Virus genome (UHGV): UHGV-0332176
DNA length: 64,000 nt
Direction: 5' to 3' (one strand)
Source of the DNA: a virus
The translations under genes were made by a program, and so were the position numbers. The notes beneath the pieces are model-generated. The model was not told the origin of the DNA, made no database searches, and saw only the letters and a list, made by a program, of their open reading frames with translations. This document shows, one piece after another, positions 1 to 64,000 of this stretch. Each line of letters begins with the position of its first letter. Position 1 is the first letter of the stretch.

Positions 1-201
1 GCTGGATACGTAAATATACTCCAAAACGTTATATTTCAGAAGATGAATTAAATAGAATCATTGAAAGCTCTAAAACTTTTAATGATAGAGATGATGGTGA
101 AATTTATTTGTTAGAAAATGCGTTTCCAGGTTATGAAATTATTACAACTGATAAAAATGTTTTCTTAATTAAAAATAATAAAATTTTAATGATGGTTTAA
201 A

Positions 202-963
202 ATGAAATTATATAGAGGTTATAATAAAGATTATTCAAATTGGGGAATTAGACCAAATCAAAATTATATTTGGACGACTGATGATATTGATTATGCATTA
301 GAATATGCTAAATTATTTAATAATGGCGGTTTAGTTGAATTTGATGTAGATGACAATCAATTAAATTTAGCAAATGATTATGATGGTGAAGAATTATTTG
401 GCGATGAATGGTATGATTTTGGTGGTTTGATTGATGCTGATAATGATATGATTCAAGTTTTTATAGATAATGGTTTTAATTCAGCATTATTAGATAATAG
501 TGGGATTGATTGTTATTTATTATTTGATAAAAAATTAATTAAATCCGCAAAAGAATTACCAATAGAATATGATGAAAATGCTATTAATGAAGTTTTAAAA
601 ATTGCTGGTGTTCAAATAAATGAAAGCAAATATACTGTTAAAGGCGTTACATTTTATGAAGACCCATCAATAAATTGGATTAAATCACAATTAAATAATG
701 GTAAAGAACTAAGAATTGCTATTGATGGTGATTTAAATGAGCCTTATTTTGGACAATGGTTGGTATGGGACGCAATGTCTGCTAATCATCAAAAAGCATT
801 TCAAATACTTGGTATGGATGAAGAAGATAATATCTGTTTAAGATTATCAAAAGATGCTATAACCTATTGGGGATATTATAATCATCAAATAAATAAATTA
901 TCTCAAGATGAAAAAATACAAAAAATATATCCAAATGGATACAAACTTATTAAGGAATGGTAA
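202..963 (+). CDS. hypothetical protein; paralog of the N-terminal regions of 2540..3946 and 23930..26890, possible ADP-ribosyltransferase-like fold
   Basis: 253-aa ORF. Shares a C-terminal motif (EVLKIAGVQINE) with ORF 2540..3946 (EVLKRAGIQINE). The N-terminal segment YRGY..IWTTDD is reminiscent of the R-S-E class of ADP-ribosyltransferases. This is weak, motif-level evidence only. Confidence 0.55.
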   Translation: MKLYRGYNKDYSNWGIRPNQNYIWTTDDIDYALEYAKLFNNGGLVEFDVDDNQLNLANDYDGEELFGDEWYDFGGLIDADNDMIQVFIDNGFNSALLDNSGIDCYLLFDKKLIKSAKELPIEYDENAINEVLKIAGVQINESKYTVKGVTFYEDPSINWIKSQLNNGKELRIAIDGDLNEPYFGQWLVWDAMSANHQKAFQILGMDEEDNICLRLSKDAITYWGYYNHQINKLSQDEKIQKIYPNGYKLIKEW

Positions 964-1344
964 ATGAACATATTTTTAAAATTTCTACCATATTTGTTAA
1001 TAATTGCATTAGGTGCTGGTATCTATGGTGGTTTTAGATATATGTCAAATGAATTATCTATTACTAAAGAACAAAATCAAACTCTTATTATTAAAAATAA
1101 TGAATTACAAAATCAAATTAAAACAATTTCAACAACAGCTAATGTAACTGTTGAACAATTGGAACAGATTAGAAAAAATGAAAAAGAATCATTAAAATAT
1201 ATTTCTGAAACTAATTTAAAAATAGATGCGTTGGAATTAAATGAAGATTCAAACATTATACTTATGAAAATTAATAACTATGAAGTATGTATGGCAAAAA
1301 ATTCATTAAATCCTGAAATTAAATGTGAATTAAATATAAAATAG
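964..1344 (+). CDS. membrane-anchored coiled-coil protein
   Basis: Start is abutted to the previous stop. N-terminal hydrophobic helix (LPYLLIIALGAGIYGGF) followed by a coiled-coil-like segment. Confidence 0.55.
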   Translation: MNIFLKFLPYLLIIALGAGIYGGFRYMSNELSITKEQNQTLIIKNNELQNQIKTISTTANVTVEQLEQIRKNEKESLKYISETNLKIDALELNEDSNIILMKINNYEVCMAKNSLNPEIKCELNIK

Positions 1345-1355
1345 TTTATTTTCTC

Positions 1356-1383
1356 TTGACAAGTAATTTTTATATGTTATATT
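1356..1383 (+). promoter_or_regulatory. sigma70-type early promoter (TTGACA, 16-nt spacer, TATATT)
   Basis: ctcTTGACAagtaatttttatatgtTATATT. The promoter and downstream leader are near-identical to the element at 53321. Confidence 0.6.
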
Positions 1384-1419
1384 AACCTTATCAACAACAA
1401 ATAATGAAAGGTTAAACAA

Positions 1420-1788
1420 ATGATTACTTCAACTGAATTAGAAAATTTGATGGCTTATGCAACAGGTACAGAAAATTATTACAGATATAACTGTGGTAAT
1501 GAAATTCTTATTACTGATGGAGTAAAAATTTTTGCAGAAAATGCAGAAGCATTTTGGTTCTTAAATGATTTTTGTATTTTTATGCCTAAATGGATTAAAA
1601 AAACCGAAGAAGAATTCTTTTCTATTAAACTTATTGTTAAAAATGGTAAAGGTGATATGATTATTTCTGATGGTAATGATAAACCTCTTTATAAAAAACA
1701 TTATTCATATACCGATTGCCCAAATGGAGAATGGCTATTCTTTTATGATAATTATTCAAAAGTTCTTATGTGGCACAATGAATATTAA
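1420..1788 (+). CDS. hypothetical early protein
   Basis: 122-aa ORF preceded by the conserved promoter/leader. No recognisable motifs. Confidence 0.55.
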   Translation: MITSTELENLMAYATGTENYYRYNCGNEILITDGVKIFAENAEAFWFLNDFCIFMPKWIKKTEEEFFSIKLIVKNGKGDMIISDGNDKPLYKKHYSYTDCPNGEWLFFYDNYSKVLMWHNEY

Positions 1789-1793
1789 GATTA

Positions 1794-1828
1794 AAAACCT
1801 CTCTAATAAATATTTAGAGAGGTTTTTT
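1794..1828 (+). terminator. rho-independent terminator
   Basis: aaacctctctaa..ttagagaggtttttt: a hairpin followed by a T-run. Confidence 0.7.
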
Positions 1829-1841
1829 ACTTGGAGATATA

Positions 1842-2539
1842 ATGAAAATTTCAGAACATATGCGAAAAATATTAGAAATGGCTGGTATTGAAGAACCATT
1901 AGAAGAAATGGCATATCCAACAAATTTTAATTTAAATGAATTTTCTCAAATTCCAACATTTATTGGAAGAAAAAATATTGTGATGAACGTTTACAAAAAA
2001 TAGGTGCTGGTTCTTCAAGAATTGTTTATAGGGTTGATGATGAAAAAGTTTTAAAAATTGCAAAAAATAAAAAAGGATTAGCTCAAAATGAACACGAAGC
2101 TGATTGGGGAAGAAATAATTATGAAATTTTTGCAAAAATTTATGAAGCGGATACTAATAACTATACTTGGATTGAAATGGAATTAGCTACAAAAGCTAAA
2201 CCAACAGATTTTAAAAGATTAGTTGGTATTTCGTGGCAAGAATTATGTTTGACAATAGAATATATTTATGATATATATAAACCTAATAAAAATCCTTATT
2301 ACGTTAAAAGATATGATAGTAGATTAATGGATGAATTTATGGAAAAAGAAGTTTATTCAGAAAAGAATGATTTTCTTTATAATTTATATACTTATATGAC
2401 GGATTATCAACCAATGATTATTGGTGATTGGACGAGAATTACAAACTGGGGGATAGTTGAACGTAATGGAAAAGAATTGCCCGTTATTATTGATGATGGA
2501 TTAGATGAATTAATTTATAAAACATATTATGGATGGTAA
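1842..2539 (+). pseudogene. protein-kinase-like (PKL fold, RIO/Kdo-kinase-like) gene split by a -1 frameshift at A_AAA_AAT (1970-1976)
   Basis: Frame 0 (1842-2003): MKISEHMRKILEMAGIEEPLEEMAYPTNFNLNEFSQIPTFIGRKNIV.. then a stop. Frame -1 is open from 1940 and reads ..KKYCDERLQKIGAGSSRIVYRVDDEKVLKIAKN (glycine-rich loop plus the VAIK-like lysine), ..WIEMELA (hinge), IIGDWTRITNWGI (catalytic loop) and PVIIDDGL (DFG-like). The table ORF 2177..2539 is the C-terminal part of this frame. Either a pseudogene or sequencing error, or programmed/transcriptional slippage. Confidence 0.45.
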
Positions 2540-3946
2540 TTGAAAATGGTAGAATTTATTGCATATCACGGAAGTCAAACAAGTAAATTAAAAATGTATG
2601 AAAATTCAGCATTATATTTTACAACTAATTATAATCAAGCAAAATCTTATGCTAAAAGAGAATGGGATGAAGGACTAATTGAAGGACAAATTCCTGTTGT
2701 ATATAAAGCTAAATTAAATATTGAAAATCCTTATAAAATTAAAGATTATGATGAATTTATGATGGATTTTACTGATACAGGTATGTATGAATATTTTAGG
2801 GAAGAATTGATTGAAAAAGGATATGATTCAGCAATTTATGATGATAAAAAACATAAGTCACAATTAATAGTTATTTTTTATCCATCTCAATATAAAATTT
2901 TAGAAATGGAAAAATTACCACCATCTTTAGAATATTATTATAATGGTGAATTAGAAGACGATGAAGATATAAATGATTACTATTATGAAGATGATTATGA
3001 TGATGAGATTGATGAAGTTTTAAAAAGAGCTGGTATTCAAATTAATGAAGAAAAGATAGATGCTCCATTTCAAATTCCAGAAGTTATTAAAGACAATTTT
3101 AAAATTACTAATTCATTAAAAGATGCAAGTAAATGGAAAGCCAAAATTATTGAAAACAATAGTAATGGTGATGAATCAATTGGTATTGGTGATTGGAATA
3201 ATATTGGTTATGTAATGATTTCATTAAAAGATAATACAATTATTCCTATTGCTCGTGCAGATGAGCATAAACAAGGTTATGAACTTTTATATGAATTACA
3301 AGAGAAATATGGAATAAATGCATCAGATTATTATAGTGTTTGGTGCTTAAAAAATTCAGCAAATTATCCTTATAATAAAGAAGAAGGAGATTTATTGAAA
3401 AAAGCATTAATTAAATGTAAAAGTTATGGTATGGATTTATCAAAATCTTTGGTTTATATGAAATATATAGACCCACTTTATAGAGATAAATCTTATGATG
3501 ATTCTATGATTACAGCTGAAGATTTTATAAATGATAATTATCAAACAGTTGAAAAATTAAATACCTCAATTACAAATACTGGAAATAAATTAATTGATGC
3601 TTTTAAATTGTTAAGTGAAAGTTTTTCTAAAACAAATATTCGTGGCAAGTATTCAATTGTTAATATTAATAAAGCAATAAAGAATTTATATAATGTTGGA
3701 AGTAAAATAATTTTAAAAGATAATTTTAAACTGGTTAGTGATATGGATTTAGAACAAATGCAAGAATTTGTGCAACAGTATAAAGAAGGATATTATAATA
3801 ACAATCAATTGTCAAAAGTATTTTTTGGATTTATGGGATTTAGAAATAATTTTCATCAACGTTTAAGAAAAAACATTGATAATAAAATGCTTGAAAAACA
3901 ATTAGGGTCAGTTGAAAAAATTATAGAAATAATAGGAAGTATATAA
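2540..3946 (+). CDS. hypothetical 468-aa protein with an ART-fold-like N-terminal region (YHGS .. LYFTT)
   Basis: The N-terminal AYHGSQ..ALYFTTNYNQAKSYAK resembles the H-Y-[E] clade of ADP-ribosyltransferases (PARP/Arr-like HGS and YF[ST] motifs). It is paralogous to the N-terminal region of 23930..26890(-) and shares a C-terminal motif with 202..963. Confidence 0.6.
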   Translation: MKMVEFIAYHGSQTSKLKMYENSALYFTTNYNQAKSYAKREWDEGLIEGQIPVVYKAKLNIENPYKIKDYDEFMMDFTDTGMYEYFREELIEKGYDSAIYDDKKHKSQLIVIFYPSQYKILEMEKLPPSLEYYYNGELEDDEDINDYYYEDDYDDEIDEVLKRAGIQINEEKIDAPFQIPEVIKDNFKITNSLKDASKWKAKIIENNSNGDESIGIGDWNNIGYVMISLKDNTIIPIARADEHKQGYELLYELQEKYGINASDYYSVWCLKNSANYPYNKEEGDLLKKALIKCKSYGMDLSKSLVYMKYIDPLYRDKSYDDSMITAEDFINDNYQTVEKLNTSITNTGNKLIDAFKLLSESFSKTNIRGKYSIVNINKAIKNLYNVGSKIILKDNFKLVSDMDLEQMQEFVQQYKEGYYNNNQLSKVFFGFMGFRNNFHQRLRKNIDNKMLEKQLGSVEKIIEIIGSI

Positions 3947-4275
3947 TGATGAAAAAAATATTTTTATTATTAATAGCATTAATGTTATGTGCTTGTGCAA
4001 CTAAAACAGAAGTAATTTATCAACCTGTTTATCCAAATTTGCCACAACTTGAATCACCATTAATTTTGTCAAATATTCCTTGTAAATTTTCAATGCCAGA
4101 AAATCAGACTGAACAAATTTTTATTGGTTTTAATAAAGAAAATTTTAAATGTTATTTAAAAAATCAAGAAATAAACCGTGAACAAAAATTATTATTTGAA
4201 AAATTTGTCAATGAAGTTAATAAAGAACGAAAAATTTGGAATAATGCAAATAAAAAGGTTGACAATAAAAAATAA
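3946..4275 (+). CDS. lipoprotein
   Basis: The signal peptide MMKKIFLLLIALMLCACATK contains a lipobox-like LMLC sequence. Confidence 0.6.
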   Translation: MMKKIFLLLIALMLCACATKTEVIYQPVYPNLPQLESPLILSNIPCKFSMPENQTEQIFIGFNKENFKCYLKNQEINREQKLLFEKFVNEVNKERKIWNNANKKVDNKK

Positions 4276-4312
4276 ATGATATAGTATAACCTTAATTTAA
4301 GAGGTATTATTT

Positions 4313-4984
4313 ATGTCATTTTTTAATTTAACTAAAATAAAATCAATAACAAAATTAAATAAAATATATAGATTACTTAGTAAAACATATCATCCTGACA
4401 ATAAAGAAACAGGTGATAAAGATAAATTTATTGAGTTAAAAGAAGAATATGATAATGCAAAAAAAGTAATTTCTTCTTCACCAACACCAATTTTAATCAA
4501 TATTTCAACTTCAAAAGCATTCACAGGCTGTGAAGTTAATTATAATAATTGTGGCGATTCTGCCATAATTAAAATTCCTGCTAAATTTTATGATACTATG
4601 GATAGTGCCCTTATTTGTGATAATAATGGAAAATCATATATTGTATCCGTTAAGATAAAACCAGAAAAAGATGAAGCAATTACTTATTCACGAAATGGTG
4701 ATATAATTATTACCAAATATATTGAAATTACACCATTTGATTTAATTGGAAATAATGTTATATCATTTAATTTATTTAATGAAGAAAAACAAATTTTATT
4801 AACAAATAAATTAATAAAAAATATTCAACAACCACTAACATTATTAAATATCGGATACCCTTTGAAAAAAAATAGAAAAAAACGTGGAATTGTTAGAATA
4901 AGATTTAAAATTAAACCTTTATCTATTAAAGATGAAGATAAAAAATTATTAAAAGTTATTGAGGAAAAATATAAATGCCAGTAG
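4313..4984 (+). CDS. J-domain (DnaJ-like) co-chaperone
   Basis: YRLLSKTYHPDNKETGDKDKFIELKEEYDN matches the J-domain helix II/III with its invariant HPD tripeptide. Confidence 0.65.
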   Translation: MSFFNLTKIKSITKLNKIYRLLSKTYHPDNKETGDKDKFIELKEEYDNAKKVISSSPTPILINISTSKAFTGCEVNYNNCGDSAIIKIPAKFYDTMDSALICDNNGKSYIVSVKIKPEKDEAITYSRNGDIIITKYIEITPFDLIGNNVISFNLFNEEKQILLTNKLIKNIQQPLTLLNIGYPLKKNRKKRGIVRIRFKIKPLSIKDEDKKLLKVIEEKYKCQ

Positions 4985-7263
4985 ATGTATATGAAGAAAA
5001 ACTTTTAACCGAAATTGCTATTAAAGCATCGGATATTGCTAAAGAAACAAAATCAAAAATTTTATTACCAGAACATTTTTTATCAGTTATTTTACAAGAT
5101 AAATTTATAGTAAATCTTCTTACAAAAAAAGATACTGAAAAATATGAAAATGTTGTTAAAATGTTAAATGATTTTTGTATGAATTCAAATGATATTGACC
5201 GTATAACGGATGAAGATTCTTCTGATGAATTAATAATTAGTCCATTAATTAGTATATATATTTCATATGTAACTGTATGTAATAAAAGTTGTTTAGATAT
5301 TTTATCAAAAAATAAAGATTTTTATAAAATTAATTTATTGGGAGCTTTTTTATTTATGCATTCAACTTATGCTAATAAAGTTTTAAGAGATAATGGTTTT
5401 GATGTTAATTATATAGATGAAACAGTTGAAAATTTGGCATCAAATATTATTTTTGATGACCGTATTAAACCATTATTAGAAGAAAAAACTTCAAATACTA
5501 AAAATGATAATAATTTTGAAGAAGAATATTTAAATGCATTTACAATTAATTTAACAAATAAAGTTAAACAAAAAGATTGGATTCATATTGTTGGAAGAAA
5601 TGAAGAAATTGATTTAATTAAACAAATTTTATTAAGAAAAGATAAACCAAATGTTATTTTAGTTGGATATTCTGGTGTAGGTAAAACTAAAATTGTTGAA
5701 GGAATTGCGTTTGATTATATTAAAAAACATCCTGAAATTACATTTTTACAATTAGATACTCTTTCATTATTTTCTAATATCGGTATTAAAGGTGAATTAG
5801 AAAATAGAATAAAAAATATATATAATATTATTTCAAAAAAAGGTAATATTATTCTTTTTATTGATGAAATTCATTCTATTTGTAATTCATCTAACAATGC
5901 AAGTCAACCAGATGTTGCTAATTTATTAAAACCATTATTAACAGATGGTAAATTAAAAATTATTGGAGCAACAACTTTTGAAGAATATAGAAAATATATG
6001 GAAAATGATGAAGCATTTACAAGAAGATTTTATAAAATGATAATAAATGAACCTTCTATTGATGAAACGAGAAAGATTATTGCCCAAATTTCAACTAAAT
6101 ATGAAGAATTTTATCATATTAAATATTTACGGAGAGCAAGAGAAACTATTCTTGATTTAACAAAGAAATATATTTTTGATAAACATTTTCCAGAAAAAGC
6201 GATTGATGTATTAGATATGGCTGGTGCATATTGTAAATATATTGATAATTCTGTTTGCGATGTTTTAGAAATTCAGAAAACAATTTCAAGAATGTTAAAT
6301 ATTCCGTTATCTAATATTTCACAATCTGAAGAAGACATTTATCAACACCTTGAAGATAATCTTAAAAAAGAAATTATTGGTCAAGATGAAGCTGTTAACC
6401 AAGTAAGTGATGCCGTTATTATTGCAAGGTCTGGCTTACGAGAAGCAAATAAAACAGCAACTTCGCTAATGTTTAAAGGTTCTTCTGGTGTTGGTAAAAC
6501 AGAAATTTGTAAAGTGTTATCAAAAATTATGAATATTCCATTAGTTAGATTTGATATGTCGGAGTTTATGGAAGAACATAGTGTACCAAAATTAATTGGT
6601 GCTCCTCCTGGATATAAAGATGCGGGTGATGGAAAAGCAGGAAATGGTTTACTAATTAATGCAATTGATGAAAATCCATATTGTATTTTATTATTAGATG
6701 AAATAGAAAAAGCTCATCCAAAAATTCATAATTTATTATTACAAGTAATGGATAATGGTAAATTAACATCTTCAATGGGTAAAAGTGTTTCTTTTGAAAA
6801 TGTATTTTTAATAATGACTTCAAATGTTGGTTCATATAATAGTCATAAAATTGGAATAGGTTTTGGAAATTCAGAAACATCACCATCTGATAAAGATTTT
6901 GAAGATAGCTTTTTACCAGAATTTAGAAATCGTATAGATTCAGTCATTACATTTAACACATTGCCTGAAAGTGTAATGAAGAAAATCTGTAAAAAATTTC
7001 TTAATGAATTAAAAGATATGTTAAGAAATAAAAAGATTGATTTTAAATATAATGATGATATAATAAATTATATAGTTTCAAAAGTTGGTTCTTCTGAAAA
7101 TGGAGCAAGACCAATGAAACATATCATTACTAATGAAATCAAAAATAAAATAGCTAAAAATCTTGTATTTGGAAAATACAAAGAAAACAGTATTATTAAT
7201 TTAACAATGAATGAAAATATTATTAATTTTGAGGTTGAAGAAAAATGTTTGAAAGAAGATTAA
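4975..7263 (+). CDS. ClpA/ClpC-like Hsp100 AAA+ chaperone with two nucleotide-binding domains
   Basis: NBD1 shows GRNEEIDLIKQILLRKDKPNVILVGYSGVGKTKIVEGIAF and IGATTFEEYRKY..AFTRRF. NBD2 shows IIGQDEAVNQVSDAV, GSSGVGKTEICKVLS, RFDMSEFMEEHSV.KLIGAPPGY and LLLDEIEKAHP. At 762 aa it is about the length of ClpA. Confidence 0.8.
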   Translation: MPVDVYEEKLLTEIAIKASDIAKETKSKILLPEHFLSVILQDKFIVNLLTKKDTEKYENVVKMLNDFCMNSNDIDRITDEDSSDELIISPLISIYISYVTVCNKSCLDILSKNKDFYKINLLGAFLFMHSTYANKVLRDNGFDVNYIDETVENLASNIIFDDRIKPLLEEKTSNTKNDNNFEEEYLNAFTINLTNKVKQKDWIHIVGRNEEIDLIKQILLRKDKPNVILVGYSGVGKTKIVEGIAFDYIKKHPEITFLQLDTLSLFSNIGIKGELENRIKNIYNIISKKGNIILFIDEIHSICNSSNNASQPDVANLLKPLLTDGKLKIIGATTFEEYRKYMENDEAFTRRFYKMIINEPSIDETRKIIAQISTKYEEFYHIKYLRRARETILDLTKKYIFDKHFPEKAIDVLDMAGAYCKYIDNSVCDVLEIQKTISRMLNIPLSNISQSEEDIYQHLEDNLKKEIIGQDEAVNQVSDAVIIARSGLREANKTATSLMFKGSSGVGKTEICKVLSKIMNIPLVRFDMSEFMEEHSVPKLIGAPPGYKDAGDGKAGNGLLINAIDENPYCILLLDEIEKAHPKIHNLLLQVMDNGKLTSSMGKSVSFENVFLIMTSNVGSYNSHKIGIGFGNSETSPSDKDFEDSFLPEFRNRIDSVITFNTLPESVMKKICKKFLNELKDMLRNKKIDFKYNDDIINYIVSKVGSSENGARPMKHIITNEIKNKIAKNLVFGKYKENSIINLTMNENIINFEVEEKCLKED

Positions 7264-7769
7264 GTTATGAGGAAACTTTAAAACTCATTGAAAGAGGGGT
7301 GTTATGTGAGAGTAATGTGCATATTTGCATTGATAAATTATCTAAACACTCAACAGATGAATATTATATCAATAAAATTGAAATTGAAGAAAGTGCGACT
7401 AAAAAAGAAATTTTGTTTGATGTGATTAAATGTGATGAAGCCGTAACGAATAATAGAGAACCAGTATGGATTCCATATAATTGGATTAAAGAAATTAGTA
7501 ATATGCCGATTGAATGTTTATTAGAAGCATATGATATGGCTGAAAGTAATAGAATTGTTGAAGTTTATTTAGAAACTGATATTGAAAAAGATATTATTGG
7601 GAAAGAGGAAGCAGAATTAGAAGGTTATGAATTATATGATGGTTTAAAGTTTATTTTTTATAAAGATAAAAATGAAAAATACTGTGGTAAAACATTAACT
7701 GTTAAAGGAGTTGGAGAATCAATTAGATTTGTTGCGAATAGGGGTCGTCCAAGAAAAAAGAGAAATTAA
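7245..7769 (+). CDS. hypothetical protein
   Basis: 174-aa ORF overlapping the end of the ClpA-like gene. Confidence 0.5.
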   Translation: MFERRLSYEETLKLIERGVLCESNVHICIDKLSKHSTDEYYINKIEIEESATKKEILFDVIKCDEAVTNNREPVWIPYNWIKEISNMPIECLLEAYDMAESNRIVEVYLETDIEKDIIGKEEAELEGYELYDGLKFIFYKDKNEKYCGKTLTVKGVGESIRFVANRGRPRKKRN

Positions 7770-7788
7770 ACCATTAAATTAGACCTTT

Positions 7789-7829
7789 AAAATCCTTATA
7801 AATATAATTATAGTTTATAAGGATTTTTT
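7789..7829 (+). terminator. hairpin terminator overlapping a T4-type late promoter TATAAATA (7797-7804)
   Basis: aaatccttataaatataattatagtttataaggatttttt. TATAAATA lies 26 nt upstream of the ATG at 7830. Confidence 0.6.
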
Positions 7830-9143
7830 ATGAGTAATATTGTTTATGAATATCGTACAGGTGTGTGTGCAATTGATTCTCCCTGCAAAGACCAAACTGT
7901 ATCTGTAAAAAAGCAGGCGATTGATGCATCAAATAAAAAACCTAAAACCAAGAATCCAACTCCATTAATACCTGTTCAGCCAACAAAACCAAGATATATG
8001 GGGGCAAATCATAGTCATTATGAAAGTTCAGTTACTGATAAAAGAGTTTATTTAAATGTTTCTCCATTAGCTAAAAATAATGAAGAATATTTAGATAGAA
8101 TACGTTATGTTTTAGGAAGTGAGAAAAGAGCATATAATGGTTCTAACATATATGGATTTTTATATAAATGTTTGAAACCTACCGTTGGTATTGTATTTCC
8201 ATATACACCAAGAATTTCAATAAATCATCAAGTTAATTATGAAAGAACTGAAATTATACATTCTAATTTAGCGGTTAGCCATTATAAAAATACTCCACCA
8301 CCAACATATAGTATAGATGCGGTATTTACTGCGGATTCAAAAGAAATGGCTCGTCATATGTTATCTGCAATATGGTTTATGAGAGCTGTTACAAAATGTG
8401 ATTTTGGTGAAGCTGCTAATAGTAGAAATGGAAAAGTTGATGGAATGAGTACAGCAGGTATGCCACCACCAATTTTATATTTGAATGGATGGAATAATTT
8501 ATTAGATAATATACCTGTTGTTGTAAAATCTTTTAGTTATACTTTACCAGATGACCAAGATTATGTTGGTTTAGGTTTAAATTTAAATCTTGCATCTTTT
8601 GAAAATATTAATCAATTATATTCAGATGCAATTACTGGTGATTTTTATGATACTGGATATGGGGATAAAATTAATATGAATAATACTTCAGAAACCAGAT
8701 ATATTAATGGTATTCCAGTAAATACATCAAATATTACAACAAATCCAACAACGATTGGTGTTAATAAAAATGATAGATTTTATTTAAAAAATTGGCTTCC
8801 AGTTGAATTACAAATGCATATAGAATTAGAAGTTCAACCAAATTTACAAAAATATAAAAAACGTTTTGATTTAGATTATTATAAAATGGGTGTTATGTAT
8901 TTAGATAGTTATAAAGGTGGTCAAACAATATTAGTTCCTGACCAGAATGGTTGTTTCCTAAGAGTTGCAAAGGATGCAACAACAGGAGAAATATTAAGTT
9001 CTGAAACACGTAGAACTTCTTTACAGGCAATTCAAAAAGAAATGAATGAAAATCCAAATGTAACCGCATCAGATGAAGTTAAATCAGGTTTTTCAATAAT
9101 GCCAACAAAATATACATTTGATAGAGCTGGTTGGACTTGGTAA
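7830..9143 (+). CDS. virion structural protein (late; putative baseplate module)
   Basis: 437-aa ORF downstream of the TATAAATA motif and the first gene of a block of large, contiguous, overlapping ORFs. No specific motif recognised. Confidence 0.55.
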   Translation: MSNIVYEYRTGVCAIDSPCKDQTVSVKKQAIDASNKKPKTKNPTPLIPVQPTKPRYMGANHSHYESSVTDKRVYLNVSPLAKNNEEYLDRIRYVLGSEKRAYNGSNIYGFLYKCLKPTVGIVFPYTPRISINHQVNYERTEIIHSNLAVSHYKNTPPPTYSIDAVFTADSKEMARHMLSAIWFMRAVTKCDFGEAANSRNGKVDGMSTAGMPPPILYLNGWNNLLDNIPVVVKSFSYTLPDDQDYVGLGLNLNLASFENINQLYSDAITGDFYDTGYGDKINMNNTSETRYINGIPVNTSNITTNPTTIGVNKNDRFYLKNWLPVELQMHIELEVQPNLQKYKKRFDLDYYKMGVMYLDSYKGGQTILVPDQNGCFLRVAKDATTGEILSSETRRTSLQAIQKEMNENPNVTASDEVKSGFSIMPTKYTFDRAGWTW

Positions 9144-9447
9144 GGAATTTAAAATGGTAGAATTTAGTGAATATAGTTTATATACAAATACTCCTGTTAA
9201 TCAATTTTATCGTGGATATTATCAACCGATTGATATTCCAAAAGATTCAAGTGATTTATTTATATTAATTCCATCTGAATATCATCATAAACCAGGTAAA
9301 ATGGCTTATACAATGTACGGAACAGCAAGATTAAGTTGGATTTTTTCATACTTTAATAGAGAAATTATATCTGACCCATTATTTGATTTTGAAGAAGGTT
9401 TAATTATTCGTTGCCCAACAAAAGAACGTGTTATGTCTTATTTTTAA
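9118..9447 (+). CDS. hypothetical structural-module protein
   Basis: 109-aa ORF translationally coupled within the late block. Confidence 0.5.
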   Translation: MIELVGLGKEFKMVEFSEYSLYTNTPVNQFYRGYYQPIDIPKDSSDLFILIPSEYHHKPGKMAYTMYGTARLSWIFSYFNREIISDPLFDFEEGLIIRCPTKERVMSYF

Positions 9448-9458
9448 AGGTTAATTAA

Positions 9459-11606
9459 ATGGCATTTTATGATGAACAAGTAGAAAAAGAATTAAAACAA
9501 TGGAATTATCAGCCTAATTTGTTACAATTTTATGATAATGTAACATATAATATTCGTTGGTATATGATTCCACAAGATATACACGATTATATTGTTGAAC
9601 AAAATAAAAAAGGATTAAATTCTGTTTATGTTCCAGATAGTTCAAAAATTATCATTATGGAAACAGGAGTTAGTTCAAATTATTCTTTAAATAGCTTAAC
9701 AATGCGAAATGCATTTGGAGTTATTGGGTCAGATAATTCAATTAATATTAATATGGATATGTCTTTAATTGAAGTAAATGGTTGTTCATTATTTAATAAA
9801 ATTACTGCTATTTCAAAGTTATTAGGTTATGAAAATCCAATGCAACAACCTTTCTTTGTAGATATTTGGTTTTCAGGGTATGAACCACCAAAAAATACAC
9901 CAATAAATCCTATTGGTGGAATAATTACTTATAGCACAATTATTACATCTTGTAATTCAGATACTGTTGATTCTGGTACAAGCTGGCAAATTAAAATGGT
10001 TGGTTCTTCAATGGGAATTGTAACTAAAGATATTAGTTTATTAAATAATATTGCTCCAATTAAAGCAATTACTGTTGAAGATTTTAGAAAGAGTTTAGAA
10101 GAACAAATTAATTTACAATATTTTAATTTACATCCTGAATTAAGAAAATATTTTCCATCGGAAGATTTTGTAACAATTAAATTGTATTCTTCAGAAGAAT
10201 TTTTAAATGATACAACACAATATCAAGATAATCAAACTCATATTAATAATGAAAAAGATTTTAATTCAGTATATGGTTATGATTGGACTTTAAAAAATAC
10301 AAAAAATGGAACATTAGTTAATAATGGAGTAATGTATTCTACAACAAATGATGGAAAATATATTCCAATTGGTTCTGCTATTCCTCAAACAACTCCTGAA
10401 AAAGAAAGACAATACACACCTTATAATAATTTTAAAGAATGTATTTTTGATAAAGTTGGTGAAAATATTGATACTGCTAATAAAGGTCAATTAGTAATGA
10501 AAATGGATAATAACCAATTATTAGAAAATATTTTTCAAGAAGTTTGTTCATTATCTCCACAATTAAGAGATAGGGTTGCAAAAGTTATTTTTAATTCTAA
10601 ACCAATTGCTAATCGTGAAGGTCGTGAAATTTATAAATTAACAATGAATGTATTTTTTAAAAAAAATTATTGGTTAAAATGGTTCATTGAAACAAGTAAA
10701 CAATTTTCATATCAAAATAGTAATAATGCTAATGCTATGGCAATTGATGCATATAATAAAACTATACAACAAATGCAATTAGATTCTTTATCTGATATGA
10801 AAATAACTAATGGTTTAAAGAAAAGATATAAATTTTTATTTAATGGAGAAGATACAAGTGTATTAGAATTAAATACAAAAATTGATAAATTATGGTATTT
10901 AAATTCTTCACAAAATTACTTGGCAGATACAATTATTAATACACCAATTACTAATATTGCGTTAGATAATGTTCAACGAATTCAAGATTTAATTGATATT
11001 AAAAAAAATGAAAATGAAAAATTATCTGACCAAGAATCTTTTAAAAAAGTATTAGAAGAACATACTGCATATAAAAATTTAAAAAATATTCGTCAATTAG
11101 CAACAGATAAAAGATTATATGTTGATGATATTTACCATTGTTTAAGTGGTAAAGAAAAAATGAAATTATTAGGTTCTCGTAATGTAACAGTTATGAATGA
11201 CCCATTTGGACAAGCAACAACTGCTTCAAAAACTGGTTCAATTGATTATAATTGTGCAAAAGCAGGATTTGCTAATCTTTATAATACTGGTAATTTAATT
11301 AAATTAAAAATTAAAATTTTAGGAGACCCTTATTGGTTAGATTTATTTTCTGAAAAAAATATTAATGGTGATATAAAAACTATGATGAATTTATCTAATG
11401 CAAAATATTTTGTGTTTGATATGAAAACAGCTGTTGAACAAGATATGAAGGGAAATGGTTTATATGATTTAGAATCAGCCGTTGATATTTCAGGTATATA
11501 TCAAGTTTTATATGTAACAAGTTATTTTGAAAATGGTAAATTTACTCAACATATTGAAGGTTCAATACACGCATCATTTATGCATAGTAATTTTATGAAG
11601 GTTTAA
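9459..11606 (+). CDS. large virion structural protein (putative baseplate)
   Basis: 715-aa ORF in the late block. Confidence 0.55.
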   Translation: MAFYDEQVEKELKQWNYQPNLLQFYDNVTYNIRWYMIPQDIHDYIVEQNKKGLNSVYVPDSSKIIIMETGVSSNYSLNSLTMRNAFGVIGSDNSININMDMSLIEVNGCSLFNKITAISKLLGYENPMQQPFFVDIWFSGYEPPKNTPINPIGGIITYSTIITSCNSDTVDSGTSWQIKMVGSSMGIVTKDISLLNNIAPIKAITVEDFRKSLEEQINLQYFNLHPELRKYFPSEDFVTIKLYSSEEFLNDTTQYQDNQTHINNEKDFNSVYGYDWTLKNTKNGTLVNNGVMYSTTNDGKYIPIGSAIPQTTPEKERQYTPYNNFKECIFDKVGENIDTANKGQLVMKMDNNQLLENIFQEVCSLSPQLRDRVAKVIFNSKPIANREGREIYKLTMNVFFKKNYWLKWFIETSKQFSYQNSNNANAMAIDAYNKTIQQMQLDSLSDMKITNGLKKRYKFLFNGEDTSVLELNTKIDKLWYLNSSQNYLADTIINTPITNIALDNVQRIQDLIDIKKNENEKLSDQESFKKVLEEHTAYKNLKNIRQLATDKRLYVDDIYHCLSGKEKMKLLGSRNVTVMNDPFGQATTASKTGSIDYNCAKAGFANLYNTGNLIKLKIKILGDPYWLDLFSEKNINGDIKTMMNLSNAKYFVFDMKTAVEQDMKGNGLYDLESAVDISGIYQVLYVTSYFENGKFTQHIEGSIHASFMHSNFMKV

Positions 11607-11608
11607 TT

Positions 11609-13579
11609 ATGGCACGTTTAGATACACGTTTAACACAATCTGAAAAACAATCACGTGATAGAACATTTGATAAAAGTCGTATTTATATGGCAGAAGTGAT
11701 GGATACACGTTCTATTTTACGTGGTGGAGAAATTAAAGTTTGGATTTTAAGTTCAAATAATGATAAAGAAAATCCTGTTAATTGGGTAACAGCATATTAT
11801 GCATCATCAATTTATGGAACAACACCTGTTACACCAAATCAAACAAGTAATTATAAATCTGCTCCTATAAGTTTTGGTTCTTGGTTTCCAATGCCTTATA
11901 TTGGTAATTATGTATTCATTTTTTATCCTTGTATTTCGGGAGAAAATTCAAATCCATATTGGTTTTCTTGTCCTGTTAACCCAAATATGAATTTTATGTT
12001 GCCAGGTATTCCTGGTGCATATACATCAAATGAACACGAAACTTTATGTGAATTGAATATGAAATCATCAAATCCTGAAATTAATTCTGATGCATTAGCA
12101 TATCGTAAAGAACAATATCAAGCACCTTATAAACCAATGATAGATGCATTACAACGTCAAGGATTAGATAAAGATAGATTAAGAGGTATTTCAACTGCTG
12201 GTTCAAAACGAGAATCACCAAGTATGTCTTGGGGATATGTTTCACCAACAGGTCATACTATGGTTATTGATGATGGTTGGGTTGAAGATGATAATAAATT
12301 AAATTGGTTAACAGAAACGACCGATAAAAATATTTTAGGTTTGAAAAATGAAAATGGATTAGACCCTTCTCATATTGAAAATTCTAATAGATATAATTCT
12401 GGATTTAGACTTAGAACACGAAATGGTACACAAATTTTAATTTTAGATACTGGTAATATCTATATGATTAATCGTGATGGTACTGCTTGGTTAGAATTAT
12501 CTGATGATGGTTATATTGATTGTTTTTCTGAAAAAGGTATATCTGCTAATACAAATGGGGATATAAATTTTCATTCCGATGGTAGAATTAAAATGGAAGC
12601 GAAACAAGGTTTTACTTTTAAAACTGATGGAGATATATCAATTGAATCAGCAGGAAATATGAATATTTCATCACCTCGTATTGATACTGATAGTATAATT
12701 TCAGCTCCTGAAATAAATGCTAATATTGGTAATATCAAATCATTTATTTCTGCATTAGCTCAAATAAATGGTGTATTTTCGGGAACTTTACAAGGTACAG
12801 CTTTTTATGCAACAAATGCTGGTATTACTCCTGCTCCACAGCCACAGCCATTAACTCCTGAACCAAATGTTCCATATCCTTTAATTGAAGAAGCACAAGA
12901 ACAGATTGGTAAAATTGGTGAAACAATAGAAACAATTGTTTCAAGAATTCCAACTGCTGAACCTTATGGTGGTCACGATAGAAATGATACTATACCAGTA
13001 TTAGATACTTCTTTTAAAGTTCAAACAACAGAATATTATAATTTGGACACACCATTAATTACAAATCAAATTGAAACAACACCATTACCAACTGCATCAA
13101 CAAATAATATACCAATTCCATCAATGCAGTTATCAGAACATTTTACTTTACAAGATTTATGTTCTTCACAAACTGCAACAAAATATGGAATTAATAATAC
13201 TCCATCAAGTGATATTATTGAAAAATTAAAATTATTAGCTAATAATGTTTTAGAACCTATTTATAAACATTATGGAAAAGTAACAGTTAATAGTGGTTAT
13301 AGAGGACCAGCATTGAATAGTGTTGTTGGTGGAGCTTTAACCTCTCAACATTGTAAAGGTGAAGCTGCTGATATTGAAATACTTGGTGTAAATAATTATG
13401 ATTTAGCAGTATGGATAAGAGATAATATTGATTTTGACCAATTAATTCTTGAATTTGCAACTAATTTATCAAGTGACCCGAATAGTGGTTGGGTACACGT
13501 TAGTTATAAATCATCAAATAATAGACATCAATTATTAACAATTAATAATTATGGTACAAAATCTGGATTAATTAAATAA
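11609..13579 (+). CDS. baseplate hub/spike-like protein with a C-terminal peptidase M15 (cell-wall hydrolase) domain
   Basis: The C-terminus NSGYRGPALNSVVGGALTSQHCKGEAADIEI..WVHVSY matches the zinc D-Ala-D-Ala carboxypeptidase/M15 signature (SxHxxGxAxD). The N-terminal part is OB-fold/gpV-like (weak). The position is consistent with a T4 gp5-like tail lysin. Confidence 0.6.
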   Translation: MARLDTRLTQSEKQSRDRTFDKSRIYMAEVMDTRSILRGGEIKVWILSSNNDKENPVNWVTAYYASSIYGTTPVTPNQTSNYKSAPISFGSWFPMPYIGNYVFIFYPCISGENSNPYWFSCPVNPNMNFMLPGIPGAYTSNEHETLCELNMKSSNPEINSDALAYRKEQYQAPYKPMIDALQRQGLDKDRLRGISTAGSKRESPSMSWGYVSPTGHTMVIDDGWVEDDNKLNWLTETTDKNILGLKNENGLDPSHIENSNRYNSGFRLRTRNGTQILILDTGNIYMINRDGTAWLELSDDGYIDCFSEKGISANTNGDINFHSDGRIKMEAKQGFTFKTDGDISIESAGNMNISSPRIDTDSIISAPEINANIGNIKSFISALAQINGVFSGTLQGTAFYATNAGITPAPQPQPLTPEPNVPYPLIEEAQEQIGKIGETIETIVSRIPTAEPYGGHDRNDTIPVLDTSFKVQTTEYYNLDTPLITNQIETTPLPTASTNNIPIPSMQLSEHFTLQDLCSSQTATKYGINNTPSSDIIEKLKLLANNVLEPIYKHYGKVTVNSGYRGPALNSVVGGALTSQHCKGEAADIEILGVNNYDLAVWIRDNIDFDQLILEFATNLSSDPNSGWVHVSYKSSNNRHQLLTINNYGTKSGLIK

Positions 13580-13588
13580 GGATAAAAT

Positions 13589-14737
13589 ATGGCAAATGGA
13601 AATGATTCTGCAATTGTTGAAAATGGTGGTGAATTAAATACAGATGATTATAGTGATATTAAATTAATTAATAAAATTGAATATGATTCTTTAGAAGATA
13701 CTGAAAAACCTTTATGGGTTAGATATTCTCCATCATTGCAAAGTCAAGCATATGCACAATGGATTGCTGCCCAAAATGAAATGGTAAAAATATTTGGAGA
13801 ATTAGGTCCAGTTTTTGATAAGTTAATGCCATTTACAAAAGGCGGAATGACATTACAACCAATTCCGTTAACAAATTTAATAAATGCTATTAAATCTGTT
13901 ACATCTATTGCTGAAACTATGGGAAGTGTTGTTGAATCAATTGCTTCTGCTCCAGTTATTAGTGTTGTAGCCGAACCTTTAAGAAATTTATTTGGATTAA
14001 TTGGTGCATTAGGTGGAATGATTTATGCCTTATATATGAATCCTTATCAATTTATTGAACCTTATGTGTCAGCTATTAAAGCAGTAGATTTATCAAATTT
14101 AAAAGAACAATTTAATGCAGAAACAACTCCTAATTTAGATTTATATACAACAAAAGTTGAAGAAATTCCAATTCCAGACCCTGATATTAAAGCAGAAATT
14201 GAAGCAGCTAAAAATCAAATTAAAAATTTAAAACCAACTGCTGAAGATATGCTTGCTACTGCTGAAGCATTAGATGAAGCAGCTAAGGCATTAGAAGGAA
14301 TTCCTGAAACATTACAAGCTGTGGCTACAATGGGATGTTCTTGGGCATTTAATGCTGCATTAGATGAATTTAATATTAAATTTGACCAAACAAAATTACC
14401 AAATGTTGACCCAAATAATCAAGCAATGCAATGGGCTAATAATGTTAATACTTTAGTTAATAAATTACCTGCAAAATATATTAAAGTATCTGATTTAGAA
14501 AAATTAAAATCGCAAGAAAAACCTCAACAAACTCCAATACCACCAACTCCAGATACAAATGAAGATTATTTAAATGGTATTAATGATGGATATATTATTG
14601 GTCGTGGGGGAAATGATGGAGCATTTTTAGAAAAAACTATTCAACAAATGTCATATAAAAGTGATGAATATATTAAAGGTATGCGAGAAGGTTGGAATGA
14701 AGGGTATGATGATTATTTAAAATATGGAAATAAATAA
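13589..14737 (+). CDS. hypothetical virion protein with central hydrophobic segments
   Basis: 382-aa ORF. Contains VISVVAEPLRNLFGLIGALGGMIYALY. Confidence 0.5.
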   Translation: MANGNDSAIVENGGELNTDDYSDIKLINKIEYDSLEDTEKPLWVRYSPSLQSQAYAQWIAAQNEMVKIFGELGPVFDKLMPFTKGGMTLQPIPLTNLINAIKSVTSIAETMGSVVESIASAPVISVVAEPLRNLFGLIGALGGMIYALYMNPYQFIEPYVSAIKAVDLSNLKEQFNAETTPNLDLYTTKVEEIPIPDPDIKAEIEAAKNQIKNLKPTAEDMLATAEALDEAAKALEGIPETLQAVATMGCSWAFNAALDEFNIKFDQTKLPNVDPNNQAMQWANNVNTLVNKLPAKYIKVSDLEKLKSQEKPQQTPIPPTPDTNEDYLNGINDGYIIGRGGNDGAFLEKTIQQMSYKSDEYIKGMREGWNEGYDDYLKYGNK

Positions 14738-14785
14738 TTGACTTTTTAATTAAATTATTTTAAATTTAATTAAAGGAGAATATTT

Positions 14786-15088
14786 ATGGTTGATATTGAA
14801 AAAATTAAAAAATTAAGTAAAGAATATAATTCATTAAAAGCAATGGAAGACCAACTTGAATGGGTAAAAAATCATCAAAAAGATGTTAAATTACAATTAG
14901 ATAATGATATGACATTTCCTGTATTTGTTGATGAATATAATAATACAATTTGGGCAATGGACTATGAAGATTCTGGTTTAACCGATGAAGATATAGAATT
15001 AAATGAATTCACTTGGTATTTAGGCTGGAATGATGGGGTAAAAATTTTATTAGAATGTTACGGAATTAAAAATTGGGAAGAAGTATAA
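14786..15088 (+). CDS. hypothetical protein
   Basis: 100-aa ORF with an RBS (aaaggag). Confidence 0.5.
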   Translation: MVDIEKIKKLSKEYNSLKAMEDQLEWVKNHQKDVKLQLDNDMTFPVFVDEYNNTIWAMDYEDSGLTDEDIELNEFTWYLGWNDGVKILLECYGIKNWEEV

Positions 15089-15550
15089 ATGTTAAAAATT
15101 ATTAATGGTAATATTTTTGATGGTAATGAAGATATAATATGTCATCAAACAAATTGTTTAGGAATAATGGGTGGTGGAATTGCATTACAAGTTAAAAAAT
15201 TATATCCTAATGTTTATAATGAATATAGTAATTTATGTAAAGATTATAAAGAAAATCCATCTCAATTATTAGGATATACACAATTTGTTAAAACACCTGA
15301 TGACAGAATAATTGCTAATTGTTTTGGTCAATTGGGAATTGGTGCAACAGTACAAACACATTATATGGCATTAGCTATGTCTTTAGCATCGGTCTATCGT
15401 AAAGCAATTCAAGAAAATTTATCAGTTGCTATTCCATATAATATTGGATGTGGTTTAGCAGGTGGTGATTGGAATATTGTTTATGAAATAATTTCTAAAT
15501 TATTTAAAAATACAGATATTAATTGTGTATTATATAAATTTCAGGGTTAA
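15089..15550 (+). CDS. macro domain protein (ADP-ribose binding or hydrolase)
   Basis: INGNIFDGNEDIICHQTNCLGIMGGGIALQVKK matches the macro-domain N-terminal signature (GDIT..D.IVNAAN..L.GGGGV..AI). Confidence 0.6.
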   Translation: MLKIINGNIFDGNEDIICHQTNCLGIMGGGIALQVKKLYPNVYNEYSNLCKDYKENPSQLLGYTQFVKTPDDRIIANCFGQLGIGATVQTHYMALAMSLASVYRKAIQENLSVAIPYNIGCGLAGGDWNIVYEIISKLFKNTDINCVLYKFQG

Positions 15551-15556
15551 TTAAAT

Positions 15557-15997
15557 ATGGCAAAAGAATATAAAAATGATATTTTTGAAGTAATTAAACA
15601 AATTGATAGAAAAAATTATAATTATTATGATTCTTTAACTGATGAACAAAAAAAAGAAATTCAACCTTATACTTTAATGCGTTGGATGTCAACTGTTTCA
15701 GATGAACAGTCACATCAAAAATATAATATAACTATTAATAATAATGTAAATAAGTATTTTTGGGAATTATCCAAATATAAAGATTTACAATTTAAATTAT
15801 TATGTACTTCTGGACAAAGTGGATTTAATAGACATCAATGGATTCCAATTTCTAAAACATTAAATGATAAAACTTTAAATTCTATTAAAGAATATTTTCA
15901 AGGATTAACTTCTCAAGAAATTCAAATGAAGTATCAAAAAATGTCTAAAGAAGAAATTAAAGATATTCAAAATTTTTTGGGTTCTAATATAAAATAA
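15557..15997 (+). CDS. hypothetical protein
   Basis: 146-aa ORF. Confidence 0.5.
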   Translation: MAKEYKNDIFEVIKQIDRKNYNYYDSLTDEQKKEIQPYTLMRWMSTVSDEQSHQKYNITINNNVNKYFWELSKYKDLQFKLLCTSGQSGFNRHQWIPISKTLNDKTLNSIKEYFQGLTSQEIQMKYQKMSKEEIKDIQNFLGSNIK

Positions 15998-16026
15998 ATA
16001 CTTATATATAAATAAAAGGACCTATT

Positions 16027-16527
16027 ATGGAAATATACACCGATGGTAGCCACTCTTTAAAACCAAGAATGAGTGGGGTCGGTGCGGTCATTTTAAATAA
16101 TGGAAAAGAACACCAAATAGGTGGTTATACAGATAGATGTGCTGATAATAATGTGGCAGAAGTTATTGCAATAGCTTATGCCATAAAATATATTAAAGAC
16201 CATAAAATTGTTGATAATACAAAAGATAAAAATATTATCATTTATTCAGATTCTGCTAATGCATTACGAAAAATACATCAATTATCACCTGGTAAAGATG
16301 AATTTGAACAACAAGCATTAGATTTTATTCAAGATTTCTTACAAACAACATCTAAAAAAGTTACTTTATTTCAAATTAAAGGACACGTTCACGATGGGAC
16401 AAAAATAGCCTATTATAATAATATTGCTGATGGTTTAGCATCTGATTATCGTTATATAGGTTTAGTAAAACTTCAAAATAAATTATTTAAACAATCTCTT
16501 AAAAATAAAAAATATAAAAATAGATAA
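16027..16527 (+). CDS. ribonuclease H (RNase HI family)
   Basis: YTDGS..GVGAV, NNVAEVIAIAYAI, IIIYSDSANAL and IKGHVHDGTKIAYYNNIADGLA match the catalytic motifs of RNase HI. Confidence 0.7.
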   Translation: MEIYTDGSHSLKPRMSGVGAVILNNGKEHQIGGYTDRCADNNVAEVIAIAYAIKYIKDHKIVDNTKDKNIIIYSDSANALRKIHQLSPGKDEFEQQALDFIQDFLQTTSKKVTLFQIKGHVHDGTKIAYYNNIADGLASDYRYIGLVKLQNKLFKQSLKNKKYKNR

Positions 16528-16535
16528 ATTATCTT

Positions 16536-16570
16536 GACAATATTAAAAATTATGATAATAATATATCATA
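16536..16570 (+). promoter_or_regulatory. sigma70-like promoter
   Basis: atcTTGACAatattaaaaattatgaTAATAAT upstream of 16598. Confidence 0.4.
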
Positions 16571-16597
16571 TTTTTAATTTGTAGAAGAAGAAATTAA

Positions 16598-16984
16598 ATG
16601 TTTGAAAAATTAATAACAAAATTGATTAATTTTCCTCATTGGTGTAAATTAACATTACGTTATTTTATTCAACGTAAAAAATGGGGATTTGATGATACGG
16701 AAACTTGGAATTTAGATTTATCTTTTTATGAATGGTTATTACCAAGATTAAAAAGATTTACTGAATTAACAAATTCATATGATGATTCAAAAAATTCTTT
16801 TGAAAATTGGAAAAAAGAATTAGAAGAAAATATTAAAAAATTAGAATTAATTATTAAATATCAATTTGATGAAGTTAATTTTCCTGTTAATTATCCAAAT
16901 AAATCTTCATTAAATGCATATATTGAAAACCGTCAAGAATTTATGGAATGGTTTGAAAAAAATATTAGTAATTTATGGTGGTAG
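16598..16984 (+). CDS. hypothetical protein
   Basis: 128-aa ORF. Confidence 0.5.
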   Translation: MFEKLITKLINFPHWCKLTLRYFIQRKKWGFDDTETWNLDLSFYEWLLPRLKRFTELTNSYDDSKNSFENWKKELEENIKKLELIIKYQFDEVNFPVNYPNKSSLNAYIENRQEFMEWFEKNISNLWW

Positions 16985-17472
16985 TAATGAAAAACATATT
17001 ATATATTTTTATGAGAAATGATTTGCCTTCAATGAATGTAGGTAAGGCAATGGCACAAGCATCTCACGCTTCAGCACAATTAGTAACAAATTATTCTTCA
17101 AAATTTGAAGATATTAAAAATTGGGCTGAAGAAGGAAAAGGATTTGGAACAACGATTGTTTTAGAGGGTTCTAAAAATTCTATTAGTCATTTATTATTAA
17201 ATGTAATTAATAAAAGATACTCAATAATTACTGGAAATATTATTGATGAAACATATCCATTTAAAGCTCAAAAAGAAATACTTGATTTATTAAATTTTAA
17301 AGATAATGAATATAATATTCAAATTGTAGATGACACAATGGATAAATTTGGTATGATACTTTGTACAAGAAAAGAACATACTTGTTCTTGGATGTTTTTC
17401 CGTGGTAATGAAGATGAACAAGAACATTTTAAAAAATTATGTGAAACATTTAATATTTCACTACATAAGTAA
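16975..17472 (+). CDS. peptidyl-tRNA hydrolase, PTH2 family
   Basis: MRNDLPSMNVGKAMAQASHAS matches the PTH2 motif (M..V.R.DL.M..GK.AAQ..HA). Confidence 0.55.
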   Translation: MVVVMKNILYIFMRNDLPSMNVGKAMAQASHASAQLVTNYSSKFEDIKNWAEEGKGFGTTIVLEGSKNSISHLLLNVINKRYSIITGNIIDETYPFKAQKEILDLLNFKDNEYNIQIVDDTMDKFGMILCTRKEHTCSWMFFRGNEDEQEHFKKLCETFNISLHK

Positions 17473-17481
17473 AGGAATTAT

Positions 17482-17664
17482 ATGAAAGATAAATTTGAAT
17501 ATGAAGAAGTTGAAAAATTTAATGAAGAATTATTAAAAAAACAAAAAGGTGAATATGATTTAAAGCAAGAACGATTGGATGCTATATATAAAAATAAAGA
17601 CAAGTATAGAAATGCAAAAATTGCTGAAAGATTATATCAACAAGCATTAAAAGAAAGAACATAA
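17482..17664 (+). CDS. hypothetical small protein
   Basis: 60-aa ORF with an RBS. Confidence 0.4.
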   Translation: MKDKFEYEEVEKFNEELLKKQKGEYDLKQERLDAIYKNKDKYRNAKIAERLYQQALKERT

Positions 17665-17666
17665 AA

Positions 17667-17855
17667 ATGAATCGTTATGAAAATAATAAAAAAATTCTTA
17701 CAAAAATTGCTGAATTTATTGAGAGATGTCCAGATATGAGATTTATTCAATTATTATGGGCGTTAGGAATTGTTAATTCTGAAGATAGATTTTATGAAGA
17801 ATCAGAAAAAACTGCTGAAATTGTTGAAGAATATTGTAATAAGGTAATGAATTAA
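17667..17855 (+). CDS. hypothetical small protein
   Basis: 62 aa. Confidence 0.4.
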   Translation: MNRYENNKKILTKIAEFIERCPDMRFIQLLWALGIVNSEDRFYEESEKTAEIVEEYCNKVMN

Positions 17856-18175
17856 TGCAGATTTATAAATGTATGATTAATAGATATATTGATAAACACG
17901 GTAGTATTAGAGAATATGTTGGATATATTCATCAAAAAAAGATGTCAACTCCTGAAAATGAAGATAATTTTTTTAATGTAGATGAATTAAATGGAGAAAC
18001 AAATGGTGGATTAGATATTACACTTCCAAAAAATCCTAAACCATATCAATATTATAAACTAGTGTATGATTTAAAAATAGATACAATTGAAGGTTTAGAT
18101 TATCATTCTTCTTTATCTGGACATACAACATATTATTATCCAACAAATTTTAGATTAGAGGAATATAATGAGTAA
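17855..18175 (+). CDS. hypothetical protein
   Basis: 106 aa. Confidence 0.45.
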   Translation: MQIYKCMINRYIDKHGSIREYVGYIHQKKMSTPENEDNFFNVDELNGETNGGLDITLPKNPKPYQYYKLVYDLKIDTIEGLDYHSSLSGHTTYYYPTNFRLEEYNE

Positions 18176-18614
18176 TAGATTTAAATATAGATTATGGAAT
18201 GAACTTGAACAAAACTTTAAATATTATAATTTATTAAATTCCGAAAGTGTATCTGATTTTGGATATGATGTGGAAGAAGATATGTATGATTATAATGAAA
18301 GAGTTACATATAATCATAATGATAAAACATTTGTTTGTTTAGAACAAGGTTGTAATATTATTGATGATGATAATAAAGATTTATATGAAGGTGATATTGT
18401 TAGTGTAACACGATATAATAGTGATTGGACAGATGAAACATCTGATTATATTGGTATTATTAAATACTTTTCAGAATTTAATTCATTAGGAATTAAAACA
18501 ATTGATAAAAGATATAATACCGCATTTGCTATTGATATGCTTATAAAAAATATTAAATTAATTGGAAATATCCATCAAAATAAAGATATTTTAAAGGAAT
18601 ATAATTATGAGTAA
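18168..18614 (+). CDS. hypothetical protein
   Basis: 148 aa. Confidence 0.45.
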   Translation: MSNRFKYRLWNELEQNFKYYNLLNSESVSDFGYDVEEDMYDYNERVTYNHNDKTFVCLEQGCNIIDDDNKDLYEGDIVSVTRYNSDWTDETSDYIGIIKYFSEFNSLGIKTIDKRYNTAFAIDMLIKNIKLIGNIHQNKDILKEYNYE

Positions 18615-19320
18615 TGAATATAAAGATATGCTTTATGATGATATGTATGATAATGCATTTGAATATGCTTATTTTAAGCATCTAAATCAAAGAAGAAAGT
18701 GGACAGATGAACGATACATTAATCACCCAATAAATGTTCAACAAATTATGTGTGAACATATGAATACAATTGATACTTATGGTTGGTTTGATAGATTGGA
18801 AGAAGTAAATATATTTTCTGCCTGCTTGTTGCACGATACTGTTGAAGATACAGATGCAACTTTTGTTGATATTGAAGAAAAATTTGGTATTTATGTTAGA
18901 AATTTAGTTTATTGGTTAACAAATGTTTCAACACCTGAAATGGGTAATAGAGCATATAGGAAGAAAGTTGATTTACAGCATATTCTTCAAGCACCTATTG
19001 AAGCAATTTGTATTAAGTTGGCAGATGTTATTGATAATTGTTCTAATATTGTTAAATCTGAAAAATTTTATAATGATAATTTAAGAAAAGTTACTGAATT
19101 ACCATCAACATTTTCTGAAAAATATCTTAAAGAAAAGAAAACATTTTTAAAAGCATTGTGGAAACTTAAAAAAGAAAAATTTGATGTGGATTATGAAAAA
19201 TTAGAAGATAATACACCATCTAAAATGTTTTTAAAAAAATGGTTAATTGTTTTTAATAAATTATATAATGATTGTCAAAAAATTGTTGATGAGCAAATGA
19301 AATTATTAAATAATTCTTAA
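18607..19320 (+). CDS. HD-domain phosphohydrolase, RelA/SpoT-type (small alarmone hydrolase-like)
   Basis: YINHPINVQQIM..ACLLHDTVEDTDATFVDIEEKFG matches the SpoT/Mesh1 HD hydrolase motifs (HP..VA, LLHDVVEDT, FG). Confidence 0.6.
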   Translation: MSNEYKDMLYDDMYDNAFEYAYFKHLNQRRKWTDERYINHPINVQQIMCEHMNTIDTYGWFDRLEEVNIFSACLLHDTVEDTDATFVDIEEKFGIYVRNLVYWLTNVSTPEMGNRAYRKKVDLQHILQAPIEAICIKLADVIDNCSNIVKSEKFYNDNLRKVTELPSTFSEKYLKEKKTFLKALWKLKKEKFDVDYEKLEDNTPSKMFLKKWLIVFNKLYNDCQKIVDEQMKLLNNS

Positions 19321-19623
19321 TCCATTTTTCCAATAAAATTCTAAATCATCATCTGAATCATAACGAATTTTGGCAAATTGTAAATGAGAAATAGCATCTT
19401 GCGGTGAAATATTAAACCATTCACCGCAAGATTTTTTATCTTTTAAATCTCTATGAATTAAATGTTCAATTATTCTAACTTTAGAATCTTGTACTTCTTC
19501 TTTATAATATAATTGAAGTTTATTCATATTTCCTGTTTGTAATTGTTTTAATCGTTTTTCAGGAGTTTTTGAAAAACCTATTTTTACTTGATTTTCTGTG
19601 CCTATGACATATATATAACTCAT
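19306..19623 (-). CDS. T5orf172 / GIY-YIG-like domain protein (homing-endonuclease-like)
   Basis: The N-terminal SYIYVIGTENQVKIGFSKTPEKRLKQLQTG matches the T5orf172 (GIY-YIG-related) motif. Confidence 0.5.
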   Translation of the reverse strand: MSYIYVIGTENQVKIGFSKTPEKRLKQLQTGNMNKLQLYYKEEVQDSKVRIIEHLIHRDLKDKKSCGEWFNISPQDAISHLQFAKIRYDSDDDLEFYWKNGLRII

Positions 19624-19659
19624 AAAAATATTTATTTTACATTTTTTTAAAAAAAGTTC

Positions 19660-19688
19660 TTGACAAATGATTTTTTATATATTATAAA
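19660..19688 (+). promoter_or_regulatory. early promoter, member of the aaaaaGTTCTTGACA family
   Basis: aaaaaaagttcTTGACAaatgattttttatatatTATAAA with a 17-nt spacer. Confidence 0.6.
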
Positions 19689-19694
19689 TATAAA

Positions 19695-19922
19695 TGTAAT
19701 CAGAAATGATTATAAATCGCAATAAACCGCTTGAGTTCACTTGACAGACGATTATTTGTATTTTTCAATTTTTAAGCAAATAATACAAGATGAGATTAAA
19801 ATTGACGTTCATAGAATGGGTGAGAAAGTATTGGTATCAACAATCTAATCCCAGAGTGCCGAAGGACGAAGCAGTCGGACAATTTAAATAGGTTGGATTT
19901 GAGTAATCCAACCTATTTTTTA
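19695..19922 (+). ncRNA. candidate small RNA or leadered microORF transcript (promoter 19660 to terminator 19887-19922)
   Basis: About 230 nt with no annotated ORF. It includes a locally GC-rich segment (cccagagtgccgaaggacgaagcagtcggac), a possible 33-codon ORF (19791..19892, MRLKLTFIEWVRKYWYQQSNPRVPKDEAVGQFK) and an intrinsic terminator (aggttggatttgagtaatccaacctattttt). Confidence 0.35.
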
Positions 19923-19933
19923 TAAATATTATT

Positions 19934-20437
19934 ATGAAAATAGATGAACTTTTACATAATACTTTATTAGATTTCTTATTAGAAGCTGAAAAAAATAATA
20001 AAACTTCTTTAGATACTTATAAGCAAATTAATGCATTGAAAAAATATGGTTTTAATGCAAACAAAACTATATGGGATAATGGTTTAACAGTTGCAGATAG
20101 ATATAAAAAGAAAGTTATTGAATTAGTTATTCAACACGCTAAAAATCTTAATAGAGAAATTTATCAATGGATTTCAAAAAATTATAATTTAGGAACAATT
20201 TATTGGAAAACATCAGATAGTTCTATATCTCAATATACATATTTTGTTTTAAAAAATGGTCAGCGTTTGAGCATAAGAATTTCTGACCATAGTAAACAAG
20301 AAAATCCTGATGCTAAAACACATTTATTAGATATTTTTTATAATACAAATTTTAATGATATTATAAAAAATAAAATAGATTATTTTATTAAAAAATATTC
20401 TGGCAATAAAAATTATAAGAAAATGCTTGACAAATAA
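19934..20437 (+). CDS. hypothetical protein
   Basis: 167 aa. Confidence 0.5.
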   Translation: MKIDELLHNTLLDFLLEAEKNNKTSLDTYKQINALKKYGFNANKTIWDNGLTVADRYKKKVIELVIQHAKNLNREIYQWISKNYNLGTIYWKTSDSSISQYTYFVLKNGQRLSIRISDHSKQENPDAKTHLLDIFYNTNFNDIIKNKIDYFIKKYSGNKNYKKMLDK

Positions 20438-20487
20438 ATTTATTGTTTTAATATACAAATAGTATTTAATTTTATGAAAGAAAAATT

Positions 20488-21177
20488 ATGTATATTAAAA
20501 CAATTTATGATTTAATAGAATTTGCTAAAACACATCCAAATTATACTTATACAAATTATGAAGGAGAGAGAATTGTCTATGATGAAAATTGTAGACGTAT
20601 TAGTGATATAAAAATTAATCATTTGATGATGCATTCATTAGAAACTATTGGAATTTTGGATTTTTGTGGTTGTGTAATATCCCATAGAGCTGTTAGAGAT
20701 TACAAAATTTCAAATATTGAAGATTTTGAAGCAAAGGTTAATAAAATTAAAAATGTTATGCAAAATCTTATTAAAAAAAGTAAAGATTTAAAAGTAAAAT
20801 CCATAAAACATTTAAGCGAATATTTTAAAAATGAATATGAAATAATATATGATAAAATGTATATATCATATTCTTATTGGGGTGGGGGAAATGATGAACA
20901 AACATTGTATATTAAGGAATTAAATGCTAATACACTTAATTCAACAATTTTTTATTTTCCTTATTACTATGCTGAAAATTTAAAAAATAAAGGTTTTTAT
21001 AAACATATAATGGATTTTTATATTAAAATATTCAATGGTTTTGATGAAGATTTTAGAGATTATAAAGAATATAAAACTAATAATTCTTTTATAATTAAGC
21101 CAGAATATTATGATTTAAAAAATAAAGCATATGAGTATGCATACAATGAAATTTTACAGGAGAGTAATAATGCCTAA
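20488..21177 (+). CDS. hypothetical protein
   Basis: 229 aa. Confidence 0.5.
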   Translation: MYIKTIYDLIEFAKTHPNYTYTNYEGERIVYDENCRRISDIKINHLMMHSLETIGILDFCGCVISHRAVRDYKISNIEDFEAKVNKIKNVMQNLIKKSKDLKVKSIKHLSEYFKNEYEIIYDKMYISYSYWGGGNDEQTLYIKELNANTLNSTIFYFPYYYAENLKNKGFYKHIMDFYIKIFNGFDEDFRDYKEYKTNNSFIIKPEYYDLKNKAYEYAYNEILQESNNA

Positions 21178-21361
21178 ATGTAATTGTGGTGGTAAATTAA
21201 AAAGTAGTTATTCTCAATATCCGTTAGGTGGTTGGAAATGTATATTATTTTGCTATAAAAGTAAATGGGAAGTTATTGGTGGTGGTTTTGGTTTTTCAAA
21301 ACGTGATGCATATAAAGCTGCATTTGATAAATTACAAAAATATGAAGAAAAATTTAAATAA
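21170..21361 (+). CDS. small zinc-ribbon protein
   Basis: ATG at 21170 with an RBS (ggagag). MPKCNCGG..CILFC contains Cys pairs. The table ORF 21131 is the same frame with a likely later start. Confidence 0.45.
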   Translation: MPKCNCGGKLKSSYSQYPLGGWKCILFCYKSKWEVIGGGFGFSKRDAYKAAFDKLQKYEEKFK

Positions 21362-21438
21362 TTAAATTTTCCTATTGACAAATTAAAAAACTATGATATT
21401 AATATATTATAGTTTTTAATTTTATTGGAGAAATAAAA

Positions 21439-21621
21439 ATGAATAATGAAAAAATTTTTGATTTGTTAATTTTAGAAGATGGTTGTAATTGGCAATTACC
21501 ATATTCAATTTTAATTCAAGAAAAATCTAAAAATTTTATTAAAAAATTAAATAAATTAGAAATTTTTGAAAAAATTATGGATGAATATAATCCATATTTG
21601 GAAATTAGACGTATTAAATAA
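21439..21621 (+). CDS. hypothetical small protein
   Basis: 60 aa with an RBS (ggagaaa). Confidence 0.4.
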   Translation: MNNEKIFDLLILEDGCNWQLPYSILIQEKSKNFIKKLNKLEIFEKIMDEYNPYLEIRRIK

Positions 21622-21648
21622 TATAATGGATTAAAAAGGAATAATATT

Positions 21649-22071
21649 ATGGCTTTGCAAAATGATTATATTCACATAGTTGTTAATCCTGATGAAACCA
21701 GAGATATATATTTTTTTGATGATAAATTAAAAGGTAAGCAAAAAAATGATTGGAAAACATATTTTGATAAAGATTTTTTAAAATCTAAAAATATTGCAAC
21801 TTTTAAAGTTGAAGATAAAAAAATATTTGCAAAATTTCATACTCTTGTTAAAATAGAAGAATGGCAGGAAATAAATGAAGCCAAAATGAAAGAAGATATT
21901 AAATTTGACGAATATGAACTATCAAAATTTAAAAAATTAACTGAAATAGAAATAGAATTTAAAAAACAAGAAAAAGTTGATATTTATAATGCATATGATG
22001 TTATTATGTATGCTTATTGGAGATTTTATGAACAATATCCTGAATTTATAAGAATTACTAAACAGGAGTAA
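21649..22071 (+). CDS. hypothetical protein
   Basis: 140 aa. Confidence 0.5.
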   Translation: MALQNDYIHIVVNPDETRDIYFFDDKLKGKQKNDWKTYFDKDFLKSKNIATFKVEDKKIFAKFHTLVKIEEWQEINEAKMKEDIKFDEYELSKFKKLTEIEIEFKKQEKVDIYNAYDVIMYAYWRFYEQYPEFIRITKQE

Positions 22072-22076
22072 TATTA

Positions 22077-23330
22077 ATGAAAACTTATTTAGTTGGTGGA
22101 GCAGTTAGAGATAAATTACTTGGAAAAGAACCACACGATAAAGATTATGTTGTAGTGGGTTCAACTATTGAAGAAATGCTATCACTTGGTTTTACACAAG
22201 TTGGTAAAGATTTTCCTGTATTCCTTCATCCTAAAACAGGGGAAGAATATGCTCTTGCTCGTACTGAACGTAAAACAGGTAGTAAACATACTGATTTTTC
22301 ATTTGAATTTTCTTCTAATATAACTCTTGAAGAAGATTTAATAAGACGTGATTTTACAATTAATGCAATGGCAATGAATATGGAAACAGGTGAAATCATT
22401 GATTATTTTAATGGAAAACAAGATTTAGAAAATAAAATCCTGCGTGCAGTAAGACCTGAAACTTTTATTGAAGACCCTCTTAGAGTATTGCGTGGATGTC
22501 GTTTTGCTGCTCAATTAGATTTTTCTATTGCTCCTGAAACAATGGAATTATTTAAACAAATGGTTTTAGATGGTATGCTAGAACATTTAACTGCAGAAAG
22601 AGTTTGGAAAGAAACTGAAAAAGCATTAGCAATAGTTTATCAATCTGAAAAATATTTTGAAAATTTAAGAAAATGTGGAGCATTAAAACTTTTAATGCCT
22701 GAAGTTAATAGATTATTTGATACTCCCGAACAACTTAAATATCATCCATCGGGAAATTCAGGTAAACATACAATGATTGCATTAACACGAGTTCAAAATG
22801 AAAATTCTTTAACAAAATTCATTGTATTATGTCACGATTTTGGTAAAGGTGTCACACCTGCTGATATTTTGCCAAAACATAGTGGACACGATGAAAGAGG
22901 GTTAGCTGAAATTGATGCTTTTTGTGATAGATTAAAAGTTCCTAATAATTATCGTGAAAATGCAAAAACATTTTGTAAAAATCATATGCGTATGGCTCGT
23001 TTTCCTGAAATGAATGTTAAAAAGCAATATGATATGATTAAAGAACTTTCTAATAATTTTAAAAATATTGAAACTTTACAAATGTTTATTGAAGGTTTTT
23101 ATGCTGATTGGACAGGTGAAAATGAACAAACAGCGTGGAATGATACAAAAGAAGCTGATGATATTACATATGTAATGAAAAAAATTTTTAATATTATGTA
23201 TGGTATTACTTTAAAAGATTTACCAGAAAAAACACAAGAAGATTTAAGTAAACAAAAAGGTGAAAAATTTGGTAAACTTTATCGTGATGCAATGATAAGT
23301 TATTTAAAATTTAATTTGAAAAATTCTTAA
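22077..23330 (+). CDS. cca: tRNA nucleotidyltransferase (CCA-adding enzyme) with an HD domain
   Basis: The N-terminal YLVGGAVRDKLLGKEPHDKDYVVVGS is the class II nucleotidyltransferase head motif. A downstream HD-like motif is present (LCHDFGKG). At 417 aa it is similar to bacterial CCA enzymes. Confidence 0.75.
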   Translation: MKTYLVGGAVRDKLLGKEPHDKDYVVVGSTIEEMLSLGFTQVGKDFPVFLHPKTGEEYALARTERKTGSKHTDFSFEFSSNITLEEDLIRRDFTINAMAMNMETGEIIDYFNGKQDLENKILRAVRPETFIEDPLRVLRGCRFAAQLDFSIAPETMELFKQMVLDGMLEHLTAERVWKETEKALAIVYQSEKYFENLRKCGALKLLMPEVNRLFDTPEQLKYHPSGNSGKHTMIALTRVQNENSLTKFIVLCHDFGKGVTPADILPKHSGHDERGLAEIDAFCDRLKVPNNYRENAKTFCKNHMRMARFPEMNVKKQYDMIKELSNNFKNIETLQMFIEGFYADWTGENEQTAWNDTKEADDITYVMKKIFNIMYGITLKDLPEKTQEDLSKQKGEKFGKLYRDAMISYLKFNLKNS

Positions 23331-23367
23331 AAATATGCAATAAATAATTCTTGTAAGAGATGCCTTA

Positions 23368-23904
23368 TTGGGTTTCTTACAAGAATTTAACTTGCTTTTT
23401 AAGGAGATAAAAATGACTAAAAATAATTTAGTATCATTATTTGATGATATTTTTGATAATAAAAATTCTTTTATTGGTTTTAACGAACTTTTTAACGATT
23501 TATCTAAATTTGATTTAAATCTTACAGAACGTGGTATTAAAGATTCTTTTCCACCATATAATGTTTATACAAAAGATGTTGATGTTTCTGGTAAAGATGA
23601 ACCAGAAATGTTATTAACTCATACTTTTATTGAAGTTGCTTGTGCAGGATTTAGAAAAGAAGAACTTTCAATAAAATTTGATGAAGACAGTTCAATTTTA
23701 ACTGTTGAAGGAAATGCTAAACATAAACCAGATATTGAAGATGTAAAATATTCTTATAAAGGTATTGCAACAAGATTATTTCAACGCCAATGGAAATTAT
23801 CTGGAAAATTAAAATTTGTTAAAGCATCTTATGAAGATGGAATTTTAAAAATGGAATTTGAACCACGAATGGAAGATAAAGTTACATCACTTCCGATTGA
23901 ATAA
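23368..23904 (+). CDS. small heat-shock protein (Hsp20/alpha-crystallin family)
   Basis: LTVEGNAKHK..YKGIATRLFQRQWKLSGKLKFVKASYEDGILKMEF matches the alpha-crystallin domain. Confidence 0.65.
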   Translation: MGFLQEFNLLFKEIKMTKNNLVSLFDDIFDNKNSFIGFNELFNDLSKFDLNLTERGIKDSFPPYNVYTKDVDVSGKDEPEMLLTHTFIEVACAGFRKEELSIKFDEDSSILTVEGNAKHKPDIEDVKYSYKGIATRLFQRQWKLSGKLKFVKASYEDGILKMEFEPRMEDKVTSLPIE

Positions 23905-23932
23905 AAAAGAGGAGCAAAAGCTCCTCTTTTTA
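23905..23932. terminator. bidirectional hairpin terminator between convergent genes
   Basis: aaagaggagcaaaagctcctcttttt. Confidence 0.7.
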
Positions 23933-26890
23933 ATCATTTATACCCCATTTGATATTATCAAGATTTCCATATAATTGTTTTAAGAACCATCCAAATTTTT
24001 CTTTTGTTATTCTAACAGCATCTTCAAAATCTTCATCAGGTGAAATATATATCCATATTAAAACTTCATTATTATCACATAGTGTCCCTGCTATATCACC
24101 ATCAACGTCAAAATCATTATTAATAACACCGTGGACAGCTTCATCAGCATCCCAAATAAATAATGTTTTATTAAATGAATTGTAAAAAAATCTAAATGCA
24201 CCATATGCTGTTTTTGAAAAAGAATTTTTTATCCATTCAGCAGAAGGATTTTTCCAAATAGTTAAATATTTATTTTCTTCTGTCCAATCATCATAAAAAT
24301 CACCTTTATAAAAAATTGATTCGTTAATTTGTTTATCTTTATATATGTTATAAAGTTTTAATCCTGATTCTTTTGGCAATTCATTATATAATGAAAATTG
24401 ACCAACTTTAAATTCTGTATTTCCATCTTGTGAAACAATAAACCATTCTTTTCTTAAAGTTTTAATATCTGGTAAAATATATCTATCTTTATTATAAAGA
24501 ATAGCAACAGGTATATCTACATTAGGTTCTTTCCTTTTAACAGAAGCAACTCTATGTCTTCCTTCGTGATTTGTTACAATAAGTTTTTTATTTTTTTCAT
24601 CAACATCAACTTTTAAAAATGGAATACCATATGGTTTTCTTTCATCAATTTGTTTATCAAACCATTCATCATCGCCATATGAATATTTCGGACAAAGTTT
24701 TAAAAATTGAAATGGATACATAGTAGCAAATAAATTATGACCAATTGTTGCAGGAACATTACCTAATGCATCCATATTATTTTGCCAATTAACATTTCCA
24801 TACCAAGATGATTCATTAATTGAATTGTCCCACATTTTATGTAAAGTTTTATAAATCAAATTTATTTGATGTTTATCAAATTTCCATAATTTATTAATGT
24901 TTTCATCTGCCCATTCAAATGGAGTATTACCATATTTTTTAGACATTGCACACCAATCAGCACACATTTCAATTATTGCATCGTCAGGCATTTTGCCACA
25001 AACATCAGGTATTTGACCATCGTGTGTCCAAGATTTATCCCAAAATTGAGAATGATGAGATGCTTGCTTATAATGTTTATCTTGTGTATTTTTAAATTCT
25101 TTCCATTCATTAGGATTTAATGATTGCTTACCTATCACAAATCCTTTAACATATGGAATAAACATATCAGGTTTTAATTTATCTAAATCGTGATTTGGAT
25201 AATTTTTTCCAACTTTAGATGCATAATAATTAACTAATTGACGATGTTTAGCTAATATTTGTAAAAATTCTTGTTTATCTTCTTCTGATACAATAGTTTG
25301 ATTATATTTTAAATTATTTGATTCATCTAGTAAACCTAAATCGTCATCGGCATATAATTCTTCCCATTTTTCTTTTGGAATAGTATTTGTAGAATTATCT
25401 TTTGAATTATATCCTAATTTATTAAACCAATCACTAAATGTAAAACCCCAAATATCATAATCATTTTTTCTAAACATTACATTAGCAAAACCATCTCTGA
25501 ATTTTTTATCAACTGGATAAATGTATCTTCTAAAAATATCATCGTGAGTTCCGTAATATGCATCCCAAACATAAATATCATCATTAAAATGAGGACCAAC
25601 AATTGCTCTTAATTGTTTATTCTTGGAATTTTTTAATAAATCATTAAATTCTTTTTTAGTAGGATTTTTTAAAATAGTGAAAAAAACGTCATCACCTTGT
25701 ACATCTTTCCATTGAGTAGCATAAAAAAGACTTTCTTCTAAAAATCCATTATTTTTTAAATATTGAGGAATTAAAGTATTATAATAATTAAAAGTTTTTT
25801 TAAAATCTGATATTGCATCAAATTTATTACATTCATAAATTTTACGATAAATTTTATTTTGTGTATATATGACTATTTCAGATGATTCATTGATATTATT
25901 TTGTTGATTTGTATGAGCAATATCTTCTTTTTTGAAAAAACGCTCATCATAAATAGGATGTTTTATATCTAAATCAAAAATATCAATATTTAATATTAAT
26001 GATGAAATAATATCAGTATCACCAGTTTCGCTTTCCACTCTACAATATTGGTCTCCATCTTTATCTACATTGACAGCTTTAACAATCCATTTAATATTAT
26101 TTTCATCTATATATGCCATACCTGGTTCAAATTCAATATAATCATTATCAAACATTACACCAGTATTACCAAATTCAGATTTTCTTTTAACATATCCTTC
26201 ATCTAAATTTCTTGGTTGTTTTTTTATTAAATGAATAAGTTTATTATCTAAAATTGCAACATTATTTGTTCCGCCTTCAGTTAATAAAACTGAATTAAAA
26301 CTTTTTTTAATAATATCTAAATATTGTTCTGTAATTTCCCAATTATCAAGAAAATTAATATCATCATTTTTAAAATCCATCCAAGAATTATAATAATGAA
26401 TATTATACATATCATCATAATATTTAATTTTACCAACTTTTGATTCAAGCCATTCATAATGTGACTTGCTTGATAAATCAAAACAGTTGGATAAATCTAA
26501 TTGGGCAATATAAACCCATTTTCCATATTGTTCAGCAAAATTAATATCTGAAGACCAAAAACTTGGTGTTTTAAATTTATTAATATTATTGACGGGTGAA
26601 CCGTGATAATATACGTTAGAATATGCTGTTTCAAATATTGGTCTGGCAATTATTTTTACATAATCATTTTCAAATACTAATGAATTTTTAACATTTTCAT
26701 TAAGATTTTTAAAAGATTCTGATAAATTTTGAGGTTTATTAAATTGAATTTTTTGACAATTTTTTTTAATATCATCAAAAGAAAACCAATTTAATATGTT
26801 ATTATTATTTAATAATATATTATTATTTTTAATACATTCTACAATAAAAATTTGATGACCAAAACGTATTTTGTTTCCGACTTTTAACAT
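23930..26890 (-). CDS. 986-aa late protein with an ART-fold-like N-terminal region (candidate Alt-like packaged ADP-ribosyltransferase)
   Basis: The N-terminal ..SNVYYHGSPVNNINKFKTPSFWSSDINFAEQYGKW is paralogous to the N-terminus of 2540..3946. A TATAAATA late-promoter motif lies upstream on the minus strand (26926-26933). This is the only long minus-strand gene in the region. Confidence 0.6.
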   Translation of the reverse strand: MLKVGNKIRFGHQIFIVECIKNNNILLNNNNILNWFSFDDIKKNCQKIQFNKPQNLSESFKNLNENVKNSLVFENDYVKIIARPIFETAYSNVYYHGSPVNNINKFKTPSFWSSDINFAEQYGKWVYIAQLDLSNCFDLSSKSHYEWLESKVGKIKYYDDMYNIHYYNSWMDFKNDDINFLDNWEITEQYLDIIKKSFNSVLLTEGGTNNVAILDNKLIHLIKKQPRNLDEGYVKRKSEFGNTGVMFDNDYIEFEPGMAYIDENNIKWIVKAVNVDKDGDQYCRVESETGDTDIISSLILNIDIFDLDIKHPIYDERFFKKEDIAHTNQQNNINESSEIVIYTQNKIYRKIYECNKFDAISDFKKTFNYYNTLIPQYLKNNGFLEESLFYATQWKDVQGDDVFFTILKNPTKKEFNDLLKNSKNKQLRAIVGPHFNDDIYVWDAYYGTHDDIFRRYIYPVDKKFRDGFANVMFRKNDYDIWGFTFSDWFNKLGYNSKDNSTNTIPKEKWEELYADDDLGLLDESNNLKYNQTIVSEEDKQEFLQILAKHRQLVNYYASKVGKNYPNHDLDKLKPDMFIPYVKGFVIGKQSLNPNEWKEFKNTQDKHYKQASHHSQFWDKSWTHDGQIPDVCGKMPDDAIIEMCADWCAMSKKYGNTPFEWADENINKLWKFDKHQINLIYKTLHKMWDNSINESSWYGNVNWQNNMDALGNVPATIGHNLFATMYPFQFLKLCPKYSYGDDEWFDKQIDERKPYGIPFLKVDVDEKNKKLIVTNHEGRHRVASVKRKEPNVDIPVAILYNKDRYILPDIKTLRKEWFIVSQDGNTEFKVGQFSLYNELPKESGLKLYNIYKDKQINESIFYKGDFYDDWTEENKYLTIWKNPSAEWIKNSFSKTAYGAFRFFYNSFNKTLFIWDADEAVHGVINNDFDVDGDIAGTLCDNNEVLIWIYISPDEDFEDAVRITKEKFGWFLKQLYGNLDNIKWGIND

Positions 26891-26895
26891 ATTTC

Positions 26896-26924
26896 TTGAC
26901 TTTTCCTAAAAATTATTATATAAA
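26896..26924 (+). promoter_or_regulatory. sigma70-like promoter for 26954, divergent from the late promoter of 23930..26890
   Basis: TTGACTtttcctaaaaattattaTATAAA. Confidence 0.4.
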
Positions 26925-26953
26925 GTATTTATAGATTAAATTTAGGAGAAATA

Positions 26954-27160
26954 ATGACATTAAAAGAAATTATGGAAAAATCAAAACAAGATAATCGTGG
27001 TTATATAAAGAGAAAATCTTCTTTGGAAAAAAATGATTATTTTTGTTTAGATAGTCATTTATCGGCAGTTGATAATAATGGATATTTAAAAGTATTTACA
27101 AATGAAGAATTGATAGCAACAGATTGGGAAATACTTGATTGGGAAACTTTAAATGCTTAA
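26954..27160 (+). CDS. hypothetical small protein
   Basis: 68 aa with an RBS (aggagaa). Confidence 0.45.
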   Translation: MTLKEIMEKSKQDNRGYIKRKSSLEKNDYFCLDSHLSAVDNNGYLKVFTNEELIATDWEILDWETLNA

Positions 27161-27731
27161 ATGTAAATTTTGTAATAAAGAATTTAAAACAACTTCTGGT
27201 TATGAACGACATATGTGTGAAAAGAAAAATAGATATGTAAATTTTAATCATACAGCATTTTCGTATTATAATGATTTTTTAATATGGTCACATACTAAAA
27301 AAAGTAAAAATCCTGAAGAACAAAAAATGGGGTTTATTAAATCTTCTTTTTATAAAGATTTCGTGAATTTATCTGATTGGTTATCAGAAATAAATGCTTT
27401 TTCTCCTCATTTATATATTCAATGGGTAGTAAAAAATAATGTTTCAATTAAAGATTGGATAAAAAGTCGGACTTATCATAGTTTTTTATTTGAATATTTA
27501 AAGTTAGAAAATGATGATGAAGCTATTTTTCGTAGTCAACAATTTTTAGATAATAAAAATGAAACTCTTGAAACTATTGCACCATATGATTTATATATGG
27601 CATTATATTATGGACATATTAGTTTTAAATATATTAAAAAAAAGAATTTTGATTATAAAAATAAAATTGATATTGTTGTAACAAAAGAAGAATTAAATCA
27701 GCTTGAATTTTTTTTGGAGAGTTTATTATAA
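27153..27731 (+). CDS. hypothetical protein with an N-terminal C2H2-like zinc finger
   Basis: CKFCNKEFKTTSGYERHMC. Confidence 0.5.
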   Translation: MLKCKFCNKEFKTTSGYERHMCEKKNRYVNFNHTAFSYYNDFLIWSHTKKSKNPEEQKMGFIKSSFYKDFVNLSDWLSEINAFSPHLYIQWVVKNNVSIKDWIKSRTYHSFLFEYLKLENDDEAIFRSQQFLDNKNETLETIAPYDLYMALYYGHISFKYIKKKNFDYKNKIDIVVTKEELNQLEFFLESLL

Positions 27732-27961
27732 TGTATGCTTTATTAAGTTTTATAATTTCAATGACATTATATGTATTAATATCTTATCCAGTAATGGCAT
27801 TTTTAATATTAGATATAAGTCCAGAAGATTTTTGTGCTTGGTTTGCATTTAATAATGAAAATCTAGCAAAAATATATTTTTATTTTTCTCCAATTACTTT
27901 ACCAATTTTATTTTTATATTTAGTTTATAAAGGAATATTAGATATAAAATGGAAGAAATAA
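27731..27961 (+). CDS. small membrane protein
   Basis: Two hydrophobic helices. Confidence 0.45.
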   Translation: MYALLSFIISMTLYVLISYPVMAFLILDISPEDFCAWFAFNNENLAKIYFYFSPITLPILFLYLVYKGILDIKWKK

Positions 27962-28548
27962 AAAAATATAATCTCCCTGACCTTGATATTGATATGGGTC
28001 AAACAACACGTGATGCAATTTTAAATAAATTGCATCACATTCCTGCATCTAAAATAAATGATAAAGGAATTAATCCGCACGGAGTGGGAATTTATTTTTG
28101 TAATATACCATATGATAGATTAACAGGTTTAGCTTCAATAGATTATAAGCACGCTGAAGAAGATTTAGGATATATTAAATTAGATTTTCTTCATAATACT
28201 GTTTATGATAAATTTACTTCTCGTCAACAAATTTTAAATATTATTAATAATGAACCAAATTGGAATTTATTATATAAAAAAGAAATTGTTGAACAATTAC
28301 CGCATATTAATAATTATTTTACTTTATTAAATCAATTACCGAAAATTAATTCTATTGAAAAATTAGCAATGTTTATTGCTATCATTAGACCTGCAAAAAA
28401 ATATTTAATTGATGAAGTTATTAAAAATGATTGGGAATCTATTAATGATAGAATATGGTTAAAAGAAGATTCAGGATATATGTATAAAAAATCACACGCT
28501 ATTGCATATGCGTTATCAATTATTGTTGCTCTTGGTCAAATTAATTAA
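27949..28548 (+). CDS. hypothetical protein
   Basis: 199 aa. The stop overlaps the stop of the convergent gene 28545..28973 at TTAA. Confidence 0.5.
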   Translation: MEEIKKYNLPDLDIDMGQTTRDAILNKLHHIPASKINDKGINPHGVGIYFCNIPYDRLTGLASIDYKHAEEDLGYIKLDFLHNTVYDKFTSRQQILNIINNEPNWNLLYKKEIVEQLPHINNYFTLLNQLPKINSIEKLAMFIAIIRPAKKYLIDEVIKNDWESINDRIWLKEDSGYMYKKSHAIAYALSIIVALGQIN

Positions 28549-28973
28549 TATCCGCTTGCATACCAAAATGAACCATTTGAAGTATCACCTGCTTTACTTC
28601 CTGATGAAAAATAAGTAAAATTATTTTTAGTTCTTGAATCCCATTTAATCCATCCATATATCCAACTACCAGAAGAATTATAAACTGTTATAACTGGAAT
28701 ATAACTTGTAGTGTTAAATGGAGTTAAAAAATTAATTGTTCCTTCACCAGCATTATTTAAATTAATAATAATATTTCCACCTTGTTCAATAAATCCATCA
28801 TTCCATTTACGATACCATCTATTGCCATCGGTTGAAGCATCAACAACATATTTCATTGAATTAATTTTTGAATCAATATTATTTAATAAATTTGTAAAAT
28901 TTAATGTTATTTCATTAAATTTATCAATTAATCCATTGATTCTTTCCATATCTATTTTACTTATATCAGCCAT
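28545..28973 (-). CDS. small late protein, paralog family A (coiled-coil N-terminus, beta-rich C-terminus; candidate fibre/adhesin or decoration protein)
   Basis: Paralogous to 32053..32532(-) and 47601..48050(-). It shares NxxWYRKWNDGxIEQGG with the 47601 paralog. Confidence 0.6.
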   Translation of the reverse strand: MADISKIDMERINGLIDKFNEITLNFTNLLNNIDSKINSMKYVVDASTDGNRWYRKWNDGFIEQGGNIIINLNNAGEGTINFLTPFNTTSYIPVITVYNSSGSWIYGWIKWDSRTKNNFTYFSSGSKAGDTSNGSFWYASGY

Positions 28974-28983
28974 CTATATATCC

Positions 28984-29014
28984 TTTGTAAGATATTTAAT
29001 AAATATCTTACAAA
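28984..29014. promoter_or_regulatory. 31-bp perfect palindrome directly upstream of minus-strand gene 28545..28973
   Basis: tttgtaagatatttaataaatatcttacaaa. This is a variant of the palindromes at 32541 and 48059 and contains AATAAATA (late-promoter-like). Confidence 0.5.
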
Positions 29015-29032
29015 ATAATGTTTTATGCTGAA

Positions 29033-29341
29033 TTATTTTATTTTTGATAAATCAATAAGATTCATAAATTTATTTTTATATTTCCTATCACCATCAGTTA
29101 ATTCTTCATCTGTTTTTGATAAAAATTCATCAAAAACATAAGTTAAATAATTTTTAATTTCTTTTTCGTGGTCAACAATTGGTTTGCTGGAATATCCATC
29201 ATTAATAGATGGAATGCTAAATTCTGAAAATTTGGTTTTTAAATCATTGGCTAAAAAATCATTAATGTAAATTTTTAAAGGTTCTTTAAATTTATAAGTT
29301 TTTCTTTTATAAACAAATTTTTTAATTGGATATACAGCCAT
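29033..29341 (-). CDS. hypothetical protein
   Basis: 102 aa on the minus strand, operonic with 29350..29694. Confidence 0.45.
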   Translation of the reverse strand: MAVYPIKKFVYKRKTYKFKEPLKIYINDFLANDLKTKFSEFSIPSINDGYSSKPIVDHEKEIKNYLTYVFDEFLSKTDEELTDGDRKYKNKFMNLIDLSKIK

Positions 29342-29349
29342 TATTCACC

Positions 29350-29694
29350 TCAATCTAAATGTATTATCTTTCTTTTTATACGCTTTTCTGAAAGATTTTT
29401 CAATTTGATTCCTTCAAATCCAGATGTTATAATATAATCATTATTAGAGAGGTGTTGTTTGCAATATTCAAATTGTTCAAAAATATTTTGATAATAAAGA
29501 GAAATAGGAATGTTAGAAGAATTTTTCCACCAGTTATCAGCTAATCTAAAAAATTTTTCAATGTCCATTGGTTTAAGTTCTTGAAGATTATAAAAAGAAA
29601 TATAGTTTTTAGAAACAGATTGAATTAAACATATTGTTTTTGTTTCAAATTTTTTATTATATATTTCAGTTAAATATGGATATTTTTCTAACAT
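29350..29694 (-). CDS. hypothetical protein (late; TATAAATA upstream on the minus strand at 29716-29723)
   Basis: 114 aa. RBS (aggag) and a late-promoter motif. Confidence 0.5.
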   Translation of the reverse strand: MLEKYPYLTEIYNKKFETKTICLIQSVSKNYISFYNLQELKPMDIEKFFRLADNWWKNSSNIPISLYYQNIFEQFEYCKQHLSNNDYIITSGFEGIKLKNLSEKRIKRKIIHLD

Positions 29695-29772
29695 TTTTTC
29701 TCCTTAATATGAAAATATTTATAACCCAAAATCAAGGATTTCGTAATAGAAAAGTTTTTATAAAGGAATTTT

Positions 29773-30399
29773 ATGAATTGGAATATAGACAGAAATAAAA
29801 ATAAAATAATGATAGATTATTCATTATATTTAAAAAATATTAATAAACAAATAATTAGAAGAATTATAATTAAATCTATTAAAAGAATTTGTAATATTTT
29901 TCAAGTATCTATTAATCAAATAATATTTGACAATAATTTTATTATAGTTATAATAAATGAAGATAATGTTCCTGCGTTATTTGAATTTTTATATTCAATT
30001 AAAACAGCTTTAGAATTATATATTATTGAAAAGGAAAATAATATGAAAGATTTATATCAATTTAAATCTATGTCAGATTTAGAAAATGTAATTAATAAAA
30101 TGCGACTTAATTATGGAGATGAAGAAAATTCTTCGTTAACTGATACCTTTATTATTGAAGGAAATTCTGGATTAACTTATGGTTGGTTAAAAAATGTTGC
30201 TAAATATGTTGGTCCAACAAATGTATATATTGTAGAAAGTGATTATAACAATATTATGGAAGGTGATTTAGATTTCATTGATGAATTATATATTGATATA
30301 AAAAATATTGATTGGTTATCTCCGAAAAATTATGTTGATATTACTGCAAGTGAAATATCATTTGATAATAATGGTTTAATGAGATTATGGTGGGATTAA
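29773..30399 (+). CDS. hypothetical protein
   Basis: 208 aa. Confidence 0.5.
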   Translation: MNWNIDRNKNKIMIDYSLYLKNINKQIIRRIIIKSIKRICNIFQVSINQIIFDNNFIIVIINEDNVPALFEFLYSIKTALELYIIEKENNMKDLYQFKSMSDLENVINKMRLNYGDEENSSLTDTFIIEGNSGLTYGWLKNVAKYVGPTNVYIVESDYNNIMEGDLDFIDELYIDIKNIDWLSPKNYVDITASEISFDNNGLMRLWWD

Positions 30400-30779
30400 T
30401 GTGGTGGCAAATTTTTAAACGGTTTTGGCATTGTGATAAAACTAAATTAAGTATTCAAACTCAATTTAAAGCTGATATGCCTGATACAAAATATACTGCT
30501 GAAATATGTAACACAATAAAATTAGATGATTTATATTTTTCTGTTTATATATCTAAATGTTGGTATACTGATGGATATAGTGTTTATGGATATTCAATTA
30601 AATTTAATGATGAAGAAATTTGTATTTATGGAATAAAATATTTAATTTTATTTTCTTTAATAGAAATAGTTATTAATTATTATAATTGGAAAAAAGAAAT
30701 TATAAAAAAAATTAATCAAAAAAAAGAATATAAAAAAAGATTAAAAGAAATTACAAATAAAATTAAGGAAGGGGAATAA
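30387..30779 (+). CDS. hypothetical protein
   Basis: 130 aa. Confidence 0.45.
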   Translation: MVGLMWWQIFKRFWHCDKTKLSIQTQFKADMPDTKYTAEICNTIKLDDLYFSVYISKCWYTDGYSVYGYSIKFNDEEICIYGIKYLILFSLIEIVINYYNWKKEIIKKINQKKEYKKRLKEITNKIKEGE

Positions 30780-30781
30780 TT

Positions 30782-31174
30782 ATGGTATATTTAGAGGAAT
30801 TGTTGCCCGAGTTCAAAAAAGGGATAAAGATTAGACGGAAACCTTGGCGTGAGGGTAGATATATTAAATTAAAAGGATTGTACGCCAGAGATGAGTACGG
30901 CAACTGCTACTTTTTAGAACCTGATGAGATAGCAGCCGATGATTGGGAATTTTACCAAGAACCTATTGACTGGGACTACATCATCAAGAACAAGTGCTTA
31001 TGCTGGTTTTGGAATAATGATAATGAAGGTATTGGAAACGTTGGAATATTATCAGATGTTTGTCAAGAAATGGAGTATCCTTTTACCAGTTTTTATCAAG
31101 GAAATAAATTTATTTGGAAATTTTGTCGTCCTGTCTACCGAAACGAGGTAATTTTTTATAATAATAAACAATAA
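30782..31174 (+). CDS. DUF2829-like protein (Thoeris anti-defence Tad2-like)
   Basis: The N-terminal LEELLPEFKKGIKIRRKPWREGRYIKL and C-terminal EPDEIAADDWEF match the DUF2829 pattern (gKkvrR.gW..g.yi ... DllAeDWe). The first ~220 nt are visibly GC-richer than the flanks. Confidence 0.55.
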   Translation: MVYLEELLPEFKKGIKIRRKPWREGRYIKLKGLYARDEYGNCYFLEPDEIAADDWEFYQEPIDWDYIIKNKCLCWFWNNDNEGIGNVGILSDVCQEMEYPFTSFYQGNKFIWKFCRPVYRNEVIFYNNKQ

Positions 31175-31202
31175 AGCAATAAAAAGCTATCATTCTTTTT
31201 TA

Positions 31203-31210
31203 TATAAATA
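31203..31210 (+). promoter_or_regulatory. T4-type late promoter motif TATAAATA
   Basis: 27 nt upstream of the ATG at 31238. Confidence 0.5.
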
Positions 31211-31237
31211 TTATTATTAAATAAGGATGGTAAACGT

Positions 31238-32056
31238 ATGCAAAAAATATATTTGTTTGTAAAAAAAGGATATTATTATAATTTATCATCTGGTCAAACA
31301 GGAGAAACACGTATGTTTAATGTTCCAATGTATAATACAGATTTTAAATTATGGAAAGGTATTGATAATAAAATACAATTTTCTATTCGTGACCACGACC
31401 GTAAAGCATATCCTTTAAGAGATAGAGAAATCTTTTTAAATATTATAAATCCAAAATTAAACACTAAATTAGTTAAAAAATTATGGTGTTTAGATGCATA
31501 TAAAGGTTTATATGAAACGACAATAACGGAAGTTGAATTAAGAGATTTTGAACCAACTGCATATCAAGCATCAGTAATTACTAAAGACCCAGAAGGGTGT
31601 GAAGATATGTTATATACTGGTGTTGATTGGAATCCAATATTTAATATTATTGTTGAAGAAGGATTTAGAGATGTTTTTAAACCATCTATTGAATTAGACC
31701 CTTCAAAATTTTTACATAATTTTTATATCAATAGAGAAGACGGACAACGTTATGACTATTATGTTTCTTCAAGAATTAAAGCTGATGAAACAAATTCTCA
31801 TACAGCATCTATAACTGTTAAGGATTATTTTTTAGGAACAATAACTATGGAAGGTTCAGCTGAAGTTAATCCACAAGAAAATAGTGATATAGATTGGTTT
31901 CCAATAGAAACAAAAGAATATACTGATGAAACAAAAGTTGAAGCTGAAACATTTCAATTTAATAAACAATTAAATTGTATGTGGGTACGTTTTAAATATA
32001 CTATTAAATCAGCAAATTATAAGGGTATAGTTTCTGAAATTTTTTATAGAAATTAG
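31238..32056 (+). CDS. hypothetical late protein
   Basis: 272 aa. The stop overlaps the convergent gene 32053..32532. Confidence 0.5.
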   Translation: MQKIYLFVKKGYYYNLSSGQTGETRMFNVPMYNTDFKLWKGIDNKIQFSIRDHDRKAYPLRDREIFLNIINPKLNTKLVKKLWCLDAYKGLYETTITEVELRDFEPTAYQASVITKDPEGCEDMLYTGVDWNPIFNIIVEEGFRDVFKPSIELDPSKFLHNFYINREDGQRYDYYVSSRIKADETNSHTASITVKDYFLGTITMEGSAEVNPQENSDIDWFPIETKEYTDETKVEAETFQFNKQLNCMWVRFKYTIKSANYKGIVSEIFYRN

Positions 32057-32532
32057 ATTTCATAAACAATAAATTGTGGAGATTGTGCATATATATTCTC
32101 TTCAGTAAATTGAATAATTCCATCACCTAAAACATATTTAACTTTAAAGGTATAAGTTCCACTTGGAATTATATCTAAATATTGTAATGAAAATGGATTA
32201 TTTGAAGAAGCTGATGGAGAAACACAAGTTTGCTGACATAATAATGAATCATCTCTATAAAAATATATTTTAAACCAAGATGTACTATTGTTATTAGAAT
32301 TGGCATCTCCACAAGTTGATAAAAAAATTGGTCTTCCTTTTGATGTTATAACAATTTCTTTGATAATTTCTGGATTTGAACTTGATAATGTTGAACCATT
32401 TTCTAATTTAATCATATTATAATTGCGATTAAATTTATCATTTACATTAATTATATTACTTGTTAAATTATTTAATGTTTCTGTTAATTCATTAATACGT
32501 GAAATAGGTAATTTACTTGTATCATTCATCAT
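32053..32532 (-). CDS. small late protein, paralog family A
   Basis: The N-terminal MMNDTSKLPISRINELTETLNNL is paralogous to 47601 and 28545. Confidence 0.6.
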   Translation of the reverse strand: MMNDTSKLPISRINELTETLNNLTSNIINVNDKFNRNYNMIKLENGSTLSSSNPEIIKEIVITSKGRPIFLSTCGDANSNNNSTSWFKIYFYRDDSLLCQQTCVSPSASSNNPFSLQYLDIIPSGTYTFKVKYVLGDGIIQFTEENIYAQSPQFIVYEI

Positions 32533-32540
32533 TTAACCCC

Positions 32541-32569
32541 TTTGTTTGTATTTAATAAATACAAACAAA
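32541..32569. promoter_or_regulatory. 29-bp perfect palindrome upstream of minus-strand gene 32053..32532
   Basis: tttgtttgtatttaataaatacaaacaaa, identical to 48059-48087. Confidence 0.55.
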
Positions 32570-32599
32570 TATTTTAGTTAAAAAATAATGGTATAAATA

Positions 32600-33811
32600 C
32601 TAATAATCCCTTCTAAATTCATTTCCCCAAAAGTTATAATTACCACCAGTATTATAACCTTTAAAATATGATGCTCTGCCATATTTGTCATAAGTTTGAT
32701 AAGTTTTTTGTGATAAACTTATTGCCATTGAAACATCGTGTGTTTTATTTTTTGGATATTTATATACTAAATAATAATTTCCTCTATTTGTATGAACATA
32801 AATTCTATCATTTTTAGCATCATAAAATAAAGTTCCATTTAATTTTTGAGAATCTTTAACATTTTTACTATTTCCAACTCTAAATGTTGGAGCAACAGTT
32901 AATATTGCATCACGAACAGCAATATCTCCAACTGAACCCATACCATTTTTAGGAGCTTCATCAAAATAATAGATAACATTTGATGTTGATTTCCATTCAT
33001 CATCTATTTTTTTATATAATGTTTGTAAAATAGCAACACTTGAATACATACCATTAGTAAAGGTATATTGGGATAAATTATCAGATTTTGTTAATTGGGC
33101 AGCATTTATAAAAATACCATATGAATCATTAATAGTTGAAAATATAGGGTTATTATTTTTATCTAACAATTTAATAATACATTTTAAAATTAATGATGTT
33201 TTAAATTTTGCTGTAACATAGACCCTATAAATATCATCGCTAATTTTGGAAATTCCGCCATTATGTATTTGAATTTCTCCAAAATCAGTATCAATTTTTT
33301 GAACTGTAGCATTATTTTTTGAAATATCACATAAAACATTTACACCAAAAATTTCTTTATTATCCATTAAACATACAGCAATATTTGTTAATTCAACTGT
33401 TTTAACATATAAACTAAATGTAAAAGTTGATGTTAAATCATTATAAAAAATATATTCTGCTCTATGTTCTGCATTAACTGTTGATGATGTCATTTTTGAA
33501 CATTGATTATATGGAAATAAAACTAATGGTTCTTTGGTTATTTTTGTATTTGTTTTAATCCAATTAGGAGCATTAAAATTTTCTGAATATTTAATATAAT
33601 TGTATAATCTTATATATTTTGCATAATAATCACCATTAATACCAATATCATTTGTTGGTAATTTTTTTTCATTTTTATATAAATGTTGATTAATTGATTC
33701 CCATTTTGTTGTATTTTTTACCCATAATGAACCATCAAATGAAGGGAAAATTAAATCTTTTTTATGGTCAATATTAATTGAATTTTGCATATTAATCCTA
33801 TATTTTAACAA
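32600..33811 (-). CDS. hypothetical virion protein
   Basis: 403 aa on the minus strand with an RBS. Confidence 0.5.
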   Translation of the reverse strand: MLKYRINMQNSINIDHKKDLIFPSFDGSLWVKNTTKWESINQHLYKNEKKLPTNDIGINGDYYAKYIRLYNYIKYSENFNAPNWIKTNTKITKEPLVLFPYNQCSKMTSSTVNAEHRAEYIFYNDLTSTFTFSLYVKTVELTNIAVCLMDNKEIFGVNVLCDISKNNATVQKIDTDFGEIQIHNGGISKISDDIYRVYVTAKFKTSLILKCIIKLLDKNNNPIFSTINDSYGIFINAAQLTKSDNLSQYTFTNGMYSSVAILQTLYKKIDDEWKSTSNVIYYFDEAPKNGMGSVGDIAVRDAILTVAPTFRVGNSKNVKDSQKLNGTLFYDAKNDRIYVHTNRGNYYLVYKYPKNKTHDVSMAISLSQKTYQTYDKYGRASYFKGYNTGGNYNFWGNEFRRDY

Positions 33812-33917
33812 ATTTATAATAATATTTACCCACTTATTAAAACAAAATAGTTATTGACTTTTTCATTTTGATAATATAAATTAAGTAAATAAATTTACAA
33901 CAACTTAAAAAGGTTAA

Positions 33918-34622
33918 ATGAGAATATTAAAAAAACTTGGGTTTGTTGTTTTGTTTTTATGTATCTTTTCAACTCCATTGTTGTATTCATCATCGTATGC
34001 ACATACTTTTAATGGGTTACAGATGGAAAGTAATATTCAAACAAGTGACCTTCAAACTCAAAAGAAAAAAGAAATATTAGATATTCTTGAAAAAGAAAAT
34101 TTAATATTAACCGAAATAAAGGCGTTGAGGAAAGATAAGCAGGAAGATGTGGTGTGTCTTGCTTTGAATATGTACCACGAAAATAGGGGTTCCTCACTTG
34201 AAGACCGAATAGCATCAACATATGTTGTTTATAATAGGCAATATGATAAACCTTCTAAATCGTTATGTGATGTTATTTTTGAGAAATGGCAATTTTGTTG
34301 GACAAATAATACAAAAATTCCTGTTCCTAAAGAATTACAAGTATGGAATAAAATACAACAAGATGCTTATAAAATGTATTTAAATCCTAAGTTTAAAAAT
34401 TTGGCAAAAGAATTTCGTTTAAAACATTATGTTGCATCATATATGATACCAATGAAAAATAAGCCAAAATGGATTGATAAAAGATTATTTAAAATAGACA
34501 TTGGTAAACATTCTTATATATCATTGAATAAAGAAGATATGAAATATAAAGGTTCAATGATAAAAATTGTTCAACAAGGTAAACATTTATTAGAAAACAA
34601 AATATATATTAAAAAGAGATAA
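33918..34622 (+). CDS. secreted cell-wall hydrolase (SleB/Hydrolase_2 family)
   Basis: Signal peptide MRILKKLGFVVLFLCIFS. VVCLALNMYHENRGSSLEDRIASTYVVYNR matches the SleB-family motif (A..iY.EArgE....q.AVa.VvlNR). Confidence 0.55.
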   Translation: MRILKKLGFVVLFLCIFSTPLLYSSSYAHTFNGLQMESNIQTSDLQTQKKKEILDILEKENLILTEIKALRKDKQEDVVCLALNMYHENRGSSLEDRIASTYVVYNRQYDKPSKSLCDVIFEKWQFCWTNNTKIPVPKELQVWNKIQQDAYKMYLNPKFKNLAKEFRLKHYVASYMIPMKNKPKWIDKRLFKIDIGKHSYISLNKEDMKYKGSMIKIVQQGKHLLENKIYIKKR

Positions 34623-34642
34623 AGAAATTTATCTCTTTTTTG
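34611..34642 (+). terminator. rho-independent terminator
   Basis: aaagagataaagaaatttatctctttttt. Confidence 0.7.
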
Positions 34643-34723
34643 TTAATATAATACTTTATGCTTATACCTTTATAACACTTTATTTTTAAGTAAATATTTA
34701 AAGATATACTTAAAGGATAAAGA

Positions 34724-35038
34724 ATGAGTTTACAACAATATCAATGGAGAATTAAACCAAATAGATTATATGTTGTACGAAAATTAAATAGTTTAGTTTC
34801 TAACCAGCAAATAGAGCCAAATATAATGGTTAATGGTAAAGTAAATATTTACGGTTTGAATTCTGATGAAAAACCAACATTAATTGATGAAATGTGTTTA
34901 CCAATTGTTAATCATAATGTTTCTGGTTTTGCATCATTTGAAATTATACCAACATATTTATATTGTCGTGGAAATGCTGAAGATATTATTCTTACAGGTA
35001 TTGAAGTATTAGAAGATTTAGGTGAATTACAAGGATAA
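34724..35038 (+). CDS. hypothetical tail-fibre-module protein
   Basis: 104 aa preceding the fibre genes. Confidence 0.45.
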   Translation: MSLQQYQWRIKPNRLYVVRKLNSLVSNQQIEPNIMVNGKVNIYGLNSDEKPTLIDEMCLPIVNHNVSGFASFEIIPTYLYCRGNAEDIILTGIEVLEDLGELQG

Positions 35039-35040
35039 AA

Positions 35041-36219
35041 ATGGTAAAGTTATTCCAATACACAAATTATATAGATTATAATGAATTAATCAATAAACCA
35101 TTAATTAATAAAGTTGTTGTTGAAGGTGATAAATCATTAGCTGATTATGGTATTCAACCTGCTGGTAATTATGCTCATTTAAATGATAATGGAAAAGTAC
35201 CATTAGAAGAATTAGATGATTCTATTTTAGGTAATTTACAATTTCAAGATGTCTGGGATGCTAAAAATAATAATCCTCAATTACCATTAGTACCAACAAA
35301 AAAAGGTCAATATTGGATTGTTTCAACAGCAGGAGAACAATTTGGATTATCTTTTAATACGGGCGATTGGTTAGTTGCTGGTGATAGTGTATGGCAAAAA
35401 GTTGATAATTCAGATGCTGTTACTTCAGTTAATGGTAAAATTGGAAATGTTATTCTAACAGCTAATGATATTAATTATAATAATGAAACTGTTAGTGACG
35501 CTCTTGATTCTAAACAAAATCAATTAACAGCTGGTAAAAATATTAAAATTGAAAATAATATTATTTCTGCTGAATTTAATACAGCTATTATTGATTATAA
35601 TTTAACTTATAATAAACCATCAATTAATGGTGTTGAATTAATTAATAATAAAGCATTAGAAGATTTTGATATTCAAAGAACTATTAAAGCTGGAAATAAT
35701 GTTTATCTAACAAAATCTGAAACAGATAAAATGTTAGATACTATTAATGTATATGATGCAACTGAAACAAGAAAAGGTGTTTCTGAAATTGCAACTCAAG
35801 CAGAAGTAACAGCAGGAACAGATGATTTTAGATATATTACACCAAAAAAATTAAAAATTGTAACTGATGAAATTGATACAACTATACAAAATCAATATGA
35901 TACATTACATAGCGAAATAATTGAAGAATCACAAAGAGCAATTAGAGCAGAAAATTCTCTTTTATCTGAAATTCAATCAGAAGAACTAAGAGCATCAACA
36001 GCAGAAACTAATATTAATAATGATTTAACATCTCATAAAAATAATACAAATAACCCACATAATGTAACTGCTGAACAATTAAGTGTATATACAAAAACAG
36101 AAATTGATAATTTATTATCAACTATTAATACAAATTATCAAGAAATATTAAAAACAATTTCAGATTTAGATGCCCGTCTTACTAAAATGGAAACTAATAT
36201 TGATGGGGGCGGAGCTTAA
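35041..36219 (+). CDS. tail fibre protein with Phage_fiber_2-type repeats
   Basis: DYNELINKPLINKV.. is an N-terminal motif shared with 36866 and 38170. There is a coiled-coil-like C-terminus. Confidence 0.55.
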   Translation: MVKLFQYTNYIDYNELINKPLINKVVVEGDKSLADYGIQPAGNYAHLNDNGKVPLEELDDSILGNLQFQDVWDAKNNNPQLPLVPTKKGQYWIVSTAGEQFGLSFNTGDWLVAGDSVWQKVDNSDAVTSVNGKIGNVILTANDINYNNETVSDALDSKQNQLTAGKNIKIENNIISAEFNTAIIDYNLTYNKPSINGVELINNKALEDFDIQRTIKAGNNVYLTKSETDKMLDTINVYDATETRKGVSEIATQAEVTAGTDDFRYITPKKLKIVTDEIDTTIQNQYDTLHSEIIEESQRAIRAENSLLSEIQSEELRASTAETNINNDLTSHKNNTNNPHNVTAEQLSVYTKTEIDNLLSTINTNYQEILKTISDLDARLTKMETNIDGGGA

Positions 36220-36267
36220 CATTTAATAAATATTTTTATAAAATATATTTTATAAGGAAAAAGTAAA

Positions 36268-36855
36268 ATGATTCAAGGAACAAAAATTTATAGTGTATCT
36301 GTAGCTAATGCTGCTGGTTCTACAAATGAAGAAAAAGGATTTTTAGATAATAAAAAAGTATCTGATTATTCTGATTTTGATATTTCTACACAACCAGTTG
36401 AAGGTGAAACATTAGAACAATATAAAATTAAAGCTCGTGGATTGGTTAGATATAATCAAATGTGCTTAAATTTACAAAGAGGATTAGATTATTTAGGTGA
36501 AGTTGAAACAACTGGTGCAAATCATATTACTCCACCAACAAAATTAGAATTTAAAGTTGCTTATAGTCAACCAGATGGTTTATGTGTTCAAGTTGCTGAT
36601 TCTGATTATGAAGAAGATGAGGAAATTTTTAAAACACGAGATGGCAGAGTATTCTTTAAAGGAACAAAAGCAATTAAACGTTTAATTGCTATGGTATTAG
36701 TTGATGATTATACTGTTATTGCTAATTATTTTGATAATACTAAAACTCCATCAGGAAATCCATTAGGTTGGCAATTAAAAGAATTAGTAGTTAAAGGTCC
36801 AATTGCTGATTTAGAAACTGCTGAAGCATTAGTAACAGTAACTGAACTTTTATAA
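36268..36855 (+). CDS. hypothetical virion protein
   Basis: 195 aa. Confidence 0.5.
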   Translation: MIQGTKIYSVSVANAAGSTNEEKGFLDNKKVSDYSDFDISTQPVEGETLEQYKIKARGLVRYNQMCLNLQRGLDYLGEVETTGANHITPPTKLEFKVAYSQPDGLCVQVADSDYEEDEEIFKTRDGRVFFKGTKAIKRLIAMVLVDDYTVIANYFDNTKTPSGNPLGWQLKELVVKGPIADLETAEALVTVTELL

Positions 36856-36865
36856 GGAGTAAATA

Positions 36866-38152
36866 ATGGCTAATGAAAATGCAACTAAAATTCAATTAAG
36901 ACACGATTCATCTGCAAATTGGTTTGCTAATAATCCAATTTTAGCTGAAGGTGAAGTTGGTATTGAAATTGATAAAAATAGAATGAAAGTTGGTAATGGT
37001 GTAAGTCATTACAATGATTTAGAATATTTTTCTGATACTGTTGATTATAATGAATTAATTAATAAACCACAAATTAATAGTATCGGTTTGATGGGTAACT
37101 TATCTTTACACGAATTAGGTATTCAAGCAGAAGGCGATTATGCAACTGTATTAACTTTAACAGAAGGTTTATCAGAAAAAGCTGATAAAGCTGATACTTA
37201 TACTAAAACTGAAATTGATACTGAATTTTCTTCACTTATTAAAGTTCCAGCTATTGATGGACACGATGGAGAATGGTTAACTAATAAAGATGGAGTAGTT
37301 AAATGGGAAAATCTTGGTGATTCAGTTGTTACTAATGAAGAATTAACAACTGCATTAGAACCATATGCTTTAAAAACTAATATACCTACAAAAAATTCTC
37401 AATTAGAAAATGATTCTGACTTTGTAACTTTAACTGAATTAGCAGAATCTGATTATGTAACAAATACAAATTTAACAACTAAATTAGGTGAATATGTTAC
37501 TAATACTGCATTAGCTGAAGAAGGATATGCAAAAAATAGTGAATTAGCTCAAGTTGCAAAATCAGGTTCATATAATGATTTAACAAATAAACCAACTATT
37601 CCAACTGTTCCTGAAAATATTACAACTCAAGGAAATACTTTTAACGGAGCTAATCAATTAGTAAAATTAGAAGCTGATGGTAAATTACCAGCATTAGATG
37701 GAAGTAAATTAACTGGAATAAGTTCTGGAACATCTGATTATTCTGTATTATCTAATAAGCCACAAATTAATTCAGTTGAATTATCAGGTAATAAAACATT
37801 AGACCAATTAGGAATTCAAGCTAAAGGAGATTTTGCAGTTAAATCAACTACATTATCTGGATATGGTATTACAGATGCATATACAAAGACTGAATCTGAT
37901 AATAAATATGCAACTCAAACTTCTTTGAATTCTTATTTAACAACTGCATCAGCTTCTACAACTTATGCTACTAAAACAGAATTAGTAGATAAAGCTGATG
38001 TTGAAGATATTCCACAAGGAAATCAATTAATGGCTGGACAAGCTCCTACTGTTGCCGATATTAGTGCAGAAACAGTTACAGATATTCCAGGTTTAATTAG
38101 TGCAATTAATGCAATTTTAGCTCAATTAAGAACACGTAATGTTATTGAATAA
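36866..38152 (+). CDS. tail fibre protein (repeat-containing; paralog of 38170..38925)
   Basis: Repeats YTKTEIDTEF, LSEKADKADTYTKTE and SNKPQINSVELSGNKTLDQLGIQAKG. The C-terminus LAQLRTRNVIE is shared with 38170. Confidence 0.6.
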   Translation: MANENATKIQLRHDSSANWFANNPILAEGEVGIEIDKNRMKVGNGVSHYNDLEYFSDTVDYNELINKPQINSIGLMGNLSLHELGIQAEGDYATVLTLTEGLSEKADKADTYTKTEIDTEFSSLIKVPAIDGHDGEWLTNKDGVVKWENLGDSVVTNEELTTALEPYALKTNIPTKNSQLENDSDFVTLTELAESDYVTNTNLTTKLGEYVTNTALAEEGYAKNSELAQVAKSGSYNDLTNKPTIPTVPENITTQGNTFNGANQLVKLEADGKLPALDGSKLTGISSGTSDYSVLSNKPQINSVELSGNKTLDQLGIQAKGDFAVKSTTLSGYGITDAYTKTESDNKYATQTSLNSYLTTASASTTYATKTELVDKADVEDIPQGNQLMAGQAPTVADISAETVTDIPGLISAINAILAQLRTRNVIE

Positions 38153-38169
38153 ATTAAAGGAATAATTAT

Positions 38170-38925
38170 ATGACAGAAAGAATTGATATTAAATATGTAT
38201 TAAAAGATACAAAAGCAAATTGGACAAGTTTTAATCCAATTTTATCAAAAGGTATTATGGCTTATGAAACTGATACAAATTTAATTAAATTATTTGATGG
38301 TGTTTCTGATTATAATTCATTAGCATATATTGGTGGAACAGGTGGTTCATCTACACCAACTGATTATGCATCTTTATCTAATAAACCACAAATTAATTCA
38401 GTTGAATTATCAGGTAATAAAACATTAGACCAATTAGGAATTCAAGCTAAAGGTAATTATTTGGTTTCATCTGATTTAAATAATTATGCTTTGAAATCTG
38501 AATTACCTACAAATACAAGTGATTTAACAAATGATTCTGGATTTTTAACATCTATTCCTTCAGAATATGTTACTGAAACAGAATTAAATAGCAGTTTAGA
38601 AGATAAAGCTGATACTGCAACAACTTTATCTGGATATGGTATTACAGATGCATATACAAAAACTGAAGCTGATGGTAAATATGCAACAAAAACTGAATTA
38701 TCTAATAAAGCTGATACAAGTGCATTATCTAATTATGCAACTACATCTGCTTTAACAGAAGGATTAGCAGAAAAAGCCGATACAAGTGCATTACCTGCTT
38801 CAACTTCTTTAATGAATGGAACTGCTCCTTCTGTTGCTGATTTTGCAGGAGCTGATGCAGAAGGATTAAAAACAGAATTAAATGCATTTTTAGCCCAACT
38901 TAAAACTCGTGGTGTAATTGCATAA
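38170..38925 (+). CDS. tail fibre protein (paralog of 36866..38152)
   Basis: Shares a 77-bp near-identical DNA block (38377-38453 versus 37751-37827) and the C-terminus LAQLKTRGVIA. Confidence 0.6.
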   Translation: MTERIDIKYVLKDTKANWTSFNPILSKGIMAYETDTNLIKLFDGVSDYNSLAYIGGTGGSSTPTDYASLSNKPQINSVELSGNKTLDQLGIQAKGNYLVSSDLNNYALKSELPTNTSDLTNDSGFLTSIPSEYVTETELNSSLEDKADTATTLSGYGITDAYTKTEADGKYATKTELSNKADTSALSNYATTSALTEGLAEKADTSALPASTSLMNGTAPSVADFAGADAEGLKTELNAFLAQLKTRGVIA

Positions 38926-38946
38926 TAAAAATTTAAATTGTATAAA

Positions 38947-38984
38947 TAAAAACACTTATGTTATATTTCATAAGTGTTTTTTAT
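38947..38984 (+). terminator. rho-independent terminator
   Basis: aaaacacttatgttatatttcataagtgtttttt. Confidence 0.7.
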
Positions 38985-38997
38985 TGGAGAAAAATAA

Positions 38998-40257
38998 ATG
39001 AAAAAAATTAAATGGTCAGCTTTAATAACAATGATTGTTTCATTGTTAATTTCAATAGTTTCTGGATATTGTACAGTTGTAGGTATGGGAAATGTTTTTA
39101 TTTCAGCTGCATCAGTAACAATGTTTATTGCATCAGTTATTGAATTGGGTCGTGTTGTTTTAATTTATGATTTACACCATTATTGGGATAAAATGAAATT
39201 ATATCAAAAAATTCCTGGTGTCTGTATGTTATTAGTTGCCATTACTTTATCTGCAATGGGTATTTTTGGTTTTATGTCTAATGCTCATTCTCAACGAACC
39301 CAAGAAATTATTCCTATTGAAATGGAAATAAAACAAAAACAAACTGAAATTAAAATTTTAAATGATGCTATTTTAATTAATAATCAACAATTAAATCAAT
39401 TTAATAACAAAGCATTAGACAAATATACAGAAATGGGTTATGTAACAAAAGCTGTTAATTTACAAAAAGAACAGCAAAAAATTACAGATAAATTATATGA
39501 TGATAATAGACAAAAACAAAATGAAATTACAAAATTAAATCAAGAAATATTAAATTTACAATTAACGGCTGAACAAAAAGCTCCAACATTAGCCCATTTA
39601 AAATATTATGCAAAATTATTTAATGTTGATAATGATACAGCCATAATAATTTTTATTGTAATGATAATGACGGTATTTGATACATTAGCAATGTATTTAA
39701 TGATTACTTCTGATTGGATTTCAAAATTAGATGATGAAATTAAAATTATAAATAATAATCAAATAAATTATGATACAAATGAATTAAATAAAATTGAAAC
39801 AAAACTTAATCAACTCTTGGATATGAAGCCAATAGAAAAAATTAATAATAATCAAGATATTGATTTTTCACCTGTTTTTAATGCAATAAAGCAAGATTCA
39901 GATTATCAAATTGATTCATTAAAAAAGGTTGTAAATGAAAATAGTAAAATAACTATTAATAAATTAAATGAAGAATTTATTAAATTACAAAATAATTTAA
40001 AAGATAATACACTTATTGATAAATTGACAACAATTGAAGAAAATTTAAAAGAAGTTCAAAATAAATCTAATAAAATTGAAGTTAATAATATTGACGAACA
40101 ACTTGATAATTTGATAAACTCCATTAATGATAATGATAGTATCATTGGAACAAACTCATTTAAAAAATATATTTTAGATAATCCGTTAGTATTAGATTAT
40201 TTAAAAGATTATTTTAAAAATGATAAAAAAGTATTAACAAAATTAAATAAATTATAA
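38998..40257 (+). CDS. membrane protein with a long coiled-coil region
   Basis: Multiple N-terminal TM helices, then a Q/N/K-rich coiled coil. Confidence 0.5.
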   Translation: MKKIKWSALITMIVSLLISIVSGYCTVVGMGNVFISAASVTMFIASVIELGRVVLIYDLHHYWDKMKLYQKIPGVCMLLVAITLSAMGIFGFMSNAHSQRTQEIIPIEMEIKQKQTEIKILNDAILINNQQLNQFNNKALDKYTEMGYVTKAVNLQKEQQKITDKLYDDNRQKQNEITKLNQEILNLQLTAEQKAPTLAHLKYYAKLFNVDNDTAIIIFIVMIMTVFDTLAMYLMITSDWISKLDDEIKIINNNQINYDTNELNKIETKLNQLLDMKPIEKINNNQDIDFSPVFNAIKQDSDYQIDSLKKVVNENSKITINKLNEEFIKLQNNLKDNTLIDKLTTIEENLKEVQNKSNKIEVNNIDEQLDNLINSINDNDSIIGTNSFKKYILDNPLVLDYLKDYFKNDKKVLTKLNKL

Positions 40258-40270
40258 TTAGTGAGGGAAA

Positions 40271-40492
40271 ATGAAAACATATAATCCAAAAAAATCTGGA
40301 AATGTCATTTATGTTATAGATAATGATATTACAAAAGCATTAAATAGATTACGTCACGAAACTGCACCTTTATTAAAAGAATTAAAGATGAAAAGATTTT
40401 TTGAATCAAATTCTGAAAAGAAAAGACGTAAAAAGAAAGAAGCAATTGCTCGTGAAAAAATGAGACAACGAAAAGCTGAAATGTTTTTTTAA
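40271..40492 (+). CDS. rpsU: ribosomal protein bS21 homolog (phage-encoded)
   Basis: VIYVIDNDITKALNRLRHETAPLLKELKMKRFFESNSEKKRRKKKEAIAREKMRQRK follows the S21 pattern (V.V..NE....ALRRFKR.....G.L.E.RRR.YEKPS..RKRK...A). Confidence 0.6.
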   Translation: MKTYNPKKSGNVIYVIDNDITKALNRLRHETAPLLKELKMKRFFESNSEKKRRKKKEAIAREKMRQRKAEMFF

Positions 40493-40494
40493 TA

Positions 40495-40536
40495 TGAAAA
40501 AATGATTCTTTTAAAAAGAATCATTTTTTATTTTTG
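40495..40536 (+). terminator. rho-independent terminator
   Basis: gaaaaaatgattctttttaaaaagaatcatttttt. Confidence 0.7.
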
Positions 40537-40714
40537 CATACCTCTTAATGTTTGTGATATTATTCAAATATCAAGAAAATCCTTGATAAATACGTATTGT
40601 GGGGATTTAGAAAAGCTAATAGAATTTTTACAGACAAGCATTTAGAAAAGCTAATAGAATTTTTTTAGAAACGCACAATAGACAAGCAAATAGACAAGCA
40701 TTTAGGAGAGAAAA

Positions 40715-41845
40715 ATGAATACAATTGAAGAATTAAGAAAAAAAATTAACGCTAAAGTTGCAAAAGCAGAATCTAATACATCAACTCTTGGTGGTACAAT
40801 TTTCCCATTTAATACATTAAAAGCAGGTGATACCGTAACCATTCGTTTTATTAATGATGGTGAAGATAATGATGTGTTTTGGCGTGAACGTAGAACAAGA
40901 ACATTTGAATTTCCATCAGTAAAGCAAGCTAATGGTCAAGTAATATATAATAGATGTTTCGTAGATGTTCCAGCATTTAATTTAAAATATGATGAAGTAA
41001 TTTATAGTGATTTACCAGAAGATTATCTATATAAATCTGAAGATGATGTTATTCAAAAAAGAATTAAAGGATTTTGGGGTGAAACTGATGAAGAAAAAGC
41101 ATTATATTATAAATTTGCTAGAAGAAAATCTTATGTATTTCAAGGTTTTATAAGAAGTGGATATGAAAATAATAAAGCATTAGAACCAAATAAACTTTAT
41201 CGTTTTTATATTGGCGAAGATTTATTTAATGCTATTAAGACTTTCTTAAATCCACAAATGGGTATTAATTGTATGCCAACTGACCCTGAAAACGGTTTAG
41301 ATTTTATTTTATCAGTTACAAGTAAAAAATCTGGTAATAAAGAGTTTAAAGATTATTCAATTTCTCAATGGGCAAGAGCAAATTCTTCATTAACTAATGA
41401 TGAAAAAACTGCATTAGAAATTAATAAACCATTTGTATTAAAGAATTTTATTTTTAAAAGACCAACTGCTGAAGAAGAAAATGTTATGATGGAAATGTTT
41501 GAAGCATCATATAATTCTGAACCTTATGATGTTGTAAAATGGAGTAAATTTTTTAAACCAAATAATGTATTTTTTGATGCAGATGGTAATATTAAAGATT
41601 TAAAATCAAATACTAATGCTACTACTCAAGCAAGAGAAATACCTACAAGTCAAGTACAACAATTTGTTCAAGAAACTGTTAGTACAACAGTTCAACAACC
41701 TATTGTTCAACAAACTGTTGTTCAGCAACCAACTATGACTGCTCCACAAATTATTTCTCAACATACTGAAGCAGTAAGTGGTGAAAATCCAAAAGATGTT
41801 ATTAATAGTATTTTAGGAAAATATAATATTCAAACAAATAACTAA
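40715..41845 (+). CDS. gp32: single-stranded DNA-binding protein, T4 gp32-like
   Basis: TIFPFNTLKAGDTVTIRFIN, YRFYIGEDLFNAIKTFL and GINCMPTDPENGLDFILSVTSKKSGNKEFKDYSISQW align with the T4 gp32 core ([43 protein letters not shown]). Confidence 0.6.
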   Translation: MNTIEELRKKINAKVAKAESNTSTLGGTIFPFNTLKAGDTVTIRFINDGEDNDVFWRERRTRTFEFPSVKQANGQVIYNRCFVDVPAFNLKYDEVIYSDLPEDYLYKSEDDVIQKRIKGFWGETDEEKALYYKFARRKSYVFQGFIRSGYENNKALEPNKLYRFYIGEDLFNAIKTFLNPQMGINCMPTDPENGLDFILSVTSKKSGNKEFKDYSISQWARANSSLTNDEKTALEINKPFVLKNFIFKRPTAEEENVMMEMFEASYNSEPYDVVKWSKFFKPNNVFFDADGNIKDLKSNTNATTQAREIPTSQVQQFVQETVSTTVQQPIVQQTVVQQPTMTAPQIISQHTEAVSGENPKDVINSILGKYNIQTNN

Positions 41846-41931
41846 TCAAAATTAATAAGTCGGGGAAAATAATATTGTTTTATTTTCCCGAAATAAATTA
41901 TAATTTAATTATTAACTAAGGAGAATATTAT

Positions 41932-43017
41932 ATGAGACCAATTGATATTAGTAAATTTCAAAAAAGTGCATTAAAAAATGTTGATGGTATTTCAGCAGGT
42001 TTTAGTAATCCAGATACTTGGATACATACAGGAAACTATGCTTTAAATTTTAGAGTTTCTGGTGATTTTTATAAAGGATTTCCGCTTGAAGGTAAAATGA
42101 CATTATTAGCTGGTGATTCTGGAACAGGTAAATCATATATTGCTATTGGTAATATTGCTAAATGGTGTCAAGATAATAATGTATTACCTTTAATTATAGA
42201 TACAGAAAATGCTTTAGATAGAGATTGGGTTGAAGCATTTAATTTTGACCCAGATGGATATTGTTTATATTATCGTGCATCTATTTTAGATAAAATTGCA
42301 GGTATTATGTCTGATTTTATTGAAGGATATAAAAAAGAATATTCAGATATGCCATATAATGAAAGACCTAAAGTTCTAATTATTATTGATTCATTAGGTA
42401 TGGCAATTACACCAACTGAACAAAAGCAATTTGAAGATGGAGATATGAAAGGCGATTTAGGTCGTAAACAAAAACAAATCTATTCAATTTGTCGTAATTT
42501 TATGGCTTCTTGTGGAGCAGAACCAATTGGTATGTTATGTACTCAACATACTTATGCATCACAAGATTTATTTAATCCTGATGCTGTTATTGCAGGTGGT
42601 AAAGGTCTTGAGTTCACACCATCTATTGTTATAGCAATGTCAAAAAATAAATTAAAAGAAGATGAAGATGGTAAAAAAACTACTGATGTTAAAGGTATTA
42701 AAGTAAGAGCGACTGTTAGAAAAACAAGATATACACAACCATTTCAAGATGTAAAATTTAATATCCCTTGGGATAGTGGTATGGACCCATATTCAGGATT
42801 ATTTGAATTATTTGCTGAACAATTAATGTTTAAAGGAAAATATATTCTTTCAAAAGAAGGTTCTTGGGTTGCATATTATTCACTACATACAGGTGAACAA
42901 ATTTTCAAAAAATATCGTAAAGATATTACCAATGAAGATTATGATATGATTATGAAAGATTATGTAAATGCCACTTCTTCAACTTTATTAGTTACAGAAG
43001 AAGGTAATAAAGAATAA
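41932..43017 (+). CDS. uvsX: RecA-like recombinase UvsX
   Basis: Walker A GDSGTGKSY. IIDSLGMAITP, CTQHTYASQ, AGGKGLEFTPSIV and GMDPYSGLFEL match T4 UvsX (IDSLGNLAS, INHTYET, GGGTGPMYSADTV, GIDPYSGLLD). Confidence 0.8.
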   Translation: MRPIDISKFQKSALKNVDGISAGFSNPDTWIHTGNYALNFRVSGDFYKGFPLEGKMTLLAGDSGTGKSYIAIGNIAKWCQDNNVLPLIIDTENALDRDWVEAFNFDPDGYCLYYRASILDKIAGIMSDFIEGYKKEYSDMPYNERPKVLIIIDSLGMAITPTEQKQFEDGDMKGDLGRKQKQIYSICRNFMASCGAEPIGMLCTQHTYASQDLFNPDAVIAGGKGLEFTPSIVIAMSKNKLKEDEDGKKTTDVKGIKVRATVRKTRYTQPFQDVKFNIPWDSGMDPYSGLFELFAEQLMFKGKYILSKEGSWVAYYSLHTGEQIFKKYRKDITNEDYDMIMKDYVNATSSTLLVTEEGNKE

Positions 43018-43025
43018 AAAAGTTC

Positions 43026-43060
43026 TTGACAAATATTTTTTTCTAATATATCTTATACTC
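43026..43060 (+). promoter_or_regulatory. early promoter (aaaaaGTTCTTGACA family)
   Basis: aaaaagttcTTGACAaatattttttctaatatatcttatact upstream of 43103. Confidence 0.5.
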
Positions 43061-43102
43061 ATCAAAGCAATTTGATGAGTTTATTTTTAAAGGAAATTAA
43101 TA

Positions 43103-43324
43103 ATGCCATTTAGTATTTTTTGTGTTCTTTTGACAATAGGTATCGTTAGTTTTGGTATCTGTCGTTATAAAAATTGGGTAACTAAAGAAAATTTTAATCA
43201 GAAGTTACTTGAAAATAAAAAATTTATGGATATGTATAAAGAATATGAAGATTTTGTATCAAAATATCCAGAATTTGAAAAAGAAAAAAATGTTATTGAA
43301 AAATTTATGAAAGGGAAAAAATAA
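43103..43324 (+). CDS. small membrane protein
   Basis: N-terminal TM helix, 73 aa. Confidence 0.45.
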   Translation: MPFSIFCVLLTIGIVSFGICRYKNWVTKENFNQKLLENKKFMDMYKEYEDFVSKYPEFEKEKNVIEKFMKGKK

Positions 43325-44478
43325 TGATTAAACAATTTGTGGGAATTTTTGGAATTATTGGAGCAGTAGTTGCAATTTTTTGTTCTGCTTCTTTATTTGA
43401 AACAAACACTTTTGGTAATTATCAAATTAAACAAGCAGCAATGTCTGGAACAATTTCAGTAAGAAATGATGCTGGTTTATATTGGCAAGGTTTTGGTTCA
43501 ATTACCACTTATCCAGTATCTGAAGATATTGATTTTGAAAAACAGAAATTAGAAGTTCGTTTTAATGATGGTTCAGTTGCACAAGTTATTGGTACTGTTA
43601 AATTTAAGATGCCTTCAAATCCTGAAAAACAAAAAGAATTACATAGAGATTATGGAAATTATGCGAATGTTGAAAGAGATTTAATTGTTCGTAATGTAAG
43701 TGAAGCTCTATCTAATACTGCAACATATATGGTAGCTGAAGATTCTTATGCTTCTGGTCGTGCTGTCTTTTCAGATTTAGCTATGCAACAATTAAAAGAA
43801 GGTATTTTTAAAACATCTACAAAAACTGTTGAAGTTGTTGATACTGATGGAACAAAATTTAAGAAAAAGGAAATTCGTGTAGTTTATGATGAAAATGGTA
43901 ATCCTGTTATCCAAAAACCTTCTTTACTTAAACATTACGGCATTGAAATTCTTCAATTTGTTGTTAATGACTTCAAATATGACGCAAAAATTGATGATTT
44001 GATTGCCCGTAAGAAAGACGCTGAACAAAATAAAGTTGTAGCTATGGCAAATGCCGAAAAAGCAAAGCAGGATGCTATTACAGCTGAAGAACAAGGTAAA
44101 GCAAAAATTGCTGAAGCTAAAGCCCAAGCAGAAGTTGCAAAAATTACCGCTGTTGTTGAAGCTCAAAAGAAAGCAGAAGTTGCAAAATTAGAAGCTGAAC
44201 AAGCAAAATATGAAGCTCAAAAGATTGCTGAAAAAGGTAAAGCAGAAGCAGAAGTTGCAAAACAAAAAGTTGCTGCTGGTTTAACTCCACTTGAAAAAGC
44301 AACTATTGAAAAAGAAACTGCCATCGGTGTTGCTCAACAGTTAGCAAATGTTAAATTCCCTGATACAATGGTTATTAGTGGTGGTTCAGATGGAAAAGCT
44401 AATCCTTGGGATGCGGTTGGTTTGAATCAAATGATGGAAATTACTTCTAAAATTAAAAATGCTAAAATGATTCAGTAA
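43324..44478 (+). CDS. SPFH/band-7 (prohibitin/flotillin-like) membrane protein with an Ala/Lys-rich coiled-coil tail
   Basis: N-terminal TM helix, a band-7 core, and a C-terminal AKIAEAKAQAEVAKITAVVEAQKKAEVAKLEAEQAKYEAQKIAEKGKAEAEVAK. Confidence 0.6.
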   Translation: MIKQFVGIFGIIGAVVAIFCSASLFETNTFGNYQIKQAAMSGTISVRNDAGLYWQGFGSITTYPVSEDIDFEKQKLEVRFNDGSVAQVIGTVKFKMPSNPEKQKELHRDYGNYANVERDLIVRNVSEALSNTATYMVAEDSYASGRAVFSDLAMQQLKEGIFKTSTKTVEVVDTDGTKFKKKEIRVVYDENGNPVIQKPSLLKHYGIEILQFVVNDFKYDAKIDDLIARKKDAEQNKVVAMANAEKAKQDAITAEEQGKAKIAEAKAQAEVAKITAVVEAQKKAEVAKLEAEQAKYEAQKIAEKGKAEAEVAKQKVAAGLTPLEKATIEKETAIGVAQQLANVKFPDTMVISGGSDGKANPWDAVGLNQMMEITSKIKNAKMIQ

Positions 44479-44482
44479 AATA

Positions 44483-44510
44483 AAGGTGGGTTATAACCCA
44501 CCTTTTTTGT
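44483..44510 (+). terminator. rho-independent terminator
   Basis: aggtgggttataacccaccttttttg. Confidence 0.75.
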
Positions 44511-44538
44511 TGACAATATATTTTTTCTGATATATTAT
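44510..44538 (+). promoter_or_regulatory. sigma70-like promoter
   Basis: TTGACAatatattttttctgataTATTAT. Confidence 0.5.
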
Positions 44539-44566
44539 CATTTAACATTAAATAAAGGAGAAATTA

Positions 44567-44746
44567 ATGGGAATTAATGCTATAAAATTTATTTTAGAAA
44601 AATGTGAAAGAATGATTAGAGAAGCTGATTATGAATATGATTGTGAAAATGAATTAAAATCTTGGTGGGATGAATATACTAAAAAACCAAGCGTATATGA
44701 ACAATGGAAAGAACGGGCTTCAAAAATTCGGAAATATCAAAGATAA
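44567..44746 (+). CDS. unlisted small ORF (59 aa) with a strong RBS
   Basis: aaaggag, 7 nt spacer, then ATG. Translation: MGINAIKFILEKCERMIREADYEYDCENELKSWWDEYTKKPSVYEQWKERASKIRKYQR. It is absent from the supplied ORF track (below its size cutoff) but fills an otherwise empty gap downstream of a promoter. Confidence 0.5.
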   Translation: MGINAIKFILEKCERMIREADYEYDCENELKSWWDEYTKKPSVYEQWKERASKIRKYQR

Positions 44747-44809
44747 TTATTTTTGATTTTTATTTAAAGTGATGATAAATTATTATGTGTTTATTATAGG
44801 AGATTTTTT

Positions 44810-45043
44810 ATGAGAGACGAAGATATATATTATATTTGGAATATTTTAAAAGAATTCATTCAAATTAAAGATAGAGAAGAAGCAGCATTAGCTATGCTTG
44901 AATATGTTTATAATAATGATGGAGATGTTGGATTAATTAAAGATACAGCTCAAGAAGAAGACGATGAATTTTTATCAAAATTAATTGAAAAACATCGTGA
45001 AGATTTATTAGATGAATATGATGAACCAGAGGAAGATTGGTAA
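44810..45043 (+). CDS. small acidic protein
   Basis: 77 aa, D/E-rich. Confidence 0.45.
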   Translation: MRDEDIYYIWNILKEFIQIKDREEAALAMLEYVYNNDGDVGLIKDTAQEEDDEFLSKLIEKHREDLLDEYDEPEEDW

Positions 45044-45501
45044 AAATGGAATATTTTAAATTAATTAAAAAAGATGAAACTAAATTAGAAGATGTATTAA
45101 ATCATTTTAATGAAGAATATGAAATTGCTCGTGAAGAAATTAAAATTAAAGGAAAATTAAATAGATGTATTGCAGAATTGCCATCATTATTTGAAATTAG
45201 ATTTTCTCAATTACAAGAATTAGAAGCAATTTTAGCTTATTTTACAAATAAATTAAATGGTTTAAGAGGTTCTATTTACAGACAACTTCAGGAACATTCA
45301 AAAAGACAATTAACATCAACTGATATAAAACAGTATGTTGATAGTGATGATAAAGTATTAGCAATGCAAACAATTATTAATGAAATTGCATTGGTTAGAA
45401 ATAAATTTATTTCTTTATCTAAAGGATTTGAAACAAAAAATTGGCAATTAAGTAATTTAACAAAATTACAATGTGCAGGTTTAGATGATATTCAAATTTA
45501 A
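45037..45501 (+). CDS. uvsY: possible UvsY-like recombination mediator
   Basis: It sits near uvsX and gp32. DKVLAMQTIINEIAL..LSKGFETKNWQLSNL is loosely similar to T4 UvsY (DKDVLKVDTSLQYWGILL..IKSRGFAIKHIQDM). Weak evidence. Confidence 0.35.
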   Translation: MVKMEYFKLIKKDETKLEDVLNHFNEEYEIAREEIKIKGKLNRCIAELPSLFEIRFSQLQELEAILAYFTNKLNGLRGSIYRQLQEHSKRQLTSTDIKQYVDSDDKVLAMQTIINEIALVRNKFISLSKGFETKNWQLSNLTKLQCAGLDDIQI

Positions 45502-45513
45502 TTGTGAGGAATT

Positions 45514-45921
45514 ATGAAAGTTTATACAAAAGTTAAAACACATTATAATCATAGTGATGTTGGTATTGTTTTATTAAGTGATAAAAATGATATTTATTTA
45601 CAAGAAGGATTTAAAATACAAAATACTGATAATATTGAAGCACATACATATGGAATTAAACGAGCTTTAAGTTTTGTTAAAAATATGAAACCTTTATATG
45701 CAAAAAATGATTTAGAAGTATTAATACCTGAAGATGTAAATGAAAAATTATTTCAATCAAGATTAAAAACAGATTCTTATATTTCTTATATTCAAGAAAA
45801 TTTGAATATTAAAATTATCCCTCAACAAACCATATTAGAGAATGATGAATATTTCAAAATGATTGCAGGGCATCAATTATTAAATATGAATATTCCTTTA
45901 TTATCAACAAAAGAAAGATAG
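45514..45921 (+). CDS. hypothetical protein
   Basis: 135 aa. Confidence 0.45.
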   Translation: MKVYTKVKTHYNHSDVGIVLLSDKNDIYLQEGFKIQNTDNIEAHTYGIKRALSFVKNMKPLYAKNDLEVLIPEDVNEKLFQSRLKTDSYISYIQENLNIKIIPQQTILENDEYFKMIAGHQLLNMNIPLLSTKER

Positions 45922-45945
45922 TAAATAACTAAAAAGGATATTTTA

Positions 45946-46182
45946 ATGAATAAAGAACAAGCATATTTAAGCATTATTAATGCAACAATAAAAACATTAA
46001 ATGAATGTATTCAACGTATGGATTCTCATATTAGAAATTATTCTCAAACCCATCAAGTTTCTTCTAAAGAAAGCGATGAACATATGACTTATGTTGAAAA
46101 TGTTGTAAAAGTATTAACACGAATTGCAAAAGTAATAAGTTCCAGAGCAGATACTGTTTACAAAGCTGGAAAATATGATTAA
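45946..46182 (+). CDS. hypothetical small protein
   Basis: 78 aa. Confidence 0.45.
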   Translation: MNKEQAYLSIINATIKTLNECIQRMDSHIRNYSQTHQVSSKESDEHMTYVENVVKVLTRIAKVISSRADTVYKAGKYD

Positions 46183-46248
46183 GTTAAATAAATATTTAAA
46201 GATAATAAAATAAATTGTTATCTGTATAATTTATTTAAGGAGAATTTT

Positions 46249-47010
46249 ATGGGAAGACCTCTTGCTGGTTTTGGATTTTTTAATGCCGAAAAAAGATTCG
46301 ATGCTGAAACAGAAAACTTTGAAAAAGTTAAAATTCACGCATTTTTAGAACAAGATGCTGAACCATCTGCTTGGGTTGCTAATACTCAATATAATGTTGG
46401 TGATAAAGTTAAAAATGGTTCAAAATATTATGTTTGTAAAACAGCAAATTCACAATCATCATTTTTAGCTGTTGAAGCTACTCCTGCTGCTTGGAAAGCA
46501 TCAACATTATATCACGTTGGTGATAAAGTTTCTAATGCTGGTTCAAATTATATTTGTAAAACTGAACATACATCAACTGATGATTTTTCTGCTGATTCTG
46601 CTAATTGGGATGCTTATACATTAATTACTTATTGGACAGAATATACATTAGGTGGTGGAGCAATTGAAGATTGTAAAATTATTAAACAAACAGGTTTTAA
46701 TAAATATTTAGTTTCTGCTTCTGCTGATGAAAATCGTCAAGGTATTGTTATGTTAGTTGACAAAACTGATGCAACAGTAGCTGGAACTGCTTATATTACA
46801 ATTACTAAGTTAGCAGATTCATCAACAAAATATGCAAGAAAAATTGTTAGAAATATTATTGAAACATTTGATGGTGAAGCATTAGCATATCAATATGATT
46901 TAACAGAAACAGATGGCGTTTTTGCAGGTGCATTTAATAAAGATAAAACTGTTACTGAATGTTATCCTGAAGTTTTTGCATCAGCTAAATCTAAATCAAG
47001 AAAAAAATAA
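46249..47010 (+). CDS. protein with two tandem CBM5/12-like carbohydrate-binding repeats
   Basis: AWVANTQYNVGDKVKNGSKYYVCKTANSQSS and AWKASTLYHVGDKVSNAGSNYICKTEHTSTDDFSADSANW match CBM5/12 (AW.a.T.Y..GD.V.y.G..Y.C...HTS....P...W). The codon usage is GC-richer, suggesting high expression. Confidence 0.55.
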   Translation: MGRPLAGFGFFNAEKRFDAETENFEKVKIHAFLEQDAEPSAWVANTQYNVGDKVKNGSKYYVCKTANSQSSFLAVEATPAAWKASTLYHVGDKVSNAGSNYICKTEHTSTDDFSADSANWDAYTLITYWTEYTLGGGAIEDCKIIKQTGFNKYLVSASADENRQGIVMLVDKTDATVAGTAYITITKLADSSTKYARKIVRNIIETFDGEALAYQYDLTETDGVFAGAFNKDKTVTECYPEVFASAKSKSRKK

Positions 47011-47083
47011 AAAATATTGAAATTATATAAAAATAAACCTATTATTAATTTAATAGGTTTATTTTTTATAAGGAGAAATATAT

Positions 47084-47575
47084 ATGACAATTAGAGTTGG
47101 TAAATTTGAAAAAATTAGTTTAAAACAATGGCATAAAGATTATCTTTCATTAGATGATAAAATGCTTAATGAAATCATTAAAATTCCAACAAGAGCAACA
47201 AAAGGTTCAGCAGGTTACGATATTGTAACTCCATTTGATATTGATTTAAAAGTTGGTGAATCTATGAAAGTTCCAACAGGATTAAAATGTAAAGTTGATA
47301 ATGGTTGGTTTCTTGGTATTTTTCCAAAATCAGGGCTTGGTTTTAAATATTCATTAAGATTGGGTAATTCTATTGGAGTTATTGATGAAGATTATTATAA
47401 TAATGAAAATAATGAAGGTCATATTTGGGTAAAAATTCAAAATGATGGTGATAAAGATTTTCATTTAGATGCAGGAAAAGCATTTTGTCAAGGTATTTTT
47501 TTGCCATATGGAATTACTTATGATGATGAATCAGAAGGCGTAAGAATTGGTGGGTTAGGCTCAACTAATGCTTAA
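47084..47575 (+). CDS. dut: dUTPase
   Basis: ATKGSAGYDI (motif 1/2), PKSGLGFK (motif 3), GVIDEDY (motif 4) and RIGGLGSTNA (motif 5). Confidence 0.7.
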   Translation: MTIRVGKFEKISLKQWHKDYLSLDDKMLNEIIKIPTRATKGSAGYDIVTPFDIDLKVGESMKVPTGLKCKVDNGWFLGIFPKSGLGFKYSLRLGNSIGVIDEDYYNNENNEGHIWVKIQNDGDKDFHLDAGKAFCQGIFLPYGITYDDESEGVRIGGLGSTNA

Positions 47576-47604
47576 AAAAGAGAGGATTAATCCTCTCTTT
47601 TTAA
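47574..47604. terminator. bidirectional hairpin terminator
   Basis: aaaaagagaggattaatcctctcttttt, between convergent genes. Confidence 0.75.
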
Positions 47605-48050
47605 TATCCACAAGCATACCAGTTAGCCATTTGGATTGATTCATTATAAGTGCTATTAATATACCAACGAATTTTAACACTATCATTTTTAAATGAATAA
47701 AATCCCATCATTGCTGTACATAAACCATTACCTTCATTATCTCTATCTGTTCTAAAAGGTGTAGCAAATATTTGATAATTGACATTTGAAAAATTAATTA
47801 AAAAATTAATATTAGCTCCACCTAAATCTTTAATAAATGAACCATAATTATATACTCCGCCTTGTTCAATCCATCCATCATTCCATTTACGATACCATTG
47901 AGTATTATTTTCATTAGAACCAGATTCAATAACATATTTCATTGAATCTAATTTATTATTAATAATATTAAAATTGTTATTAATTTCATTTAATTTATCA
48001 ATTAATTTATCAACACGTGAAATAGGTAATTTACTTGTATCTGCCATCAT
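47601..48050 (-). CDS. small late protein, paralog family A
   Basis: MMADTSKLPISRVDKLIDKLNEI...WYRKWNDGWIEQGG. Paralogous to 28545 and 32053. Confidence 0.6.
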   Translation of the reverse strand: MMADTSKLPISRVDKLIDKLNEINNNFNIINNKLDSMKYVIESGSNENNTQWYRKWNDGWIEQGGVYNYGSFIKDLGGANINFLINFSNVNYQIFATPFRTDRDNEGNGLCTAMMGFYSFKNDSVKIRWYINSTYNESIQMANWYACGY

Positions 48051-48058
48051 TTATCCCC

Positions 48059-48087
48059 TTTGTTTGTATTTAATAAATACAAACAAA
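48059..48087. promoter_or_regulatory. 29-bp perfect palindrome in the divergent intergenic region upstream of 47601..48050
   Basis: tttgtttgtatttaataaatacaaacaaa, identical to 32541-32569. Confidence 0.55.
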
Positions 48088-48144
48088 CTTTATAAAGCAA
48101 ATCCAAAGGAATAAATATTATTATATTAATAGGAGAATATAATA

Positions 48145-48669
48145 ATGTTTGAAGAAATTGTTACTCAATATGGGTCATCAGAACCAATACAATCATCAAA
48201 TAATTTAATTATGTCAGATAAATCTGATAAAAAAATAGTTATCTCTTTCCCTCTTTTAATGAGAATAATGGAATGGTGTCACGAAGATGCTAAAGATGAT
48301 GTTGAATTACATAAAGTTATGGAAAAATTAATTGCATTTAATGATGGAATCAATCCGCTAACAATTGATGTTTATGATTGTTTAATTGATGGTGTTGAAT
48401 TATCAAATACATCTGAATTAAATGATTTAGTAGAACCAATGAAAGCAGGTTGTTTTTCAGAATATGATATGTCAGATGCTGTTAATACAGTAAAAAAATC
48501 ATATGATGAAATGAAACCTTTAGTTCCAACATTTTCTTGGGAACAAGGTTTAGATGATAATTCAACGATTATTAATTTAAATAATGAAGATTGTTCAAAC
48601 CAAGCACAAGAAATTGATTCAGATATGGAAAAAGAAATTCAAAATTTAATTAATTTAAGTAAATTATAA
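48145..48669 (+). CDS. acidic hypothetical protein
   Basis: 174 aa. Confidence 0.5.
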   Translation: MFEEIVTQYGSSEPIQSSNNLIMSDKSDKKIVISFPLLMRIMEWCHEDAKDDVELHKVMEKLIAFNDGINPLTIDVYDCLIDGVELSNTSELNDLVEPMKAGCFSEYDMSDAVNTVKKSYDEMKPLVPTFSWEQGLDDNSTIINLNNEDCSNQAQEIDSDMEKEIQNLINLSKL

Positions 48670-48681
48670 TTAGGATATTAA

Positions 48682-51420
48682 ATGGCAATTAATTGGATAA
48701 CTGCACAAGGAATTTTATTAAAAGATTATGAAGAAGCACCTGCTAATAATATTTTTATACAGGTTGAACCAACAACTTCAATAATCAAAAAAATAGCAGG
48801 AGAATATCCATTAAATATGGATTTAGTTTATGTTGAACCAGGAAAGTATCAATTAATAAGTACAACTGGTAAATTGCCAATTGTTAATGAAGAAACAACT
48901 TATTATTTTACATTAAGAGCTGAAAATGAAGATGAATATTCAGACAGATGGTTTGGAATAACTATTTTAAATAAACAAACTGATTGGGATATGCCAGAAA
49001 CATATTTTGAATATTCAGAAACATCTTATGTTTCATTACAAATGAAATTATTAAATGCTCAAGGAAATGAAGAATTTTTTAAAATATCTGGTGAAATGCC
49101 ACCAAGTTTATTAATTAATAAATCTGGATTAATTTATGGAATAGTTGATGAACAAGATAAAGAAAAAACATTTTATTTTACAATTGGTGTTCGCCGTGAT
49201 GATAACATTATCTTAACAAAAGATTTTAGTATAAAAGTTGTTAAATTATCATCATTAAATGAACCGATTTGGATTACTGAAGCAGGTTTTTTAGGTGTTT
49301 TAGAATATGATGAATCTTCTAATTTATTTGTTAAAGCGTATGACCCGAATGGTTTACCAATAACGTATACTTTATCAACATCAGGTAATGATAATTTACC
49401 ACCTGGTTTATATTTAGATGAAAATACAGGTAAAATTAAGGGTCGCTTATCAACTCGTTATACTGATACTTGGAATTTTACTATTAATGTAACTAATGGA
49501 GATTATACAGTTTCTCGTGATTTTTATATTAATACGAATGTAATTTCAGAAAATAATAAAATTGAATGGGTTTCTGAATCTTTATTAGGGAATATTGCTA
49601 TTGGAAATAATGTATATATTCAATTAGAAACTAATTCTAAAAAAACAGTAAATTATACTATTGTTAGTGGAAATTTACCAGCGGGTTTATCATTTTCATC
49701 AACTGGTTCAATAAATGGTGTTCTGGAATATCAAGAAATTAAACCTTACTCTTTTATTGTTGAAGCATCTAATGGTTCAAATGTTATTCAAAAAGAATTT
49801 ACAATTAATGTTATTAAAGGGTTAGGTCAAAATGCATTAAAATGTTTTTATTATATTAATAATGAATATATGGTTGAATATAATGAAATGAAAAACTCTT
49901 TTGATACAGAAACTGCTTATCAACCATTAAATAGCAAATATGATATTAATACAAAACCTCGTTTAGATATTTGTACATTAAATTGCTTTGATAAAATTTT
50001 ATTAAAACATATATTAAATTTTAATTCAACAGATTCTTATCATTGGAAACGAACTGTTAAACAAGATTTTAATAATATATATTCAGTTTATTATAAAGAA
50101 TTACAAGAAGTTAATAGTGATTCAAACACTTATCATATAAATGGAAATAAAACTTTTATTAAACAATCAGAAACTTCACCAACTGGTTGGGTTACTGAAT
50201 ATGGAAATACTCCAATTCAACCTAATTCAACATTAGGTAATGATTGGATAGATGGTAAAAAATATTATATTAATTCTTTTAATGAAAAAATTTATATAGA
50301 ATTTTTAAATGATTCAATGTATTATGAAATAGAAACTTTAAAAATTGTACCTTTTGGAACACCTATTTTTAAAGAACAAAAAACTTTTCAAAATGAATTA
50401 ATTGAATATCTTTATATTTTAAATAATGAAAATAAAATTTATGTAACACAAGCTGCTGATAATCAATTATTAAATATTGAAACACAAACAGTTTTATCAG
50501 ATACAAAAGAAAATATTGAAGTATTACAAGATGAAAGAACAAGAAGATGGTATTTTATTCCTGATAGTTCTTTAAATATTGTACCTGCATCAGTAACAGG
50601 TATTAGAGATGCTTTAAATACTCAAATTTTTGTTGAAAAGAATAATAATTTAAATGTTGTTTATGATGTAGCAACACAAGTTATTATAAATGGAATTGAT
50701 ACATCTAAAAAATTTATAATTAAATGGGATAATGAACGAAAAACTTATTATACAGAATTTAATGGGGAAGAAGTTTATTTAGATGTATATGCTGTATTAG
50801 AAACTGACCCAACAAAAACACCAATTCAAGTTGAAGGATTTATTAATGGTACAAATTATCAATTAGTTAGAGTATGGCAACAATTTAATAACACAGATGT
50901 TGATTATTTAAATTATTTGGTTTATGAAAAAGGTACTAATAAATTAGAAGAAAATATTATTTTTGAATTAGATTGGAATAAAGGAAGTGAATTCATTATT
51001 CAAAATGGTGTTGTTCATTTTATTAGTTATATTGATACTCCTTGGATGTATAAACCAGAATTAAATGAATCAGTTGGTTATGGTGAAGAAATAGTTTTAC
51101 CTTATATTTTAGATTATGATGTTAGAGATATAAATTCAAAGCCATATATCTATTTTTTTGATAAAGAAAATGAATCTTTAATTGAATGGAAAAATAGATA
51201 TTATCCAACACTTGATTTATTTTATTCAATACCAAATACAAATGTTGTATCATTATCTAATTTAAATCAACAAGAACGTGATGGAAAATATTGGACTGGT
51301 AAAAAATTTGTATTTTTTGAAGTAACATTTGAACCTATTTATAATAAAAATATTGACATTTTCTCAATACAATTTTACAATCATAATCAAGAATATTCAC
51401 CAGAATTTCAATTAATTTAG
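48682..51420 (+). CDS. large virion structural protein (912 aa)
   Basis: Long ORF with repeated Ig-like segments (..LPPGLYLDENTGKIKG.., ..LPAGLSFSSTGSINGV..). Confidence 0.55.
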   Translation: MAINWITAQGILLKDYEEAPANNIFIQVEPTTSIIKKIAGEYPLNMDLVYVEPGKYQLISTTGKLPIVNEETTYYFTLRAENEDEYSDRWFGITILNKQTDWDMPETYFEYSETSYVSLQMKLLNAQGNEEFFKISGEMPPSLLINKSGLIYGIVDEQDKEKTFYFTIGVRRDDNIILTKDFSIKVVKLSSLNEPIWITEAGFLGVLEYDESSNLFVKAYDPNGLPITYTLSTSGNDNLPPGLYLDENTGKIKGRLSTRYTDTWNFTINVTNGDYTVSRDFYINTNVISENNKIEWVSESLLGNIAIGNNVYIQLETNSKKTVNYTIVSGNLPAGLSFSSTGSINGVLEYQEIKPYSFIVEASNGSNVIQKEFTINVIKGLGQNALKCFYYINNEYMVEYNEMKNSFDTETAYQPLNSKYDINTKPRLDICTLNCFDKILLKHILNFNSTDSYHWKRTVKQDFNNIYSVYYKELQEVNSDSNTYHINGNKTFIKQSETSPTGWVTEYGNTPIQPNSTLGNDWIDGKKYYINSFNEKIYIEFLNDSMYYEIETLKIVPFGTPIFKEQKTFQNELIEYLYILNNENKIYVTQAADNQLLNIETQTVLSDTKENIEVLQDERTRRWYFIPDSSLNIVPASVTGIRDALNTQIFVEKNNNLNVVYDVATQVIINGIDTSKKFIIKWDNERKTYYTEFNGEEVYLDVYAVLETDPTKTPIQVEGFINGTNYQLVRVWQQFNNTDVDYLNYLVYEKGTNKLEENIIFELDWNKGSEFIIQNGVVHFISYIDTPWMYKPELNESVGYGEEIVLPYILDYDVRDINSKPYIYFFDKENESLIEWKNRYYPTLDLFYSIPNTNVVSLSNLNQQERDGKYWTGKKFVFFEVTFEPIYNKNIDIFSIQFYNHNQEYSPEFQLI

Positions 51421-51429
51421 GAGAATAAA

Positions 51430-51693
51430 ATGACAATGATTTTCTTTGAAGCAGATAAATTGAAAAATTTATCTAATATAGAGCTTATTAATAAAAGACA
51501 AGAATTAGAAGAACAATTATCTTCTGTTAAAAAAAATATAGTTTCATCTGATATTTTAAATTCAATGAATATGATACTTGAATATTATACTAATGAAATT
51601 GATGTAAGAATTGCATCGGGAACATTAGATATGGATGAAATTGAAGAATTAGAAGAAGAAAACTTTTTTAAGAAAATGAATGACAGAAAATAA
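51430..51693 (+). CDS. hypothetical small protein
   Basis: 87 aa. Confidence 0.45.
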   Translation: MTMIFFEADKLKNLSNIELINKRQELEEQLSSVKKNIVSSDILNSMNMILEYYTNEIDVRIASGTLDMDEIEELEEENFFKKMNDRK

Positions 51694-52213
51694 AGTAATT
51701 AATTTAGGAAATAGAGTTATTGATAATGATGGTAATGTTGTCTATTGTGTAGATGCATTAATAGAATTATTATATAATGGAGAAATACCATCTGAAATCT
51801 TATTTCCATATAATAATGAAGATGTTTTATTATTTAATAAATTTTCTTATGAAAATTTTGATGATATACAATATACATTACCAAAAAAATTATTAAGTGT
51901 GGAAGAAAGAAAAAATTTTTGGTTTTATCCCGATAGATATGATAATATTAATTTAGAAGAATATTTTTTAAATCTTTGTCAAACAGATATTGAACGACAA
52001 CGAGTTAAAGAAGAATTAGAACTTTATAAAGAAAAAGGATTTGAAAAATTTTTAAGATTTTGTATCTTTTTTTCCGATAAAATTATAGAAAATGATTGGG
52101 TAATTGGAGTTGGGCGTGGCTCATCTTGTGCTTCATACTTATTATATCTATTAAAAATACATTTAGTTGATTCAATAAAATATAATTTAGATATAAAGGA
52201 ATTTTTAAAATAA
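51680..52213 (+). CDS. hypothetical protein
   Basis: 177 aa. Confidence 0.45.
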   Translation: MTENKVINLGNRVIDNDGNVVYCVDALIELLYNGEIPSEILFPYNNEDVLLFNKFSYENFDDIQYTLPKKLLSVEERKNFWFYPDRYDNINLEEYFLNLCQTDIERQRVKEELELYKEKGFEKFLRFCIFFSDKIIENDWVIGVGRGSSCASYLLYLLKIHLVDSIKYNLDIKEFLK

Positions 52214-52941
52214 TGATTTTATATAATGATGATTGTTTAAAAATATTACCAATAATTGAAAGTAAATCAATTGATATGATTTGTTCTGATTTACCTTATG
52301 AAGTTACACAAAATAAATCAGATATTAAAATTCCTTTTGAACCATTGTGGAAAGAATATGAAAGAATAATTAAAGATAATGGATGTATTGCATTATTTGG
52401 TCAAGGAATTTTTTATGTTGATTTAGTAAATTCAAATCGTAAATTATTTAGATATGATTTAATTTGGAATAAAGTTTTAACAAGTGGTTTTTTAAATGCT
52501 AAAAGAATGCCTTTAAGACAACACGAACAAATTGCAATTTTTTATAAAAAATTGCCAACATATAACCCTCAATTTATTCAAGGAAAACCATCTCACGATA
52601 AAGGAACTGCTTATAAAACAAAAGAAACAGTAAATCAAAATTATGGTTATTATAAAGCAGTTGACGATGAACGCAAAGGTTCAACAGAAAAATATCCAAC
52701 AAGTATTTTAAAATTTATTAAACCTCATCCAAGTATTGCTAAACATAGAACAGAAAAATCTATTGAATGCTTAGAATGGCTTATTAAAACTTATACAAAT
52801 GAAGGTGAAACAGTTTTAGATAATTGTATGGGAGCAGGTTCGTGTGGTATTGCTTGTAAAAATACTAATAGAAATTTTATAGGTATTGAGTTAGATAAAC
52901 ATTATTTTGATATTGCAAAGGAAAGAATAACTAATGGATAA
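52213..52941 (+). CDS. DNA methyltransferase, beta-class (N6-adenine or N4-cytosine)
   Basis: The N-terminal DLPYEV (DPPY-like motif IV) is followed by a C-terminal LDNCMGAGSCGIA (motif I, FxGxG). This permuted order is typical of the beta group. Confidence 0.65.
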   Translation: MILYNDDCLKILPIIESKSIDMICSDLPYEVTQNKSDIKIPFEPLWKEYERIIKDNGCIALFGQGIFYVDLVNSNRKLFRYDLIWNKVLTSGFLNAKRMPLRQHEQIAIFYKKLPTYNPQFIQGKPSHDKGTAYKTKETVNQNYGYYKAVDDERKGSTEKYPTSILKFIKPHPSIAKHRTEKSIECLEWLIKTYTNEGETVLDNCMGAGSCGIACKNTNRNFIGIELDKHYFDIAKERITNG

Positions 52942-53311
52942 AGAATTTTTAAATAACTTATTTTTATGGTTAGCTGAACAACATATGAAAGATGTTGGTG
53001 GACAATTTGGACATTGGAATGAACGAGAAATTTTTAGTGATACAGAAAAAGATGAATATGGTTGTCCAAAATTTTTGGGAGTTGAAGAACTTCCAATAGA
53101 AGAATTATATGAAATTGTTGATAACCCAGTAGGTGATAAACAAGAATATAATGATTTATTTTTAGAAGAAACACCTGATGAATATAAATTTATCACATAT
53201 GAATATGTTGACCAGCAGGTTAATGGTGGTTATTCTGGTGATGATTATGCTGGCTATATATATTATCCATTACCAAATGGTAAATTTATGAAAGTTTATT
53301 ATAATTGTTAA
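52934..53311 (+). CDS. hypothetical acidic protein
   Basis: 125 aa. Confidence 0.45.
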   Translation: MDKEFLNNLFLWLAEQHMKDVGGQFGHWNEREIFSDTEKDEYGCPKFLGVEELPIEELYEIVDNPVGDKQEYNDLFLEETPDEYKFITYEYVDQQVNGGYSGDDYAGYIYYPLPNGKFMKVYYNC

Positions 53312-53320
53312 ATTTTTCTC

Positions 53321-53348
53321 TTGACAAGTAATTTTTCTATGTTATATT
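53321..53348 (+). promoter_or_regulatory. sigma70-type early promoter duplicated with its leader (compare 1356)
   Basis: ctcTTGACAagtaatttttctatgtTATATT, then a leader with the taacctt..aaggtta hairpin. Confidence 0.6.
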
Positions 53349-53384
53349 AACCTTATTAGAAACAAACAATGAAAGGTTAAAACA

Positions 53385-53843
53385 ATGGAAAAATATTTTA
53401 ATAAAAAACTTTATACAGATGTTCAATCTTGGAAAGTAATTGAACTTGATGAAGTTAAAGGTGAAGCAACAGTAATAGCTGTTGAAAAAGAACCTCAAAA
53501 TTTAGAATTTGTTGAAGGTGGATTTGCTGCTCATTGTGTAAACAATTATGAAGCATTTCAAAATGCTCCTATTGTTGAAGTTAAAGGTGCACAACCTTTC
53601 AAAGTTTACCGTAAAAAAGATGGTGTTTGGTATAAAAAGAACAAGGTTGGTTATTCTCTTGATAAAAGATTTGTTGATTTGGATGATTTAAAATCTAAAA
53701 TTGAAGATAATGAAGTAATTGAAGTTGATGAGTTCAGCGTTTACGTTTTAAAAGTTAAGAAAAATGGTCAATTACGAACAACTTTCACAAAATTTGGTGA
53801 AATGGAAGATGTTTGCCGTTATTTTTATGATTACAACTTTTAA
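53385..53843 (+). CDS. hypothetical early protein
   Basis: 152 aa. Confidence 0.5.
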   Translation: MEKYFNKKLYTDVQSWKVIELDEVKGEATVIAVEKEPQNLEFVEGGFAAHCVNNYEAFQNAPIVEVKGAQPFKVYRKKDGVWYKKNKVGYSLDKRFVDLDDLKSKIEDNEVIEVDEFSVYVLKVKKNGQLRTTFTKFGEMEDVCRYFYDYNF

Positions 53844-53857
53844 GAAGGAGAATAAAA

Positions 53858-54253
53858 ATGACTTCTAAAATTGATGAATTAAAAAGGCAATATGATGAAA
53901 TTGGTTTACAAATTGAATCATTGTATACTCAACGAATGAATATTGTAAATGAAATACATAATATTATTTTAAAAAATCATTTATATGAAACTGATTCAAT
54001 AAAATATGCTGAAAAGCATTTAGAAGAAATATCATTAATAATTGATAATGGCACAAGTATTGAAGTTGAGCATTTTAGAAATGTTAGTGTTGATGATGAT
54101 GGACATTTTAGTGCATATGATTGGGGAGAAATGAGTCATTCTGGTTATCGTTGGAGTGATTTAAAAAATTCTTATGTTACTGATAATTGTTTTGGTGATG
54201 ATAATGTACCTGTAAAAATTATTGGATTTTTTGATGTAAAAGTTGAAGAATAA
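53858..54253 (+). CDS. hypothetical protein
   Basis: 131 aa. Confidence 0.5.
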   Translation: MTSKIDELKRQYDEIGLQIESLYTQRMNIVNEIHNIILKNHLYETDSIKYAEKHLEEISLIIDNGTSIEVEHFRNVSVDDDGHFSAYDWGEMSHSGYRWSDLKNSYVTDNCFGDDNVPVKIIGFFDVKVEE

Positions 54254-54280
54254 AAAAATAAAAAAAATTAAAAAAAGTTC

Positions 54281-54309
54281 TTGACAAGTAAAATTATTTA
54301 TATTATATA
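54281..54309 (+). promoter_or_regulatory. early promoter (aaaaaGTTCTTGACA family)
   Basis: aaaaaagttcTTGACAagtaaaattatttatatTATATA. Confidence 0.55.
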
Positions 54310-54533
54310 TGTAAAAACAGAGAGGAAATGAGGTGAGATACCTTATTGAAAAAATTGAGTAAGAAGTACAATGAAAGATTTTTGATGGTGTATAAAAGCA
54401 ACACTCTGACAGTTATAAAAGTATTTTACAATATTTTTAATAGAGATATTATAAAATATTTTTAAAATTTTTAATTTATTATTATAAATATCTTATGAAT
54501 GAATAAATATTTTTGAAAAGAATAAAAAAAATC

Positions 54534-54562
54534 TTGACAATTAAAATAAATAAGTTTATAAG
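54534..54562 (+). promoter_or_regulatory. early promoter
   Basis: aaaaatcTTGACAattaaaataaataagttTATAAG with a 17-nt spacer. Confidence 0.55.
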
Positions 54563-54589
54563 AAAGTTATTAAAGGAAAAAAGTTTAAA

Positions 54590-54670
54590 ATGATACACAG
54601 TAATGTGGAAAATAATAGAGATTATCAAATGTTTGCGATTAAACCTGCAAGCAAAAGGGCTTATATGTAA
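54590..54670 (+). CDS. possible 26-aa microprotein between promoter 54534 and terminator 54701
   Basis: MIHSNVENNRDYQMFAIKPASKRAYM. Weak RBS (aaagga). Confidence 0.25.
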   Translation: MIHSNVENNRDYQMFAIKPASKRAYM

Positions 54671-54700
54671 CTATACATAGATATAAAAATAGATACAAAA

Positions 54701-54740
54701 TAAGCTCTAAAAAGAAAATCTTTAGAGCTTTTTCTTTTTA
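54701..54740 (+). terminator. rho-independent terminator
   Basis: aagctctaaaaagaaaatctttagagctttttcttttt. Confidence 0.7.
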
Positions 54741-54763
54741 ATAAAAATAAATTAAAAAAGTTC

Positions 54764-54792
54764 TTGACATTAAAAAATAAATGATGTATAAG
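54764..54792 (+). promoter_or_regulatory. early promoter
   Basis: aaaaaagttcTTGACAttaaaaaataaatgatgTATAAG. Confidence 0.55.
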
Positions 54793-54860
54793 AACAAATA
54801 TTGAAAGAAATTGAAAACATAAGTTGAAAAAAATCTTTCAAAAATATTTAAAAAAAGTTC

Positions 54861-54889
54861 TTGACAAACAAAATTAAATAGTTTATAAA
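54861..54889 (+). promoter_or_regulatory. early promoter
   Basis: aaaaaagttcTTGACAaacaaaattaaatagttTATAAA. Confidence 0.55.
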
Positions 54890-54896
54890 GAACACA

Positions 54897-55380
54897 TAAG
54901 AACGAAAGTTCTTGTTATAAAAGAAAAAATGGAGACCTTGCTCCTTGATAAACTTTAAATAATCTAAATCACCAAGGGATAACCTGACGACCATATAGTG
55001 TAACAGCGGATATGGAGAACGGTTTGAGAGAGATAGCAAAAACCTCTCAATTTATATAAATTGTTAATATCTGAAAAGATGAGAACTTTGTTGTATAACG
55101 ATGGCAGTATCGGAGACTGGAAAAATGCTTCGGATTAACAATTTATATAAATTATTCAATTAAAAGAAAAATATTAAATATATCCGTGAAATACCTCCTT
55201 TTTATGTTTCCGAAAATTAAAAACATTGATTGAATAATTTAAATTATGTCTCGACTCTTGAAAGATAGAATATCGGGGCGACAATTTGAAATATAATTGT
55301 CCGTTATGGGTGATGTTGGAAAGGTTAGCGAATCCCGAATCATACGAAAATGATAAAATAAGAAAACCTTTCAATATTTA
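54897..55380 (+). ncRNA. candidate non-coding transcript(s) downstream of promoter 54861, leading into the tRNA cluster
   Basis: No plausible ORF. It contains hairpins and two copies of the 16-bp palindrome caatttatataaattg (55048-55063 and 55139-55153). Confidence 0.25.
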
Positions 55381-55382
55381 AT

Positions 55383-55469
55383 GGGCAGGCTGCGAAGTTG
55401 GAGAGTCGCCTTTGACTGTAAATCAAATCCCTTCGGGGTGAGTGTGTTCGAATCACACCCTGCCCACCA
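55383..55469 (+). tRNA. tRNA-Tyr (anticodon GTA), type II with a long variable arm
   Basis: Acceptor gggcagg/cctgccc, D arm gcga..tcgc, anticodon stem tttga/tcaaa with loop ctGTAaa, variable hairpin, T arm gtgtg ttcgaat cacac, ends ACCA. Confidence 0.8.
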
Positions 55470-55602
55470 TTTAAAATATATTATTTAATTAGTTAATTTG
55501 ATGAAATATATATTTAGTTAATATATAAAATAATCTATGAAAGAAGTGAAAATTCTTTCATATTATTTAACTAATAAACTTTAACTAATTAAATAATATA
55601 TT

Positions 55603-55679
55603 GGACATATAGCTCAGTCCAGTAGAGCACCAGACTGAAAATCTGGGTGTCGGTGGAGCGAAGCCACCTGTGTCCACCA
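55603..55679 (+). tRNA. tRNA-Phe (GAA)
   Basis: Acceptor ggacata/tgtgtcc (one G-U pair), anticodon stem ccaga/tctgg with loop ctGAAaa. The T loop is unusual (agcgaag). Ends CCA. Confidence 0.65.
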
Positions 55680-55820
55680 ATTTTAAAAATATGGAACTCA
55701 TAAAAGTAATATTATTAGTATGCTATTAGCGATATAGACGAAAGTGAAAATAATATGAAATGAACGGAGTTTAAATTCCATAGACTATATTCGAAAAGAT
55801 AGGTATAGTCATTTATAAAT

Positions 55821-55897
55821 GGGCCAGTAGTTCAGCTGGGAGAACGCCTGCTTTGCACGCAGGATGTCGTGGGTTCAAGCCCCACCTGTGTCCACCA
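55821..55897 (+). tRNA. tRNA-Ala (TGC), possibly defective (acceptor stem mismatched)
   Basis: The body matches tRNA-Ala (gttcagctgggagaac, cctgc tttgcac gcagg, gtggg ttcaagc cccac). The 3' strand ctgtgtcc does not pair with the 5' strand gggccag (ctggccc would be expected). The last 21 nt are identical to the 3' end of the tRNA-Phe gene. Confidence 0.45.
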
Positions 55898-55904
55898 ATT
55901 TTAT

Positions 55905-55980
55905 TCCTCGTTAGCTCAATGGTTAGAGCAATCGGCTGTTAACCGATAGGTTTGGGGTTCGAGTCCCTAACGGGGAGCCA
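55905..55980 (+). tRNA. tRNA-Asn (GTT)
   Basis: Acceptor tcctcgt/acgggga, D arm gctc aatggtta gagc, anticodon stem atcgg/ccgat with loop ctGTTaa, T arm tgggg ttcgagt cccta, ends GCCA. Confidence 0.8.
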
Positions 55981-56301
55981 CTTTTTAATAAAAGTTTTGT
56001 ATGAAAACTAGTGAGTAATACAAAAAGTTTAACCCAACTGTACTTCAACAGGGTTCTTACAGAAGAAATAATCTGTCGTAGGATAGAAAATGTCTATGTT
56101 ATGGAAGTGTACACCAAAGTTTTGGCGTTTGAGTGGTAGTTACCAAATAAAACTATAAACTACCATATTTACAGTTTTTAGCTTAACATTATGTTAAGTA
56201 TTACAGAAAAAGTCTTTTGGGTCTCTACCAAAAGCGTTGAACTGGACGGCTATGGGCAGATGGTTCTTATGTAGAATACGATAAATTCTACAATTTTATA
56301 T

Positions 56302-56380
56302 CGGGTAGTCGCCTAATCTGGTATGGCACTTGCTTTGGGAGCAAGAAAAATTGGCGGTTCAAATCCGTCCTACCCGACCA
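56302..56380 (+). tRNA. tRNA-Pro (TGG)
   Basis: Acceptor cgggtag/ctacccg, anticodon stem cttgc/gcaag with loop ttTGGga, T arm ggcgg ttcaaat ccgtc, ends ACCA. Confidence 0.75.
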
Positions 56381-56429
56381 TATATTTAATAAATACTTGT
56401 ATAAATAACAAGTTAAGGATTATTAAGTC

Positions 56430-57011
56430 GTGATTAATAGATTTGAAAAGATAGAAAATGAAAAATTTATAGAAATATTTAATACTTCTGAAAGTAAAGG
56501 TGAAATTTGTCGTAAATTAAATATGCATAATAATGGTAAATCTATGAAATATATTAATGCAATGATTAAAGAACTTGGTTTGAATATAAATATTTTTAAA
56601 GAAAATCATTTCAATAAATATCATATAAAAAAGATTTGCCCTGTATGTGGTAAAGAATTTATTACAACAACAACGGAAAAAGGTAAGAATAAGGTATGTT
56701 GCTCATATTCGTGTGCTAATACTTATTTTCGTAGTGGTGAAAATAATGGAATGTATAAAAATTCTAATCTTTCAGGAAGAAATTCTTATTCAACTATTTG
56801 TTTTAGACATCATCCTCATAAGTGTTGTATATGTGGCGAAGAAAATATAGTTGCTGTTCATCATTATGATGGTAATCATAATAATAATGATATAAGTAAT
56901 TTAATTCCTTTATGTCCAACACATCATTGTTATATACATTCACGATTCAAAAATAAAATACAAGATAAAGTTGATGAATATAGAAATAATTTTATAAAAT
57001 CAAATAGTTAA
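56430..57011 (+). CDS. HNH homing endonuclease with an N-terminal zinc-finger DNA-binding module (GTG start)
   Basis: CPVCGKEF..CCSYSCANTY (zinc finger, homologous to the N-terminus of 59708) and CCICGEENIVAVHHYDGNHNNNDISNLIPLCPTHHCYIH (HNH motif). It lies inside the tRNA cluster. Confidence 0.65.
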   Translation: MINRFEKIENEKFIEIFNTSESKGEICRKLNMHNNGKSMKYINAMIKELGLNINIFKENHFNKYHIKKICPVCGKEFITTTTEKGKNKVCCSYSCANTYFRSGENNGMYKNSNLSGRNSYSTICFRHHPHKCCICGEENIVAVHHYDGNHNNNDISNLIPLCPTHHCYIHSRFKNKIQDKVDEYRNNFIKSNS

Positions 57012-57285
57012 TAATTTTTCTAAATGGTGCTGAATTACCACAAGTACTTATTTCAGTTAAATGTAGTTGCAAAAAATATGGTCGCTCCATAAGAACTCAA
57101 GCCATTTAAACTTTGGGTTAATGCATACCAATAGTCCAAAGCATTCGAAGTCAGCCGCTTCGTAAAATAGGAGTATAGTTTTTTGAATATTTTGACTAGA
57201 CTATAAATATTCTCCATCTATGGAAGAAATAGTCGTGGATATTGACTAACCCGAAGTATTACGAGAAGATACTTCAAATTTTAAT

Positions 57286-57361
57286 GGTTCGGTGACAGAA
57301 CGATTAATGTACTCGCCTGCAAAGCGATGTTTAGTGGGTTTGACTCCCACCCGAATCTCCA
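57286..57361 (+). tRNA. possible tRNA-Cys (GCA) with a non-canonical D and T loop
   Basis: Acceptor ggttcgg/ccgaatc, anticodon loop ctGCAaa, T arm gtggg tttgact cccac, ends TCCA. It lacks the G18G19 and T54-psi55-C56 consensus, so it may be a pseudo-tRNA. Confidence 0.3.
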
Positions 57362-57531
57362 ATTTATTTTTTAAGAATGGTGAGAAATTGATTTACATAG
57401 ACTGGAAATCCGTGTGTAGAAAGTTCGATTCTTTCCCCATCGACCATTTAACGGTGGGTAGCTCATTGGTAGAGCAACGTTAAATGATAATCAATTGTTA
57501 TGTTCCTTCTTAATTTTTTATAAAAAAGTTC

Positions 57532-57560
57532 TTGACATTAAAAAATTATGTGTTATATTA
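57532..57560 (+). promoter_or_regulatory. early promoter (aaaaaGTTCTTGACA family) driving 57606..57839
   Basis: aaaaagttcTTGACAttaaaaaattatgtgtTATATT. Confidence 0.55.
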
Positions 57561-57605
57561 CCATTATCAAATGATGATAACATTTTTTAATGAAAGAAAA
57601 ATAAA

Positions 57606-57839
57606 ATGGCAAATACAAATTCAAATTTAGAATTAGGTAAAATTGAAAACAAATGTGGATTTCATATTCATATGGTTCTTTTTGGTGTTAAAAGTGATAT
57701 TATTCGTTATGATATTACTCTTGAAGAAGCTAAAGATTTAATTAATAAAGCTAAAAAAGAATGCGAAAGAGCAGGAATGGAATTCCAATTAATTGAATTT
57801 GAGGAAGTCAAAGTTTCCGTAAAGAAACTTAAATTTTAA
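57606..57839 (+). CDS. hypothetical small protein (promoter-ORF-terminator cassette inside the tRNA cluster)
   Basis: 77 aa with its own promoter and a downstream hairpin (57854-57892). Confidence 0.5.
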   Translation: MANTNSNLELGKIENKCGFHIHMVLFGVKSDIIRYDITLEEAKDLINKAKKECERAGMEFQLIEFEEVKVSVKKLKF

Positions 57840-57853
57840 AAGTTTTGGTAGTT

Positions 57854-57892
57854 GGAAGTTAAGCTATTAGGGCAGGAGCAACTTAACTTCCA
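57854..57892 (+). terminator. hairpin (putative terminator)
   Basis: ggaagttaagc..gcaacttaacttcc. Confidence 0.45.
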
Positions 57893-58432
57893 TCTATTGA
57901 TACGAATCCTGATTTATTAATTACCTTCACGTGGTTCAGGATGTAAGTAAGAATTGCAGTTTATAACATAAGACAATTTCTGAAACTAAAAATTAATTTT
58001 TAAAATGATTTAATTGAATTATAGTAAATTAAATAAGTTGATTAAATACGTGAGCAATATAGAATCAACAATTGGTATAAAAGCAGATTATAACCGAACT
58101 ACTTAGGCTTACGGTAGACGTAGGGTATAACCACGATTAGGGCAATTTATTTTGAATCTTCATTATGAGTCCTCAACAAATATAATCGTTTTTAAAAAAT
58201 TCTGCATATTTAAATTTTTAAAATTATCTTTATGATGTCTTTCGTTCCTTTCATTGTTGTTACATAAAGATAATTTTGGAGAGATTAATCTCTCCACTTA
58301 TAGAAACATTAAAGATGTCAGTTCGAATCTGACCTGCCTGAATAAAAACTTTTAATATTAAATTGATATTAAAAGTCGGGTGGTAGTAATAACGGTAGAA
58401 TAGTAATGTTGCTATAAATGGAGAATTTTTAT

Positions 58433-58507
58433 GGGTGTATAAGTCAACGGTTAGACTAACAGCCTTTTAAGCTGTAGATGAGGGTTCGATTCCCTCTGCA
58501 CCTACCA
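58433..58507 (+). tRNA. tRNA-Lys (TTT)
   Basis: Acceptor gggtgta/tgcacct, D arm agtc aacggtta gact, anticodon stem acagc/gctgt with loop ctTTTaa, T arm gaggg ttcgatt ccctc, ends ACCA. Confidence 0.8.
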
Positions 58508-58535
58508 ATTTATATTATTGTAGTTAAATACTTTA

Positions 58536-58607
58536 ATGTATCGTCTAATGGCAAGACACCCTCTGTTCGTGTTGAGGGAAATATAGGTTCGAATCCTAAT
58601 AATCATT
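58536..58607 (+). ncRNA. tRNA-like element with a canonical T arm (ggttcgaatcc) but a 10-nt loop on the ccctc/gaggg stem and no CCA
   Basis: gtctaatggcaagac (D-arm-like), then ccctc tgttcgtgtt gaggg, then aataggttcgaatcctaat. It cannot be folded as a standard tRNA by eye. Confidence 0.2.
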
Positions 58608-58873
58608 AAAAATATATAAGAAAAATAACAAGTTTCTTTTTTGATAATTTGGTATTGGAAATTAATGCCCAATTATGACAAGTATTTAACAAAATTTCCT
58701 GACTCTAATCAAAGAATTAGTGATTGATAATTTAATAATTATCTGTGTGCGTGATATGACACCCTTTATCAACGCTTGCATACAAGACTGCATAAATCAA
58801 GATGGGTAGGTGGCTGTTTATCCGTTTCACCTTTCAAATGATAAACAAAACGTTAAAACGGATTGCATTTTAT

Positions 58874-58948
58874 TCTGGTGTAGCTCAATGGTGGAGCAAT
58901 CGGCTGTTAACCGAAAGGTTGTAGGTTCAAGTCCTATCGCCAGAGCCA
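58874..58948 (+). tRNA. tRNA-Asn (GTT), second copy
   Basis: Acceptor tctggtg/cgccaga, anticodon loop ctGTTaa, T arm gtagg ttcaagt cctat, ends GCCA. Confidence 0.8.
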
Positions 58949-59179
58949 ATTATAATAGTAATCATAATATTTAATTTAATAGGATTTTGGTAGCTAGATA
59001 ACCCAAGATATGAAAATTAATATTGATGATATGGTTTAAGATTTTGACCATTAACCGTAATGAAAATCCAGTTTATTTATTGTACTCGGTTAACAATAAC
59101 GTAGAATTGGTAATTCTTAGAAAGGTACGTTAAGCCTTTTATTAAATAAATATCTTATATAATTTATGAGGTATTAAAG

Positions 59180-59602
59180 ATGAGATTAATAGACATATTA
59201 GCATTATTTAAAGCTATTAAAAATACTGCTAAAAAATATCATTGGAAAACAACAGGTTCAACTTTTATGTCAGACCATTTATTATTTGATAGAATTTATG
59301 ATGATATTGATGATGACCAAGTTGATACAATTGTTGAACAATATTATATGGGTGTTGGAAGAAAAGATATTAATGATTTAGATAATTTAATTACATTATC
59401 TGCACAATATGAAGGTAAATCATTTTCTGCAACTTCTGAAAGTATAATTTTAATGTATCAAGAATTAGCAAGAATGATGAATACATTTTTAATTAATATT
59501 GAAAAATTAAATTTATTAAGAGGTATTAATTCTGAATTAGATAATCTTTCTTCAACTATTACACAATTATATGGTTTAGTAACTGCAAGATTATGTCAAT
59601 AA
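59180..59602 (+). CDS. Dps/ferritin-like protein
   Basis: ALFKAIKNTAKKYHWKTTGSTFMSDHLLFDRIYDDIDDDQVDTIVEQY matches the Dps signature (L..L....Y.KTHN.HWNV.G..F..LH..FEE.Y......D.iAERi). Confidence 0.4.
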   Translation: MRLIDILALFKAIKNTAKKYHWKTTGSTFMSDHLLFDRIYDDIDDDQVDTIVEQYYMGVGRKDINDLDNLITLSAQYEGKSFSATSESIILMYQELARMMNTFLINIEKLNLLRGINSELDNLSSTITQLYGLVTARLCQ

Positions 59603-59604
59603 TT

Positions 59605-59682
59605 GGGGCTGTGGGCGAATTGGTAGAGCCACCACCCTTTCAAGGTGGATTCTTGCCCGTTCAAGTCGGGTCAGTCCTACCA
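59605..59682 (+). tRNA. tRNA-Glu (TTC)
   Basis: Acceptor ggggctg/cagtcct (two G-U pairs), anticodon stem ccacc/ggtgg with loop ctTTCaa, T arm gcccg ttcaagt cgggt, ends ACCA. Confidence 0.65.
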
Positions 59683-59707
59683 TTTTTTATTAAGAAAGAA
59701 ATAAAAA

Positions 59708-60423
59708 ATGTATATATGTAAGAATTGTGGTAAAGAATTTTTAGAAAAATATAGCAAATGGTCAAATGGAGATTTTTGTTGTAAAGAATGTGCTAGAAGT
59801 TATTCAACAAAAAATAAAAGACAAGAAATTAATGAAAAAGTTTCTAAAACATTAAAAGGAAGAATTATTGGAAAAAATTCTTTATTAAAAAATATTAATA
59901 TTAAGCAACAATATGAAAAAGCTCCTTTATTATGTCCAATATGTAACAATATAATTTTATATGAAAGATATATTAAACATAGAAAAACTTGTAGTACAGA
60001 ATGTGGTAAAGAATTAGCAAAAAGAAATCATTCTCATCAAGGTGGTGGTTATAGAAAAAGAGCAGGAAGAAGTAAGCACGGATATTACAAAGGAATTTAT
60101 TGTGATTCAACTTATGAGTTAGCTTATTTAATTTATTGTTTAGACCATAATATTAATATTAAAAGATGTGAAGAAACATTTGAATATGAATATAATGGAA
60201 AAAACATAAATATCATCCTGATTTTATTGTTAATGATGAAATTATAGAGATAAAAGGTTATCATAATAATTTGGTCGATATTAAAATGAAATCTATTATA
60301 AATAGAAAATATAAAATATTATATATTAATGATTTATTTAAATCATTTGAATATGTTAGTAAAGCATATAATAAAAAATTTCATAATAAATGGAATAATT
60401 TTTATGAATTATATGATGAATAA
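59708..60423 (+). pseudogene. PD-(D/E)xK-type homing endonuclease with an N-terminal zinc-finger module, interrupted by a -1 frameshift at A_AAA_AAC (60199-60205)
   Basis: Frame 0 (59708..60247) carries CKNCGKEF..CCKECARSY and CPICNN..CSTECGKEL zinc ribbons plus GIYCDSTYELAYL. The -1 frame is open from 60196 and reads KKHKYHPDFIVNDEIIEIKGYHNN.. (PD...EIK nuclease motif) through to 60423. Confidence 0.45.
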
Positions 60424-60424
60424 T

Positions 60425-60504
60425 GGTGTGTGGGAGAGCTGGGTGTTCTCGCCTGCCTGTCACGCAGGAGATTCAGAAGGGTTCGAACCCCTTACACACC
60501 GCCA
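60425..60504 (+). tRNA. tRNA-Asp (GTC)
   Basis: Acceptor ggtgtgt/acacacc, D arm gaga gctgggtgt tctc, anticodon stem cctgc/gcagg with loop ctGTCac, T arm aaggg ttcgaac ccctt, ends GCCA. The variable region is slightly long. Confidence 0.6.
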
Positions 60505-60709
60505 ATTTTTTGAGATATATGCCTAGCAGTTTTCGGTAAAAAATCAAGAAAACAAATGCCTGTATGGTTAAGACATATATCTATCGTCTGTGGAAAATAA
60601 TAGTCCGTAAGGTTCTGTAATACAAGATATTATAGGTTAAATGTTCAGCTATCGAACGGAGAATAGCCAAACCAGCAAATAAGGTGGAAAGCCTTATATT
60701 AATTGTTAT

Positions 60710-60785
60710 GGGTGTGTAGCTTAAATGGTAGAGAAACTGACTCTTAATCAGTATGATGAGGGTTCGAAGCCCTCTGCACCCACCA
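60710..60785 (+). tRNA. tRNA-Lys (CTT)
   Basis: Acceptor gggtgtg/tgcaccc, anticodon stem actga/tcagt with loop ctCTTaa, T arm gaggg ttcgaag ccctc, ends ACCA. Confidence 0.75.
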
Positions 60786-60798
60786 AAAAAATAATTAT

Positions 60799-60874
60799 GC
60801 ACCCATAGGCTAATTGGACAAACCCAAAGTCTTCTAAACTTTTATTACAGGTTCGAGTCCTGTTGGGTGTGCCA
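60799..60874 (+). tRNA. tRNA-Arg (TCT)
   Basis: Acceptor gcaccca/tgggtgt, anticodon stem aaagt/acttt with loop ctTCTaa, T arm cagg ttcgagt cctg, ends GCCA. Confidence 0.8.
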
Positions 60875-61115
60875 GTTATAATTTTATTAAATAATTTGCC
60901 AGCAGGGAAAAGTGAAATGACGCTTCCACCCACTTATTAGGGTTAGATATAGCATCCTTTGCCGTGATGTTTAGTCAGCATCCTTGAAGTTTCATATTGA
61001 GGAAACTTGACATCGTGAAGGAAAGGTTAAACGTCAGACCATAAATAATGGAACAGTTTGTAAAAGAGCCTTTTAAACTGTGGAATAAGTGGCAAATTAT
61101 TTAATAAAATTTTTA

Positions 61116-61247
61116 TGATGAAACGGTGTGGCGGTGTACATATCTGAAAGTAATAGACCTGGTCTTTTAATTTGAAAGTGAAAATTAAACAAAGGTATTA
61201 CCGTTAGAGGAAGTAAGAAGTCAATGGTTCAACTCCATTTTTCATCA
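61116..61247 (+). ncRNA. 132-nt tRNA-like RNA (candidate stable RNA analogous to T4 RNA C/D species)
   Basis: Perfect 8-bp closing stem tgatgaaa/tttcatca and a canonical T arm atgg ttcaact ccat immediately before the 3' strand. The body (~100 nt) is far too long for a tRNA and there is no ORF. Confidence 0.35.
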
Positions 61248-61252
61248 TTTAT

Positions 61253-61328
61253 GCTCGGTTAGTTCAGCTGGAAGAACATCGCTTTTACACAGCGAGGGTC
61301 GGGAGTTCAAACCTCTCACCGAGTACCA
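61253..61328 (+). tRNA. tRNA-Val (TAC)
   Basis: Acceptor gctcggt/accgagt, D arm gttc agctggaa gaac, anticodon stem tcgct/agcga with loop ttTACac, T arm gggag ttcaaac ctctc, ends ACCA. Confidence 0.8.
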
Positions 61329-61330
61329 AT

Positions 61331-61404
61331 TTCGGGGTCGTCTAGTGGTAGGACATTGCACTTTGACTGCAATAACGTTGGTTCGAATCCAGCTCCCGAA
61401 GCCA
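61331..61404 (+). tRNA. tRNA-Gln (TTG)
   Basis: Acceptor ttcgggg/tcccgaa, anticodon stem ttgca/tgcaa with loop ctTTGac, T arm gttgg ttcgaat ccagc, ends GCCA. Confidence 0.8.
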
Positions 61405-61683
61405 ATTTTTAACTTGGGTTTTAACATTTTTATCCCTTTTCCGAAAAAGAAAATGTTAATAGTTGTAATTACAACTCGTTGAGGAATACTATCGTGAAAA
61501 AGTATTGGTTTATTGATTGTTTTTTATATGCTTTGGAACTCCCAGAGACCTGAAATCAATAAGGTATAATAAAGCATCTTAATTTAATAATGGGTAAGAT
61601 TGTAGAATCTCTGATATTAAATTTTAAAGTTTTATTCGTGAATACGGAAACAATGTTAAGTACGTTAATCTTAACAATTTTAT

Positions 61684-61775
61684 GGTGAGTTGGTAGAGTC
61701 AGGTTTAATACAGCAGTTTGCTAAACTGTCGCTTCCGAAAGGTTGCCAGAGGTTCAAATCCTCTACTCACCGCCA
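61684..61775 (+). tRNA. tRNA-Ser (GCT), type II
   Basis: Acceptor ggtgagt/actcacc, anticodon stem gcagt/actgt with loop ttGCTaa, a ~17-nt variable arm, T arm agagg ttcaaat cctct, ends GCCA. Confidence 0.75.
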
Positions 61776-61814
61776 TTAAAAATTAAAAAAATAAAAAAAG
61801 TTCTTGACAATTAA

Positions 61815-61843
61815 GAATTTAAAGAATATATTCTTTATATAAG
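61815..61843 (+). promoter_or_regulatory. early promoter (aaaaaGTTCTTGACA family)
   Basis: aaaaaaagttcTTGACAattaagaatttaaagaaTATATT. Confidence 0.55.
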
Positions 61844-61849
61844 GTGCTG

Positions 61850-62005
61850 ATATGCCTTAAATCAAAATTATCAGTCCGAGTTTAAAGTTTGGGGTGAGAT
61901 AAACTTTGGTTTAAAGTAATCCAGAAACTTTGGTTTCAATATTTCGCATTAAAATATTGCGTTGGACTGATTATCCCAAAACCATTACGATAAGATGGTT
62001 TATTT
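61850..62005 (+). ncRNA. candidate small RNA or leader with triple aaactttgg(t) repeats, upstream of tRNA-Ile
   Basis: gtttaaagtttggggtgagataaactttggtttaaagtaatccagaaactttggtttcaa. No ORF. Confidence 0.25.
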
Positions 62006-62008
62006 AAT

Positions 62009-62085
62009 AGGCTCGTGGTGGAAGTGGTTAACACGTTGCTCTGATAAAGCAAAGATTCCCAGTTCGATTCTGGGCGAGCCTACCA
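62009..62085 (+). tRNA. tRNA-Ile (GAT)
   Basis: Acceptor aggctcg/cgagcct, anticodon stem ttgct/agcaa with loop ctGATaa, T arm cccag ttcgatt ctggg, ends ACCA. Confidence 0.75.
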
Positions 62086-62119
62086 AATTTAAAATAATTT
62101 ATTTGTGGGAGTATTATAA

Positions 62120-62332
62120 ATGCCAATGGAAAAGAAAGTTTTAACTGATGCAGAAAAAGAATTAAAAAAGAAAGAACACGAATTTAATAAGAAAATTAAT
62201 CAAGTTTGGAAGTTAAGACCATATAAAATTAATGGAATTTCTAAAAATGTTGGTAAAGCTCCAAAATGCAATACAAAAGTTAAAACTGAAAAACCAGTAG
62301 AAATGGTAAATCAGAAAAAGAAAAAGAGATAA
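62120..62332 (+). CDS. small lysine-rich basic protein
   Basis: 70 aa with an RBS (gggag). Confidence 0.45.
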   Translation: MPMEKKVLTDAEKELKKKEHEFNKKINQVWKLRPYKINGISKNVGKAPKCNTKVKTEKPVEMVNQKKKKR

Positions 62333-62340
62333 AAATAAAT

Positions 62341-62416
62341 GCTCCGATAGGCTATGTGGTTAAACCAGGGAGCTTATATCTCTCAATGCACGGTTCGAGT
62401 CCGTGTCGGAGTACCA
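62341..62416 (+). tRNA. tRNA with anticodon TAT (AUA-decoding Ile-like)
   Basis: Acceptor gctccga/tcggagt, anticodon stem gggag/ctctc with loop ctTATat, T arm cacgg ttcgagt ccgtg, ends ACCA. The D-arm pairing is ambiguous by eye. Confidence 0.55.
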
Positions 62417-62422
62417 TATTTT

Positions 62423-62498
62423 TCTCCGATAGCTAAACGGTTAAAGCTGTCCGCTCATAACGGAAAGATTGGGGGTTCGATTCCCTCTCGGAGAACCA
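62423..62498 (+). tRNA. tRNA-Met (CAT) or tRNA-Ile2 (CAT modified to LAU)
   Basis: Acceptor tctccga/tcggaga, anticodon loop ctCATaa, T arm ggggg ttcgatt ccctc, ends ACCA. Confidence 0.7.
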
Positions 62499-62808
62499 TT
62501 TTTATAAAAGTTTTGGTTCAGACAATACGCACAAGGTGAAGATAGCACAACGGTGATGAACCATTGATATAAAAAGAATGATTTAGCGGTCATAAACTAT
62601 TATATTATAAAAGTGTCTGATGACTTTAGTTCTTTTCAATAAGGAAAAGAGTTGCAACAACCATTAATTTAAATGTTTGCTAACAAGTTCATTTAAATTA
62701 AGTATGGTAATAATGTTAGAGGAAAAATTTATTGATTTGACTATGTTAAAATCAATCGGTGAATTTTAATAATTCTCATAAATCATCTGTTAAGTGATTA
62801 TTATATAT

Positions 62809-62883
62809 AGCGGGATAGAGCAGGGGTAGCTCACTTGGCTCATAACCAAGAGGTCGGGTGTTCGAGTCACTCTCCCGCAACCA
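62809..62883 (+). tRNA. initiator-like tRNA-fMet (CAT)
   Basis: Strong similarity to bacterial initiator tRNA: 1-72 mismatch (A1/A72), agcggga..tcccgca acceptor, gagc aggggta gctc, anticodon stem cttgg/ccaag with loop ctCATaa, ends AACCA. Confidence 0.7.
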
Positions 62884-62993
62884 TTTAATAGGTAGGTACG
62901 AAGATAGCTCAAATACCTCGTAAAACTAAATAGTCGTGCTATCCGCAAACTTTTGTAGAGTAAATGGCGATATAAGTAACTCTACATTTTAAT

Positions 62994-63069
62994 GGCAGAT
63001 TAGTGAAATGGTTTATCACGGCTGACTCATATTCAGCAATTACAAGTTCAATTCTTGTATCTGCTACCA
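62994..63069 (+). tRNA. tRNA (CAT): Met elongator or Ile2
   Basis: Acceptor ggcagat/atctgct, D arm gtga aatggttta tcac, anticodon stem gctga/tcagc with loop ctCATat, T arm acaag ttcaatt cttgt, ends ACCA. Confidence 0.75.
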
Positions 63070-63094
63070 ATAATTTTTTTGTGGGAAATAATCA

Positions 63095-64000
63095 ATGACA
63101 AATTATATTGTAAATAATAATAATGTTAGAATATTTGGTGATGAAGAAGTTAATATTCAACCAAATTTGCCATTAGGTACATATTTAGTAAAAGAAAATC
63201 CTATGTCTGGTGAATTATATTTAGAAAAAACAGTCAATTTTACAAAGCCAACAAAAATTTATGGAGATTGTGAATTTCAATCTGAAAGAATTATTACAAC
63301 ATTTAAAGATAGACCAAAGAATACAGGTGTATTATTAAATGGTGCAAAAGGGTCAGGAAAAACATTTTTAGCAAAATATATTTCTTATAAGTTGTTAAAT
63401 GAAAATTATTCAACAATTGTTATTAATGAAATTTTTAATCCAACAAAATTGTCATTATTATTACAAACAATTTCTGAACCTTGTGTAATTATTTTTGATG
63501 AATTTGAAAAAATTTATCAACCAAGTAAAAATGATAATAATAATCCTCAAAATGGTTTATTATCATTATTAGATGGTTTATTTCAAACAAAAAAATTATT
63601 TATTTTTACTTGTAATGATGATAATAATATTTCTGATTTAATGAAAAATAGACCAGGTCGTGTTTATTATAAATTAGAATTTAAAGGTATTAACGATAAA
63701 GCTATTGAAGAATACTGTGAAGAAAAATTAATTAATAAAAAATATCTTTCACAAATTTTTAGTATCAAAAAAATGATTAAAGATTTTACATTTGATATTC
63801 TTCAAACAATCGTAGAAGAAGTTAACAGATATAATGAAACTCCATTGGATGCTGTTAAAATGTTAAATGTTACTCCACAATCATTATATACAAGATATAG
63901 TATTTCTGTTAAACCTTTACAAGGTCAAAAAATTATTAATTATGAAAAAACAATATGGATGAATCCTTTATCTTCAGATGAAGAATCAGTTTGGATTAAA
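63095..64000 (+). CDS. AAA+ ATPase (partial; continues past the window end)
   Basis: ATG at 63095 with an RBS (gggaaa). Walker A GAKGSGKTFLAKY and Walker B VIIFDEFEK. There is no stop within the window. Confidence 0.65.
   Translation, partial: MTNYIVNNNNVRIFGDEEVNIQPNLPLGTYLVKENPMSGELYLEKTVNFTKPTKIYGDCEFQSERIITTFKDRPKNTGVLLNGAKGSGKTFLAKYISYKLLNENYSTIVINEIFNPTKLSLLLQTISEPCVIIFDEFEKIYQPSKNDNNNPQNGLLSLLDGLFQTKKLFIFTCNDDNNISDLMKNRPGRVYYKLEFKGINDKAIEEYCEEKLINKKYLSQIFSIKKMIKDFTFDILQTIVEEVNRYNETPLDAVKMLNVTPQSLYTRYSISVKPLQGQKIINYEKTIWMNPLSSDEESVWIK

Follow-up and report, generated by a model that had tools for sequence, protein, structure and literature searches.

A perfectly symmetric palindrome before the short fibre-knob genes of an uncultured human-gut jumbo phage: a candidate elaboration of the T4-type late promoter

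Short fibre-knob proteins are encoded in many copies by an uncultured, AT-rich jumbo phage of the human gut, a distant relative of the Rak2 group, and nearly all of their genes follow a perfect palindrome of 29-31 bp that ends at or close to the ribosome-binding region. The reading that we favour, with a probability of roughly 0.55, is that this palindrome is a promoter proper to the fibre-knob family, in which the late promoter of T4 type has been elaborated into a symmetric dyad. Three members of the family lie in the window, by which we mean the whole 64,000-nt stretch of phage DNA analysed, all on the minus strand: P1 (28545..28973, 142 aa), P2 (32053..32532, 159 aa) and P3 (47601..48050, 149 aa). 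A preliminary description had singled out these three ORFs for a common N-terminus and for the palindrome ahead of each, and both features proved real and far beyond chance. Its account of the surrounding genes has to be amended. Only P3 is a lone minus-strand gene, as all three had been said to be; P1 comes third in a block of minus-strand genes, after 29350..29694 and 29033..29341, and P2 follows 32600..33811(-). Stop codons overlapping those of a convergent gene at TTAA are found for P1 (28545-28548), but the corresponding letters for P2 (32053-32056) are TTAG, which gives TAG on the plus strand and TAA on the minus strand. P3, for which an overlap had also been claimed, has none: a bidirectional intrinsic terminator (AAAAAGAGAGGATTAATCCTCTCTTTTT, 47575..47602, acting on both strands) separates it from the convergent gene, labelled a dUTPase from Pfam on locus L035. 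The phage has a GC content of 25.8%.

Alignment of the three proteins bears out the common N-terminal motif, MxDxSK..R...L, as well as the segment WYRKWNDGxIEQGG shared by P1 and P3. P1 and P3 are 41% identical, and P2 is 20% identical to P1 and diverges past about residue 35. Two lines of evidence place P1 and P3 among known tail fibres. First, both are borderline members of PF21882 (Gp53-like_C): their scores of 24.7 and 21.1 bits fall short of the gathering cutoff of 24.9, but the alignment spans profile positions 1-84 of 84 in each, and the close homologues P0015, P0041, P0044, P0047 and P0059 carry a precomputed match to this family. P3 is also matched by the tail fibre family PHROG 1396, and a profile search against PDB sequences gave weak matches to the R2 pyocin fibre (6ct8, E 0.39) and to AP22 gp53 (4mtm, E 0.46). 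Second, a predicted monomer model of P3 (pLDDT 85) has as its best Foldseek match in the PDB the R1 pyocin fibre 6cxb (E 5e-4, probability 1.00, TM 0.48/0.56), followed by 6cl5. The predicted heads of P1 and P3 thus resemble the gp53/R-pyocin-foot knob. P2 gave no match in a search with PF21882. In its monomer model (pLDDT 83.5), a helix at residues 10-34 leads into eight strands, and Foldseek returned 334 PDB matches at E <= 1e-3, headed by the phi812 central spike knob (9eul, E 7e-7), C1QL2, Pgp3 and the HS1 and Sf6 needle knobs; as modelled, the head of P2 is a TNF/C1q-like jelly-roll knob after a helical stalk. As far as sequence and fold go, the layout suggested earlier is supported: each protein begins with a helix that leads into a beta-rich head, and heads of this kind are found at the tips of trimeric fibres.

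These resemblances have limits. P1 and P3 share with the R-type pyocin/P2-like foot and with AP22 gp53 the motif W..W.DG.IEQ.G and the C-terminal W.A.GY motifs, but at 142-149 aa they have no shaft and a helix of only ~27 residues, and their genes are dispersed in multiple copies. P2 has the predicted coiled-coil-plus-knob layout of Sf6 gp26 and Pgp3 (Foldseek E 7e-7 to 5e-5), yet it is far shorter than the Sf6/HS1 needle, phi812 spike and Pgp3 proteins, with no detectable sequence similarity to their knobs. In the models, the first 35 residues of the family proteins form a disordered peptide and a single helix, and searches of this segment found no Pfam or PHROG domain. We regard the proteins as probably trimeric and would place them in the virion; the conserved N-terminal ~20-35 aa, which include part of the helix, are presumably an adaptor that docks the protein to the virion, and the C-terminal part is predicted from sequence and models to be an exchangeable receptor-binding head. 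No cultured relative of the family was matched by tblastn against 50,697 GenBank phage records, and a DNA search gave as its sole match a split DNA-polymerase fragment shared with Rak2-like phages, at 66-74% identity.

Upstream of P1 the palindrome is 31 bp long (28984..29014, centre 28999; 15+1+15) and reads TTTGT-AAGAT-ATTTA-T-TAAAT-ATCTT-ACAAA on the gene strand. Upstream of P2 it is 29 bp long (32541..32569, centre 32555; 14+1+14; TTTGT-TTGT-ATTTA-T-TAAAT-ACAA-ACAAA), and the P3 copy (48059..48087, centre 48073; again 14+1+14) has the same sequence. As had been described, all are perfect, save for the unpaired central base, and the P2 and P3 copies are identical. No equal of the three arose in 100 shuffles, and only about 6 palindromes with arms of at least 14 nt occur in the 64 kb, these 3 included, the others being terminators or AT hairpins. 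The centre, TATTTA-T-TAAATA, is invariant among copies. The stems contain 1-4 G-C pairs, start with TTT and end with AAA, and this last AAA forms part of an extended AAAGG SD. On the gene strand the palindrome runs into GGGG and then the start codon, at 32537-32540 and 32530-32532 for P2 and at 48055-48058 and 48048-48050 for P3.

The ataaata core that had been compared with a T4 late element is indeed late-box-like, but it was quoted from the plus strand and so lies opposite the genes. The gene strand reads TATTTATTAAATA, which contains the box ATTAAATA, with the TAAATA core kept and T at position -12. This putative late -10 element lies on the minus strand at 28993..29000, 19 nt before the P1 ATG, and at 32549..32556 and 48067..48074, 16 nt before the ATGs of P2 and P3. 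The canonical late box AATAAATA is on the plus strand, facing away from P1 (28998..29005), opposite P2 (32554..32561) and opposite P3 (48072..48079), where it points at the gene 48145..48669(+). Further late boxes lie close by. A second outward-facing box, TATAAATA on the plus strand (TATTTATA on the gene strand), is found 23 nt outside the P2 palindrome at 32592..32599, where it adjoins the stop codon (32600-32602) of 32600..33811(-). The late box AATAAATA of P3's divergent neighbour 48145(+), at 48110..48117 on the plus strand, lies 22 bp from the palindrome edge and 23 nt after TATTTAT, gene strand.

The element is conserved well beyond the window. A perfect palindrome precedes 78 of the 79 family genes that a protein-similarity search retrieved. 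A single 286,782-bp contig of a relative from human-gut metagenomes has at least 11 copies of the gene, in keeping with the dispersed copies noted before. A total of 84 such palindromes were found in the 0.99 Mb examined, 81 before family genes and 3 before fibre genes with other N-termini. By comparison, 119 matches to a loose TTCA...TGAA pattern in unrelated IMG/VR viral contigs were chance matches only and included no perfect palindrome. The family genes have 19 stem variants, all of them Watson-Crick throughout, with no G·U pair and no mismatch. An alignment of 16 variants gave 208 of 208 cells Watson-Crick; two-sided changes occur in 6 of 13 pairs and one-sided changes in none, a result reached by 0 of 500 shuffles. 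A compensated change is also caught in a recent state at one orthologous site (GGTT/AACC vs GGAT/ATCC).

T4-type late boxes are in use in this phage lineage: in the window TATAAATA and AATAAATA are each intergenic in 9 of 18 occurrences, against a non-coding share of only 5.8% of the DNA, and lie 5-54 nt upstream of structural genes. Three observations support a late-promoter function for the palindrome. First, the sole family gene without a palindrome (L197) has on its sense strand AATAAATA-N5-AAAGG, with the box 19 nt before the ATG (16-19 nt for the copies in the window) and the same box-N5-AAAGG spacing as the palindrome. Second, the palindrome follows an intrinsic terminator at a distance of 0-5 nt at five loci (L036, L123, L129, L131 and L148), which leaves no room for another promoter and implies that the primary transcript starts inside the palindrome and has no left arm. 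Third, on a smaller contig (L097), two fibre genes of 289 aa each, divergently oriented and with homologous N-termini, flank the same palindrome. In addition, at L023 and L123 a G run still follows the palindrome although there the ATG is 20 nt away and a different SD serves the gene. Rak2-like phages are reported to use ATAAATA as a late motif, predicted in CBB and GAP32, and to encode a sigma of gp55 type, the latter reported for CBB (PMC5259590). The PA5oct RNA-seq paper contained no late-promoter information. In T4, 32 of 50 late sites are TATAAATA and 9 have A at -13, and in Aeh1 positions -13/-12 are unlike those of T4 (PMC2988020).

The shared late promoter/operator proposed in the preliminary description is supported in its late-promoter part by the L197 box, the abutting terminators and the divergent pair, but the canonical box faces away from the genes, and it does so in all but two site types. 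That outward box is kept even where a bidirectional terminator would halt an outward transcript at once. The gene-strand box ATTAAATA, for its part, is intergenic in 8 of 53 occurrences in the window; it is not enriched in intergenic DNA and is common in coding DNA, and thus may be a poor stand-alone late promoter. Nor do back-to-back promoters alone give any reason for the exactly complementary -5..-1 spacers of the two arms.

As a family promoter, the element might work as follows. The invariant centre would be two back-to-back TAAATA boxes with common upstream positions, and towards the fibre gene the start of transcription would come ~6-8 nt beyond the box. Such a start would fall in the terminal RAA, a conserved part of the right arm just ahead of the GG(G/A) Shine-Dalgarno run, so that the primary mRNA would be without the left arm. 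The mirror-image box may fire the opposite way, and in at least one relative would serve the second, divergent fibre gene. Transcription would take place late in infection. The exact symmetry of the arms would be kept at the DNA level and not as an RNA helix, either because the dyad itself is used (as a hairpin or cruciform, or by a symmetric factor) or because intramolecular template switching homogenises the arms.

Alternatively, the palindrome could function as RNA, folding into a hairpin within the 5' UTR or an intercistronic region to control translation or stability of read-through mRNA, as at T4 genes e, soc, 49 and I-TevI, or to provide the site for an RNA-binding regulator. It could in that case coexist with an internal late promoter. 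Given its composition, the predicted RNA hairpin is a stable one (z-score ~-4; -10.8 to -12.9 kcal/mol, with -12.9 for the P1 copy), and it ends right at the SD. Where genes are arranged in tandem (P1, L029, L028), transcripts from upstream must pass through the hairpin. Among contexts the central base shows a strand bias, as would be expected of a loop base. One hairpin in the window, at gene 7830, has exactly the T4 gene-e design: its 5' arm contains TATAAATA and its 3' arm the SD. In the gene-e paradigm a late box lies within an inverted repeat directly before the RBS (PMC3014915), and late transcripts would be without the 5' arm. In the fibre genes, however, neither the G run of the SD nor the AUG belongs to the helix or is sequestered by it, and the repeat is a full palindrome through its centre. 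RBS sequestration on the gene-e model was rejected for them, since over 44 contexts the RBS had a mean unpaired probability of 0.50 behind its native 5' flank, against 0.47 behind a shuffled one, and so was no more paired. Stems selected only as RNA normally tolerate G·U pairs and mismatches, whereas none is present in the 208 cells described above. The abutting terminators, which imply a primary transcript lacking the left arm, and the family member that has no hairpin at all also weigh against a role as RNA, and we consider such a role unlikely.

Other familiar elements were considered and set aside. The palindrome does not look like an intrinsic terminator: the polarity of its tracts is reversed, its stems are AT-rich, and a terminator scan did not flag it. 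Genuine terminators of this phage, such as those at 47575-47602 and 23904-31, look different. No sigma-70-type promoter site was found at the palindrome, where regional counts equal the shuffle expectation, and a search of the whole window with Rfam 15 at gathering score returned only tRNAs. TATTTAT upstream of the palindrome was rejected as a -10 element of the family, because it is mostly the late box of a divergent neighbour on the other strand, is missing in several tandem contexts, and is separated from the palindrome by a terminator in some. The spacing from the neighbour's late box to the palindrome is exactly 23 nt in ~12 contexts, mostly with divergent neighbours and with unrelated spacers.

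The same spacing bears on the possibility that the palindrome is an operator, a DNA site for a dimeric phage regulator that co-regulates all fibre paralogues as one regulon, delaying them as a repressor or, as an activator, making up for a weak ATTAAATA box. In these ~12 contexts the dyad centre would be placed near -53 of the neighbour's promoter, a typical activator position, as for class I activators and P2 Ogr sites. An operator would also account for an element that is strictly fibre-gene-specific though the genes are dispersed over the genome, and for its invariant centre and conserved outer half-sites. But positions that are not read by the protein should drift independently in each arm, and they are always complementary, which a simple operator leaves unexplained. 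Moreover, in the 31-bp variants the distance between the inner and outer conserved blocks shifts by 1 bp per arm. We therefore give little credence to an operator.

The constant complementarity could instead be a by-product of mutation. Function would then be limited to a short symmetric core, with intramolecular template switching at an AT-rich dyad prone to forming hairpins copying one arm onto the other and sometimes flipping the centre. Template switching at inverted repeats is described as homogenising arms and inverting spacers (PMC8604942), and the phage encodes T4-like recombination proteins, UvsX-like and gp32-like. Every change is exactly two-sided, including the changes from 4 to 5 nt in both arms, and orthologous sites that are otherwise identical have different central bases in 2 of the 12 site clusters; the clusters contain no unpaired arm change, while the 40-nt flanks have 16 segregating sites in 480 nt. 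On the other hand, a by-product should vary in extent and decay in some copies, but no lineage departs from arms of 14-15 nt, not even L097 and L099, whose arms are not adjoined by an SD; the outer ends, TT(T/C)R / YRAA, are conserved; and an imperfect state was caught in 0 of 78 copies. We judge that symmetry is quite unlikely to be a by-product alone.

A bolder version of the promoter reading takes the central base as a switch. The palindrome would represent a new class of late promoter working by way of a DNA hairpin or cruciform, so that two overlapping, opposed promoters would be recognised or opened according to structure, and the unpaired central base decides which direction carries the canonical box. 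Hairpin-mediated template switching might flip this base at high frequency and so alter, stochastically, which one among a dozen receptor-binding paralogues a particular phage lineage expresses strongly. We think this version very doubtful.

The fibre-knob genes themselves undergo exchange. Four or more head types occur with the N-terminal module (43 knob, 9 Tail-Collar, the latter assigned from Pfam PF07484 on record, 1 TNF-like, and one 239-aa type), N- and C-terminal types combine as mosaics, and different paralogues occupy orthologous sites (L001 vs L150; the P1 site vs L038). At such sites, with flanks ~83% identical, replacement is confined to the knob core, bounded by IEQGG and WYACGY. 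The earlier suggestion of interchangeable modules is supported at the level of sequence and fold. By analogy with the structure-forming sequences behind antigenic variation, the palindrome could be a recombination signal, a cruciform or hairpin that starts gene conversion or cassette exchange among paralogues, and the palindrome edge is indeed the exact point at which DNA similarity among the copies begins. The same edge of homology would be expected of any conserved 5' block, however, and the boundaries of exchange at orthologous sites lie inside the ORF and not at the palindrome. The palindrome-less family member has been exchanged at an orthologous site as well. A recombination signal is, in our view, highly improbable. 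As to a DGR or an invertible segment as the source of knob variability, neither a reverse transcriptase, nor a template repeat, nor flanking inverted crossover sites were seen near the knob genes.

Returning to the promoter reading, the element shares several features with T4-type late promoters: an 8-bp AT box about one helical turn upstream of the expected start with no -35 element, similar boxes before structural genes in the window, AATAAATA on one palindrome strand with the TAAATA core on the other, and a palindrome-less member that uses plain AATAAATA at the same spacing. It differs from them in its overlapping back-to-back boxes, in a gene-strand box that is off at -12, and in its perfectly covarying arms. 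To our knowledge, known late promoters are not embedded in perfect palindromes of 29-31 bp.

The proteins can be compared with branched-fibre systems, such as CBA120 TSP1-4, RaK2 gp526-534 and phiKp24, in which several receptor-binding proteins per virion have a conserved N-terminal attachment part and C-terminal parts of differing specificity (PMC10253068). The fibre-knob family has a like division into a conserved N-terminal part, presumably for attachment, and differing C-terminal domains. Its shared part, however, is a 20-35 aa peptide and helix and not a gp10-like XD or D1 domain, so that the likeness is a functional one only. The proteins are also tiny, with lectin-like or knob heads and no depolymerase, and the genes are scattered, each with its own promoter on our reading, and not clustered.

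If the promoter reading is true, a compact cis-element marks all receptor-binding tip genes in a group of uncultured human-gut jumbo phages. Since it can be recognised from sequence alone, it could help to find host-range genes in metagenomic phage genomes; all 84 of the palindromes examined precede a fibre gene. T4-type late promoters are thought to be just an 8-bp box. Here a late box would be built into a perfectly symmetric element whose symmetry has been held through at least 19 variants. An explanation of that symmetry, whether as a structured DNA promoter, bidirectional firing, a dedicated factor or self-homogenising DNA, may give new insight into late transcription in large phages or into the speed at which palindromes homogenise themselves. 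The family would also constitute a natural kit of one adaptor and many lectin-like heads, which may be of interest for the engineering of receptor-binding proteins.

All three small minus-strand fibre genes, P1 (28545..28973, 142 aa), P2 (32053..32532, 159 aa) and P3 (47601..48050, 149 aa), were found where the preliminary description had placed them, and alignment bears out the common N-terminus it had seen (MxDxSK..R...L in all three) as well as the motif WYRKWNDGxIEQGG in two members, P1 and P3. This pair also has a C-terminal W.A.GY in common and is 41% identical, and P2 departs from both after about residue 35. The arrangement of the genes is less uniform than had been proposed. The statement that each is a lone minus-strand gene fails for P1 and P2, which are preceded by minus-strand genes (29350..29694 and then 29033..29341 ahead of P1, and 32600..33811 ahead of P2). 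Of the two stop-codon overlaps reported at TTAA, the first is as described but the second reads TTAG, and P3 does not overlap its convergent neighbour at all, a bidirectional terminator (47575-47602) standing between them. A minus-strand terminator-like hairpin with a T tract lies at 28493-28510, about 35 nt past the P1 stop; it is inside the coding sequence of the convergent plus-strand gene and may terminate the P1 transcript.

P1 and P3 match PHROG tail-fibre and virion families and, over the whole profile length, score just below the cutoff of Pfam Gp53-like_C (24.7 and 21.1 bits, cutoff 24.9). The predicted model of P3 (pLDDT 85) has a helix (residues 10-36) and then a beta-sandwich. Its closest PDB structure is the R1 pyocin tail fibre foot, followed by H-type lectins and tailspike receptor-binding domains, and the family profile weakly matches the R2 pyocin fibre and AP22 gp53. 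In the P2 model (pLDDT 83.5) the helix leads into a TNF/C1q-like jelly roll; its best matches, all trimeric, are to the phi812 central-spike knob, the Sf6/HS1 needle knobs, Pgp3 and C1q. Across the retrieved loci, one N-terminal module is joined to at least four head types (43 distinct gp53-like knobs, nine Tail-Collar proteins, the TNF-like P2 and one 239-aa type); knobs and N-terminal subtypes combine as mosaics, and at least 11 family copies are dispersed across 287 kb of one relative. Such an architecture, with exchangeable receptor-binding tips on a shared adaptor, is the one that had been suggested; we infer that the proteins trimerise and reside in the virion. At orthologous sites the swap is confined to the knob core, from IEQGG to WYACGY; at 47622-47842 and 28567-28906, comparison of orthologous sites in phages with about 83% identity shows no remaining DNA similarity in this core. 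The core looks like a hypervariable cassette; the surrounding DNA showed no DGR components. These proteins add new members to known kinds of fibre-tip domain; their small size, copy number and dispersal are unusual. Their closest functional analogy is docking by conserved N-termini in the branched fibres of CBA120 and RaK2, although the docking domains of those fibres are absent from them (PMC10253068). Elsewhere in the window (35041-38925), the products of three successive fibre-like genes (392, 428 and 251 aa; a 195-aa gene lies between) share repeated DYNELINKPxIN...LxxLGIQ motifs and have matches in many PHROG families of tail fibres and hyaluronidases. For the 428-aa product, an Mtd_N match is on record.

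The window (25.8% G+C) carries tail-fibre genes, an endolysin, a UvsX-like recombinase, a gp32-like SSB and a 19-tRNA array (55383-63069, ARAGORN). The tRNA genes are all on the plus strand, and Rfam gives an additional tRNA-like match at 57286-57358. At the DNA level the window resembles cultured phages only in a split DNA-polymerase fragment, which shares 66-74% identity with Rak2-like jumbo phages. The polymerase is seemingly in separate pieces about 23 kb apart: 27949-28548 (199 aa, matching PHROG 11778), the only part with this DNA similarity, and 51680-52213, a 177-aa DNA_pol3_alpha fragment. The small fibre proteins had no tblastn match among 50,697 GenBank phage records. Close relatives are metagenome contigs of 206-293 kb, from human gut where labelled; one is 99% identical across the P3 region, and the flanks in another, of 286,782 bp, are about 83% identical. 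The otherwise syntenic 287-kb relative lacks counterparts of genes 30387..30779 and 30782..31174; in it, the sequences bordering the interval 30387-31174 directly adjoin. Directly after a ribosomal protein S21 homologue (40271..40492; Pfam match on the 99%-identical locus L035) comes a perfect, AT-rich palindrome of 16+1+16, AAAAAATGATTCTTTT-A-AAAAGAATCATTTTTT (40497-40529), with the A-tract/T-tract polarity of a bidirectional terminator.

Ahead of each small-fibre ATG there is, as had been noted, a palindrome that is perfect save for one unpaired central base: 15+1+15 for P1 (28984-29014) and an identical 14+1+14 for P2 (32541-32569) and P3 (48059-48087). Shuffles of the window yield no match to them, and arms of 14 nt or longer occur in only about six palindromes of the 64 kb, the rest being terminators or AT hairpins. 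DNA similarity among the three loci starts exactly at the palindrome's outer edge. Family genes were collected via protein similarity, which avoids bias towards the DNA motif, and the palindrome is present in 78 of the 79 with enough upstream sequence to be counted. Its consensus is TT(T/C)RW-N4/5-ATTTA-[T]-TAAAT-N4/5'-WYRAA; in most copies GG(G/A) comes next, with the ATG 8-20 nt on. Across 16 aligned stem variants every pair cell is Watson-Crick (208/208), with no G·U pairs or mismatches; six of 13 pairs vary, the change is always two-sided, and no shuffle attains this covariation. The lack of G·U pairs speaks for a symmetry maintained in the DNA, or in both strands, and not in a single RNA. 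Loci L199, L097 and L099 add three more stem variants, and one orthologous site has a recent compensated arm change. Palindromes of this type number 84 in the 0.99 Mb searched: 81 precede family genes, and three stand before fibre genes whose N-termini differ. Among 73 knob-bearing genes with other N-termini, mostly from other phages, only two have a perfect palindrome upstream, both of the same type, and a looser pattern, tried on unrelated viral contigs, gave 119 matches but no perfect palindrome. The palindrome of the family genes is conserved and specific to fibre genes; the literature searched yielded no description of such an element. Outside the human-gut jumbo lineage, the same type occurs on L097 (28.7-kb contig, 31% G+C) and L099 (57-kb contig), there ahead of a 260-aa knob fibre (1943-2779). 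In L199, from a 281-kb relative, a permuted two-piece tmRNA gene (5550-5954, minus strand; Rfam RF04321, 82.8 bits, and RF01849, 82.2 bits) lies between two palindrome-bearing fibre paralogues.

We read the palindrome as the probable promoter of the family genes. In the window, TTGACA-N17-TATAAT host-type promoters precede many plus-strand genes, and structural genes are preceded, at 5-54 nt, by TATAAATA or AATAAATA boxes, each of them 50% intergenic although non-coding DNA makes up 5.8% of the window. From this sequence pattern, the lineage appears to use T4-type late boxes. T4 has TATAAATA at 32 of 50 late sites and A at -13 in nine, and the late boxes of Aeh1 differ at positions -13/-12 (PMC2988020); for the Rak2-like phage CBB, an ATAAATA late motif and a gp55-like sigma were reported (PMC5259590). 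The palindrome centre consists of two TAAATA cores back to back. L197, the sole family gene without a palindrome, has instead a plain sense-strand AATAAATA-N5-AAAGG, with the same spacing as the box-N5-AAAGG of the palindromes, and a sister genome has a palindrome-bearing paralogue at this site. Five distinct contexts have an intrinsic terminator overlapping the palindrome or 0-5 nt upstream of it; in these, nothing else could be the promoter. The G run after the palindrome is kept even where it is too distant from the ATG to serve as an SD, and thus fits an initial transcribed sequence. In L097 (954-2785) the palindrome stands between two divergent 289-aa fibre genes, one collar-type and one knob-type; homology to the family adaptor extends to the N-termini of both, MA(T)DLSLIPQNRI. 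Transcription would start 6-8 nt after the box, so the two palindrome ends, with their conserved RAA, would be two start regions, and the variable 4-5 nt of the arms would be spacers between box and start.

Several other roles were considered. The RNA hairpin of the palindrome is stable (-10.8 to -12.9 kcal/mol), with SD and AUG outside it. Sequestration of the ribosome-binding site as in T4 gene e is unsupported for the fibre genes, since in 44 contexts shuffling the 5' flank does not lower the pairing of the site. That design is clear, however, at another gene of the window, 7830..9143 on the plus strand (PMC3014915). Upstream of it, a hairpin (7789-7832; AAATCCTTATAAA / TTTATAAGGATTT, 11-nt loop) has TATAAATA (7797-7804) within its 5' arm and loop, and its 3' arm contains the SD AAGGA; by analogy, read-through transcripts would be silenced and late transcripts translated. 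A terminator was rejected for the palindrome: its tract polarity is wrong, its stems are AT-rich, and the terminator scan did not flag it. A promoter scan found no sigma-70 promoter there, and no Rfam family matched. A recombination signal is weakened as a reading because the exchange boundaries fall inside the ORF.

Some points do not fit a simple late promoter. The "ataaata" core of the preliminary description lies on the strand opposite the genes, the palindromes having been quoted from the plus strand; the gene strand reads TATTTATTAAATA. With two site types as the only exceptions, its central base is T, so that the canonical AATAAATA points away from the small-fibre gene, and the gene-strand box is ATTAAATA, which is common in coding DNA (8 of 53 intergenic in the window). 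The T centre and outward AATAAATA are kept even where a bidirectional terminator would at once stop an outward transcript. Two orthologous site pairs differ solely at the central base, with no unpaired arm changes against 16 segregating sites in 480 nt of flanks. In about a dozen contexts a neighbour's late box, mostly that of a divergent neighbour, lies exactly 23 nt from the palindrome, across spacers of unrelated sequence. Two opposed promoters give no reason for exactly complementary spacers. The arm symmetry might reflect a role as hairpin or cruciform, a symmetric factor, or homogenisation of the arms by template switching. The last is a process known to homogenise the arms of inverted repeats and to invert spacers (PMC8604942), but a pure by-product sits poorly with an arm length that is constant, at 14-15 nt, in every lineage. 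Taken as a promoter, the palindrome is best filed as a new, putative variant of the T4-type late promoter, with an anatomy and covariation that are striking and testable.

Follow-up and report, generated by a model that had tools for sequence, protein, structure and literature searches.

A GC-rich stretch in a jumbo-phage gene for a two-domain Tad2-like protein corresponds to an intragenic segment of temperate-phage type

The window, as the whole stretch of DNA analysed here is called, comprises 64,000 nt of the UHGV virus genome UHGV-0332176. Its source is a jumbo phage of about 288 kb from gut metagenomes, which is AT-rich (25% GC). The window encodes a Lon-like protease, a baseplate hub, virion proteins, an SSB, a CCA-adding enzyme and 20 tRNAs, together with a DNA polymerase fragment that is related to those of Rak2/121Q-type phages. 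The only matches among the GenBank phages were a remote similarity of the DNA polymerase to Rak2/121Q-type jumbo phages and two hits of 46% identity in 'Dulem virus 29'; no cultured relative was found in that collection. The gene considered here has the following parts.

30765..30774, + strand: Shine-Dalgarno-like sequence AAGGAAGGGG, 7 nt 5' of the ATG, read directly from the DNA.
30782..31174, + strand: complete ORF with ATG start, 130 amino acids plus stop, encoding a two-domain Tad2-like protein.
30782..30958, + strand: N-terminal minimal Tad2-like (DUF2829) domain, aa 1-59.
30959..31171, + strand: C-terminal small β-barrel domain, aa 60-130, Sm/Hfq/Tudor-like.

This ORF (+ strand, 130 aa) has exactly the coordinates given in an earlier note on this DNA. 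Both peptides quoted there are present in the protein. One, LEELLPEFKKGIKIRRKPWREGRYIKL, spans aa 4-30; the other, EPDEIAADDWEF, spans aa 46-57 and had been called C-terminal, but is in fact in the middle of the protein, at the end of the first domain. The window protein is identical to P0390 and to NCBI DAH71084.1, a record that is already labelled DUF2829. The stop codon of the preceding ORF, at 30777-30779, abuts the gene, so that co-transcription with two small upstream ORFs is probable. Nothing convincing above background was found near the gene as a promoter or terminator. Its neighbours in the window are ORFs of unknown function and genes for a virion structural protein, tail-fibre-like proteins and an endolysin.

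GC content is 39.1% in the first 220 nt of the gene and 25.8% in the window as a whole. This agrees with the earlier description of about 220 GC-rich nucleotides, and with a foreign patch mapped below to gene nt 33-222. At the 200-nt scale the maximum in the gene region is 41% GC (z 3.0, 99.2nd percentile). The GC-richer stretches of the window all lie within the tRNA array at 55.3-63.1 kb, where ARAGORN identifies 19 tRNAs and Rfam alone adds one at 57286-57358, which accounts for the last remaining peak at 57.3 kb. Codon usage gives a sharper picture. The GC3 of codons 1-73 is 0.479, compared with 0.088 +/- 0.046 for all in-frame 73-codon windows from 65 ORFs (z 8.5), a deviation far outside the variance of the window, contrary to the refuting condition named in the earlier note; the windows with a GC3 this high make up 0.07% of the total, and every one of them is inside this gene. 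GC1 (0.41) and GC2 (0.29) of the same codons are both ordinary, and the GC excess is confined entirely to synonymous positions. The normal GC1 and GC2 rule out amino-acid composition as the source of the anomaly, and an embedded structured RNA is ruled out by Rfam, which has no match at E ≤ 1 across 30300-31500. The GC3 of the whole gene is 0.359; the runner-up gene in the window has 0.20, and the mean of the window genes is 0.103 +/- 0.043.

Comparison with close relatives locates the anomaly to the base. Four syntenic contigs of up to 233 kb (L001-L004) are 98.9% identical to the window across 16 kb and carry the gene in the same slot. Their protein, P0003, has 72% overall identity to the window protein and an identical C-terminal half. 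Between the window and these sister genomes there are 190 differences in 16 kb, and 95 of the 190 fall inside 30800-30999. The alignment contains a divergent block at 30814..31003 with identical DNA at its flanks, and from 31004 on the window and the sister genomes are identical. The GC-rich allele was traced through a second protein, P0002, which combines the N-terminal half of the window protein with a different C-terminal half and is encoded on the contigs L012 and L013. The segment and its junctions are as follows.

30801..30813, + strand: 5' crossover interval, 13 nt, TGTTGCCCGAGTT, common to the donor, native and chimeric alleles, within the LEELLPEF motif.
30814..31003, + strand: foreign GC-rich patch of 190 bp, gene nt 33-222, codons 12-74.
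31004..31008, + strand: 3' crossover interval, TGGTT, common to the donor, native and chimeric alleles, within the CLCWFW motif.

At these junctions there is an abrupt change in how closely the window gene matches the native (L002) and the donor-type (L012) alleles, given here as nucleotide identity.

Gene nt 1-32: 96.9% to native, 90.6% to donor-type.
Gene nt 33-222: 52.7% to native, 98.4% to donor-type.
Gene nt 223-393 (the 3' 171 nt): 100% to native, 46.9% to donor-type.

Informative sites are divided between donor and native as 94:0 inside the patch and 0:95 outside it (Fisher p 2e-56). Three base differences in two codons separate the patch from L012, and both codons are changed synonymously. 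No DNA shared by the window and L012 was found outside the patch, the flanks included. The interval 30400-30800 has 32 differences from L002; it was considered as part of the same transfer and rejected, since it has no similarity to L012 and its differences are scattered point changes. Read from these alignments, the GC-rich stretch is shown to be a 190-bp gene-conversion tract in a resident jumbo-phage gene.

The window is a metagenomic assembly. Apart from that circumstance nothing positive speaks for an artefact or a non-coding cause (assembly chimera, amino-acid composition or embedded RNA), and the chance that one of them is responsible is negligible. The homologies at the junctions are just 13 and 5 nt long, too short for mis-joins in an assembly graph; the GC1 and GC2 values and the Rfam result given above argue against the other two. 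In addition, independent assemblies from several sources place the chimeric allele (P0390) on at least 220 contigs, the longest of 288.9 kb. The native allele (P0404) is present on at least 155 contigs, the longest of 288.3 kb. A further protein, P0037, appeared to be a third type of C-terminus and was rejected as a frameshifted copy of the same gene. An exact-match search of viral_contigs with a 27-nt piece of the patch gave zero matches.

The protein belongs to a large family. A word-indexed search returned 1018 homologues, nearly all of 125-135 aa, and an exhaustive search gave 554 clusters at 50% identity. Column entropies reveal three near-invariant blocks (aa 1-18, 55-77 and 115-127) that alternate with two hypervariable cassettes, V1 and V2; the values are about 0-0.5 bits for the blocks and rise to 2-3.6 bits for the cassettes. 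The internal segments are as follows, with entropies of the individual segments where available.

30836..30943, + strand: hypervariable cassette V1, aa 19-54, entropy 1.5-3.3 bits.
30944..31012, + strand: conserved block C2, aa 55-77, WEFYQEPIDWDYIIKNKCLCWFW, entropy about 0.1-1.4 bits.
31013..31123, + strand: hypervariable cassette V2, aa 78-114, of the native jumbo-phage type and 100% identical to L002.

C2 runs from the end of the N-terminal domain through the linker into the C-terminal domain, whose first helix and strand it includes. With respect to this scheme, the tract is shown to replace cassette V1, which is most of the N-terminal domain, while both the initial 32 nt and the entire C-terminal half remain native; both crossovers are shown to lie within motifs that are conserved family-wide.

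Cassette exchange is general in the family. Pairwise identities in V1 and in V2 are correlated with r = 0.23. There are 264 pairs in which V1 is at least 90% and V2 at most 40% identical, and 41 pairs with the reverse pattern. Between them, 41 types of V1 and 61 of V2 make up 87 combinations. By these sequence comparisons V1 and V2 assort almost independently, and the window contains one recent case of a process that is common in the family. A diversity-generating retroelement was considered as the source of the hypervariability and rejected: the variation of V1 and V2 in the family includes indels and unrelated sequence, and no reverse transcriptase was seen among the scanned ORFs. Nearby Mtd_N genes have a 97-nt repeat in common with 7 mismatches, which are not adenine-specific.

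Mosaicism is expected in phages, and cassette exchange occurs in polymorphic toxins and tail fibres. Work by De Paepe and colleagues from 2014 (PLoS Genet) reportedly describes phage mosaicism through relaxed homologous recombination by Rad52-like/ERF annealing proteins. As in that process, a variable segment has passed here from one diverged homologue to another, and the crossovers fall in short stretches of conserved sequence; the donor likewise encodes Rad52-like and Gp157 genes. As in the polymorphic toxins and tail fibres, conserved blocks flank the variable cassettes. The present case differs from known mosaicism in that the exchange took place inside a 393-nt gene, between a temperate and a jumbo phage, across a GC gap of 16 points; it differs from the toxin and receptor-binding examples in that a probable anti-defence protein is affected.

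The donor-type gene is part of a locus of 41% GC that contains an integrase gene, HTH repressor-type genes, Rad52-like and Gp157 genes, and baseplate and sheath genes. Because of this gene content L012/L013 is a temperate myovirus or prophage. In the integrase-bearing temperate loci (L009-L012 and L014) the gene ends the early region, 0.5-1 kb upstream of the integrase. Accessory genes typically occupy this place. Directly upstream of the donor gene is a NUMOD4/HNH_3 endonuclease gene, a neighbour that prompts the mere idea of conversion driven by a homing endonuclease. Recombination probably occurred during jumbo-phage infection of a lysogen or during co-infection with the temperate phage, and the Rad52-like annealing protein of the donor may have aided it. 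Prophage copies are found mainly in metagenome-assembled genomes of gut Alphaproteobacteria ('Azospirillum sp. 51_20' and others) and also in Succinivibrionaceae and Gastranaerophilales; these prophage hosts are a hint, and no more, as to a common host of donor and recipient.

Judged from composition and from the distribution of relatives, the direction of transfer is from temperate phage to jumbo phage. An identity of 98.4% is by itself silent on direction. Three observations make a transfer from the jumbo phage to the temperate phage extremely improbable. The GC3 of the patch is 0.46, which matches the donor over the same codons (0.444) and the genes of the donor locus (0.383 +/- 0.112; donor gene and locus together span 0.44-0.52) and is about 8 standard deviations above that of the jumbo-phage genes. 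Diverged relatives of this V1 type, at 72-89% nucleotide identity, are all in temperate-phage loci of 41-42% GC. Finally, the jumbo-phage copies of this V1 type that were read, those of the window and of the independent Logan contig L005, are 99.9% identical across the gene and differ at just 1 of 393 nt.

The GC-rich stretch had been interpreted in the earlier note as a sign that an anti-defence gene was recently acquired by horizontal transfer. If so, the whole gene would be a canonical Tad2 and the GC island the inserted gene. The whole-gene GC3 is indeed the highest in the window, and the native parts of the gene are also raised (0.196 for the 3' part and 0.24 for the native allele, against 0.10 for the genome); this fits an older acquisition, and an older whole-gene acquisition from a GC-richer source is possible. 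Recent arrival of the entire gene is very improbable, since the same slot is occupied in genomes that are about 99% identical, the differences are confined to nt 33-222 while the 3' 171 nt are 100% native, the flanking DNA has no match to the donor, and the protein is not a canonical Tad2, as described below. What survives of the claim is that the GC-rich DNA is foreign, as a 190-bp intragenic segment. These results effectively exclude a whole-gene transfer in recent times, transfer in the opposite direction, an assembly artefact, an embedded RNA and an effect of amino-acid composition.

The resemblance of the protein to DUF2829, for which the earlier note gave the accession PF10991 (the DUF2829/Tad2-like family is PF11195), lies in the fold. 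The profile check proposed there does yield a match to PF11195, at 19.6 bits (E 0.0014; aa 5-42 against profile positions 4-40 of 73), which is below the gathering threshold of 25 bits. PF11195 is matched at E < 0.01 by 26 of 41 relatives, the best at 9.7e-6, and one relative, P0057, has a precomputed PF11195 match. A weak match to a family of unknown function was obtained in PHROGs. No Tad2 chain was retrieved from the PDB by profiles of either the full family or the N-terminal domain alone, so homology had to be established through structure. An AlphaFold model, predicted as a monomer from a 41-sequence alignment, has two domains and a mean pLDDT of 84.9. The predicted elements of the N-terminal domain are a helix at 4-12, strands at 17-19, 28-31 and 34-37, a helix at 47-50 and a strand at 55-57, and the Tad2 core fold (α1, antiparallel sheet, C-terminal helix and D-W strand) is present in the model. 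Its top matches in a Foldseek search of the PDB are all sponges of the Tad2 family, with probability 1.00: SPO1 Tad2, ModTad2, HgmTad2/AcrIIA7 and SptTad2. At the level of the predicted fold, the proposed likeness to Tad2/DUF2829 therefore holds for the first ~59 residues. The C-terminal domain is modelled as five strands forming a strongly bent small β-barrel; it is assigned to no family, and no Sm, Hfq or Tudor family of Pfam matches the protein at E ≤ 10. For the native allele, the predicted structure (pLDDT 74) has the same topology and a longer helix, 47-56 instead of 47-50, at the position of the ligand-contacting helix of Tad2.

The two-domain architecture as such is already in public databases, since proteins in BFVD match over the full length. 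The top match there is a 133-aa 'Thoeris anti-defense 2-like domain-containing protein' with 127 aligned columns. Two-domain Tad2-like proteins of similar length in BFVD are A0A8S5P724 (Herelleviridae sp., 133 aa), which is a full-length structural match (127 columns, E 7e-7) with 23% identity and only distant sequence kinship, and proteins of the Lactobacillus phages Iacchus and Semele. A cassette structure is not reported for them. The Tad2-Acb4 and Tad2-Sequestin/PF21825 fusions (PMC12265669) likewise join a Tad2-type domain and a second small domain in a short phage protein.

The ligand pocket was compared with that of canonical Tad2 using a 38-sequence Tad2 alignment, the solved ModTad2 and HgmTad2 chains, and the sequence of SPO1 Tad2 (gp34.65) from NC_011421, which was checked against the published residue numbers. 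In SPO1 Tad2 the ligand is contacted by W25, N26, W73, S76, T78 and D79 (bioRxiv 10.1101/2023.05.01.538930), and in HgmTad2 by W21, N22, W87, S90, T92 and D93 (PMC10680739). The confirmed sponges have in common G-W-N-G-K and W-x-x-S-x-[TS]-D-x-L-A-x-D-W, and N26 does not vary among the 38 canonical homologues or among the solved Tad2 chains compared. An hhalign comparison of the family with canonical Tad2 aligned 24 columns, covering α1-β1-Trp-β2 only (E 0.007, probability 6%), in which W22 corresponds to W25 and R23 to N26. Simple pairwise alignments to Tad2 are ambiguous in the middle of the domain. The remaining positions were mapped without gaps, with the D-W ending (W55 = W85) and the predicted helix 47-50 as anchors, and not by superposition; this gives D37 = D67, Y43 = W73, E46 = S76, D48 = T78 and E49 = D79. 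Conservation of these positions among 121 family members is as follows.

Position 22 (SPO1 W25): W in 119 of 121 (98%).
Position 37 (SPO1 D67; anchored mapping): D in 64%.
Position 43 (SPO1 W73; anchored mapping): Y, H or F in 75%.
Position 49 (SPO1 D79; anchored mapping): E or D in 74%.
Positions 23, 46 and 48 (SPO1 N26, S76 and T78): highly variable.

Position 23 is R in the window protein and R, S, E, D, P, K or G through the family. The pocket stretch of the window protein reads Y43-F-L-E46-P-D48-E49-I-A-A-D-D-W55; the motif W73-x-x-S76-x-T78-D79 is absent from it, and the aromatic and acidic positions alone are kept. Also missing from the window protein is the β2-β5 insertion, which in SPO1 consists of residues 36-59 (α2, the dimer interface) and in HgmTad2 of residues 32-72 (the cyclic-dinucleotide pocket) (PMC10680739). 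The anchor tryptophans are accordingly 32 residues apart here and 59 apart in SPO1 Tad2 and ModTad2, and a tight β2-β3 hairpin is predicted at aa 28-37. Tad2 sponges are homotetramers whose ligand pockets lie between protomers; they bind gcADPR, His-ADPR, N7-cADPR or cyclic nucleotides and protect phages against Thoeris, CBASS or Pycsar. Because the missing insertion contains the SPO1 dimer-interface α2, a Tad2-style pocket-forming tetramer may not form in the same way. In comparison with the Tad2 sponges (SPO1 Tad2 gp34.65, ModTad2, HgmTad2 = AcrIIA7 and SptTad2; PF11195/DUF2829), sequence similarity is sub-threshold, N26 and S-x-T-D, invariant there, are unconserved here, and there is an extra C-terminal β-barrel of 70 aa. 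The N-terminal domain amounts to a minimal Tad2 core whose pocket is partly conserved; the protein should not be filed as canonical Tad2 because N26, the S-x-T-D motif and the β2-β5 insertion are absent. The likeness to Tad2 claimed earlier thus stands for the fold, borne out by the structural comparison that the earlier note had called for, and falls for family membership in the strict sense, given the sub-threshold profile score, the missing pocket motif and insertion, and the additional domain.

The explanation we favour, and consider the probable one, is that a resident gene carries a V1 tract from a temperate phage and encodes a Tad2-like accessory protein that probably sequesters a nucleotide signal. 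The product would be an accessory protein of host interaction (anti-defence), probably a Tad2-like oligomer that sequesters a small nucleotide-derived immune signal. By the putative mapping V1 contains the positions equivalent to the Tad2 pocket (W22, R23, D37, Y43, E46, D48 and E49). Since the positions that line the Tad2 pocket fall in V1, a swap of V1 would switch specificity, altering the ligand or recognition by the host. The conserved blocks would carry the scaffold and the oligomer interface and double as handles for homologous recombination. Homologues of Tad2 show wide variation in ligand through variable parts (PMC12393519, PMC10680739), and Tad2 is frequently fused with other sponge domains (PMC12265669), which makes the C-terminal barrel a candidate for a second module. 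A sponge function is plausible. The jumbo-phage gene adjoins virion and tail-fibre genes and is in no evident early or anti-defence cluster, which counts against the sponge reading.

The same fold could be used otherwise, for example in binding a sensor or effector of host defence or another host protein, and the cassettes would then be contact surfaces in an arms race or a means of escape from host recognition. This possibility is rather unlikely, with observations on both sides. The polar pocket residues of the confirmed sponges (N26, S76 and T78) are unconserved, the dimerisation insertion is missing, and hypervariability extends across most of the second domain (V2), which is Tudor/Sm-like. 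A Tudor/Sm-like fold often serves in protein or nucleic acid binding. Against it, the pocket Trp is kept in 98%, an aromatic residue at the W73 position in 75% and an acidic residue at the D79 position in 74%; all experimentally characterised proteins of this fold among the matches are sponges; and confirmed Tad2 proteins also change their ligand through variable regions.

A wider extension of the favoured sponge reading to the family of more than 1000 members is speculative and on balance unlikely. The family would be a plug-and-play anti-defence scaffold, with the three blocks as oligomer core and recombination handles, V1 (a Tad2-type pocket) and V2 (a second β-barrel that binds a ligand or target) as independently exchangeable cassettes determining what is bound, and temperate and jumbo phages sharing one pool of specificities. 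If this were true, the window would hold a nearly unaltered specificity switch, with three synonymous changes in 190 nt.

These results indicate that the GC island is an intragenic cassette replacement and not a new gene, and that the protein resembles Tad2 in its fold but is not a canonical one. The family defines a large two-domain branch of the Tad2 superfamily with a conserved-variable-conserved-variable-conserved build. The locus provides a base-resolved, dated case of DNA exchange between a temperate and a jumbo phage, which means that both phages must have a common host. The exchange hits the part of a probable immune-evasion protein where the putative specificity-determining positions lie. 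What the case adds is its resolution, the class of gene concerned and a natural allele pair: two natural alleles that differ only in V1 are a ready pair for the question of whether V1 sets specificity for the ligand or the defence system.

This jumbo-phage population has a second variable locus, a gene of 986 aa in the window.

Window 23930-26890, minus strand: 986-aa gene; counterparts in the sister genomes L001 (2720-6109), L002 (3071-6109) and L004 (3397-5970)

Among genomes that are ~98% identical, the gene differs in length: its product has 1129 aa in one form and 1012 aa in another, and a third form is divided into two products of 588 and 224 aa. A total of 30 differences are clustered at window 26000-26199, inside the gene. 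In relatives the gene has DUF5662, and in L002 ART-PolyVal as well. The Tad2-like gene itself is directly preceded by a divergent ORF.

Window 30387-30779, plus strand: ORF directly 5' of the Tad2-like gene

Compared with L002, which carries the native allele, this ORF has 32 scattered point differences (about 8%, against a background of about 0.5%), and it shows no similarity to the temperate-phage donor locus, L012. It is a local divergence hotspot that adjoins the swapped cassette and is separate from the cassette swap. The donor Tad2-like gene has a different neighbor, which it overlaps by one base.

L012 9288-10001, plus strand: free-standing NUMOD4/HNH_3 endonuclease gene, directly 5' of the Tad2-like gene

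It is conceivable that the L012 endonuclease stimulated gene conversion of the neighboring Tad2-like gene.

Other genes in the window and in the sister genomes concern the tail fibers, the relationship to cultured phages, and translation.

Window 36866-38152 and 38170-38925, both plus strand: two neighboring genes, each starting with an Mtd_N domain (PF18454)
Window 27949-28548, plus strand: 199-aa ORF matching a PHROG 'DNA polymerase' family
Window 57286-57358, plus strand: tRNA (Rfam RF00005, 47.5 bits)
L001/L002 19505-19726, plus strand (~ window 40.27-40.5 kb): ribosomal protein S21 gene (PF01165), called in the sister genomes
22077-23330: CCA-adding enzyme gene

The two Mtd_N genes have repeated modules in common; 37731-37827, for instance, is 93% identical to 38357-38453. 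A template/variable pair of a diversity-generating retroelement was ruled out because the mismatches are not adenine-specific; the repeats are duplicated tail-fiber modules. Nucleotide similarity to cultured phages is confined to the 199-aa ORF, where Rak2/121Q-type jumbo phages of Enterobacteria are 66-74% similar. The tRNA is picked up by Rfam and not called by ARAGORN; it explains why GC peaks at 57.3 kb and brings the array at window 55.3-63.1 kb to 20 tRNAs. Together with the S21 and CCA-adding enzyme genes, this array points to extensive translation-related cargo.

Two database proteins relate to the Tad2-like gene or its minimal domain. P0037, considered as a variant with an unrelated C-terminus, was rejected as a frameshifted copy of the Tad2-like gene, its tail being an overlapping +1-frame ORF (window 30939-31151); such cases call for caution when domain architectures are counted in metagenome protein sets. 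P0324, a large protein (943 aa) found in the deep search, combines Clp_N-like repeats with five tandem minimal Tad2-like domains. The ends of these copies read W-E, then R/I/L, then Y/F and lastly E (WERYE, WELFE, WEIFE). The minimal Tad2-like domain is evidently a portable module.

Follow-up and report, generated by a model that had tools for sequence, protein, structure and literature searches.

A strongly diverged bS21 homologue encoded beside gp32 in a clade of T4-like gut jumbo phages

Among the ribosomal proteins that viruses encode, phage-borne bS21 is the most common, most described cases being aquatic or linked to Bacteroidota. In the cell, bS21 joins the 30S platform late, beside the 3′ end of 16S rRNA, and its binding is exchangeable; we know of no phage for which the actual function of its bS21 has been established. 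A survey of viral ribosomal proteins counted 1,310 bS21-encoding viral genomes and contigs, with 90% of viral bS21 being aquatic (Mizuno 2019, PMC6375957); rpS21 has also been reported in huge phages (Al-Shayeb 2020, PMC7162821), and Proteobacteria, Bacteroidetes and Firmicutes are listed among the hosts of bS21-carrying phages (Chen 2022, PMC9723584). Given these 1,310 entries, the huge phages and the three host phyla, the sequence-only reading of the locus described here, which saw such genes as known chiefly in pelagiphages and a few Bacteroidetes phages, was too narrow.

Here we analysed a window of 64,000 nt (one strand of the virus genome UHGV-0332176; all coordinates are window positions), whose bS21 gene can be set against three described systems. 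The bS21 of the pelagiphage HTVC008M, likewise borne by a T4-like myovirus, is the sole phage version experimentally shown to enter ribosomes (PMC6375957). That protein is aquatic, clearly host-derived and 54% identical to the host protein, whereas the family studied here is gut-associated and its nearest neighbours outside its own lineage in the alignment are metagenomic sequences of 31–51% identity. HTVC008M bS21 enters E. coli ribosomes, and ribosomes containing it were nearly inactive in vitro (PMC6375957), so that no phage bS21 has been established to aid translation. The rpS21 genes of huge phages resemble the present case in residing in phages of >200 kb together with tRNAs and tRNA-maturation genes, and encode basic/aromatic N-terminal extensions (PMC7162821); the role proposed there, as here, is hijacking of initiation. 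The conserved hydrophobic-aromatic C-terminal motif of our family is reminiscent of their ‘KLY-like’ motifs (PMC7550191), but has the acidic-hydrophobic-aromatic form [E/D]-[M/L/P]-[F/Y] where theirs is basic-Leu-Tyr, and no host-like bS21 relative was found for it. Freshwater Bacteroidetes phages, finally, share with the window a large myovirus-type genome, a bS21 gene beside structural (late) genes, and conservation within clades that extends to clade-specific C-termini (PMC9723584). Their proteins are Flavobacteriia-like and encoded on the reverse strand in the capsid/terminase block, in phages whose hosts lack Shine-Dalgarno (SD) use (PMC9723584); ours is a forward-strand gene flanked by tail-fibre/lysis genes and by gp32, lacks an identifiable donor, and belongs to a gut phage with heavy SD use and sigma70-type promoters.

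By its predicted product, the gene falls into a class described before, that of phage-encoded bS21. Five features set it apart from the published cases: its gut association, its SD-using phage, the lack of a host-like relative, the pairing with a membrane protein, and a C-terminus with the acidic-hydrophobic-aromatic motif instead of basic-Leu-Tyr. Members of the family are already catalogued (JGI labels them ‘ribosomal protein S21’, and the genome is present in IMG/VR), and our literature search found no paper describing this lineage; ‘S21’ in the Jug-phage paper refers to figure and table numbers.

Identity and conservation of the phage bS21

The 73-codon ORF (Table 1) encodes MKTYNPKKSGNVIYVIDNDITKALNRLRHETAPLLKELKMKRFFESNSEKKRRKKKEAIAREKMRQRKAEMFF, a very basic protein (pI 10.45; 22 K+R vs. 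9 D+E). It matched the Pfam family Ribosomal_S21 (PF01165; 31.8 bits against a gathering score of 27, E 1.2e-7, profile positions 2–53 of 55) and the NCBIfam equivalog TIGR00030 (30.1 against a cut-off of 28.95), in both cases exceeding the threshold by only a few bits, as well as phrog_21469, ‘ribosomal protein S21’ (E 3.5e-6). The sequence-only reading had proposed a phage bS21 just upstream of the gp32–UvsX recombination genes, to be abandoned if a Ribosomal_S21 HMM search gave nothing significant; the search returned a significant match, and with Pfam, TIGR00030 and PHROG all pointing to S21 the proposal is borne out. When used as a single query against the bacterial bS21 of solved ribosomes, the sequence gave weak matches (E 0.2–0.9). 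A profile built from the family only, searched against PDB, matched 14 distinct sequences, all 14 of them bS21, the best being spinach plastid bS21c (E 2.9e-5; 5x8p/6eri), the closest solved structure. Together, these profile matches identify the predicted product as a genuine, strongly diverged bS21 homologue.

An AlphaFold2 model (mean pLDDT 82.6) showed a disordered N-terminus and two long helices at residues 20–43 and 47–72. Foldseek found no PDB match to this model at E ≤ 0.001 (best E 0.47); at least 8 of the 13 matches listed, none significant, were ribosome structures with TM 0.34–0.43, seven of them mitoribosomal (six chains being bS21m) and one from B. subtilis.

With cellular bS21 such as E. 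coli RpsU, the phage protein shares its Pfam/TIGRFAM family, short length, strong basicity, the predicted order of a β-strand followed by two helices, and the A-L-x-R-[FL] and K-R-x-[FY]-E...R-R-K blocks. It differs by an 11-residue N-terminal extension and by 1-residue and 2-residue deletions around helix 1, the latter in a loop, and is 33% identical to the E. coli protein over 51 columns. The canonical ALRRFKR reads ALNRLRH (RFKR to RLRH) and EFYEKPS reads RFFESNS (YEKPS to FESNS), the motifs still being recognisable. Both the block KRFFESNSEKKRRKKKEA and the basic C-terminal tail on which the initial identification relied are present. Its ‘V.V..N....AL.RL’ core is found as a pattern, with Ile in place of Val at the first position (I13.V15..N18....A23L24.R26L27). 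The N-terminal extension opens with the basic and aromatic MKTYNPKK, and the C-terminus is E-M-F-F.

Table 1. Coordinates of the bS21 gene and of neighbouring genes and elements in the 64,000-nt window
Feature	Position	Strand	Remarks
Endolysin	33918-34622		
Tail-fibre or tail-spike proteins	35041-38925		
TATAAATA, T4-late-promoter-like motif	38941..38948	+	57 nt before partner gene; candidate promoter of the partner–bS21 unit
Hairpin and U-run	38945..38985	+	Between tail-fibre and partner genes; dG -13.8
419-aa partner protein	38998..40257	+	N-terminal and central hydrophobic (TM-like) segments, coiled-coil-like regions
SD-like ribosome-binding site GTGAGGG	40261..40267	+	3 nt before the bS21 ATG
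bS21 homologue, CDS	40271..40492	+	73 aa plus stop, ATG start
Intrinsic terminator	40497..40535	+	Perfect 15-16-bp hairpin, then UUUUUUAUUUUU; 4 nt after the bS21 stop
GATAAATA	40585..40592	+	Candidate gp32 promoter or operator element
Direct repeats, tandem and dispersed	40597..40708	+	35-nt unit x2, AGACAAGCA x3; candidate gp32 mRNA leader
gp32-like ssDNA-binding protein	40715..41845	+	phrog_1192, E 3.5e-23
UvsX/RecA-like recombinase	41932..43017	+	phrog_97, E 3.8e-48; Pfam RecA

Homologues fell into 57 clusters at 63–99% identity. An alignment of 22 sequences contained 19 invariant columns, and the rRNA-facing core (ALxRL, KELK.KR.FE and the basic helix 2) was the most conserved part. The termini are conserved as well: a Y-[N/D]-P motif lies inside the basic N-terminal extension of 53 of 55 family members, an aromatic residue occupies one of the last three positions in all 55, and [E/D]-[M/L/P/Q]-[F/Y] closes 54 of them. 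Upstream of the gene, (G/A)TGAGG or GAGAGG is kept in six divergent lineages. The gene is under purifying selection, with dN/dS of 0.06–0.51 over all pairs with unsaturated dS (0.07 against a 96%-identical relative, at dS 0.60 and dN 0.040). A chance ORF, or an rpsU gene captured from a host and now decaying or non-functional, could explain HMM scores near the threshold, yet dN/dS of 0.07–0.51, the retention of length, ribosome-binding site and both termini across ~57 clusters, and the presence of the gene in every clade member examined leave this reading a negligible probability; we regard it as effectively refuted by the conservation data.

To delimit the distribution of the gene, IMG/VR was scanned with an alignment of the neighbouring gp32, yielding 46 loci. 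Where gp32 was at least 37% identical, bS21 lay directly upstream on the same strand, 78–190 nt away, in nine of nine loci; where gp32 was at most 33% identical, none of 37 loci had bS21 in the retrieved flanks (up to 2.5 kb). The isolated relatives 121Q and Vibrio phage 2.275.O possess SSB–UvsX and lack bS21. This split between close and distant loci indicates one old acquisition, and the simplest reading is that bS21 was gained once at the base of the clade and inherited vertically thereafter. In the AT-rich T4-like jumbo phages of this clade (~285 kb), which inhabit human and animal guts, bS21 is a vertically inherited core gene in a fixed position.

The carrier phage, the origin of the gene and the host

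The window has 25.8% GC, and 75 of its 85 called ORFs lie on the plus strand. The context is bona fide phage, with tail fibres, baseplate hub, endolysin, gp32 and UvsX; besides a baseplate-hub/lysozyme and a virion structural protein, the window encodes a ClpA/B/C-type double AAA+ ATPase. It also contains 19–20 tRNA genes and a CCA-adding-enzyme-type nucleotidyltransferase, a combination that fits a phage investing in translation. The gp32-like SSB is 27% identical to gp6 of phage 121Q (E 2e-26), and UvsX shares 46–49% identity with its counterparts in Rak2/121Q-like, Vibrio and Agrobacterium jumbo phages.

Within the assembly collection, 1,086 blocks index an identical bS21 protein. The loci listed, six in number, come from ENA assemblies, one of them a human gut metagenome, and lie on contigs of 231–288 kb with the same gene order; more divergent relatives stem from other assemblies, one apparently from pig gut. 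IMGVR_UViG_3300045988_152025 is an example of a full genome of ~286 kb, and a 286,782-bp IMG/VR UViG encodes a bS21 of 96% identity. The carrier is an uncultivated T4-like gut jumbo phage of ~286 kb. A tblastn search of 50,697 deposited phage genomes with the 73-aa protein, a query beyond whose reach more distant phage bS21 lie, returned nothing at E ≤ 1e-3; among deposited phage genomes, no isolated phage carries this bS21 lineage at that threshold.

As for the source of the gene, an exhaustive profile search of 1.84 billion cluster representatives recovered 359 proteins at E ≤ 1e-3, of which only eight reached E ≤ 1e-10. The best-scoring of the eight with available context sit in the same phage context. 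The nearest ‘outgroups’, among them P0062 and P0063, have ~44% identity and are similar to the bS21 of the deep branches L026, L028 and L064, whose genes again lie in this phage context, and the tier beyond them consists of generic bS21 of mixed taxonomy. Cluster look-up of these outgroups gave no donor taxon, the sequences being singletons on short contigs. A scan of the GTDB genome collection for a cellular relative gave a single match, on a contig of 283.5 kb labelled ‘uncultured bacterium ... bin.81’, which in parts is 73–85% identical to the window at the nucleotide level and which we take to be a genome of a same-clade phage filed as a bacterial bin. As judged from these searches, the family is an isolated lineage found only in phage contexts, with no identifiable cellular donor, and bS21 therefore does not place the host. 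The expectation of the sequence-only reading that it would help to do so has to be given up, with only eight of 1.84 billion representatives at E ≤ 1e-10, a mixed next tier, and the phage itself as the sole GTDB match.

Expression signals in the window are more informative about the host. An SD-like motif occurs 4–12 nt upstream of 59 of 75 starts (79%), as opposed to 57 of 1,401 internal ATGs (4.1%), and strong GGAG/GAGG motifs precede 35% of starts vs. 0.9% of internal ATGs. Intergenic spacers contain four TTGACA-N16–18-TAnnnT promoters (0.7 expected), often exactly 64 nt before the ATG; the Bacteroidota-type TTTG...TAnnTTTG promoter is absent from the spacers, and the Bacteroidota -7 box is not enriched in them (5 vs. 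5.6 expected). SD use and sigma70-type promoters suggest that the host transcribes with a standard sigma70/sigmaA polymerase and initiates translation in an SD-dependent manner, and a Bacteroidota host is thus unlikely. Relatives of the endolysin among isolated phages, from phages of Proteobacteria, are too weak (~30% identity) to serve as a decisive host indicator.

These signals bear on a scenario in which the host is nonetheless a member of the Bacteroidota, and the phage bS21 would displace a host bS21 that helps to hide the anti-SD but would leave the anti-SD exposed itself, rendering ribosomes SD-responsive and selective for SD-led phage mRNAs. In F. johnsoniae bS21, Tyr54 stacks on A1534. 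F. johnsoniae ribosomes deprived of bS21 acquire SD-dependent initiation (PMC9976891), Bacteroides is among the hosts of AT-rich T4-like gut jumbo phages (PMC12880540), SD-like motifs mark 79% of the phage genes, and F. johnsoniae bS21 (7JIL chain z) was not detected by the family profile at E ≤ 0.01. The absence of SD use that goes with the Bacteroidota-type anti-SD-sequestering system is, however, not what the window shows (59 of 75 starts SD-like; sigma70-type promoters). Its spacers carry TTGACA-N17-TATAAT promoters (four, against 0.7 expected) with Bacteroidota-type signals absent or not enriched, and SD use is the norm in hosts that have a standard sigma70/sigmaA polymerase, which makes this scenario very unlikely.

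Transcription units around bS21 and gp32

The gene directly upstream of bS21 (Table 1) encodes a partner protein that matched no Pfam or PHROG family. Its stop codon lies 13 nt before the bS21 start, and across most lineages this gap is 13–15 nt; orthologues of 50–72% identity occupy the same position in L008, L009, L011, L021, L025, L026, L027 and L064. The partner is unrelated (E > 1) to the protein found at that position in phage 121Q and Vibrio phage 2.275.O, and we rejected on these grounds the idea that bS21 had been inserted at an ancestral junction, with the partner as the pre-SSB protein of those phages.

The sequence-only reading had expected bS21 to have a promoter and a terminator of its own. 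Since just 13 nt separate it from the stop codon of the upstream gene, there is no room for a promoter of its own; a sigma70 consensus scan around bS21 was uninformative (37 sites vs. 35.9 expected). The candidate promoter lies before the partner gene, in the form of the octamer TATAAATA, the consensus of T4 late promoters. Nine of its 18 copies fall in the 6% of the window that is intergenic (1.1 expected; ~8-fold enrichment), seven of these nine 13–57 nt upstream of a start codon on the same strand, and one copy precedes the virion/baseplate block at 7830. We infer a promoter function for TATAAATA, taking the motif from T4. The copy before the partner gene overlaps a conserved hairpin (Table 1), whose stem persists in L008 and L011, where both arms have changed, and which probably terminates the tail-fibre genes and/or forms a structure in a 5′ leader. 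With TATAAATA upstream and tail-fibre and endolysin genes adjoining, bS21 probably occupies the distal position in a two-gene unit that it forms with the membrane protein and that is expressed late; it is the T4-late-like promoter next to tail-fibre and lysis genes that suggests late expression.

The same placement, at the end of the tail-fibre/lysis block and behind a late-like promoter, would suit a protein synthesised late for packaging into the virion and not for late translation, to be injected with the DNA and to reprogramme ribosomes as soon as the next infection begins, a possibility raised by Chen et al. 2022 (PMC9723584). Being small and strongly basic, with no recognisable targeting signal, the protein gives no hint of packaging, and we judge packaging decidedly improbable, while noting that it is compatible with a late replacement of host bS21 and does not exclude it.

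Downstream, the terminator that had been proposed at 40495–40536 was found, as a hairpin with U-run at 40497–40535. A perfect 16-nt inverted repeat (40497–40529; 100% complementary) precedes the U-run, and the fold (dG -13.1 kcal/mol, z -5.5) was matched by none of 200 shuffles; a simple scan had missed it because the AT-rich stem has fewer than three G-C pairs. A terminator after bS21 is likewise present in L021 and is not found directly after the stop in more divergent lineages; in this position, the predicted element is limited to the close lineage of the window.

The spacer between terminator and gp32 contains further elements. GATAAATA occurs once in the 64-kb window, against 14.1 ± 3.4 copies expected, and with this single copy was rejected as a general promoter of the phage. 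The variant [G/T]ATAAATA is present in the bS21–gp32 spacer of L007–L011, L021, L023, L024, L028 and L064, and in L028 and L064, both deep branches, is preceded by TTGACA-N17, making it a -10 element. Direct repeats then extend to the gp32 ribosome-binding site; L004 has a spacer 35 nt shorter and L005 one 12 nt longer, and analogous short repeats occur in the spacer of all relatives. An Rfam scan of the whole window detected only tRNAs and no known RNA element near bS21 or the gp32 leader. From this arrangement, gp32 probably starts a separate transcript. Owing to the terminator and the promoter-like element before gp32, the link between bS21 and the recombination genes is one of conserved position and not demonstrably of a shared transcript.

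The proximity to gp32 could nevertheless reflect an exaptation of the bS21 fold as an off-ribosome RNA-binding regulator, acting for example at the repeat-rich gp32 leader. The gene immediately precedes gp32 across the clade, even where gp32 identity is as low as 37%, and the spacer combines a hairpin, tandem repeats and a conserved motif that is unique in the window. The protein is far removed in sequence from every cellular bS21, and extraribosomal roles of bS21 have been discussed (PMC12054373). Conserved gene order in phages, however, needs no functional link, a strong terminator separates bS21 from gp32 in the lineage of the window, the rRNA-facing core is the most conserved part of the protein, and the one phage bS21 tested does enter ribosomes (PMC6375957). 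On balance, we consider such a regulator quite unlikely.

Proposed role in infection and implications

The account that we favour, and hold to be reasonably probable, is that late in infection the phage protein substitutes for host bS21 or adds to it, biasing initiation toward SD-led phage mRNAs. A TATAAATA-type T4-late-like promoter beside the tail-fibre and lysis genes would drive the partner–bS21 unit, a two-gene transcript on which bS21 would follow the conserved membrane protein. Late in infection, it would take the place of host bS21 on the 30S platform. In E. coli, the C-terminal helix of bS21 runs alongside the SD helix, and its terminal R-L-Y touches h37 and A1167 of the head (PMC7550191); the clade-specific ends of the phage protein, a basic/aromatic YNPK N-terminus and an acidic-hydrophobic-aromatic C-terminus, would alter mRNA selection or the dynamics of the 30S head. 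SD-led phage mRNAs would then be preferentially initiated during mass production of virion proteins. In line with such timing, phage bS21 is co-expressed with late structural genes in a published case (PMC9723584).

A more far-reaching version, which we regard as unlikely, would see in the family an ancient phage-only bS21 lineage (~44–100% identity) that co-evolved with the gut jumbo clade and whose ends produce a 30S subunit preferring SD-led late mRNAs. Its extreme form would be a bS21 that exposes the anti-SD in a host where this sequence is ordinarily masked. The regulatory module to which bS21 belongs could also include the gp32 leader and the membrane protein that always adjoins it.

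There is also a practical side to the finding. Ribosomal-protein genes serve as contamination filters, and a 2026 jumbo-phage catalogue dropped contigs annotated ‘ribosomal protein’ (PMC13037316); with such filtering, and with misfiling of the kind suggested by the bin.81 contig, phages of this type can be systematically discarded or misfiled. For the biology of the clade, a bS21 that is a core gene of a prevalent gut jumbo phage with SD and sigma70-type signals provides a testable setting for the ‘specialised ribosome’ idea, which could here be addressed with standard SD-based reporters and existing gut metatranscriptomes.

Spacer between bS21 and gp32

The spacer separating the bS21 gene from the gp32-like SSB gene harbored the sole copy of GATAAATA in the entire window, against 14 predicted from chance. 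The corresponding spacers of related phages retained a [G/T]ATAAATA motif, followed, in this order, by a hairpin, tandem repeats of 12–35 nt and the gp32 ribosome-binding site. Even between almost identical strains the spacer differed in length, being shorter by 35 nt in L004 and longer by 12 nt in L005 (two bS21 loci of related phages). The arrangement is reminiscent of the autoregulatory leader of T4 gene 32; no Rfam family matched the spacer.

Features by window position
Feature	Position	Remarks
DUF6876 gene	1420-1788	small gene behind spacer 1345-1419
ClpA/B/C-type double AAA+ ATPase	4975-7263	AAA, AAA_lid_9, AAA_2, ClpB_D2-small
PolyA_pol-family (CCA-adding-type) nucleotidyltransferase	22077-23330	
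Two genes (159 and 149 aa) and their upstream sequence	32053-32599 and 47601-48144	- strand
Two Mtd_N-type tail-fibre genes	36866-38925	about 2596-4655 in L001-L006
419-aa partner gene of bS21	38998-40257	
bS21-gp32 spacer	40536-40714	counterparts in L007-L011, L021-L028, L064
tRNA array, 19 genes	55383-63069	ARAGORN
Additional tRNA	57286-57358	Rfam only
TTGACA-N17-TATAAT sites	1345-1419, 53312-53384, 16534, 21375, 43026, 44510, 54281	

Promoters and cassette-like features

Spacers in the window also contained promoters of canonical sequence (TTGACA-N17-TATAAT), several of them exactly 64 nt upstream of the ATG, which probably serve as early promoters for the host polymerase. Spacers 1345-1419 and 53312-53384 are near-identical copies, each preceding a small gene. 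Nearly identical sequence lies upstream of the two minus-strand genes of 159 and 149 aa and includes the hairpin-forming TTTGTTTGTATTTAATAAATACAAACAAA, which reads AATACAAACAAAGGGG in the orientation of these genes. The pair, one member of which showed a weak gp53-like match at its C-terminus, looks like a duplicated cassette inserted opposite to the main direction of transcription.

Both Mtd_N-type tail-fibre genes share internal repeats of 77–98 nt (90–94% identity). The second is variable among otherwise 99%-identical strains: L003 lacks it, and in L005 and L006 it encodes 229 rather than 251 aa. This pattern suggests cassette-like variation of receptor-binding proteins.

A probably misfiled relative

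L007 (CASEYV010000001.1; 283,511 bp) is named 'uncultured bacterium isolate ... bin.81' and included in a GTDB-based genome collection, yet appears to be a genome of the same phage clade as the window, deposited under a bacterial name. As contigs carrying the annotation 'ribosomal protein' were treated as contamination and left out of a 2026 jumbo-phage catalogue (PMC13037316), bS21-carrying phages are prone to being misfiled or discarded.

Partner gene and translation functions

bS21 was always paired with a conserved, predicted membrane protein of 419 aa, which has hydrophobic segments at its N-terminus and in its centre, along with long regions resembling coiled coils. Neither Pfam nor PHROG assigned this protein to a family. 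Phage bS21 is often neighbored by Clp proteases (Chen 2022, PMC9723584), and it has been speculated that host bS21 might be removed by a phage-encoded protease (McNutt 2023); the Clp-type ATPase in the window matched phrog_4871 (E 3e-198). Together, the tRNA array and the CCA-adding-type nucleotidyltransferase indicate that the phage's investment in translation goes beyond bS21.
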